NCBI GenBank assembly: GCA_963709375.1
Contig: CAVPWA010000009.1
Location: 35,980 to 59,979, forward strand
Source: an uncultured Solirubrobacterales bacterium
Lineage (GTDB): Bacteria; Actinomycetota; Thermoleophilia; Solirubrobacterales; 70-9
Length of the DNA stretch: 24,000 bases
Reading direction: 5' to 3'
In this document: positions 1 to 24,000 of the stretch, one piece after another
Position numbering within the stretch: position 1 is the stretch's first letter
How the letters are laid out: the number at the start of each line of letters is the position of its first letter
The notes under the pieces: model-generated
Told to the model about the DNA's origin: nothing
Databases searched by the model: none
The model's input: the letters and a program-made list of their open reading frames with translations, nothing else
Position numbers and translations under genes: made by a program

Positions 1-293
1 GAGATAGCCCCGTTGCTGAAGTCCTTCAACTCGCTCAGTGCCAGCGCGATCGAGCCAAGGAAAACCGACGGGTCGTTGTGTCGCCGGTCGCAGTTGACCC
101 AGACGAACGGACGGTGGTCGACATCTGCCCAGCTCTTGAGTGTCGTGGTCTTGGAATAGCCGGCTGGAGCGCACAGCACCACCAGCTCGGCCGGTGGCGA
201 CAGGAGCAGTTGGTCGGTGAGCCGGGCTCGGACGATCGGGGTGGTCGAAATGATCTCTCGCGGTGGGTCGACGCCGCCCTCTCCTTCCGGCAT
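1..293 (-). CDS. 5' end (N-terminal ~97 aa) of a large MalT/LuxR-type ATPase transcriptional regulator; the gene continues beyond the window start
   Basis: Reverse translation from ATG (293-291) gives MPEGEGGVDPPREIISTTPIVRARLTDQLLLSPPAELVVLCAPAGYSKTTTLKSWADVDHRPFVWVNCDRRHNDPSVFLGSIALALSEL. This follows the canonical N-terminal layout of MalT-like LuxR regulators: R.RL, then a P-loop APAGyGKTTL, then W...vaWvs.D..dnDP..F. It is missing from the ORF track because it runs off the window. The listed + strand ORF 78-302 is its antisense shadow. Confidence 0.6.
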   Translation of the reverse strand, partial: MPEGEGGVDPPREIISTTPIVRARLTDQLLLSPPAELVVLCAPAGYSKTTTLKSWADVDHRPFVWVNCDRRHNDPSVFLGSIALALSELKDFSNGAI

Positions 294-537
294 CCCCGCT
301 AACCCTTGCTTGGTTTCGGCCACCGCAGGAGTCTATTCGGCGGCGCCCCTCAGCCGGTAGAGGTCTGAGGAGGCACACTCGATGCCGATTACGCGGCTCA
401 TCCGATTGGGGTTAAGCCGCCATTCGTAGCGGGGCTATATTCGCAACCGGGCCAATCAGGTCCCAAGCCAACACAGTCGACTCCAACGAAGTCGACGGCC
501 GGGCGTCTGGGCCCGGCTCAATCAGGAAGGTGTCAAA

Positions 538-921
538 ATGAGGGGTGCTGGAAGAGTCGTTTTCGCCGGGATCATGCTGCTGATCATCGGAGTGCTGAAC
601 ATCATCTATGGCATCGGAGCGTTGGACAACGCGAATGTCTTCGTCAACGATACGAGGCTGGTCTTCAGTGACCTGAACACTCTCGGATGGGTCCTGATAA
701 TCATCGGTGTATTCCAGCTCACGGGCGGCTTCTCGCTTCTGGCGGGCAACGCCTACGGCAGGATCATCGGAGTGATCGCAGGCAGCATCGGGGCCGTCAT
801 GTCGCTGATCTCGGTCGCCGGGGCATTCCCCTGGTGGTCGCTCGGAGTCTTCTTCCTCTGCTGCTGGATCGTCTGGGGAATCCTGGTCTTCGACGAGGAC
901 CAGGTCGACGCCGGCGTCTGA
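538..921 (+). CDS. Small integral membrane protein with 4 predicted TM helices (HdeD/DUF308- or DUF7144-like), function unknown
   Basis: 127-aa ORF. AGGAAGG Shine-Dalgarno at 524-530, 7 nt before the ATG. Four hydrophobic stretches (VFAGIMLLIIGVLNIIYGIGAL, LGWVLIIIGVFQLTGGFSLLA, IIGVIAGSIGAVMSLISVAG, WWSLGVFFLCCWIVWGILVF) and an acidic C-terminus. Confidence 0.8.
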   Translation: MRGAGRVVFAGIMLLIIGVLNIIYGIGALDNANVFVNDTRLVFSDLNTLGWVLIIIGVFQLTGGFSLLAGNAYGRIIGVIAGSIGAVMSLISVAGAFPWWSLGVFFLCCWIVWGILVFDEDQVDAGV

Positions 922-1105
922 CCGGGCTGAACTGTCGCCTGGCACCCGCACAGTCGCGGTGCCGATGGCGATTCGGGTCCGGCGCCGTCGAGGCGCAATC
1001 TCCCCGGACCCCAAACGGAGGGCCCGCCTCGAAGGCGGACCTTCTGTCGTTCCGGTTCAGTGTTTTGCCGAAACCGGGGTCCGTCCGCGGCCGTAGGCTT
1101 GATGC

Positions 1106-2278
1106 GTGCCTGAGCAAGACGCCCCGCCCGAGTCCCTCGCCTCTCTGGTCGCCCGATTCGATCCGGATGTGATCGAGATCCCGAGCGGTAGCGCGAGGAT
1201 CCGCCTCGGCGTGGAAGGCGAGCCCGAATGGGATGCGGTGATCACCAGCCATGGCGCGGACCTCTTCCCGGCCGGCGAGGAGGACTTCGACGCCGAGTTG
1301 ATCGCCGACGAGAAGACATGGAAGAGGATCGCCGAAGACATCGGTTTCGGTATGGCCGCATTCAGCGACAGTGCGCTCAAGGTCCGGCGCAACCTTCACC
1401 TCGGCGTCGGATTTCTCGCAGCAACCAGCGGAATCGTCGACCCCGGCCGGATGGAGTTCGGGTCGGTCGAGACCGGGCAGGGTCGGGTCTCGACCCTCTC
1501 GGCGGGCCAGGGCGAGACGGTTGTATGCATCCACGGACTCGGAGGCACCAAGGCATCCTTCCTGACTACGATCGCCGCGCTTTCCGGCAGTTACCGGGTG
1601 ATCGCGATGGACCTGCCGGGCTTCGGCGATTCAGAGAAACCCCTCGGCGCCGCCTACGACGCTCCCTACTTCGCTGAATCGGTGGTCGGGCTGCTGGACC
1701 AACTCGCGATAAAGAAAGCGCATCTGGTCGGCAACAGCATGGGGGGACGGGTTGCGATCGAGGTCGGGCTGCTGCATCCGGACCGGGTACGGAGCCTTGT
1801 TCTGCTGGCGCCGGCGTTGGCCTGGCTGCGCGACCGCCGCTGGCGCTGGCTGCTGCGCGGTCCGCTGCCGAAGCTGGGGCTGGTTCAGCCGGCTCCCAGG
1901 GTGATCACCGAACCACTCGTCCGCGGACTCGTTCCCGGAGGACGCAAGGGGTGGACGGCGGCCGGGGTGGACGAGTTCCTGCGCTCCTTCCTGACTCCGC
2001 GTGGTCGGGTCGCCTTCTACGAATCGGCCAAGAACATCTACCTCGACGAGCCCCACGGTGAAGAAGGGCTGTGGACGCGCATGGAGCGCCTCCTCCCGCC
2101 TTCGCTCTTCGTATGGGGCGAGCAGGACACGCTGGTGCCGATCGGCTTCGAGAAGCATGTGGAACGGGTTCTTCCCCAGGCTGAGCACCTCGAACTCGAC
2201 TGCGGGCACGTGCCCCAGATGGAAATGGCGGACGCGACTCACGAAGCGATGAGGGAATTTCTCGGCCGCCTAGGGTGA
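1106..2278 (+). CDS. SCP2 (sterol-carrier-like) N-terminal domain fused to an alpha/beta-fold hydrolase
   Basis: 390-aa ORF with a GTG start. The N-terminal ~105 aa has an SCP2-like pattern (ARIRLGVEGEPEWDAVI...AELIADEKTWKRIAEDIGFGMAAFSDSALKVRRNLHLGVGF). It is followed by HGLGG (oxyanion region), the nucleophile elbow GNSMGG, and a C-terminal DCGHVPQME catalytic His region. Confidence 0.85.
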   Translation: MPEQDAPPESLASLVARFDPDVIEIPSGSARIRLGVEGEPEWDAVITSHGADLFPAGEEDFDAELIADEKTWKRIAEDIGFGMAAFSDSALKVRRNLHLGVGFLAATSGIVDPGRMEFGSVETGQGRVSTLSAGQGETVVCIHGLGGTKASFLTTIAALSGSYRVIAMDLPGFGDSEKPLGAAYDAPYFAESVVGLLDQLAIKKAHLVGNSMGGRVAIEVGLLHPDRVRSLVLLAPALAWLRDRRWRWLLRGPLPKLGLVQPAPRVITEPLVRGLVPGGRKGWTAAGVDEFLRSFLTPRGRVAFYESAKNIYLDEPHGEEGLWTRMERLLPPSLFVWGEQDTLVPIGFEKHVERVLPQAEHLELDCGHVPQMEMADATHEAMREFLGRLG

Positions 2279-3525
2279 ACTGCTGGACACAGCCGGCGCA
2301 CGCGCTGATCCGCAAGCGCTGGGTGGTCGGCACAGCCAAAGACGTTCGCTCACCGGTCGGAGGCCCGCCGATCCAGCGACCCGAGGCCCACATTGACACC
2401 CCGGCCAACGGTGGTCTCTACGCCCCGACCAAGGTGCCCGACCTCGACTTCCACTGCCGCGACCTCGACGGCCCGGCAACCGTGGCAAGCTGCACTGCGA
2501 CCGTGGACGGAAACCCGGCTCTCGACGGCGCGGCCCTGCCGGACAGCCCGGGCGCCCACACCGTAATCGTGACCGCCGTCGACACCGACGGGCTCACCCG
2601 CAGCCACAGTCACACCTACACAGTCAAGACTTTCGCCGACATCTTCAACTCGGACTCCCCGATCGCCTACTACCGCCTCGGTGAGGCCGCCGGGTCTGCG
2701 GCCATGACTGATTCTTCGGGCAACCACCGGGACGGCACCTACAAGAACGACCAGGAGTCGGGCCCGGTTGGCATCTCCGGTGACGGCGACCACGCCAGGC
2801 GCTTCATCGGCTCCGGCGGTTACGGCTATGTGAACGCCGTTGCCGCGCCGCGTTTCCAGAGCACCCTGGAGGCCTGGGTCAACCCCGAAGACCACCGCGA
2901 CCAGTCGGTACTCGGTCACGGCGAAGCCGGCGAGATCTACATCGAAGGCGGCCTGATCAAGTTCCGCCATATGGGCACCACCGTCGCTGCAAGCACCGGT
3001 CCTGCGCCCGGTCGATTCACGCAGGTCGTCGCGGTCTGGGACGGAGTCACGATCTCGCTCTACGTGGACGGCAGGCTGCGCGGCCAGACGGAGGCGACCA
3101 AGCGTCCGAGTTCGATCTCTACCTTCTACGTCGGCTACGGCGAGATCAAGCCCTGGTTCAAGGGTTCGATCGACGAGGTCGCCTACTACGACCGCGCACT
3201 GACACCCGGCCGCGTGCTCGAGCACTTCCTGGCTGACCCGCCGCCGGAAGGCGACGATGCGGTCGCAAGCGGCACGAACCCCGGCGAGCCGCAGCAGGTA
3301 ACCGCCGACCCGGTGGGCGATCCCGGATCCTTCAAGTACGAGCAGAGCGGTTCGTCCGCCGGCTCGAAGCCCGATACGGCCTCCGGACCAGACCGCGCTG
3401 CGGCCCGCAAGGCCAAGACCCGCAGGGCCAAGGTCCGCCGGGCGAAAGCCCGCAAGGCCAAGGTGCGCAAGTGCCGCGCCCTCGATCGCAAGAAGGCCCG
3501 TCGGGCCTGCCTGCGCCGCATCTGA
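2275..3525 (+). CDS. LamG / concanavalin-A-like lectin domain protein with an N-terminal Ig-like segment and a polybasic Cys-bracketed C-terminal tail; the start is uncertain and no signal peptide is visible
   Basis: 416-aa ORF. LamG (Laminin_G_3-type) signatures: IAYYRLGE, DSSGNHRDGTY, LEAWVNP, ISLYVDGRL, GSIDEVAYYDRALT. The tail is AAARKAKTRRAKVRRAKARKAKVRKCRALDRKKARRACLRRI. The GTG at 2275 overlaps the hydrolase stop (GTGA). The N-terminus VNCWTQPAHALIRKRW has no hydrophobic core. Confidence 0.7.
   Translation: MNCWTQPAHALIRKRWVVGTAKDVRSPVGGPPIQRPEAHIDTPANGGLYAPTKVPDLDFHCRDLDGPATVASCTATVDGNPALDGAALPDSPGAHTVIVTAVDTDGLTRSHSHTYTVKTFADIFNSDSPIAYYRLGEAAGSAAMTDSSGNHRDGTYKNDQESGPVGISGDGDHARRFIGSGGYGYVNAVAAPRFQSTLEAWVNPEDHRDQSVLGHGEAGEIYIEGGLIKFRHMGTTVAASTGPAPGRFTQVVAVWDGVTISLYVDGRLRGQTEATKRPSSISTFYVGYGEIKPWFKGSIDEVAYYDRALTPGRVLEHFLADPPPEGDDAVASGTNPGEPQQVTADPVGDPGSFKYEQSGSSAGSKPDTASGPDRAAARKAKTRRAKVRRAKARKAKVRKCRALDRKKARRACLRRI
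3403..3462 (+). repeat. 15-nt direct repeat gcccgcaaggccaag (3403-3417 and 3448-3462), one 45-nt (15-aa) period inside the polybasic tail of the LamG protein
   Basis: Read directly. The two copies are identical and the intervening codons repeat the A-K/R pattern (ARKAKTRRAKVRRAK / ARKAKVRKCRALDRK). Confidence 0.8.
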
Positions 3526-3555
3526 GCAGTAGACACCCCGGGCAGCTCCGCCTGA

Positions 3556-3894
3556 TCGAAACCGGCGCCGGCCCAGCTTCGAGGCTGGTCGCTAGCGCGC
3601 AGGCGGGCGGCCCGTGGGTGGCCACGGACGCGCACGCGGACACTCGCTGGTCGAGTCACGCTGCGATCGCGGCCGGGTCGCCGGGAGGCCCGGCTGGTGG
3701 CGAAGGCACCTGACCTCGACGAGCTTCTCCGGCTCGGGTTCGAGCAGGTGCGGATCGCCGCTGCGACGCATCCGACCGTCTCGCAGCGCATGCTCGACCT
3801 GCTCGACGTGATCGATGGAGCGGCCACCAGGGCCGGGATCGAGAGCTCCGAGGTCGTTCGTCAGCGTCGGCTGATCGAACCGAACGCAGGGTGA
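3556..3894 (+). pseudogene. C-terminal remnant of a DUF2254-family membrane protein; only the last ~80-110 aa are present, with no N-terminal TM region
   Basis: The frame is open from the stop at 3553-3555. Translation ...GRVTLRSRPGRREARLVAKAPDLDELLRLGFEQVRIAAATHPTVSQRMLDLLDVIDGAA... aligns by eye with the C-terminus of the full-length DUF2254 gene in this window (8747-10033): GSLRLVFPTPSWEDFLSIGLDETRLFGADSIQITRRMRALLEDLLDSVP. Shared positions are P, L, G, R, A, RM and LL. The track ORF 3697-3894 (GTG start) is the best-preserved part. Confidence 0.4.
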
Positions 3895-3933
3895 GCAGGA
3901 AGCCGGCCGTGGGCGCTGGCCTCCCCGGGAGGC

Positions 3934-4167
3934 TCAGCGCCGGGGAGGAGGCGGCGCCCGACGCTCGTCGGAGGTGCCGCCGCCGGTGCGGTCGTTGCGG
4001 TTGATCATCGCCACCGTGAACGAGAGCACAAGGATCAAGGCGCCGGCGATCATCAGGATCAGGCCGACCGTGTCCATGTCGACCCCGGAAACCGTGAAGT
4101 TGGTCGCGTAGCGCAGGATCGCGCCGACCGCGATCAGGAAGATTGGTCCTCCGAAAGAGATGTACAT
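3934..4167 (-). CDS. Small 2-TM membrane protein (DUF6458-like)
   Basis: 77-aa ORF with two hydrophobic helices (PIFLIAVGAILRYA, VGLILMIAGALILVLSFTVAMI) and a basic, Pro-rich tail. It lies 21 nt downstream of the FMN-reductase gene on the same strand. Confidence 0.75.
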   Translation of the reverse strand: MYISFGGPIFLIAVGAILRYATNFTVSGVDMDTVGLILMIAGALILVLSFTVAMINRNDRTGGGTSDERRAPPPPRR

Positions 4168-4188
4168 GGCGTCAGCCTACCGTCGGGG

Positions 4189-4908
4189 TCAGCGGTACTC
4201 GGGGTTCTCGAAACCGAAGCGTTCGCCCTGGTCCCATTCGGTCCGTTGGTTGCCGCCGACCGGAAAGCCGCCGGCGTCGCGCAGCAGCCTTGCCGCATGG
4301 AGCAGGTTCCAGGTCATGAAGGTCGTATTGCGGTTGGTGAAGTCGTTGTCGGGCCCGCCCGAGCCTTCGTCCAGGTAACTCGGACCGGGTCCGGCTTCCC
4401 CGAGCCAGGCCGCGTCTGCCTGCGGCGGGATCGTGTACCCGAGGTGCTGAAGCGAGTAGAGGACGTTCATGGCGCAGTGCTTGGCGCCGTCCTCGTTGCC
4501 GGTGACCAGGCATCCGCCGACCCGGCCGTAGTAGGCGTACTGGCCGCTTTCGTTCAGTTCGCTACTGCTCCCGTAGAGCCGTTCGATCACGCGGGTGCAG
4601 ACCGAGGACTTCTCGCCGAGCCAGATCGGGGTCAGGAGCACCAGGACGTCGGCGGCCATCACCTTCTCCTGGATCGCCGGCCATTCGTCGCTTTCCGCAC
4701 CGTGTTCGCGCATGTCGGGGTAGACCCCGGCCGCGATGTCGTGGTCGACGGCCCGGATCGTCTCAACCTCGACTCCGAGCTTTTCCATGATCGCTATCGA
4801 GATGTCCGCCAGCCCCTGGGTATGCGAAAGCGCCGGTGACGGCTTCAGGGTGCAGTTGATGAAGAGGGCTTTGAGCCCCGAGAAGTCCTGATCTGTTTCG
4901 ACTGGCAT
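4189..4908 (-). CDS. Flavodoxin-like NAD(P)H-dependent FMN reductase / oxidoreductase
   Basis: The ORF is open to 4980, but the probable start is the ATG at 4908 (MPVETDQDFSGLKALFINCTLKPSP...). The family hallmark is present: INCTLKPSPALSHT, then WPAIQEKVMAADVLVLLTPIWLGEKSSVCTRVIERL, then VTGNEDGAKH. Confidence 0.85.
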   Translation of the reverse strand: MPVETDQDFSGLKALFINCTLKPSPALSHTQGLADISIAIMEKLGVEVETIRAVDHDIAAGVYPDMREHGAESDEWPAIQEKVMAADVLVLLTPIWLGEKSSVCTRVIERLYGSSSELNESGQYAYYGRVGGCLVTGNEDGAKHCAMNVLYSLQHLGYTIPPQADAAWLGEAGPGPSYLDEGSGGPDNDFTNRNTTFMTWNLLHAARLLRDAGGFPVGGNQRTEWDQGERFGFENPEYR

Positions 4909-4989
4909 GACTGCACCGTAGCCGAGCAACCGGGACGTTCGGCGCCGCTGCTGCTGCACCCCGGTGACTTGATGCGTCATGATTGACCA

Positions 4990-5685
4990 ATGGGAACCAT
5001 GCGCAGGGGAATCACGATCATGATGCTGTCTGCCGCGACGCTGACGCTCTGGGCGTCAGCGCCGGCCTTCGCAGCCGACACGATCAGGGCCGAGGTGGAC
5101 TGCTGCACCTTCGAAGCCGGGCCGTACTTCCAGGACCTGGGTGAAGTACCGACCTTCGAAAACCCGCCCATGGCCAATCCCCACAACGTGACCTCGACGG
5201 TTTCCGGCCCGGACGGAGATGCGCTCTTCCGTTCCCGGACGATCGGCGCGGCTGACTCGACTCCGGTCAAGGGCACTCAGTACCTCGGGGCCGGCACCTA
5301 CCCCTTCTTCTGCACTCTCCACGGGGCTTCGATGAGCGGCGAGCTGGTCGTACAGGGAGACAAAGGCCAGGTGGCCGCGAGACCGTCGATCAAGGTTTCG
5401 ATCCCGCGCCAGCGGCTGAAGAAAGTCCGCAAGTCACGAAAGCTGAAGGTCAAGGTCAGGGCTTCGACGCCGAGTCCGGGCATCCGTATCGCTGTCAGGC
5501 GAGGCAAGAAGCAGATCGCATCCTCTTCGAAGATCAGCCTCGGGGCGGGCGCCGCCCGTGTCCTCAAGCTCAAGCTCACCGGCAAGGGTCGCAAGGCGAT
5601 ATCGAAGGGCAGCAAGGTCGCTGTCTCGGCGACCGGCACCGTTGACTTCGGCAAGTCGTCTCGGGCGAAACGCAGCCTTCGCTGA
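4990..5685 (+). CDS. Secreted type-1 (blue) copper protein: cupredoxin domain plus a Lys/Arg-rich beta-rich C-terminal extension
   Basis: Signal peptide MGTMRRGITIMMLSAATLTLWASAPAFA|AD. T1Cu ligand pattern: His in ANPHNVTS (5182-5184), then C-x2-H-x3-M in GTYPFFCTLHGASMSG (Cys 5311, His 5320, Met 5332). C-terminal ~100 aa: KVSIPRQRLKKVRKSRKLKVKVRAS...LKLKLTGKGRKAISKGSKVAVSATG. Confidence 0.85.
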   Translation: MGTMRRGITIMMLSAATLTLWASAPAFAADTIRAEVDCCTFEAGPYFQDLGEVPTFENPPMANPHNVTSTVSGPDGDALFRSRTIGAADSTPVKGTQYLGAGTYPFFCTLHGASMSGELVVQGDKGQVAARPSIKVSIPRQRLKKVRKSRKLKVKVRASTPSPGIRIAVRRGKKQIASSSKISLGAGAARVLKLKLTGKGRKAISKGSKVAVSATGTVDFGKSSRAKRSLR

Positions 5686-5881
5686 AGTTTTCGGCGGCGG
5701 AAGCCTTCCCTTGCGGTAGATTCTGTTGAGGCGGTCACGGCGGAGGGCTGCCAGGAGCGAACTTGGGAGCGTGAATGGCCTTCAGGGTTGAGTCTGTACG
5801 TGACGGTGGCATCGGCCGTGTTTCGGTCGTCCGGCATCGGGCTGGCGCTGGCAAGCCCTTCTCCTGCTCACGCTCGCTCCG

Positions 5882-7501
5882 GTGTCGAAGGCGGTCGTCC
5901 CTCCGCAGACCGAAATCCTCCCCAACGGGGTCGAGCGCATCACCTACTACGTCGGCGAAAACGGCGGGCCGCTGCAGGTGACCTCGGGACAGAACCGGAT
6001 CGACTACGACCCGATCTTCGGCCTTCAGAAGCCCTCCCGGAACGGCTGGATCACCAGGATCGAACCCAACCTGGTCAGGCCGGACGGCTCGATTCCGAAG
6101 TCGAGCAAGGTCATGTTCCACCACGGCGTCTGGCTCAATGCGAGCCGCGACGACGCCACTGACGATTCGGTCGGCGCATTCTTCCCGGAGCGCTTCTATG
6201 CCACCGGTGAAGAAAAGACCGCAATGGAGTTGCCGCCCGGATTCGGCTATCGCTACGAGAAGACCGACCTCTGGATCCTCAACCACATGGTGCACAACCT
6301 CGTGGTCGAGCCGATGGAGCTCTACATCACTTATACGATCGACTTCATTCCCGATGGTTCACCGCTGGCCGAAGGCATCGAGCCGGTGCGGCCGATCTGG
6401 ATGGACGTCGAGAACGGCACCGAGTACCCGGTCTTCGACGTAAAGCGCGGAAGCGGCGGCAAGGACGGAGAGTTCACCTACCCGGCCGACGCCGGCAACC
6501 CATACGGAAGCGGCCCGAAGGAGAACGAGTGGGTCGTCGACCGGGACGGGGTCCTGGTGCAGACGATCGGCCACGTCCACACCGGCGGCCTCTCGACCGA
6601 GCTCTACCTCAACCGTGACGGCGCCAAGTACTCCGGCCCCAGGTGCAAGAAGCTGAAGAAGCTGAAGCAGGCGCAGAAGAAGAACTGGAGCAAGAAGCGC
6701 AAGCGTGCCTTCAGGAAGAAGCAGAAGCGGATCCGCGCCTGCCGGTCGAAGCAGCCGAACGTAAAGGGCGACCGGGTCGAGCTGTTCACTTCCCAGGCCA
6801 GGTACTTCGGCAACCGCCGGCCCGTCTCCTGGGACGTGGCGATGGTTGGCACCAGGCCGAACTGGCGGGTGGCGGTCAAGGCCGGCGATACCCTCGAGCT
6901 TCAGACGACCTACGAGACCAAGATCGCTTCCTGGTACGAGTCGATGGGCATCAACGTCCTGTACATGGCCGATGCCGATGTTGCCGGCAAGGATCCGTAT
7001 TCGAAGAAGGTCAGCTACCGGGGAGTGCTCAACCACGGCCACTTCGAGGAGAACAACGACCACGGCGGCAAGGGTCCCGTAGTCGGGCCGGATCCCCGCA
7101 GGCTGCCGGACGGCATGCCGCAGTCGCAGCCGCTGATGATCGGCGGATACACATACGAAGCCGGTGACTTCCGCATACCCGGCGCGGTCGGCCGCCCGCC
7201 GGTCGTCGAGCGCGGAGAGCAGCTCACCTTCCAGCTCTCCGCCGGAGACCAGTCGAACCAGATCTGGCATTCGCTGACCTCCTGCAAGGCACCCTGTAAC
7301 AGGTCCACCGGGATCTCCTACCCGATCCCGGACGGCGAGTTCCAGTTCGACTCGGGCCAGCTCGGGCTGGGGCCGGCGCCGACCGTGAACCGCGATGAGT
7401 GGTCCACGCCGAAGAACATGCCGGTCGGGACCCACACCTTCTTCTGCCGTATCCACCCGCTGATGCGCGGGGCAGTCAGGGTCGTGAAGCCTGACCAGTA
7501 G
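5882..7501 (+). CDS. Two-domain copper monooxygenase-like protein (PHM/DBH, 'copper type II ascorbate-dependent monooxygenase' fold) fused to a C-terminal type-1 cupredoxin domain; carries a 33-aa Cys-bracketed polybasic insertion
   Basis: 539-aa ORF with a GTG start. Motifs are in PHM order and roughly PHM spacing. CuH-like: VMFHHGVW (His 6119, 6122), then FYATGEEKTAMELPPGFGYRYEKTDLWILNHMVHN (compare PHM LYAWA...RLPKGVGFRVG...VLQVHYG). CuM-like: IGHVHTGG (His 6572, 6578; compare PHM VHTHHLG), then VKAGDTLELQTTYET...WYESMGINVLYM (Met 6944; compare GDILAARCVF...SDEMCNLYIMYY). C-terminal cupredoxin: WHSLTS (His 7268) and THTFFCRIHPLM (Cys 7445, His 7454, Met 7463), the same spacing as the amicyanin C-x2-H-x2-M loop. 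Confidence 0.75.
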   Translation: MSKAVVPPQTEILPNGVERITYYVGENGGPLQVTSGQNRIDYDPIFGLQKPSRNGWITRIEPNLVRPDGSIPKSSKVMFHHGVWLNASRDDATDDSVGAFFPERFYATGEEKTAMELPPGFGYRYEKTDLWILNHMVHNLVVEPMELYITYTIDFIPDGSPLAEGIEPVRPIWMDVENGTEYPVFDVKRGSGGKDGEFTYPADAGNPYGSGPKENEWVVDRDGVLVQTIGHVHTGGLSTELYLNRDGAKYSGPRCKKLKKLKQAQKKNWSKKRKRAFRKKQKRIRACRSKQPNVKGDRVELFTSQARYFGNRRPVSWDVAMVGTRPNWRVAVKAGDTLELQTTYETKIASWYESMGINVLYMADADVAGKDPYSKKVSYRGVLNHGHFEENNDHGGKGPVVGPDPRRLPDGMPQSQPLMIGGYTYEAGDFRIPGAVGRPPVVERGEQLTFQLSAGDQSNQIWHSLTSCKAPCNRSTGISYPIPDGEFQFDSGQLGLGPAPTVNRDEWSTPKNMPVGTHTFFCRIHPLMRGAVRVVKPDQ

Positions 7502-7540
7502 CGGCCCGGTTTAGGTTTGATTAATCGACACTGCGATGCT

Positions 7541-7565
7541 TCCTGAATGGATTTCAGTTTCAGGA
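7541..7565. promoter_or_regulatory. Inverted repeat tcctgaa-N11-ttcagga (with a nested ctgaa-N5-ttcag) in the AT-richer intergenic region upstream of the COG4315 gene pair; possible operator
   Basis: Read directly: 7541-7547 tcctgaa and 7559-7565 ttcagga. It lies 27 nt upstream of the proposed GTG start at 7592, in a 90-nt gap that is visibly less GC-rich than the flanks (ttaggtttgattaatcgacact...). Confidence 0.3.
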
Positions 7566-7591
7566 TTGAGTGTGTCCGTGGGAGCAGCCTC

Positions 7592-8107
7592 GTGAAGCGC
7601 CTCGCGCTCGCGGCTGCCTCAGCCGCCCTGCTGGTGGGTGGCGTCGCTGCCTCGCCGATCTCGGCCTCGCCTGGATCCGGCACCGCGTCTTCGTCGGGTG
7701 CCGCGCAGGTCTCGGTCGACAAGCGGTTCAAAGCGAAGAAGAACATCCGCATTGCCGCCTACAACTCGCCCTACGGCAAGATGCTCTACAACAAGCAGCG
7801 TCAGGCGATTTACATCTTTGAGAAGGAAAAGAACAAGAAGAGCCGCTGCTACGGAGCCTGCGCCGAGGGTTGGCCACCGGTTCTCACCAAGGGCAAGAAG
7901 AAGGGCAAGCCCAAGGGAATCAAGGGTGTCAAGCAGAAGCTGCTCGGCACGACAAAGCGCCGGGGCGGGGCCAGGCAGGTCACTTACAACGGCAAGCCGC
8001 TCTATTACTACTACGACGAGCTTCCCGGCCAGGTCTTCTGCCACAACGTCATCCAGTACGGCGCCAACTGGGCCGTGATCCGCCCGAGTGGTCGGATCGC
8101 GGACTGA
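7592..8107 (+). CDS. Secreted COG4315 / PF03640-type protein (Yx[FWY]xxD 'secreted repeat' family), strongly basic paralog
   Basis: The track ORF starts at 7547, but GTG 7592 has a GGAG at 7581-7584 (7-nt spacing) and opens directly into a signal peptide, VKRLALAAASAALLVGGVAASPISA. Family core: IYIFEKEKNKKSRCYGACAEGWPPVL...LLGTTKRRGGARQVTYNGKPLYYYYDE...CHNV...WAVIRPSG. Confidence 0.8.
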   Translation: MKRLALAAASAALLVGGVAASPISASPGSGTASSSGAAQVSVDKRFKAKKNIRIAAYNSPYGKMLYNKQRQAIYIFEKEKNKKSRCYGACAEGWPPVLTKGKKKGKPKGIKGVKQKLLGTTKRRGGARQVTYNGKPLYYYYDELPGQVFCHNVIQYGANWAVIRPSGRIAD

Positions 8108-8703
8108 TGGGCAGTCCGGCCGGTGGATCGGCGGTCCTGAAGCCGACGCTGCTGGCTGTGCCGCTCGTTGCCATCGCACTTGCTTTCGCAGCATGCGGCG
8201 GGAACGATGAGTCGTCGCAGCCGGCCGAACAGGCCGCGCCGGCCGCCGAGGCCGCCCAGTCCGGCGATTCGAGTACGGCCGGCGATTCGAGTACGGCCGG
8301 CAACGACCAGGCCGGCAGTGGCAACGGAGGAGAAGCCGGGGCCGCCTCCGGCACGACGATCAGCACCGGCGATTCGCAGTTCGGCGAAGTCCTCTTCGAT
8401 GGCGACCAGGGGGCGATCTACTACTTCGACAAGGAAAAGACCTCCGAGAGCGAGTGCTACGGCGACTGCGCCGTGGCCTGGCCACCGGTGCTGACCGACG
8501 GCGAGCCGCGGTCGGGCGGGGGTGCGCAGAACCAGCTTCTCGGCACCACCGAGCGCCGGGACGGCAGCACGCAGGTCACCTATGACGGCAGGCCGCTCTA
8601 TTACTACGTGGATGACCCGCCCGGTGTGGTTCTCTGCCACAACGTCGCCGAGTTCGGCGGACTCTGGCTCGCAGTCCAGCCGGACGGCGCAGCGGTTTCC
8701 TGA
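8107..8703 (+). CDS. COG4315 / PF03640-type lipoprotein, strongly acidic paralog
   Basis: ATG 8107 overlaps the upstream TGA by 1 nt (TGATG). Lipoprotein signal with lipobox: MGSPAGGSAVLKPTLLAVPLVAIALAFAAC|GGN. Core: IYYFDKEKTSESECYGDCAVAWPPVL...LLGTTERRDGSTQVTYDGRPLYYYVDD...CHNV...WLAVQPDG. It is colinear with the upstream paralog. Confidence 0.85.
   Translation: MGSPAGGSAVLKPTLLAVPLVAIALAFAACGGNDESSQPAEQAAPAAEAAQSGDSSTAGDSSTAGNDQAGSGNGGEAGAASGTTISTGDSQFGEVLFDGDQGAIYYFDKEKTSESECYGDCAVAWPPVLTDGEPRSGGGAQNQLLGTTERRDGSTQVTYDGRPLYYYVDDPPGVVLCHNVAEFGGLWLAVQPDGAAVS
8263..8298 (+). repeat. Perfect 2 x 18-bp in-frame tandem duplication (ggcgattcgagtacggcc), encoding GDSSTA-GDSSTA in the lipoprotein linker
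   Basis: Read directly: 8263-8280 is identical to 8281-8298. Confidence 0.95.
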
Positions 8704-8746
8704 CCGGCCAGGCCGGCCAGGTCCGGATAAGGGACCGGCGGCTGCC

Positions 8747-10033
8747 TCAGCTTGGTGATCCGATGCCCTTTCGGTCCCTGGTCCCCGCCGAAAGCAGGTC
8801 CGCGTCTCCAGTGAAGCTGCGCGCCACGCTTGCCTGCAGTATCGCGAGCTGATCCTCAACCGCCGGCCGCCTGAACTCGGGGACGGAATCGAGCAGGTCT
8901 TCCAGCAGCGCCCTCATTCTCCTCGTGATCTGGATCGAATCCGCTCCGAAGAGCCTCGTCTCGTCGAGTCCGATGCTGAGGAAGTCCTCCCATGAGGGAG
9001 TCGGAAAGACAAGCCTCAGGGAGCCGCTCTGGTCACGCTCTTCACCCGGCAGCAGTCGCCGGGCGGCGATGGTGCGCAGCAGGATCTCGATCTGGTCGAG
9101 GGCCTGGACCGCCGTGGTCGGATCGTTGACGCCAGGAGACAGGGCTTTGGCCGAGATGTCGGCCAACAGCCTGAATGCGAAGGCCGGGTCCTGCCGAAGG
9201 TTGCGCTCGTCACCGACCGCGACCGAGCGGCGCAGGGCGTCCTCGTCGATCGAGGCGTCACCGTGTATCCGGAAGAGTGGCGCGCCGGGCACGACGAGAT
9301 CCCCCGTCGAGACAACGAGCTCGACGACGACTCCGGCTTGCGTGGCGAGTTCGACCAGACCCCGGTGGTCGACGCTCTGGAGAATGCCGGGGTCTTCGTC
9401 GAAGTTGACCAGGTGTTGTTCGCCGGATGTCGCCGGAAGCGGCGAAGGCGCCAACTCCCCGTCCCCCGGGACCGGGTCGGCGAACACATCGAGGATCGCG
9501 CGGCTGCCCTCGTGGCCGATGGTTTTGACCACCGCCGCAACCCGCAGGCCCTGGGTCGTTTCGCTGATCAGCCGCAGGAACATGAACATGCTGACCAGCA
9601 GCAGGATGATCGCAACCGAGACCGAGAAGTCGGGGATGAAATCCGGGTTGTCGACCGGCTCGATCGTGCGCAGGACCAGAAGCGCGTAGATGAAGGTGGC
9701 CATGAATGTGCCGAGCGAGATTTTCGTCGTCAGGTCGCGCAGGAAGCGACGCAGCATGCGCGGTGTGAACTGACTCGAGCCGAACTGGACCGCAAGCAGC
9801 AGGATCGAGAAGACGAAACCGGTGAAGGTGATCATGCCGCCGGCCATCGCTCCCAGCATCGACTCGGAAGCCCCAGCTCCGTACTTGATGCCGATTTCAC
9901 CATCGGTCGCTGCGTCGAGGTCGGGCAGCAGCACGCCCATCGCGATCGCGACCAACATGAAGATCGCCGGTATGAGCCAGATCGAGTTGCGGAAGGACTC
10001 GATCAGCCGCCAGCGCGTTCGCCAGCTAGGCAA
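8747..10033 (-). CDS. DUF2254 domain-containing membrane protein (full length)
   Basis: 428-aa ORF with a TTG start and a GGAGG (complement of 10041-10045) 7 nt upstream. N-terminal TM block (IWLIPAIFMLVAIAMGVLL, GGMITFTGFVFSILLLAVQFGSSQFTPRMLR, LGTFMATFIYALLVL, VSVAIILLLVSMFMFL), then a soluble domain with LSPGVNDPTTAVQALDQIE, typical of DUF2254. Confidence 0.85.
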   Translation of the reverse strand: MPSWRTRWRLIESFRNSIWLIPAIFMLVAIAMGVLLPDLDAATDGEIGIKYGAGASESMLGAMAGGMITFTGFVFSILLLAVQFGSSQFTPRMLRRFLRDLTTKISLGTFMATFIYALLVLRTIEPVDNPDFIPDFSVSVAIILLLVSMFMFLRLISETTQGLRVAAVVKTIGHEGSRAILDVFADPVPGDGELAPSPLPATSGEQHLVNFDEDPGILQSVDHRGLVELATQAGVVVELVVSTGDLVVPGAPLFRIHGDASIDEDALRRSVAVGDERNLRQDPAFAFRLLADISAKALSPGVNDPTTAVQALDQIEILLRTIAARRLLPGEERDQSGSLRLVFPTPSWEDFLSIGLDETRLFGADSIQITRRMRALLEDLLDSVPEFRRPAVEDQLAILQASVARSFTGDADLLSAGTRDRKGIGSPS

Positions 10034-10062
10034 CTCAACCCCTCCGGTTGAGGCTCATGCCT

Positions 10063-10635
10063 CTAGCCCTTTTTCATCGTCGTCTTCGACGTGGCGAACT
10101 GCTCGCCGTTGAAGAAGATCCGGGTTGTCACCTTGACCAGGCGGTTGTTCATCTTGCCGCTCAGGGAATACGTGACCTGCTTGTCGCAGGGAGAGGTCCC
10201 GGTGGCGCTGATCTTGCTCTTGGCGTGTTTGTAGGTGACCGAGACCGGACCTTGGTCGTTTCGGTAGGAGGCCTTGAATCCGCCGTTGTTCCAGCGGTTC
10301 TTTCCTTTGCCCTTGCGCATCTTCACCTTGCGCGGGGGAGGGCTCGGGCAGCCGAAGGCAGATCCGCCAAGCCTGAATACGACGGAGATGACCGGCTTCT
10401 TCCTGTTGCCCTTCAGCCCGAGGGTCATCGAGGCCTTGCCGGTGGTGTCGAAAGTCAGGTTGTTCCAGGTTCCGGACCACTTGCCCTTGAACTGCTTTGG
10501 TACGAACGCCTTCGCCTTCTTCTTCGATGTCGCGGCGTCACCGGATGGTCCCGCGGTCGAAAGTCCCGCGCCCGCGGCTCCGAGCAGAACAGTGGCCACC
10601 ACTGCCGTCAAGAAAAACTTCCCCACCCGCATCAT
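10063..10635 (-). CDS. Secreted Lys-rich hypothetical protein
   Basis: The ORF is open to 10668, but the probable start is the ATGATG at 10635/10632 (MMRVGKFFLTAVVATVLLGAAGAGLS, a signal peptide). The mature part is beta-rich and very basic (KKKAKAFVPKQFKGKW..., PRKVKMRKGKGKNRW). It lies 29 nt upstream of the DUF2254 gene on the same strand. I recognise no family. Confidence 0.65.
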   Translation of the reverse strand: MMRVGKFFLTAVVATVLLGAAGAGLSTAGPSGDAATSKKKAKAFVPKQFKGKWSGTWNNLTFDTTGKASMTLGLKGNRKKPVISVVFRLGGSAFGCPSPPPRKVKMRKGKGKNRWNNGGFKASYRNDQGPVSVTYKHAKSKISATGTSPCDKQVTYSLSGKMNNRLVKVTTRIFFNGEQFATSKTTMKKG

Positions 10636-10714
10636 CTGGATCCCCTTCGTCGCTGTGTACCTGACCATAGGTGAGTGTATACGGAGTTTCTGGTCGTTTC
10701 CCGGGATCGGTGGC

Positions 10715-10736
10715 CCCGGCCGGCCATCCGGCCGGG
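10715..10736. promoter_or_regulatory. Perfect 9-bp G/C stem with a 4-nt loop (cccggccgg-ccat-ccggccggg) in the divergent intergenic region, 46 nt upstream of the heliorhodopsin ATG
   Basis: Read directly: 10715-10723 is the exact reverse complement of 10728-10736. The function (operator palindrome or 5'-UTR structure) is unknown. Confidence 0.4.
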
Positions 10737-10781
10737 AGCAAAGGCCGATTTCACGAAGGCGGGCCGGGTAGTGTTCCCGAC

Positions 10782-11576
10782 ATGAGTGAAAAGACCTCAG
10801 CGGCCTCCGAGACCAGTCCCGAGCGGCAGAAGCTTTCCAGGCTGCGCCGCCTGAACCTGATCGCCACGATCTTCTTCGCGGTTCAGGTGATCGTCCTCCT
10901 GCTTATCTCGGAACCGGCGGAGTTACCGGTCATCGGCTCGTTTCTGACCGACGCGCCGGGCAGCGGCCAGTACGGGTCCAAGGTCCTCTTCGACCTCAGG
11001 ATCGACATCCTGGTCGCGCTATTCCTCGCCCTGGCTGCGGTGGACCATTTCGCGGTCGGCACCTTCGCCCGCAGCTGGTACGAGAAGAACGTGAGCCGCG
11101 GCATCAACCCGGCGCGCTGGTGGGAATACTCGATCAGCGCCTCGATCATGGTGGTGCTGATCGCCATGCTGGCCGGCGCGAGCGACGCGGTCGCGCTCTT
11201 CGCGATCTTCGGCGTCAACGCCTCGATGATCTTCTTCGGCCTGGTCATGGAGAAGGCCAATCTCGGACGCGAAGAGGTCAACTGGTCTCCTTTCATTTTC
11301 GGATGCGTAGCGGGAGCCGTGCCGTGGATCGCGATCGTGATCCAGCTCGCGCTGGCGCAGTCCGAAGGCGACGGCGTCCCGGGATTCGTCTACGGGATCT
11401 TCGTTTCACTGTTCATCCTCTTCAACGGCTTCGCGGTGAACATGTGGCTCGGCTACCGGGCCAACGGCCGGTGGAAGGACCCGCTCTTCGTCGAGAAGGC
11501 GTACATCGTGCTGAGTCTCGTCGCGAAGACGGTTCTGGCGTGGCAGGTCTACCAGGGCGCTCTCGCCGGATCCTGA
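10782..11576 (+). CDS. Heliorhodopsin (HeR), a 7-TM retinal protein
   Basis: The track ORF starts at 10671, but the ATG at 10782 gives a 264-aa protein colinear with the prototype HeR 48C12: ARWWEYSISASIMVVLIA (vs FRWVEYSLSSSVMIVLIA), AIFGVNASMIFFG (identical core), FGCVAGAVPWI, VPGFVYGIFVSLF, KAYIVLSLVAKTVLAWQVY (vs RAYIVLSLVAKSALAWQIF). The Schiff-base Lys codon is at 11526-11528 and the counterion Glu codon at 11124-11126. Confidence 0.92.
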   Translation: MSEKTSAASETSPERQKLSRLRRLNLIATIFFAVQVIVLLLISEPAELPVIGSFLTDAPGSGQYGSKVLFDLRIDILVALFLALAAVDHFAVGTFARSWYEKNVSRGINPARWWEYSISASIMVVLIAMLAGASDAVALFAIFGVNASMIFFGLVMEKANLGREEVNWSPFIFGCVAGAVPWIAIVIQLALAQSEGDGVPGFVYGIFVSLFILFNGFAVNMWLGYRANGRWKDPLFVEKAYIVLSLVAKTVLAWQVYQGALAGS

Positions 11577-11580
11577 CTTC

Positions 11581-13110
11581 GTGGGTGGCACGACCGCCTG
11601 GGTCCTGGGCGACCAACTCTCGAGGTCGAACCCGGCGCTCAAGGGAGCCGACCGGGTGCTCATGGTCGAATCGCTGGCCGTGGTGGGCAGGCGGGCCTAT
11701 CACCGTCAGAAGCTCCACCTCGTCTGGGCGGCGATGCGGCGCTTCCGCGACGAACTTACCCGGGACGGCTTCGAGGTCGACTACCGCAGCGCGCCTTCGA
11801 TGGCCGCGGGCTTTCGTGATCACCTGTCGGATCACGACCCCGATCGCATTCTTGTGCTGGACCCCGCCAGGCTCGGCGCCGGACCACGCCTGAACGCCCT
11901 TGACCAAAGGGTCTGCGTGCTGGAAGGCGGCCTGTTCCTGACTTCGCCCGAGGACTTCAGGCAGTGGGCCTCCGGCCGCCGCCAACTTCGAATGGAGGAC
12001 TTCTATCGCCGGCAGCGCCGCCGCTTCGACCTGCTGATGGACGGAGACCAGCCTGAAGGCGGCAAGTGGAACCTCGACTCCGAGAACCGCGGCCGCCCGC
12101 CGGCCGGGCTGAAGCCGCCGCGTCCTTACCGTCCCCGCGAGGACGAGGTCGATGCCGCGGTGCGCCGCGACCTCGATCGGCTGACCGGTGAAGATGCCCC
12201 GGGCAAAGCGATAGCCGTCTCCGGTGTTGATGGCCCGCGACTCTTCCCGGCCGGGCGTGACGAGGCGCGCAGGGCACTGAGCTCGTTCTGCGAGAAACGC
12301 CTGCCGGAGTTCGGCACCTACCAGGATGCGATGCTGGCGGGGCGGCGCTTCATGTGGCATGCGCTGCTGTCCAGCTCCCTCAACCTGGGGCTGCTCGATC
12401 CTCTTGAATGTGCCCGGGCGGCCGAAGCCGAGTATCGCGCCGGACGCGCGCCACTCAACTCGGTGGAGGGTTTCATCCGACAGGTAATCGGCTGGCGCGA
12501 GTACGTCTGGGGGATCTATCGCCTGCGGGGTAGCGAACTCGCGGGCGAGAACGCACTCGGGGCGGAGGGCCGCCTGCCGGCCGTCCTCGACCGACTCGAA
12601 CCCGGGCTGACTGACATGGCCTGCGTTGCCGACGTGGTCGACGGAGTCCGCGAGACGGCCTACGCCCACCACATCGAGCGCCTGATGCTGCTCGGCAACC
12701 TGATGCTGCTCGCCGGCACTTCTCCCTCCCGCTCCAACGAATGGTTCCACCGCTCCTTCATCGATGGCTACGAGTGGGTGATGCTGCCGAACGTTTCGGG
12801 CATGGCGCTCTGGGCCGACGGTGGCCGGATGATGTCGAAGCCGTACGCCGCTTCCGGTCGCTACATCGATCGAATGTCCGATCATTGCGCCGGCTGCCGC
12901 TACAGCCCGACCAGCCGCTCGGGTGAGCAGGCCTGCCCGTTCACGGTGCTCTACTGGGATTTCCTCGATCGCAACAGGCAGGCGCTGGCGGGCAATCACC
13001 GCATGGCAATGGTCCTGGCCAACCTTGACCGGATCGGGACGGAGGAGCTGTCAGGCATCCGGAAGAACGCCTCCGCCATCCGCGATGGACTGGAGGGCGG
13101 CAACACCTGA
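11581..13110 (+). CDS. Cryptochrome/photolyase family protein of the Fe-S cluster type (FeS-BCP; COG3046 'photolyase-related'; PhrB/CryB-like, probable (6-4) photolyase)
   Basis: 509-aa ORF. The GTG lies 4 nt after the HeR stop. The N-terminus AWVLGDQLS...LMVES...RRAYHRQKLHLVWAAMRRF is typical of COG3046. Four Cys are spaced C-x87-C-x2-C-x12-C (MACVADVV ... SDHCAGCRYSPTSRSGEQACPF), the same spacing as the [4Fe-4S] ligands C350/C438/C441/C454 of Agrobacterium PhrB. HHIERLM and GYEWVMLPNV motifs are present. Confidence 0.9.
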   Translation: MGGTTAWVLGDQLSRSNPALKGADRVLMVESLAVVGRRAYHRQKLHLVWAAMRRFRDELTRDGFEVDYRSAPSMAAGFRDHLSDHDPDRILVLDPARLGAGPRLNALDQRVCVLEGGLFLTSPEDFRQWASGRRQLRMEDFYRRQRRRFDLLMDGDQPEGGKWNLDSENRGRPPAGLKPPRPYRPREDEVDAAVRRDLDRLTGEDAPGKAIAVSGVDGPRLFPAGRDEARRALSSFCEKRLPEFGTYQDAMLAGRRFMWHALLSSSLNLGLLDPLECARAAEAEYRAGRAPLNSVEGFIRQVIGWREYVWGIYRLRGSELAGENALGAEGRLPAVLDRLEPGLTDMACVADVVDGVRETAYAHHIERLMLLGNLMLLAGTSPSRSNEWFHRSFIDGYEWVMLPNVSGMALWADGGRMMSKPYAASGRYIDRMSDHCAGCRYSPTSRSGEQACPFTVLYWDFLDRNRQALAGNHRMAMVLANLDRIGTEELSGIRKNASAIRDGLEGGNT

Positions 13111-13208
13111 GCGGCACCCGGCCGGGTGGGATGCACAACACGTCGGCCGTACACCCTTAGACTGCAGGCGTCGGCGCCGAAAGGCGCTTCCACCTTCGGA
13201 GAGGAGCC

Positions 13209-14576
13209 ATGTTCATGGGCAAGCAAGTCAAGTACCTGCTCGATGAGTCTCAGATCCCGGACCACTGGGTCAACATTGCCGCCGATCTTCCCGGCGAGCC
13301 ACTGCCGCCGCTGAACCCCGGCACCGGGCAGCCACTCGGTCCTGAGGATCTCGCGCCGCTCTTCCCGATGGGCCTGATCGAGCAGGAAGTCTCGATGGAG
13401 CCGGAGATCGATATTCCCGAGGAAGTCATCGACGCCTACCGCCTCTGGCGACCGACCCCGCTGATCCGCGCCCGGCGCCTGGAGAAGGCCCTCGACACGC
13501 CGGCTCACATCTACTTCAAGTACGAAGGCGTATCTCCGGCCGGCTCCCACAAGCCCAACAGCGCGATCCCTCAGGCCTACTACAACAGCCAGGAGGGCGT
13601 GAAGAAGCTTTCGACTGAGACCGGGGCCGGCCAGTGGGGCTCCTCACTGGCTCTGGCCTGCGAGATGTTCGGACTCGAGTGCGAGGTCTTCATGGTCGGA
13701 GTCAGCTACGACCAGAAGCCCTACCGCCGGGCGATGATGGAGACCTGGGGCGCGACTGTCCACCGCAGCCCGTCGCAACTCACCGAAGCCGGTCGCGCAC
13801 AGGCCGAGCACGTCACCGGCTCGCTCGGCATCGCGATCTCCGAGGCGGTCGAAGTCGCCGTCGCATCGGAAGACACCAAGTACGCACTCGGCTCGGTTCT
13901 GAACCACGTCTGCCTGCACCAGACCGTGATCGGCCAGGAGGCGATCGCCCAGCTCGAAATGGCCGGCGAGTTCCCGGACGTGGTGGTCGGCTGTGTCGGT
14001 GGCGGGTCCAACTTCGCGGGCATCGCTTTCCCGCTGCTCAGGAAGAAGCTGAAGGAGGGGCTCGACACCAGGTTCGTCGGGGTTGAGCCGGCTGCCTGCC
14101 CGACCATGACCAAAGGCACTTACGCCTACGATTTCGGGGACACGGTCGGCATGACGCCACTGATGCCCACCTATACGCTCGGCCACGACTTCGTGCCGCC
14201 ACCGGTTCACGCCGGCGGACTGCGCTATCACGGCGTGGCCCCGATCCTCGGCGCGCTGGTCAAGGAAGGACTGGTCGAGGCCCGCGCCATCCCTCAGACC
14301 GAGGCCTTCGAGGCGGCGATCACCTTCGCCCGGGCCGAGGGGATCATCCCGGCGCCTGAGCCGACCCACGCGATCCGCGCCGTGATCAACGAAGCCGAGC
14401 AGGCCAGACAGGAGGGCGATGAGCGGGTGATCCTGTTCAACCTCTGCGGACACGGACATCTCGATCTCGCCGCCTACCAGTCCTACCTTTCCGGAGAGCT
14501 GGTCGATCTCGAGTTCTCCGAGGAGGAGATGGACCGGGCCCTGGAGAGTCTGCCCGAAGCGCCGTCGATCGCCTGA
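13209..14576 (+). CDS. trpB2: TrpB2-type tryptophan synthase beta-like PLP enzyme
   Basis: 455-aa ORF. GGAGAGGAG lies upstream (13198-13206). The long TrpB2-specific N-terminus is present ([14 protein letters not shown]...PLNP), followed by [29 protein letters not shown] (PLP lysine), [13 protein letters not shown], and [11 protein letters not shown]. Confidence 0.9.
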
Positions 14577-14926
14577 TGGAATCCTCGTCCAACGCAGCGG
14601 GTGGAAGCGGCGCGATCGTTGTCGTCGCCCTGCTCAAGATGAAGCCGGGACTGTCAGACGAAGCGATCGAAGCCTTCCGGCCGGTGATCGAGAATACGCA
14701 CCGGGAACGGGGCTGCCTTTCTTACGCCCTCCACCGGGACCGAAGCGACCCGGACATGATCGTGCTGATCGAGAAATGGGCGTCACAGGAGGATCTCGAC
14801 AAGCACTTCATACAGCCCTACATGGCCGACATGGGCGAACTCGCCTCGAAGATGCTGGCGGAGCCTCCGCGCATCCTGTTCTGCGAGCCGATCGAGATAG
14901 GGGACCCGGCCAAAGGCAGCATCTGA
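14576..14926 (+). CDS. Antibiotic-biosynthesis-monooxygenase (ABM) domain protein / putative quinol monooxygenase (YgiN-like)
   Basis: 116-aa ORF. The ATG overlaps the trpB2 TGA by 1 nt (TGATG). ABM pattern: VVVALLKMKPG...FRPVIENTHRERGCLSYALHRD...IVLIEKWASQEDLDKHFIQPYM. Confidence 0.85.
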   Translation: MESSSNAAGGSGAIVVVALLKMKPGLSDEAIEAFRPVIENTHRERGCLSYALHRDRSDPDMIVLIEKWASQEDLDKHFIQPYMADMGELASKMLAEPPRILFCEPIEIGDPAKGSI

Positions 14927-14997
14927 CGCTTCGGGACAGTGCAGGTTTGCGGTGAAACCCGGTTGACCGGGCGCCGCAATCGGGTCACTCTCAAGGC

Positions 14998-16038
14998 ATG
15001 GACGCTTACCGACTGGTCGAATGGCAGAAACCCGCCGAACTGCTCCGGGTCGAAGTCCCTGAACCCGGCCCCGGGGAGGTGCTGGTCAAGGTTGGTGGTG
15101 CCGGGCTCTGCCACTCTGATCTCCACCTGATGGACTGGCCCGAGGGTGCCCTGCCGATCGAACCGCCCTTCACGCTCGGCCATGAGAACGCCGGCTGGGT
15201 CGAGAGTCTCGGCGACGGGGTAGCCGGTTTCGAGCCCGGAGAACCTGTCGCCGTCTACGGTCCCTGGGGCTGCGGCAGGTGTCGCGCCTGCAGGCTGTCC
15301 CGCGAGGACTACTGCGAGAACCAGGCTGAAATCGGCGCATTCGGCGGTGGCATCGGACGCGACGGCGGTCTGGCCCACTACATGCTGGTTCCATCCAGCA
15401 GGCTCCTGGTGCCGCTGGGCGATCTCGATCCGCGGGATGCAGCGCCGCTCTCCGATGCGGCGCTGACGCCCTACCACGCGATCAAGCGCTCGCTCGACAA
15501 GCTGGTTCCCGGCTCGACCGCCGTGGTGATCGGGGTCGGCGGACTGGGACAGATGGCGGTACAGATAATCGCGGCACTCAGCCCGGCCCGGATAGTGGCT
15601 GTCGATGCGGTGGAGCAGAAGCTCGCGGTGGCCGAGTCACTCGGAGCCGAATACGCCCTGTTGGCCGAGCAGACTTCGCCCGAAGAGATACGCGGCCTCA
15701 CCGGTGGGCGCGGTGCCGACCTGGTGCTGGATGTGGTCGGATCCGCGGATACTCTCGCTCTGGCCAGCCAGTTGCTGGCCTTCGAGGGTGACCTGACTCT
15801 GCTCGGGCTGGCCGGGGGCAGCATCGAGTACGGAGCGATGACCCTGCCCTGGGGTGCCCGTATCGCCACCACATACTGGGGCACGGAGGTCGGCCTGATG
15901 GAGGTCCTGGAGCTGGCTCGTGCCGGCAGGATCAAGGTCAGGACCGAGCGGGTCGGGCTCGACGGAGTGGCCGATGCCTACGACCGGCTCAGGCGGGGGC
16001 AGGTGGACGGCCGGGTCGTTGCCTGTCCCAACGGCTGA
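14998..16038 (+). CDS. Zn-dependent NAD(P) alcohol dehydrogenase (MDR superfamily)
   Basis: 346 aa. Catalytic Zn motif GLCHSDLH...GHENAG. Structural Zn Cys cluster GCGRCRACRLSREDYC. Rossmann motif VIGVGGLG. Confidence 0.9.
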   Translation: MDAYRLVEWQKPAELLRVEVPEPGPGEVLVKVGGAGLCHSDLHLMDWPEGALPIEPPFTLGHENAGWVESLGDGVAGFEPGEPVAVYGPWGCGRCRACRLSREDYCENQAEIGAFGGGIGRDGGLAHYMLVPSSRLLVPLGDLDPRDAAPLSDAALTPYHAIKRSLDKLVPGSTAVVIGVGGLGQMAVQIIAALSPARIVAVDAVEQKLAVAESLGAEYALLAEQTSPEEIRGLTGGRGADLVLDVVGSADTLALASQLLAFEGDLTLLGLAGGSIEYGAMTLPWGARIATTYWGTEVGLMEVLELARAGRIKVRTERVGLDGVADAYDRLRRGQVDGRVVACPNG

Positions 16039-16048
16039 GCGACCTGGA

Positions 16049-16930
16049 TCAGGCTTCGTTCGTCTCCGACTCTTCACCCCTGGGCACCACGAGCACCGGA
16101 CAGGCCACTTCGTGGAGCAACTCCGAGCTGACCGAGCCGAGCAGTACCCGCTTCAGCGGGCCGTAGCCCCTCGAACCGACGCAGAGCAGGTCGAGCCCCT
16201 GTGCCGCCTGCTCACGCAGCGCGACGGCGGCAACCCCTTCGGTCATGACCCTGGTCGCCTCGACGCCGTCGGGCAGCGAGTCGGCGGCCGCCGTGAGGGT
16301 CTTCTGCGCTGACTCGCGTGAAGCCTCACCGAGTTCCGAAAGCGCATAGGTCGAGCCCCAGAAGCCCCAGGCATCGGCAAAGTCGGTAGCGACGGTGATC
16401 AGCCGCATTTCTGCACCTGCCCCGGCGATCTCCAATGCGGCCTGAAGGGCCTGCCCGGACTCGGGTGAGCCGTCGGTCGCGACGCCGATCGTGGCCCAGT
16501 CGGCCCCGCCATCCCTGAAGCCGACCGGAGCCAGGGCGATCGCGCAGCGTGAGCCCTGCAGCAGAACCCTCGCTTTGTGACCGGCCCGGACCGTTCCGGG
16601 TTCGGTCCTGGCGCATCCGAGGACCAGCAGATCGCCTTCGAGAGTCTCGGTGAGTTCTTCCAGGCCTCGGGCCGCCGAGCTGCTCTCGACGATCTCGAAA
16701 CCGGCCTCGAATTCAGCGGCGGCCTTCTCGAGCCCGACCTTGGCCTGCTCGACCAGGTTCGTGAAGGCGTTGGCGGGCAGGGCGGGAATCAGGCTGCCGC
16801 CGACCGGCGGCGGGACCACTCCGACCAGCACCAGTTCCGCCTCGAGTCGATCGGCAAGTTGCCTCGCCAGCGCCAGCGCGTCTTTCGAGCCGTCGCTCTC
16901 GTCAAAACCGACCACGATGCGTTCGAACAC
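16049..16930 (-). CDS. Universal stress protein, tandem USP domains
   Basis: The ORF is open to 16996, but GTG 16930 is preceded by a strong AAGGAGGA (complement of 16936-16943, 5-nt spacing). It opens as VFERIVVGFDESDGSKDAL. A second USP repeat is present (IGVATDGSPESGQAL), with the C-terminal motif LLCVGSRGYGPLKRVLLGSVSSELLHEVACPVLVVP. Confidence 0.85.
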   Translation of the reverse strand: MFERIVVGFDESDGSKDALALARQLADRLEAELVLVGVVPPPVGGSLIPALPANAFTNLVEQAKVGLEKAAAEFEAGFEIVESSSAARGLEELTETLEGDLLVLGCARTEPGTVRAGHKARVLLQGSRCAIALAPVGFRDGGADWATIGVATDGSPESGQALQAALEIAGAGAEMRLITVATDFADAWGFWGSTYALSELGEASRESAQKTLTAAADSLPDGVEATRVMTEGVAAVALREQAAQGLDLLCVGSRGYGPLKRVLLGSVSSELLHEVACPVLVVPRGEESETNEA

Positions 16931-17131
16931 TTGCTTCCTCCTTGAATTTCGGGCTGCCGCCGCCCCCGGGGCGCTCGGCCTGGTGTCTGATTTCAAGCTA
17001 TCAACCGGGGAGAGCTTCCGGACCGTTCTCCTCAGGTCGACCTGACCGGCGACGGGCCTGATGTTGCGGGTGCCGATCCTTTCGAGCCGGGCCGACGGTT
17101 GCCGCCGGTTCGAGCAAGCTAAGGTCCGCCG

Positions 17132-17701
17132 ATGTCACTCGTCGAATCAAGGATGATGCCGCTCGGATCTGCCGCCCCGGAATTCAGCCTGCCTGATCCC
17201 GACGGGGTGAGTCACTCGCTGGGCGATGCGGCGCAGGCCGGAGCGGTTGTCGTCGCCTTCATCTGCAACCACTGCCCTTATGTGAAGCACATCGCCACCG
17301 CCCTGGCCCGGGTCTCGGATGAGCTGATCGCCGAAGGGGCGGCCGTATTCGCGATCAATTCGAACGACAGCGTCGCGTATCCGGACGACTCTCCCGAACG
17401 CATGGCCGAGGAAGTCGAAAGGCGGGGCTACCGCTTCCCCTACCTGGTCGACGCCGACCAGTCGGTGGCAAGGGCCTACGGGGCGGTGTGCACACCGGAC
17501 CTCTTCGTATTCGACGGTGAGCGCCGCCTCGCCTATCGCGGGCAGTTCGACCCGAGCCGGCCGAACGGAGGTTCCCCGGCCACCGGTGAGGATCTCGCCG
17601 CGGCGGTGAGGGCAGTGCTGACCGGAGCCTCCGTACCGGAACCACAGATCCCTTCGGTCGGGTGTTCGATCAAGTGGTCATCCGGCGACCCGGCACCCTG
17701 A
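17132..17701 (+). CDS. Thioredoxin-fold (AhpC/TSA / redoxin-like) thiol-disulfide oxidoreductase
   Basis: 189 aa. GSAAPEFSLPDPDGV...VVAFICNHCPYVKH (CxxC) ...CTPDLFVFD. Confidence 0.85.
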   Translation: MSLVESRMMPLGSAAPEFSLPDPDGVSHSLGDAAQAGAVVVAFICNHCPYVKHIATALARVSDELIAEGAAVFAINSNDSVAYPDDSPERMAEEVERRGYRFPYLVDADQSVARAYGAVCTPDLFVFDGERRLAYRGQFDPSRPNGGSPATGEDLAAAVRAVLTGASVPEPQIPSVGCSIKWSSGDPAP

Positions 17702-17797
17702 AGCCAGGACAGGCCGGTCCACACGGGGGATTGCCGCGATAGATCGTGAAGCCCGTTGCCGAGGTGCCGACAGGGCGGAACCGTCAACATTCAGTCA

Positions 17798-19558
17798 ATG
17801 CTCCTGCTGATCCTCTTCGGATTCGTCGCCGGTGCCGCGACGGCGGTATCGCCCTGCATCCTGCCGGTGCTGCCCGTAGCCCTGGCGGCCGGCGCGACCG
17901 GTGGCCACCGCAGGCCGATCGGAATCGTCGCCGGCCTGGCCGTCTCTTTCACCTTCGCGATCGTGGTGCTTGTCTACCTGCTGGATGCCCTCGGCCTGCC
18001 CGACGAGCTGATGCGAAACCTGGCGATCGCCGTGCTGCTCGGTTTCGGCCTGACGCTGCTGGTGCCGGCCGTTTCGAGCCGGGCCGAAGGCCTGATCAGC
18101 CGGATTACCAGCCGCTTCCAGCCGAAGACAGGCAGCGGCGACGGCTTCTGGTCCGGCACTCTGATCGGCGCCAGCCTCGGTCTCGTCTACGCGCCCTGTG
18201 CCGGTCCGATCCTGGCCGGAGTCATCACCGTCTCCGCCTCGCAGCCGTTCACCGCCGGGCGCCTGGCGGTGGCGCTGGCCTACGGGATCGGCTCCGCTTT
18301 GGTGCTTTACCTGCTGATGATCGGCGGACGCAGACTCATCAGGCCGCTCGGCCGCCAGACGCCGAGGCTGCAGGCGGCGATGGGCGCGGTGATGGTCGTC
18401 TTCGCGCTGGTCATGGCCGGGGACTACGACCTCAGGTTCCAGAACGAGATCGCCGACAACCTGCCTGCCGTGGTGGTCAACCCGACCAGGTCGCTCGAGT
18501 CGACCGCCGCGGCGCAAGACGCATTGGCCGAGGTCAGGGGTGGGCCGGCGAGCCCGGAGGCACGGCGGATCGCCGAAGGCCTCGATCGGGCAGACGAGGA
18601 TGGGCAGGGCCCGGACTCCGGCCTGCCCGTGATCGCTCCGGCTCCGGACTTCGTCGGCAACCAGCGATGGTTCAACACCCCCGGTGGTGCGCCCCTGACC
18701 ATGTCGTCGCTGAGGGGGCGCGTTGTGCTGGTCGATTTCTGGACCTACAGCTGCATCAACTGCATCCGCACCCAGCCTTACCTCAAGGCCTGGGACGAGC
18801 GCTACCGCGACCGCGGGCTTACCATCGTCGGGGTCCATTCGCCCGAGTTCCCGTTCGAGAAGGACGCGGGCAACGTCGAGCAAGCGATCGAGAGGGCCGG
18901 GATCGGGTACCCGGTGGCGCAGGACAACGATTTCCAGACCTGGAACGCCTATGCGAACCAGTACTGGCCGGCGGAGTACTTCATCGACGCCGAGGGCCGG
19001 GTCCGCTACGCCCATTTCGGCGAGGGTGAATACGAAGAGAAGGAGCAGGTGATCCGCGACCTGCTCGCCGAAGCCGGCCGCAGGCCGGGGGAAGGGACCT
19101 CAGACGCCGACGGCGACAGCATCTCGAACGGCGTCACGACGCCGGAGAGCTACCTCGGCTCGGCCCGGGCCGACCGCTTCACCAACGGCCTGATCCTTTC
19201 CGGGGTCCGGAACTTCGGTCGCCTGGAGGAGCCGGGACCGGACGAGCTCTCCTACGGTGGTCGTTGGAACATCGATCCGGATTTCGCTGTCGCCCAAGGC
19301 GGCAGGCTGAGCCTGCGTTTCGAGGCCAAGCGGGTCTTTCTCGTTCTCGGTTCACCTGGCGGGCCGCGTCGGGTGAAGGTCCTGCTCGACGGTTTGCCGA
19401 TCCGGCAGGGCGATGCCGGCCGGGACGTCTTGCGATCGAGTGTGACCGTCGATCGCGAACGCCTCTACGAGCTTGTCGACCTGCCGCAGGTCGGCAGCCA
19501 TACGCTCACCCTGATCCCCGAGGGAGGGGTCAGGGCCTACGCCTTCACCTTCGGCTGA
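17798..19558 (+). CDS. dipZ: DipZ-type cytochrome c biogenesis / thiol-reductant transfer protein: CcdA(DsbD) membrane domain, thioredoxin domain and C-terminal DipZ beta domain
   Basis: The track ORF starts at 17756, but the ATG at 17798 opens MLLLILFGFVAGAATAVSPCILPVLP (CcdA first Cys). The second TM Cys is in LVYAPCAGPILAG. Periplasmic Trx motif: VLVDFWTYSCINCIRTQPYL...VHSPEFPFE...YWPAEYFIDAEG. The C-terminal ~170 aa match the mycobacterial DipZ layout. Confidence 0.9.
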   Translation: MLLLILFGFVAGAATAVSPCILPVLPVALAAGATGGHRRPIGIVAGLAVSFTFAIVVLVYLLDALGLPDELMRNLAIAVLLGFGLTLLVPAVSSRAEGLISRITSRFQPKTGSGDGFWSGTLIGASLGLVYAPCAGPILAGVITVSASQPFTAGRLAVALAYGIGSALVLYLLMIGGRRLIRPLGRQTPRLQAAMGAVMVVFALVMAGDYDLRFQNEIADNLPAVVVNPTRSLESTAAAQDALAEVRGGPASPEARRIAEGLDRADEDGQGPDSGLPVIAPAPDFVGNQRWFNTPGGAPLTMSSLRGRVVLVDFWTYSCINCIRTQPYLKAWDERYRDRGLTIVGVHSPEFPFEKDAGNVEQAIERAGIGYPVAQDNDFQTWNAYANQYWPAEYFIDAEGRVRYAHFGEGEYEEKEQVIRDLLAEAGRRPGEGTSDADGDSISNGVTTPESYLGSARADRFTNGLILSGVRNFGRLEEPGPDELSYGGRWNIDPDFAVAQGGRLSLRFEAKRVFLVLGSPGGPRRVKVLLDGLPIRQGDAGRDVLRSSVTVDRERLYELVDLPQVGSHTLTLIPEGGVRAYAFTFG

Positions 19559-19568
19559 GCGGCCGGAG

Positions 19569-19871
19569 TCAGTCCCTGGACCAGGAGGAAGATTCGCTCG
19601 AGGTGGTCAGAACCTCGAGGATGTCGCCGATCGCGTGCTCGCGGTCGAGCGGGTGCCTCAACGGAATGTTCGGGTTGAGCTGGTAGCTGTTGCGGCGGCC
19701 TTCGCGGGTCCGGTCGAGATAGCCGGCTTCGACCAGGTCGGCGACGATGCGCTGAGCGGCACGCTCGGTGATACCCACGAAGTCGGCCACGTCACGCAGG
19801 CGGATATCAGGGTCCCTCGCGACGCAGAGCAGCACGTGGGCGTGGTTGGTCAGGAAGGTCCATTCGGTCAT
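19569..19871 (-). CDS. Small winged-helix (ArsR/MarR-like) HTH transcriptional regulator
   Basis: 100 aa. TNHAHVLLCVARDPDIRLRDVADFVGITERAAQRIVADLVEAGYLDRTREGRRNSY (HTH plus wing). It is divergent from dabB across a 156-nt gap. Confidence 0.8.
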   Translation of the reverse strand: MTEWTFLTNHAHVLLCVARDPDIRLRDVADFVGITERAAQRIVADLVEAGYLDRTREGRRNSYQLNPNIPLRHPLDREHAIGDILEVLTTSSESSSWSRD

Positions 19872-20027
19872 CGGGGCCCAGCATAGCGACAGGACCGGGG
19901 TTTCCGGTGGGAAAATACATGTCTCCAGTCATACGAATTAGAAATCGTCTATTATCTGTCGCATGAATCGTCCGAAGCAACTCGAGTCAATCGCGGGGAC
20001 AGCCCCGGTTGCCCGGGGAGGCCTGGT
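19872..20027. promoter_or_regulatory. Divergent promoter/operator region between the wHTH regulator and dabBA; contains the most AT-rich stretch of the window and G/C hairpins next to the dabB Shine-Dalgarno
   Basis: 19911-19980 reads gaaaatacatgtctccagtcatacgaattagaaatcgtctattatctgtcgcatgaatcgtccgaagcaa, which includes a TATTAT hexamer (19950-19955) and a direct repeat aatcgtc (19943-19949 and 19966-19972). Hairpins: cgggg-acag-ccccg (19994-20007) and ccccgg-ttgc-ccgggg (20003-20018). The second abuts GGAGG (20017-20021), which is 6 nt before TTG 20028. Confidence 0.5.
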
Positions 20028-21629
20028 TTGAGCGCCCTGCTGATCGCCGCAGTTGTCCTGCCGGGCATCGCGGTCATTTTCGGAGTGGCGGCAGGGGCAC
20101 AACGGCACCAGGCCGTAGCCCGCATCGGAGTGGCGCTGAACCTCGCCTCGCTGGCCCTCGCTTTCGCCGTCTTCATTTCAGTCTGGGCAGACTCTCCGGC
20201 AGCCGCGGTCATCGAGAACGGATCCGGCGAAGCCGTACTGGGTCTGGTCGCCGACCGGGTCACCTCGGTCCTGCTGCTTCTGGTTCTCGGTGTCAGCGCC
20301 GTGGTCCAGGCCTTCGCCGGCCGCTACCTCGGCGGCGACGTGCGTGCCGGACGATTCTTCAACGGGGCAAACCTGCTCACCTTCTCGACCGCCCTGATGG
20401 TCACTTCGGTCACCTTCATCGGGCTGGCGATCGCCTGGACCGTCGCCGGTATCTCGGTGGTCCTGCTGCTCGCCATGTACAGCGGTTTCGAGGCCGCCAG
20501 GGAAGGGGTCCGGCGGGCGGTCCGGATCTTCGTGATCGGAGACGTCGCGATCTGGGCAGCCGTCATCCTTGCCACCATCGAGTGGGGATCGCTGGACCTG
20601 CGCACGCTCGGCCAGTCGGGACCCGAACTGGCCGGCGCCTCGATGCTCGTTCCGGTGGCCTGCCTGCTGGTCGTGGCCGCGATGGCCCGCTCGGCCCAGT
20701 TGCCGCTTCAGAGCTGGCTGCCGGCCACGCTCGCCGTGCCCACACCGGTCTCGGCTCTGCTCCACGCAGGGGTCGTGAACGCCGGCGGCATCCTGCTGGT
20801 CAGGCTGAGCCCGGTCTTCGGTGCATCGTCCGAGGCCACCCATCTCGCTTTCTTCGCCGGGGCCGCGACAACCGTCTACGGCACCGCCCTGATGCTCTCC
20901 AAGACCGACGTAAAGGGCGCACTGGCCCACTCGACGATGGGTCAGATGGGCTTCATGATCATGACCTGCGGACTCGGCGCCTACGCCGCGGCAGTCTTCC
21001 ACCTGTTCGCCCACGGCATGTACAAAGCGACCCTCTTCCTCGGCTCGGGGGCGGCTGTCCACAGTAAGGTGCGCCACGCCAAGGCCCCGCCGGTCGGGAC
21101 GGCTACTCCTGCCGCGAAGGCATTCTCGATCGCCCTTGCGGCCGCGGTTCCCGCCGCCGTTCTGCTCATCTTCGCCGAGCTGCTCTACCCGGACCGTTCC
21201 TCCGGTGCCAACGCCCTGCTGCTATTTGCCTGGGCCACCGGAGCCTGGATCCTGTACGGCTGGGGCAGGCGCCACGCCTCGGTCGTCGGCGCCCTCTCGG
21301 GCGCCGGGCTGGTCACGCTCGCGGCCGGGGCCTATGTCCTGCTGCTGAGCTCGGTCAGCGAGTTCATGGCACCTGCCCTCGCCGGAGCGGGGGAGGCGGT
21401 CGTCTCGCCCTGGTGGGTTGCCGGACTGTTCGTCCTGATGGCGCTGGCCGGGCTCACCGCGCTCGCCGGACCCGGCGGGCGAATCGCTGAAATCCGAAAG
21501 ACCATCTACGTTCTGGCGCTCGGGGCCGGCCAGGTGAGCGAGCGGCGCAGGCGCCCGGTCCGCTCCGAAAGGCCGGTTCCGGCCGGCTCCGGAGGCCTGA
21601 TGCCGGAATCCCAGGGAGCGAGCTCGTGA
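20028..21629 (+). CDS. dabB: DabB: proton-conducting membrane subunit (NuoL/MrpA, PF00361-type) of a DAB inorganic-carbon uptake complex
   Basis: 533-aa polytopic protein. TTG start with GGAGG 6 nt upstream. Conserved PF00361 core: ARSAQLPLQSWLPATLAVPTPVSALLHAGVVNAGGILLVRL and KGALAHSTMGQMGFMIMTCGLGAYAAAVFHLFAHGMYKATLFLGSG. The identity as DabB rests on the 4-nt overlap (GTGA) with the DUF2309/dabA gene. Confidence 0.85.
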   Translation: MSALLIAAVVLPGIAVIFGVAAGAQRHQAVARIGVALNLASLALAFAVFISVWADSPAAAVIENGSGEAVLGLVADRVTSVLLLLVLGVSAVVQAFAGRYLGGDVRAGRFFNGANLLTFSTALMVTSVTFIGLAIAWTVAGISVVLLLAMYSGFEAAREGVRRAVRIFVIGDVAIWAAVILATIEWGSLDLRTLGQSGPELAGASMLVPVACLLVVAAMARSAQLPLQSWLPATLAVPTPVSALLHAGVVNAGGILLVRLSPVFGASSEATHLAFFAGAATTVYGTALMLSKTDVKGALAHSTMGQMGFMIMTCGLGAYAAAVFHLFAHGMYKATLFLGSGAAVHSKVRHAKAPPVGTATPAAKAFSIALAAAVPAAVLLIFAELLYPDRSSGANALLLFAWATGAWILYGWGRRHASVVGALSGAGLVTLAAGAYVLLLSSVSEFMAPALAGAGEAVVSPWWVAGLFVLMALAGLTALAGPGGRIAEIRKTIYVLALGAGQVSERRRRPVRSERPVPAGSGGLMPESQGASS

Positions 21630-22873
21630 ACGCAACGATGACTCAGGTCGACCCGGTTCGGGCAGCCGAACGGGCAAGACTGGTCTCCGACATCAAGTCC
21701 GCTGGAGAGGTGCTTTCCCAGGCCTGGCCGATCGAGACCTTCATCGCGGTGAACCCGCTCGGTGGTTTCGAACACCTGCCCTTCGGCGAAGCGGTCACGA
21801 AGGCGGGTCAGGTCCTCGGCGCCAACGGCACTCTGGGCGAGCAGGCCTTCCGCGACCTCCATTCGCAGGGTCGGATCACCGACTCCGACCTCCGTTCGGC
21901 GCTCTGCCGGCGCCAGCCGACGTTGATGTCGGCGTCACCGGTCGAGATCGGCGAAAGGTCCGTAGAGGCTGCCGAGCTGCTGATCGGGGATCTCCTTCAA
22001 GGCCGCGCGGCCGCTCCGCCGGCCCGCCTCGAGACGATGATCAGTGAGCGGCTGCAACCCGCCGTCGCGACGGAGGTCGACAACCAGACATCGAAATGGT
22101 GCGCGGCCTTCCTCGATAACGGTCAGGCCGGCTGGCAGATGCCCGGCCGCGAGGCCGGCTTCTACGCTGCCTGGCGCGACCTCGCCCCGAGGGACCGCAA
22201 GCTCCCCTCCGCGGCACGGGCGGCTATGCAGGACCTCGCCGAGCGCCCCGACGATGCGGTTCTGGACGCTCTTGCGAAGCTGGGAGTCGACTCCTCAGCC
22301 CGGCGCAGCTACATGCGGGCCCACCTGACCCGGATGCCGGGCTGGTCGGCTCACGTGCGCTGGCACGGCGACCACAGCGGCTCGATCGACCTGGTCTCGT
22401 TGCTGGCGATGAGGCTCTCGGTTGAGGTGGCGCTGCTCGAAGGCGAGCCGGGGGGAGCTTCCGGGATCGCCGGAGATGACCCAGTCGCCGCGAAGCGGCC
22501 ACCGGCAGGGCCAGCGGCCGATCCGAGGCAGCGGGCCTGCGATCAACTCGAGCGCCTCGGCCTGGCCGGGGCAGCCGGCGCGAGCGAAATCGAAGCGGTC
22601 GCCGCGATCCTCGAGCCGATGTCGCCGGGGGAGAGAGCCCTCGTCTGGCTCGACGCCTACGAGACCCACTACCGCGACCCGTTGATCGAAGAGCTGTCGG
22701 GCGAGCCCGTCCGGTCCCGGTCCCGAGCGGCCGGACGCCCAGCTGGTCTGCTGTATCGACGCCCGGTCGGAGGGCATTCGCCGCCACTTCGAGCAGACCG
22801 GCCCCTACGAAACCCTCGGCTTCGCCGGCTTCTTCGCAGTAGCCATCCGCTACCGCGATCTGGCCGGCGGTGA
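21626..22873 (+). CDS. dabA: DabA (DUF2309) N-terminal segment. DabA-like sequence is readable to about 22710. The remaining 3' part of this ORF is out-of-frame read-through after a +1 frame break.
   Basis: GTG start. AWPIETFIAVNPLGGFEHLPFGEAV is the DUF2309 N-terminal signature, followed by YMRAHLTRMPGWSAHVRW and LVWLDAYETHYRDPLIEEL. After ...SGEPV the frame-2 translation becomes Arg/Pro-rich nonsense (RSRSRAAGRPAGLLYRRPVGGHSPPLRADRP...). Confidence 0.8.
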   Translation: MNATMTQVDPVRAAERARLVSDIKSAGEVLSQAWPIETFIAVNPLGGFEHLPFGEAVTKAGQVLGANGTLGEQAFRDLHSQGRITDSDLRSALCRRQPTLMSASPVEIGERSVEAAELLIGDLLQGRAAAPPARLETMISERLQPAVATEVDNQTSKWCAAFLDNGQAGWQMPGREAGFYAAWRDLAPRDRKLPSAARAAMQDLAERPDDAVLDALAKLGVDSSARRSYMRAHLTRMPGWSAHVRWHGDHSGSIDLVSLLAMRLSVEVALLEGEPGGASGIAGDDPVAAKRPPAGPAADPRQRACDQLERLGLAGAAGASEIEAVAAILEPMSPGERALVWLDAYETHYRDPLIEELSGEPVRSRSRAAGRPAGLLYRRPVGGHSPPLRADRPLRNPRLRRLLRSSHPLPRSGRR

Positions 22874-24000
22874 TGCCAGTTCGCTCTGCCCGGTCCTGCT
22901 CGAGGCGCGCAACGAGATCAACGAGCTTCCGGCCGGTGGTGCCGACGGCAAGGCCGAGCGGCGGCTTGCCGGCCTCCAGGCGATCTCCGGCGCCGAAGAC
23001 AGCTTCCATGCCGCCGAGAGCAACCTGACGGCGCCGTTCGTGCTGGCTGAAACCACTGGTTGGGCTTCGGGCCCGGTGGCCGCGGCGAAGACCTTCTTCT
23101 CGCGCGGCTTCGGGCAGATGCGCAGCAACATGCACCGAAAGGCTGCCCCGCCGGCCCCTACCGTGCTCTCGGTCAAAGAAGGATTCAGCTACGAGGAACG
23201 GACCCTGTTCGCCGAGGTGGCGCTGACGATGATGGGTCTGACCGAGCGCTTCGGACGTCTGGTGCTGCTCTGCGGACACGGAAGCACGACCGAGAACAAT
23301 CCCTACGAAGCCGCACTCGACTGCGGAGCCTGCGGCGGCAACCGCGGTGCCCCGAACGCCCGCACGGCTGCCGCGATCCTCAACAGCCAGGACGTCCGCG
23401 AGCATCTCGCCGCCAAGGGAATCGAGATCCCCGACGACACCTGGTTCGCCGCGGCAGAGCACGACACCGCCACCGACCGGGTCACCCTGCTCGACCGTCA
23501 CCTCGTCCCGCAGGATCACCAGGCCGGGCTCGACCGTCTCGAGCAGGATCTGGCGACTTCCGGTGCCAACCTGAGCGCCGAGCGCTGCGGCAACATGCCG
23601 GGAGCACCGCAGGGCAGCTCTCCCGATTCGGCCGCCCGCCACGTCCAGGGCCGTTCCACCGACTGGGCGCAGGTATTCCCGGAATGGGGCCTGGCAGGCA
23701 ACGCCGCCTTCATCGTCGGACCCCGTTCGATAACCCGCGGCTTCGACCTCGGACGCCGCACCTTCCTTCACTCCTACGAGGCCGGGGTGGACCGGGATGG
23801 CGAGGCACTGGAAACGATCCTCACCGCCCCTATGGTTGTCGCCCAGTGGATCAACTGCCAGTACTACTTCTCGACCGTCGATCCACTGGCCTTCGGTGCC
23901 GGCTCGAAGACGATCCACAATGTGGTCGGCGGAGTCGGCGTCCTGGCCGGGCACGGCGGCGATCTCCAGCTCGGTCTGCCCTGGCAGTCGGTCGCCGACG
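22686..24000 (+). CDS. dabA: DabA (DUF2309) C-terminal segment in the +1 frame relative to 21626. It is open from the stop at 22683-22685 to the window end, and the gene continues beyond 24000.
   Basis: Frame-3 translation: ...GPGPERPDAQLVCCIDARSEGIRRHFEQTGPYETLGFAGFF...LLCGHGSTTENNPYEAALDCGACGG...AQVFPEWGLAGNAAFIVGPR...TAPMVVAQWINCQYYFSTVDP...GSKTIHNVVGG. This contains the DabA zinc-site residues (Cys 22752, Asp 22758, His 23277, Cys 23322; the His-to-Cys spacing of 15 matches H524/C539 of Halothiobacillus DabA). There are no stops through position 24000. Confidence 0.85.

Follow-up and report, generated by a model that had tools for sequence, protein, structure and literature searches.

A predicted PHM/DBH-type double jelly-roll fused to an amicyanin-like cupredoxin domain in Thermoleophilia: a candidate copper monooxygenase fed by protein electron transfer

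The window (the whole stretch of 24,000 nucleotides analysed here, from an uncultured Solirubrobacterales bacterium) encodes a soil-actinobacterial protein in which a predicted PHM/DBH-type double jelly-roll is followed by an amicyanin-type blue-copper domain, and this fusion is the defining architecture of a family that counts 1122 representatives at the 50%-identity level. We propose, with a probability of roughly 60%, that the protein is a three-copper oxidoreductase working outside the cytoplasm, most likely as an O2-dependent monooxygenase, and that it would receive its electrons by protein electron transfer and not from ascorbate. Ascorbate is the reductant of the eukaryotic enzymes PHM and DBH, and how electrons are transferred to and across the gap of roughly 11 Å between CuH and CuM in these enzymes is still debated; being eukaryotic, glycosylated and disulfide-rich, they are also hard to produce. 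If the proposal is true, the family would provide a bacterial enzyme of the same fold with a spectroscopically visible type-1 port and a genetically linked physiological donor, in which electron transfer could be triggered and directly followed. It would also give a first functional handle on a large family whose catalytic part carries no domain annotation, and an ascorbate-independent hydroxylase of possible use as a biocatalyst. We could not find a description, for this enzyme class, of a PHM-fold enzyme that combines a fused blue-copper domain with a linked blue-copper partner gene.

Domain layout, candidate ligands and relationship to PHM and DBH

The coordinates of the fusion gene, its domains, its ligand codons and the neighbouring genes are given in Table 1. 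Every copper-ligand motif listed in an earlier note on this DNA was found in the 539-residue translation, namely VMFHHGVW (residues 77-84), LPPGFGYRY (117-125), ILNHMVHN (132-139), GHVHTGG (230-236), GDTLELQTTYET (335-346), WYESMGINVLYM (351-362), WHSLTS (462-467) and FFCRIHPLM (520-528). The candidate ligands of subdomain I are H80, H81 and H138, and those of subdomain II are H231, H233 and M355, with D318 and M321 likewise conserved. The Lys/Arg-rich insert in subdomain II comprises 33 residues (18 K/R, zero D/E, pI 11.9), is predicted to form a helical hairpin (DSSP helices 263-267 and 271-288 in the model) and ranges in size from 0 to ~100 residues among homologues. In the linker that follows, H385 is conserved in 93% of 80 diverse representatives, and residues 390-440 are modelled with low confidence.

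Table 1. Features of the fusion gene and its surroundings (positions in the window)
Feature	Position	Strand	Basis or remark
Partner gene, secreted amicyanin-like cupredoxin with basic tail	4990..5685	+	Pfam (weak), profile, AF2, Foldseek
Signal-peptide coding remnant	5775..5881	+	Three-frame translation, DNA alignments
Fusion ORF, PHM-fold double jelly-roll (predicted) plus cupredoxin	5882..7501	+	GTG start, 539 aa
Subdomain I, residues ~9-160, putative equivalent of PHM CuH domain	5906..6361	+	DSSP of model, hhalign, conservation
HH-pair codons, H80 and H81	6119-6121, 6122-6124	+	Checked on DNA
H138 codon	6293-6295	+	Checked on DNA
Subdomain II, residues ~165-365, putative equivalent of PHM CuM domain	6374..6976	+	hhalign, conservation, Foldseek
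HxH codons, H231 and H233	6572-6574, 6578-6580	+	Checked on DNA
Lys/Arg-rich insert between C255 and C287	6644..6742	+	Alignment, DSSP, charge count
M355 codon	6944-6946	+	Checked on DNA
Linker with conserved His-rich motif LNHGH(F/Y)xENxDHGG	6977..7201	+	Alignment, model, conservation
C-terminal cupredoxin domain, amicyanin-type	7202..7498	+	Profile, Foldseek, motif survey
Type-1 codons, H463, C522, H525 and M528	7268-7270, 7445-7447, 7454-7456, 7463-7465	+	Checked on DNA
Secreted Lipoprotein_15 (PF03640) repeat protein, CYGxC...WPP motif	7547..8107	+	Pfam E 3e-15
Second Lipoprotein_15 gene, lipobox AFAAC	8107..8703	+	Pfam and sequence

All ten candidate ligands, six of PHM type and four of type-1, are invariant in an alignment of 35 orthologues. 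Among the 80 representatives, which reach down to about 35% identity, conservation is 91-100% at the PHM-type positions (72/73 sequences for H80 and likewise for H81, 78/78 for H138, 75/79 for H231, 74/79 for H233 and 67/74 for M355) and 81-91% at the type-1 ligands, and the ligands named in the earlier note are in this way conserved among orthologues, ten out of ten in the close set and at 81-100% in the diverse one. The protein has only 12 His in total; since the five His of the candidate copper sites are 94-100% conserved in the 80 representatives, whereas H135, H387, H394 and H518 are kept in only 35-56%, the motif pattern, as judged from the alignments, exceeds chance. In one relative, P0265, H138 and the type-1 site are retained, but the HH, HxH and Met ligands, five of the six of PHM type, have been lost. 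In addition, M136 is 100% conserved and position 78 is His or Met throughout the family, and these extra conserved residues, with M321 and H385, suggest sites that are unlike canonical CuH and CuM.

PHM, DBH and tyramine beta-monooxygenase are noncoupled binuclear copper monooxygenases (PF01082 plus PF03712). The AlphaFold (AF2) model of the fusion protein (pLDDT 83.4, pTM 0.84) predicts that its N-terminal ~365 residues adopt their two-jelly-roll fold, and the structural search against PHM that had been suggested returned PHM or DBH, human DBH included, in all of the best 17 Foldseek places in the PDB (E 3e-8 to 5e-6, probability 1.0). Below these come copper enzymes that contain cupredoxin domains (E 3.6e-4 to 6e-4) and then GH172 (E 9.8e-4), and every other match has E > 1e-3. 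The superposition on PHM is modest, with a TM score of about 0.5 normalised to PHM and an rmsd of 8-10 Å. By DSSP of the model, the HH pair begins strand 77-90, H138 ends strand 131-139, H231 ends strand 223-232 with H233 just beyond it, and M355 lies just ahead of strand 356-364; the candidate ligands are predicted to sit at the same end of analogous strands as in PHM/DBH.

The family shares about 10% identity with PHM/DBH and has no detectable HMM membership. PF01082 and PF03712, which are both present in all true PHMs of the same database, had been expected to match, but they did not do so with the full protein and 34 homologues at E <= 1, with the N-terminal domain after removal of the insert at E <= 10, or with the family consensus and distant relatives in Pfam and NCBIfam scans. 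Neither phmmer nor the family profile reached any PDB sequence from the N-terminal domain, and a weak Pfam match to DMFA2_C (E 5e-4), shared by 2 of 35 members, was dismissed as spurious. With hhalign, the 35-orthologue alignment gave nothing against rat PHM, and in a whole-protein comparison of an 80-sequence family profile with a 109-sequence PHM profile there was no global match and, locally, an alignment that was collinear yet without significance (probability about 1%). When the subdomains were compared separately, subdomain I aligned marginally with PHM domain I (E 5.5e-4), pairing LPPGFGYRY with LPKGVGFRV and H138 with PHM H172, and subdomain II aligned with PHM domain II at an E-value of 0.01, for which the cross-domain control, at 0.022, was no worse. 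H231 and H233 of GHVH are paired by hhalign with PHM H242-T-H244. The HH pair was not aligned with PHM H107/H108 by hhalign, being offset via a loop insertion, and matches at the motif level only, as does M355 with PHM M314 (ESMGINVLYM versus DEMCNLYIMYY). Given the lack of a Pfam match, and hhalign results that reach no significance with the whole protein and are marginal with single subdomains, the fusion protein is not a sequence-level member of the PHM/DBH family. The earlier claim of a complete PHM/DBH ligand set consequently holds for order and collinearity with PHM, conservation and predicted fold, but not for a match to PF01082/PF03712.

The fusion protein therefore resembles PHM, DBH and tyramine beta-monooxygenase in its predicted two-subdomain double jelly-roll, for which no PDB structures match better than theirs, in the ligand order HH ... 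H ... HxH ... M, with the third His of the CuH set about 60 residues after the HH pair, and in the common LPxGxG(F/Y)R block. In contrast, the family is prokaryotic (Thermoleophilia, Acidimicrobiia), whereas PHM/DBH are animal enzymes; its subdomain II is longer, with the Lys-rich insert; additional Met and His residues are conserved close to its CuH-like site; and it has no evident peptide-carboxylate site of the PHM type, the peptidylglycine-binding residues R240, N316 and Y318 having no obvious counterparts. A fused type-1 domain and a cupredoxin partner take the place of ascorbate, DOMON or cytochrome b561.

The nearest sequence family, and the only Pfam family with recurrent matches to the N-terminal domain, is SURNod19 (PF07712), an uncharacterised plant and fungal family. 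Sub-threshold matches are found in 15 of 35 members (best E 1.2e-5), and the core of one homologue, P0093, scores 27.8 bits (E 1.4e-6), above the gathering score of 25 bits, against 12-13.5 bits for the window protein. These scores point to a distant sister branch without clear membership. In bean, SURNod19 is a target of miR398 and copper-regulated, and Nod19 has been tied to copper stress as well as oxidative stress (PMC3882225). Secretion or a link to stress is common to the two groups, and Nod19 is regulated with copper status (PMC3882225), but Nod19, at about 400 residues, is too short to include the ~100-residue cupredoxin domain of the fusion family. Our literature search found no biochemical function for Nod19, and the weak PF07712 link leads to a copper monooxygenase hypothesis for these plant and fungal stress proteins.

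The blue-copper domain, its upstream partner and the distribution of the family

The putative type-1 ligands of the fused domain are H463, C522, H525 and M528, in the loop CRIHPLM, and a C468/C472 pair is also conserved. The motif CR[IVMQ]HPxM occurs in nearly all full-length relatives. The family profile matches PDB amicyanin with an E-value of 0.011, aligning GThtffCriHPlMRG with GTYDYHCTPHPFMRG, and Foldseek of the C-terminal domain against amicyanin gives a probability of 1.0 and a TMt of 0.60-0.66. The type-1 site of amicyanin-like spacing claimed in the earlier note is thus present as a complete H...C-x2-H-x2-M set, and amicyanin is matched by both profile and fold. Pfam models of the copper-binding kind suggested there performed differently: Copper-bind (PF00127) and Cupredoxin_1 (PF13473) gave no match to the fusion protein in the Pfam scan, and Cupredoxin_1 gave sub-threshold matches in 4 of 35 homologues.

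The partner encoded upstream combines an acidic cupredoxin domain (pI 4.4, with ligands H65, C108, H111 and M115) with a very basic C-terminal Ig/FN3-like domain of 106 residues (32 K/R, pI 12). Its Pfam matches to Copper-bind and Cupredoxin_1 are weak and sub-threshold, the profile of its family matches PDB amicyanin at E 2.4e-9, and its AF2 model (pLDDT 90) retrieves amicyanin in Foldseek (TMt 0.67, rmsd 2.6 Å) as well as Ig-like structures. Of 76 GTDB loci, 31 (about 40%) have the partner directly 5' of the fusion gene, and so do L001, L004 and L007.

Amicyanin (Paracoccus, Methylobacterium) is the best match for the fused domain and the upstream partner alike, and the fused-domain loop CRIHPLM has the same length and C-x2-H-x2-M spacing as CTPHPFM of amicyanin. 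Amicyanin is a free carrier of ~105 residues between methylamine dehydrogenase and cytochrome c, whereas here one copy is fused to the enzyme, and in the partner the loop reads C-x2-H-x3-M and an Ig-like basic tail follows. A type-1 domain tethered as electron entry is also found in the three-domain NirK of Hyphomicrobium denitrificans (6tfo) and in a Nitrosopumilus multicopper oxidase with a C-terminal cupredoxin (9cck), both of which are among the Foldseek matches; however, their catalytic domains are cupredoxin folds with type-2 or trinuclear sites, and that of the fusion protein is predicted to be a PHM-type jelly-roll pair. The supply of DBH-type enzymes by DOMON or cytochrome b561 likewise provides a dedicated redox module for a PHM-fold copper core, but with haem instead of type-1 copper and with a different fold and lineage.

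The hosts of the family are Thermoleophilia and at least one Acidimicrobiales MAG, with many paralogues per genome and tandem arrays, and public records name its members "hypothetical" or "plastocyanin". As the earlier note had supposed, the literature search found no characterised bacterial PHM-cupredoxin fusion.

The first Lipoprotein_15 gene downstream is possibly in the same operon as the fusion gene. Roughly 10 of the 76 loci have a homologue next to the fusion gene, encoded on the opposite strand in L014 and L015 at least, and the ATG of the second Lipoprotein_15 gene overlaps the preceding stop codon (TGATG). The literature search found no biochemical function for Lipoprotein_15. The neighbourhoods of six paralogues have nothing in common except the cupredoxin, and they hold no conserved gene hinting at a substrate. 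A scan for promoters and terminators was uninformative.

The 5' end of the gene

Compared with orthologues of 95-97% identity, which have ~575 residues and a signal peptide, the ORF is N-terminally truncated. A segment starting at ATG 5775 with MAFRVESVRDGGIGR... (MAFRVESV...) is homologous to the orthologue leaders, but is out of frame with the ORF owing to a net -1 indel near 5830, and the window sequence has no in-frame start 5' of GTG 5882. DNA alignments were made with five loci whose leaders are all intact (L001, L008, L009, L010 and L013). Against L008 there are three indels within about 45 nt of the leader, one uncompensated and the others a compensated pair, giving a net -1, and the idea that two frameshifts are needed to join the leader was rejected on the basis of these alignments. 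Since the orthologues have signal peptides, we take the protein to be normally exported, with its export signal disrupted in the window sequence.

The three clustered indels and the lack of an in-frame start could mean that the fusion gene has recently become a pseudogene here, its leader lost by a true frameshift and not by an assembly error. We find this rather doubtful, as the other 1.6 kb of the gene are free of indels and stops, with a protein 97% identical to that of L008, and the nearest contigs carry 'MFD...' isolate names, which we take to denote long-read metagenome bins, where indel errors are common. As DabA, another conserved gene in the window, is frameshifted too, the leader frameshift is probably an assembly indel.

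Proposed function and alternatives

In the proposed enzyme, for which we infer copper binding, a stoichiometry of three, the electron path and the O2 chemistry, a PHM/DBH-fold double jelly-roll core would hold two mononuclear copper sites, one CuH-like (H80, H81 and H138, with M136 and H/M78 nearby) and one CuM-like (H231, H233 and M355). Electrons would enter through the attached amicyanin-type domain with its type-1 copper; in about 40% of loci, here included, the gene immediately 5' encodes a dedicated, secreted, amicyanin-like cupredoxin that would in turn feed this domain. The two basic modules, the enzyme's Lys-rich hairpin and the Ig-like tail of its partner, may serve to tether both proteins to the anionic cell envelope, or in docking. 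A wider and more speculative view, which we hold only tentatively, is that the fusion family and plant/fungal Nod19 together form a large unrecognised PHM-like branch of noncoupled binuclear enzymes, in which the actinobacterial members would use a chain from cupredoxin to type-1 copper, CuH and CuM, with Lys-rich modules on the envelope, to act on an extracellular substrate new to the fold.

The protein could instead be a copper redox enzyme other than a monooxygenase, in which the PHM fold is a scaffold and the type-1 copper passes electrons, in the manner of NirK, to a type-2-like His3 site, or in which the enzyme is an oxidase acting on Cu(I), Fe(II), phenols or superoxide. A type-1 domain joined to a catalytic copper domain is characteristic of NirK and multicopper oxidases, and these supply the next Foldseek matches (6hbe, 9cck and 6tfo), but such matches are weak, with E ~4e-4 at best, and their most plausible source is the cupredoxin domain. 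The invariant M136, His/Met at position 78 and the His-rich linker resemble extracellular sites that handle Cu(I), and the association of Nod19 with oxidative and copper stress (PMC3882225) fits such a role; against this, His3 and His2Met sets in PHM order are the signature of noncoupled binuclear monooxygenases, and no HxH repeats of a trinuclear cluster are present. We consider this alternative unlikely.

A non-catalytic copper protein, whether an extracellular store, buffer, chaperone or electron relay with His/Met sites on a jelly-roll scaffold, would account for the absence of conserved substrate-related neighbours, the many paralogues in tandem arrays, the conserved Met/His-rich positions and the CxxxC motifs of the adjoining Lipoprotein_15 proteins. 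However, strict co-conservation of the type-1 site with the two PHM-like sites, together with a dedicated cupredoxin partner, argues for electron-requiring catalysis, and copper stores do not normally need type-1 domains, which makes this explanation improbable.

Finally, the N-terminal domain might be a glycan or carbohydrate module like PNGase F or GH172, with structural or non-redox metal-binding His/Met, given that the double jelly-roll is common to PHM, PNGase F, DUF2961/GH172 and viral capsid proteins (PMC8812541), that GH172 and capsid proteins are among the weaker Foldseek matches (E ~1e-3) and that a Laminin_G_3 gene is nearby, but this is very improbable indeed, since the E-values of PHM/DBH are better than that of GH172 by about 5 orders of magnitude, PNGase F is not among the top 50 Foldseek matches, the conserved residues are exactly of copper-ligand types in PHM order, and a fused type-1 copper domain would have no role in a hydrolase.

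Predicted fold and conservation of the candidate copper ligands

The AF2 model of the fusion protein, which combines a PHM-like core (subdomains I and II) with a C-terminal cupredoxin, was built from an alignment of 35 orthologues and has a pLDDT of 83.4 and a pTM of 0.84, with low confidence only at the termini and at residues 390-440, just downstream of a His-rich linker motif. In a Foldseek search against the PDB, the best 17 matches were PHM (1yjk, 3mlk, 1phm and others) and human DBH (4zel), with E-values of 3e-8 to 5e-6 and probability 1.0, in line with the PHM/DBH fold that the earlier note had recognised from the sequence. Next came two cupredoxin-bearing copper enzymes, one a NirK and the other a multicopper oxidase whose cupredoxin is C-terminal (E 3.6e-4 to 6e-4), and the C-terminal domain, also read as a cupredoxin in that note, matched amicyanin (E 3.6e-3 or worse, TMt 0.60-0.66). 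The Foldseek TM-scores of the model against PHM are modest (~0.5), which is expected given the extra domain and the insertions, perhaps together with a change in the angle at which the subdomains meet.

All the motifs first reported were found at their positions, and each ligand codon was checked. The ten candidate ligands are invariant in the 35 orthologues. Among 80 representatives, down to ~35% identity, the CuH-like ligands H80 and H81 (72/73 each) and H138 (78/78), the CuM-like ligands H231 (75/79), H233 (74/79) and M355 (67/74), and the type-1 ligands H463 (63/69), C522 and H525 (63/70 each) and M528 (59/73) are largely retained. With strand boundaries taken from the DSSP of the model, each ligand lies at the end of the analogous strand that also carries the PHM ligand; the PHM positions are those of the 1SDW sequence and the known structure. 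Of only 12 His in the whole protein, four belong neither to a proposed site nor to the linker, and these show little conservation. Conserved residues that the PHM model would not lead one to expect are M136 (100%), position 78 (His in 44 sequences, Met in 28), D318, M321 and H385. The last of these (93% conserved) belongs to the linker motif, G-x-LNHGH(F/Y)xENxDHGG, which separates the cupredoxin from the PHM-like core and could serve as a fourth metal site, in copper loading or as a bridge for electron transfer. One homologue, P0265, has lost HH, HxH and Met and retains H138 and the type-1 site, a natural 'ligand-dead' paralogue.

Sequence relationships and extent of the family

Scans of the fusion protein against Pfam and NCBIfam gave no significant match, and neither the insert-free core nor the family consensus matched PF01082/PF03712 at E <= 10. 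With the rat PHM catalytic-core sequence from the PDB and 109 PHM homologues as the PHM side of the comparison, the whole protein showed no significant hhalign match. Subdomain I aligned with PHM domain I at E 5.5e-4 (probability 30%), pairing LPPGFGYRY with LPKGVGFRV and H138 with PHM H172, and subdomain II aligned with PHM domain II at E 0.01, pairing H231/H233 with PHM H242/H244, against E 0.022 and 0.86 for the cross-domain controls. These values make sequence-level homology to PHM at best marginal. The case for a likeness to PHM/DBH, in the predicted fold and the putative ligand set, rests on fold, ligand conservation and collinearity. By sequence, the protein does not belong to PF01082/PF03712.

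The sole recurrent Pfam signal was SURNod19 (PF07712), with sub-threshold matches in 15/35 homologues, and the core of one homologue, P0093, scored 27.8 bits, above the gathering score (cut-off 25). This points to a distant sister branch of SURNod19, itself an uncharacterised family. Nod19 proteins are without known biochemical function (PMC9632046), and we found none in the searchable literature; in bean, miR398 targets Nod19, whose regulation follows copper status together with that of Cu/Zn-SOD (PMC3882225).

Clustered at 90% identity, the fusion family gives more than 2075 groups. Residues 1-400 retrieved 1122 representatives (50% level) at E <= 1e-3 and 617 at E <= 1e-10. GTDB species genomes contain 203 matches, every one from Solirubrobacterales, Thermoleophilaceae, Thermoleophilia or unclassified actinomycete MAGs, and one distant representative of the family is of Acidimicrobiales origin. 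Members are annotated at source as 'hypothetical protein', 'plastocyanin' or 'cupredoxin domain-containing protein'. Since the full ligand pattern and the CR[IVMQ]HPxM loop occur in almost all apparently full-length relatives, the cupredoxin fusion is, as judged from these sequences, the defining architecture of the family and not an occasional event. Larger forms occur (P0251/P0390, 1211 aa), P0251 adding a BamB/PQQ-like beta-propeller and a second cupredoxin.

Partner cupredoxin, proposed mechanism and alternatives

The gene directly upstream encodes an amicyanin-like partner, whose family profile matches amicyanin at E 2.4e-9 and whose AF2 model (pLDDT 90) matches amicyanin in Foldseek with TMt 0.67 and rmsd 2.6 A. 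The partner gene directly precedes the fusion gene, in the same orientation, in at least 31/76 GTDB loci, some of which have short flanks, and does so in L001, L004 and L007 as well. As its homologues form only 44 clusters in total, the partner appears to be specific to the fusion-enzyme system. Its cupredoxin domain has a pI of 4.4 and its tail a pI of 12; the enzyme carries an insert predicted to be a Lys-rich helical hairpin (pI 11.9), ranging from 0 to ~100 aa across the family. The basic modules of both proteins suggest that they are tethered to the envelope or dock electrostatically.

On the simplest reading, the fusion protein would be a secreted three-copper enzyme whose noncoupled binuclear copper core, of PHM type, receives electrons via the fused type-1 copper domain, itself fed by the partner as a dedicated carrier; we infer copper binding, the electron route and O2 chemistry. 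Of the earlier idea of a cupredoxin-fed PHM-type enzyme, the predicted fold, the conserved candidate ligands and the fusion hold and the partner gene adds to it; the PF01082/PF03712 match proposed as a check of it was not found. A different copper redox reaction fed by the type-1 site is the likeliest of three possible alternatives, followed by a non-catalytic copper protein. The lower Foldseek matches, to GH172 (best E 9.8e-4) and viral capsid double jelly-rolls (E ~1e-3 or weaker), agree with the known fold relationship of these proteins with PHM (PMC8812541), and a glycan-acting double jelly-roll is the least likely of the three.

No PHM fold with a fused cupredoxin was found described in the searchable literature. 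Built-in cupredoxins are already known in NirK and multicopper oxidases, so the principle is familiar; what is unfamiliar is its pairing with a PHM-type core.

Leader region and genomic neighbourhood

Features of the window
Feature	Position	Strand	Description
Laminin_G_3 gene	2275..3525	+	416 aa
Partner gene	4990..5685	+	secreted; acidic amicyanin-like cupredoxin and Ig/FN3-like basic tail (residues 126-231, 5365..5682)
Fusion ORF	5882..7501	+	539 aa
Enzyme insert	6644..6742	+	residues 255-287; 33 aa, 18 K/R, C255 and C287 at ends
His-rich linker motif	7022..7069		residues ~381-396
Lipoprotein_15 (PF03640) gene 1	7547..8107	+	CYGxCAxxWPP motif
Lipoprotein_15 (PF03640) gene 2	8107..8703	+	CYGxCAxxWPP motif, lipobox
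Heliorhodopsin	10671..11576	+	PF18761, E 4.5e-89
Photolyase-related DPRP	11581..13110	+	PF04244
AhpC/TSA peroxiredoxin	17132..17701	+
Membrane-protein gene	17756..19558	+	DsbD-like transmembrane, thioredoxin and Thioredoxin_10 domains
DabB-like gene	20028..21629		DabB/DabA inorganic-carbon transporter pair
DabA	21626..22873, then other frame 22686 to window end	+	split by frameshift near 22690

Homologues of the fusion protein have 550-630 aa and an N-terminal signal peptide whose terminal AxA directly precedes the conserved VVPPQT..., the start of the mature protein. In the window (G+C ~65%), a homologous leader (MAFRVESVRDGGIGR...) starts at the ATG at 5775 and does not share the frame of the ORF. 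DNA alignments with L001, L008, L009, L010 and L013 place three indels in a ~45-nt stretch of the leader (net -1 near 5830), and the remaining 1.6 kb of the gene is free of indels. DabA, a second conserved gene of the window, is frameshifted too: its CCIDxRSE motif runs on in another frame past the split, which points to assembly indel errors or a second real lesion. The contigs nearest to the window bear 'MFD...' isolate names, and we believe them to be long-read metagenome bins. The indel-free 1.6 kb, the split DabA and this presumed origin make an assembly indel seem more likely than a real lesion in the leader.

The nearest relatives of the window are Solirubrobacterales MAG contigs: L008 (protein 97% identical, DNA ~93%), and L001/L009 (95% identical, synteny complete). 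The Laminin_G_3 product reaches 972 aa in the syntenic L001 (1855..4773), and the DUF2254/DUF6458 segment found there between the Laminin_G_3 and FMN reductase genes is absent from the window, through a structural difference or additional damage in the assembly.

Paralogues of the fusion gene are frequent and strongly expanded in Thermoleophilia, as tandem arrays of two or three or as divergent pairs ~2.6 kb apart (loci L043, 3001-7487; L018, L047, L054, L059, L061; L004, L012, L025-L030), and those without a partner lie in unrelated neighbourhoods. None of the neighbours of fusion genes or paralogues in the neighbourhoods examined hints at a substrate. In the window's clade, the two Lipoprotein_15 genes downstream of the fusion gene overlap at stop and start (TGATG) and are translationally coupled; homologues adjoin the fusion gene, on either strand, in ~10/76 related loci.

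Farther downstream, the peroxiredoxin and the adjoining membrane-protein gene make up a thiol-redox module of extracytoplasmic type, at a distance of 10 kb from the copper genes. The heliorhodopsin gene is followed 5 nt on by that for DPRP, a pairing also present in L001, and the two may form a light-sensing and DNA-repair module.

Follow-up and report, generated by a model that had tools for sequence, protein, structure and literature searches.

Heliorhodopsin and a [4Fe-4S] (6-4) photolyase encoded as a predicted two-gene operon in Solirubrobacterales

The roles of heliorhodopsins (HeRs) are settled in only a handful of cases, each of them through a tested operon neighbour. In Trichococcus flocculiformis, the heliorhodopsin TfHeR binds and stimulates the operon-encoded photolyase TfPHR, a class II CPD photolyase (PMC9769723). 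At the level of HeR operons, a 'photolyase group' has been assembled from Trichococcus, Sedimentibacter and Jeotgalibaca together with two Chloroflexi (Nat Commun 2024, PMC11109279, Supplementary Data 3), and that group contains neither a Thermoleophilia member nor a partner annotated 'cryptochrome/photolyase family' (FeS-BCP). A neighbourhood survey by Chazan et al. 2021 (bioRxiv 10.1101/2021.02.16.431466, Dataset S3) lists PF04244 as a neighbour of 32 of 876 group-A HeRs, in Actinobacteria, with 14 of the 32 cases classed as 'potentially co-expressed'. PF04244 near HeR was enriched against the background in that survey (Fisher P 4.6e-30) but did not differ from the neighbourhoods of proton-pump rhodopsins (P 0.52). 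On the photolyase side, the function of the [4Fe-4S] cluster in prokaryotic (6-4) photolyases is described as unknown (PMC12082625), and about 30% of the FeS-BCP group lack the four Cys ligands (bioRxiv 10.1101/366252).

Here we describe a locus in which a heliorhodopsin gene is followed directly by a gene for a photolyase of the FeS-BCP class. It lies in a stretch of 24,000 nucleotides, referred to below as the window, from a Solirubrobacterales genome whose host is a soil or freshwater actinobacterium. Our main reading is that the two genes form a co-transcribed HeR and (6-4) photolyase operon, for which we estimate a probability of about 0.9 from the arrangement of the sequence and its conservation. 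The features on which this reading draws are collected in Table 1.

Table 1. Features of the heliorhodopsin-photolyase locus, in window coordinates
Feature	Position	Strand	Details
-10-like box TAGTGT (TANNNT)	10769..10774	+	7 nt before HeR ATG; alignment A3
Heliorhodopsin gene	10782..11576	+	264 aa; ATG 10782, TGA 11574-11576
Spacer CTTC between HeR stop and photolyase GTG	11577..11580	+	4 nt; putative translational coupling site
FeS-BCP, predicted prokaryotic (6-4) photolyase gene	11581..13110	+	509 aa; GTG 11581, stop 13108-13110
Promoter-like box and leader of next gene	13158..13206	+	-10-like box TAGACT 13158-13163; hairpin GGCGCC-GAAA-GGCGCT 13173-13188; alignment A4
Shine-Dalgarno sequence GGAGAGGAG of TrpB-like gene	13198-13206	+	alignment A4
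TrpB-like PLP enzyme gene	13209..14576	+	NF009057, 715 bits; context only

Family membership and functional residues of the two proteins

The first protein matches the Pfam heliorhodopsin profile PF18761 over its whole length (profile positions 1-242 of 242; E 2.8e-89, 299 bits against a cutoff of 26.7) and the NCBIfam HeR equivalog NF038020 with 290 bits (cutoff 100), and the 48C12 structure 6su3 matches it with an E-value of 5.7e-60. Aligned to 48C12, its Schiff-base lysine is K249 in TM7 (K241 in 48C12), its counterion is E115 in TM3 (E107), and H89 occupies the place of H80. All three residues are unvarying in alignment A1, which for K249 and E115 takes in 22 relatives. The histidine H23 of 48C12 is replaced by F32, a position that we did not take as defining. 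Judged by these matches and residues the protein is a full-length, intact member of its family, and by homology we infer the inverted topology, with a cytoplasmic N-terminus, and a bound retinal. The start at ATG 10782 is favoured over GTG 10671 because a database protein identical to the HeR (P0001) has 264 aa. We rejected the longer open reading frame from GTG 10671, as alignment with homologues begins near residue 13 of the protein that starts at the ATG, the database protein has the 264-aa form, and the conserved -10-like box described below would fall inside the longer frame. GC3 is 0.84 and 0.82 for the two open reading frames, a pattern that matches the neighbouring genes. Consistent with an earlier note on this DNA, which had reported no retinal-biosynthesis gene in the window, no retinal or carotenoid gene was found among the window's open reading frames scanned with Pfam, which were all but a few short called ones.

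The second protein carries an N-terminal PF04244 (DPRP) domain (Pfam, E 1.2e-53) and can be aligned over its entire length to solved FeS-BCPs, namely 9hnk (1.9e-134 over residues 1-502), PhrB (4dja, 2.3e-114) and CryB (3zxs, 3.5e-114). Since the first of the 509 residues is already part of the alignment, the GTG start at 11581 is supported. Both family assignments made in the earlier note, heliorhodopsin and FeS-BCP, are therefore correct by their PF18761, NF038020, PF04244 and 9hnk/4dja/3zxs matches. The [4Fe-4S] ligands C348, C436, C439 and C452 align with C350, C438, C441 and C454 of PhrB and are unvarying in alignment A2. The catalytic residues H364, L368, M408, Y422 and Y428 are present, with H364, L368, Y422 and Y428 equivalent to His366, Leu370, Tyr424 and Tyr430 of PhrB, and so are the equivalents of both Mg2+ aspartates (PhrB Asp179 and Asp254), the roles of these residues in (6-4) photolyases being those given in PMC4619345 and bioRxiv 10.1101/366252. 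By its residues, then, the protein is a predicted repair-competent photolyase of the prokaryotic [4Fe-4S] (6-4) class.

The photoreduction pair of PhrB, Trp342/Trp390, is incomplete: W388 is kept, the surface Trp342 is replaced by E340, and a 3-aa 'LDP' insertion adjoins E340. PhrB Tyr391 is replaced by Phe. With the Trp342 equivalent missing, an altered photoreduction route is predicted. The same Trp is also absent from many environmental FeS-BCPs, which makes it a variable trait and no criterion for exclusion from the class. We considered loss of Trp342 as a mark of HeR-linked photolyases and dropped the idea, as many unlinked environmental FeS-BCPs are without the Trp too. The 'LDP' insertion is common to the whole clade, including the unlinked photolyases of loci L081, L087 and L152. 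The lysine that stabilises the DLZ antenna in Cc(6-4)PL (K48) is kept as K44. The DMRL (DLZ) antenna named in the earlier note is an assumption, and 8-HDF serves as the antenna of some FeS-BCPs (PMC9178010).

The flavoprotein might instead act chiefly as a CryB-like signalling cryptochrome, which together with the HeR would form a two-colour sensor controlling expression, the rhodopsin responding to green and the flavoprotein to blue/UV-A light. The protein is as close to CryB (3zxs, 385 bits) as to PhrB (386 bits), and the change of the surface photoreduction Trp to E340, with a clade-specific insertion at that very site, would be in keeping with such a role. However, the residues required for (6-4) repair are intact (His364, Leu368, Tyr422 and Tyr428, both Mg2+ aspartates and all four cysteines), and among solved structures the nearest is that of a genuine (6-4) photolyase. 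Environmental FeS-BCPs have commonly lost the Trp, irrespective of HeR, and the operon contains no regulator or output domain. The intact repair residues favour a photolyase, which might have a signalling role as well, and we regard a dedicated two-colour sensor as highly improbable.

Junction, promoter-like signals and boundaries of the unit

The earlier note had placed the HeR stop codon at 11574-11576 and the photolyase GTG 4 nt later at 11581, and both positions hold exactly. Of the 15 adjacent pairs that we compared (window included), 14 have a gap of 4-5 nt from stop to start, and the remaining one, L014, has 13 nt. Flanking genes vary between loci while the junction of stop, 4-5 nt and start recurs. 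Because this spacing returns in 14 of 15 pairs despite differing flanks, the junction is likely to reflect more than chance.

Upstream of the HeR gene, a box of the form TANNNT stands equally far from the ATG in 9/9 aligned relatives, and GGGTAGTGT is kept in 5 of the 9 (alignment A3). No Shine-Dalgarno sequence occurs between the TAGTGT box and the HeR ATG. The conservation of the box, taken together with the known leaderless architecture of actinobacterial genes, suggests that the HeR-photolyase mRNA is leaderless. A scan for consensus sigma-70 promoters returned nothing at the box, the HeR promoter region contains no LexA-type box, a terminator scan around the operon gave no intrinsic terminator, and an Rfam scan of the window gave no family match.

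The TrpB-like gene is the most constant downstream neighbour, at 86-98% identity among relatives. It stands directly after the HeR gene in the photolyase-free loci L002, L004 and L007, and after a larger gap in L005. Its -10-like box and Shine-Dalgarno sequence are kept in 13 loci, behind photolyase or HeR alike (alignment A4); the fold of its leader is unexceptional (z = -0.74). This leader appears to delimit the two-gene unit at its 3' end. With a conserved box before the HeR gene and a box and Shine-Dalgarno sequence belonging to the TrpB-like gene itself, a discrete two-gene operon is well supported on sequence grounds. The proposal in the earlier note that the two genes are co-transcribed is thus borne out as far as conservation can speak to it, given a junction of 4-5 nt without room for signals and the conserved box before HeR, and a transcript of only these two genes fits the separate conserved promoter-like box downstream.

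Distribution and inheritance of the pair

A photolyase gene lies downstream of HeR in 14 of 80 species-level HeR loci, all of them within the 29 most similar HeRs, and five metagenome contigs give additional cases. Metagenome photolyases of at least 70% identity have HeR directly upstream in 5/5 instances. On the HeR tree the pair is found in 20 of the 26 members of one Solirubrobacterales clade. A Solirubrobacterales MAG (L001) has a HeR 97% and a photolyase 93% identical to those of the window, with full synteny. Upstream neighbours of the kept pair vary, and include a divergent gene for a secreted protein, a co-directional 539-aa gene and others.

The earlier note had named loss of adjacency in relatives as one finding that would count against it, and the relatives bear this out in part. 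Adjacency is kept within the one clade, but the photolyase has been lost from the locus at least four scattered times with HeR retained (L002, L004, L005, L007 and L018), and one subclade has the pair split. That subclade (L006/008/010/011/016) has two genes between HeR and photolyase, one AlgH-like and convergent, the other GST-like, and since the convergent gene splits the pair, co-transcription is not universal. The L002 genome still has its photolyase gene, relocated to a site at 50 kb distance and preceded by a TetR gene. TetR neighbours accompany the off-locus photolyases of L081 and L087. Tight operons join other HeRs to many unrelated genes, such as GH10 and katG. A second lineage, the Ilumatobacteraceae, has HeR and a DPRP gene divergently oriented and 0.7-2.4 kb apart. 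The pair is therefore facultative, confined as a unit to one clade and vertically co-inherited there.

Linked, separated, relocated and photolyase-free loci occur as natural variants within this one clade, which makes comparative and heterologous tests straightforward.

This distribution also bears on whether the adjacency means anything at all. A single insertion in an ancestor might have put the photolyase gene between HeR and the TrpB-like gene, and random loss since then would have left an arrangement that is a historical accident. One origin suffices for all adjacent cases in the clade, and the deletions are clean, with the TrpB-like promoter box directly behind the HeR stop. Against this, the 4-5 nt junction persists while the flanks rearrange, HeR and DPRP genes have independently come to lie near each other in Ilumatobacteraceae, and the enrichment of PF04244 near HeR against background is published. 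We consider an accident of this kind improbable.

A possible helper role, and comparison with described systems

We propose the following explanation for the locus. Two genes, translationally coupled on a leaderless operon mRNA, would yield a retinal-binding HeR and a [4Fe-4S] (6-4) photolyase capable of repair. Green light would excite the HeR, the cytoplasmic face of which would bind the co-made soluble photolyase, and this binding would raise (6-4) photoproduct repair. The HeR would on this account be an optional, dispensable 'helper' of the photolyase. We put the direct-binding step forward tentatively, at somewhat short of even odds, since it is drawn by analogy with TfHeR/TfPHR and other HeR-partner pairs.

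In favour of the explanation as a whole we counted the family identities, the catalytic residues, the 4-5 nt junction, the TANNNT box and the separate TrpB-like signals; the 20/26 clade members, the 5/5 metagenome cases, the changing upstream neighbours and the Ilumatobacteraceae pairs; and the published PF04244 enrichment and the TfHeR precedent, whose R162, critical for binding there, is kept as R163 in the window HeR. Counted against it were the losses (at least four), the split subclade, the relocation in L002 and a weak distance correlation; the lack of HeR residues specific to linked loci, the unrelated operon partners of other HeRs and TfHeR K227 and E97, which like R162 are charged cytoplasmic residues of the TfHeR interface and neither of which is kept (K227 is A227, with R226 adjoining, and E97 is S98); and the P of 0.52 against proton-pump rhodopsin neighbourhoods in Chazan et al.

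The distance correlation comes from a mirror-tree comparison over 15 non-independent taxa, in which r between HeR and photolyase was 0.66 and did not exceed the 0.71 and 0.75 that the two reach against the TrpB-like protein. We do not count the partial r of 0.27 (permutation p ~0.02, over the same 15 non-independent taxa) as evidence of interaction. We found no co-evolution of HeR and photolyase beyond shared phylogeny, and no HeR residues that separate linked from unlinked members of the clade. The pairing of 'photoreceptor plus effector' put forward in the earlier note remains an analogy.

Another way to view the operon is as co-regulation only, with a single promoter for two proteins that are both of use in sunlight and no contact between them, so that the HeR would have its primary target elsewhere and the photolyase would act alone. 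The photolyase has repeatedly been lost from the locus with HeR kept, it is found elsewhere beside TetR in L081 and L087, and neither co-evolution beyond phylogeny nor linked-specific HeR residues came to light. HeR neighbourhoods are, moreover, broadly themed around light and oxidative stress, the photolyase association is common to proton-pump rhodopsins, and AhpC, DsbD-thioredoxin and Usp genes are also present in the window. On the other hand, the 4-5 nt junction has persisted while the proteins diverged by ~30%, which suggests that the two are made in a coupled way and in near-stoichiometric amounts, and all HeR operon partners so far tested are reported as HeR binders. Co-regulation without contact is a serious possibility, if on balance a doubtful one. 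A more elaborate form of the helper explanation is a light-gated membrane complex, in which the HeR would widen the photolyase's action spectrum into the green, or control the redox state of the flavin or the [4Fe-4S] cluster, with E340 and the 'LDP' site as the point of entry; this we regard as rather unlikely.

If the HeR does bind or activate the photolyase, the idea of a helper rhodopsin would reach beyond CPD repair and beyond Firmicutes, and would offer an experimental handle on Fe-S photolyases. If the light-gated complex were true, HeR would gain another photolyase client with a different mechanism, and the Fe-S cluster of prokaryotic (6-4) photolyases would gain a physiological context. 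Should the two proteins not interact, the locus would be a further case of a HeR in a light and oxidative-stress gene neighbourhood.

Among described systems, the survey of Chazan et al. 2021 contains the association as a table entry, and its text speaks generically of 'DNA photolyase' without an analysis of clade, junction, promoter or photolyase class, so that the HeR-PF04244 association is unexplored rather than unseen. The photolyase group of PMC11109279 resembles the window locus in that HeR is grouped with a photolyase gene at the operon level; its partners, however, are annotated as deoxyribodipyrimidine photolyase and none is directly adjacent to HeR. PhrB of Agrobacterium, CryB of Rhodobacter and Cc(6-4)PL of Caulobacter are full-length homologues of the window photolyase (E 1e-114 to 1e-134), which differs from them in its Glu for Trp342, its 'LDP' insertion and its Phe for Tyr391. 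None of the characterised FeS-BCPs is known to be encoded beside a rhodopsin, whereas the window photolyase is.

The closest parallel is TfHeR-TfPHR, where a HeR and a repair enzyme of the cryptochrome/photolyase family likewise share one transcription unit, here a predicted one. The earlier note had described this precedent as a Firmicute HeR that binds and stimulates a co-encoded photolyase, but that enzyme is of class II CPD type and lies two genes away, and is not the 'classical' CPD type that the note supposed. In Trichococcus a DUF2238 gene stands between HeR and photolyase, with gaps of 15-90 nt, whereas in the window the two genes are directly adjacent at 4 nt. The host there is a Firmicute and here a Thermoleophilia actinobacterium, and binding, reported for TfHeR-TfPHR, is for the window pair a prediction by analogy. 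The partner of TfHeR is a class II CPD enzyme and that of the window HeR a [4Fe-4S] prokaryotic (6-4) photolyase (PF04244), so that the locus extends the rhodopsin-photolyase partnership, in sequence, to a different class of photolyase.

Gene assignments and photolyase residues

The earlier note had read 10782-13110 as a two-gene light operon of a heliorhodopsin (HeR) and a [4Fe-4S] photolyase/cryptochrome (FeS-BCP), and at the level of the genes this reading is correct and the finding real, the pair being borne out at these coordinates by ORFs, profiles and structure alignments. The HeR ORF covers the whole of the PF18761 profile (Pfam, E 2.8e-89, positions 1-242 of 242) and scores 290 bits against the NCBIfam HeR equivalog, for which the cutoff is 100. 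Aligned to the solved structure of the heliorhodopsin 48C12, its K249, E115 and H89 correspond to K241, E107 and H80, and these positions are invariant in an alignment of 22 relatives. The photolyase ORF matches PF04244 (Pfam, E 1.2e-53) and aligns from residue 1 to the solved FeS-BCPs 9hnk/9q8f (1.9e-134), as it does to PhrB (4dja, 2.3e-114) and CryB (3zxs, 3.5e-114). The 9hnk and 9q8f chains, of 509 aa each, are one residue apart, and this sole difference fits the K48A mutant of the Caulobacter (6-4) photolyase (PMC12082625). Window G+C is 66%; GC3 is 0.84 in the HeR ORF and 0.82 in the photolyase ORF, with the same third-position bias in neighbouring genes.

Features of the HeR-photolyase locus and residues of the window photolyase, the latter mapped by alignment to PhrB in the numbering of PMC4619345 and bioRxiv 10.1101/366252
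Feature	Position	Strand	Detail
Divergent secreted-protein gene	10063-10668	-	
TANNNT box of HeR	10769-10774		TAGTGT
HeR ORF	ATG 10782 to TGA 11574-11576	+	264 aa
Spacer between HeR stop and photolyase start			CTTC
FeS-BCP photolyase ORF	GTG 11581 to 13110	+	509 aa
TrpB-like PLP enzyme gene	13209-14576		NF009057, 715 bits
[4Fe-4S] ligands	C348, C436, C439, C452		PhrB C350, C438, C441, C454
Catalysis	H364, L368		PhrB His366, Leu370
Lesion binding and repair	Y422, Y428		PhrB Tyr424, Tyr430
Mg2+ binding	both present		PhrB Asp179, Asp254
Photoreduction	W388		PhrB Trp390
Surface Trp, photoreduction	E340, beside 3-residue insertion		PhrB Trp342
Photoreduction path	F389		PhrB Tyr391

By its residues, the window photolyase appears capable of (6-4) repair. 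A CryB-like signalling role for this flavoprotein is in our view very improbable. Its K44 corresponds to the Lys with which Cc(6-4)PL stabilises DLZ (PMC12082625); some FeS-BCPs have an 8-HDF antenna instead (PMC9178010). Loss of the surface Trp and a three-residue 'LDP' insertion fall together at residues 336-342. We rejected the Trp342 loss as a mark of HeR linkage, since many unlinked environmental FeS-BCPs also lack this Trp; the insertion is specific to the whole clade of close homologues, HeR-linked or not.

Transcription unit and inheritance of the pair

Alignment of the upstream regions of nine relatives revealed a common TANNNT box 7 nt 5' of the HeR ATG, with no Shine-Dalgarno between the two. 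Leaderless actinobacterial genes usually have this layout. The box also favours ATG 10782 over GTG 10671 as the HeR start. In 14 of 15 adjacent pairs, 4-5 nt separate the HeR stop from the photolyase start; in the fifteenth the distance is 13 nt. The following TrpB-like gene has a leader of its own (13158-13206), in which an invariant TAGACT box, a hairpin (GGCGCC-GAAA-GGCGCT) and a strong GGAGAGGAG Shine-Dalgarno are conserved across 13 loci, whether the preceding gene is the photolyase or HeR; this leader has no Rfam match, and its fold energy is unexceptional. The HeR box, the short gap and these separate signals make a good sequence-level case for a discrete two-gene operon. Transcription may run on into the TrpB-like gene. 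Scans of the operon surroundings and window gave no LexA-type box, no Rfam family and no consensus terminator.

HeR and the secreted-protein gene diverge from a promoter region that contains a perfect palindrome, CCGGCCGG-CCAT-CCGGCCGG (10716-10735), partly kept in the syntenic Solirubrobacterales MAG L001 and absent from other relatives. A TANNNT-type box (TACACT, minus strand; 10669-10690) likewise precedes the ATG of the secreted-protein gene by a few nt, and with such boxes on both sides both genes of the divergent pair look leaderless.

Scanning the HeR alignment against one genome per GTDB species gave 80 loci, nearly all from Solirubrobacterales or other Thermoleophilia MAGs. In 14 of them HeR is followed on its own strand by the photolyase gene, which is directly adjacent in nine and 1.3-2.1 kb away in five; in these five an opposite-strand AlgH-like gene and a GST-like gene intervene. 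All 14 belong to the 29 loci whose HeRs are most similar. In the reciprocal metagenome scan with the photolyase alignment, the five close homologues (70-87% identity) all have HeR directly upstream, two homologues of 67-71% identity lack it, and so do more than 70 distant FeS-BCPs with the single exception of L139 (Ilumatobacteraceae).

Linked loci fall within one clade of 26 in the HeR tree, which was built by neighbour joining. Linkage in relatives, for which the earlier note had proposed a survey, stands for this one Solirubrobacterales clade, where 20 of the 26 have the photolyase, and fails at scattered absences within it (L002, L004, L005, L007, L018, L013) and in all 51 more distant HeR loci. 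The pairing is thus facultative and confined to one clade, which fits a single ancestral linkage followed by at least four losses. The 5' neighbours vary by subclade: in some the pair is preceded by a divergent secreted-protein gene with DUF2254, in others by a co-directional 539-aa gene or by something else, so the pair is more stable than its 5' surroundings. A neutral adjacency of the two genes seems unlikely. We put at about 0.9 the probability that HeR and a (6-4) photolyase form a co-transcribed, translationally coupled operon, vertically inherited in this clade.

Other settings of the two genes

In loci without the photolyase, the TrpB-like promoter box comes immediately after the HeR stop, and in L002, L004 and L007 the TrpB-like gene comes directly after HeR. 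Of all downstream neighbours of HeR, this gene is the most constant (86-98% identity). By analogy with HeR and glutamine synthetase, a functional HeR-TrpB-like link may be hypothesised as an alternative partnership.

The L002 genome keeps a clade-type photolyase some 50 kb away (L081 7360-9518), 5 nt behind a TetR gene, and L087 (5001-7155) has one that is not beside HeR, with a TetR gene 25 nt downstream, which suggests that this photolyase can also be regulated in another way. In the photolyase tree, which is neighbour-joining only, L081 groups with L003/L014/L085 and not with the window/L001/L082 branch, to which the HeR of the same genome belongs; on that tree, replacement by recombination or transfer, and not simple relocation, could account for this copy.

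In the Ilumatobacteraceae (Acidimicrobiia), HeR and a DPRP gene are divergent and 0.7-2.4 kb apart in two of five sampled loci, and seem to make up an independent light-stress cluster. The gene between them is of SDR or NmrA-DUF2867 type (L139 811-6503, L162 3123-6810), and in L139 a flavin amine-oxidase gene (CrtI-like fold) adjoins HeR. In another Ilumatobacteraceae MAG, L164 (3346-6774), the same-strand katG (peroxidase) gene runs 4 nt into the start of HeR, which couples HeR translation to that of a catalase-peroxidase; katG itself is preceded by a Fur-family regulator gene.

Downstream in the window (16049-19871) are a tandem Usp gene (minus strand), AhpC/TSA, a 600-aa DsbD-TM/thioredoxin fusion and a MarR-type regulator, a set in line with the oxidative-stress theme published for HeR neighbourhoods. 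Beyond a DabB-like Proton_antipo_M gene (20028-21629), a DabA homologue (PF10070) is split into two ORFs in different frames, at 21626-22873 and 23040-23996, which match positions 1-283 and 389-704 of the profile; a frameshift, a pseudogene or an assembly error could explain the split.

Possible partnership and comparison with known systems

The HeR of Trichococcus flocculiformis (TfHeR) binds and stimulates the class II CPD photolyase of its own operon with a KD of 21.7 uM (PMC9769723). By analogy, the window HeR would bind the co-made photolyase, and this binding would raise its repair activity. That precedent, the conserved coupling of the genes and their independent proximity in a second class argue for such a role; against it stand the repeated photolyase losses, the relocated copy beside a TetR gene, the absence of a co-evolution signal, and the tight operons that HeR genes often form with unrelated genes such as GH10 (L006-type loci) and katG. 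This helper role is the mechanism we favour, at somewhat less than even odds. Co-regulation of the two proteins without contact is only slightly less likely.

Across 15 related taxa, HeR and photolyase distances correlate with r = 0.66, the correlations of each with the TrpB-like protein are 0.71 and 0.75, and the HeR-photolyase partial r is 0.27 (p about 0.02), so that the correlation reflects mainly shared descent. No HeR residue separates linked from unlinked members within the clade. Photolyase binding by TfHeR is reported to depend on E97, R162 and K227 (PMC9769723), of which only the Arg is conserved in the window HeR, as R163.

Full-text searches for heliorhodopsin with (6-4) photolyase, and another for FeS-BCP, found no paper discussing the pairing. 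In Dataset S3 of Chazan et al. (bioRxiv 10.1101/2021.02.16.431466), 32 of 876 actinobacterial group-A HeRs have a PF04244 neighbour, 14 of them as 'potentially co-expressed'; the association exceeds background (P 4.6e-30) and does not differ from that of proton-pump rhodopsins (P 0.52). A COG3046 phrB gene is present on two of their Nanopelagicales HeR fosmids, and their text names only 'DNA photolyase'; the HeR-FeS-BCP pairing is on record only as one line of a supplementary table. A 2024 classification of HeR operons includes a 'photolyase group' of Trichococcus and allies with two Chloroflexi (PMC11109279), whose members all have a 'deoxyribodipyrimidine photolyase', none of them directly adjacent and none from Thermoleophilia. 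The window locus differs from these known HeR-photolyase operons in its photolyase class, in the direct coupling of its genes and in its phylum.
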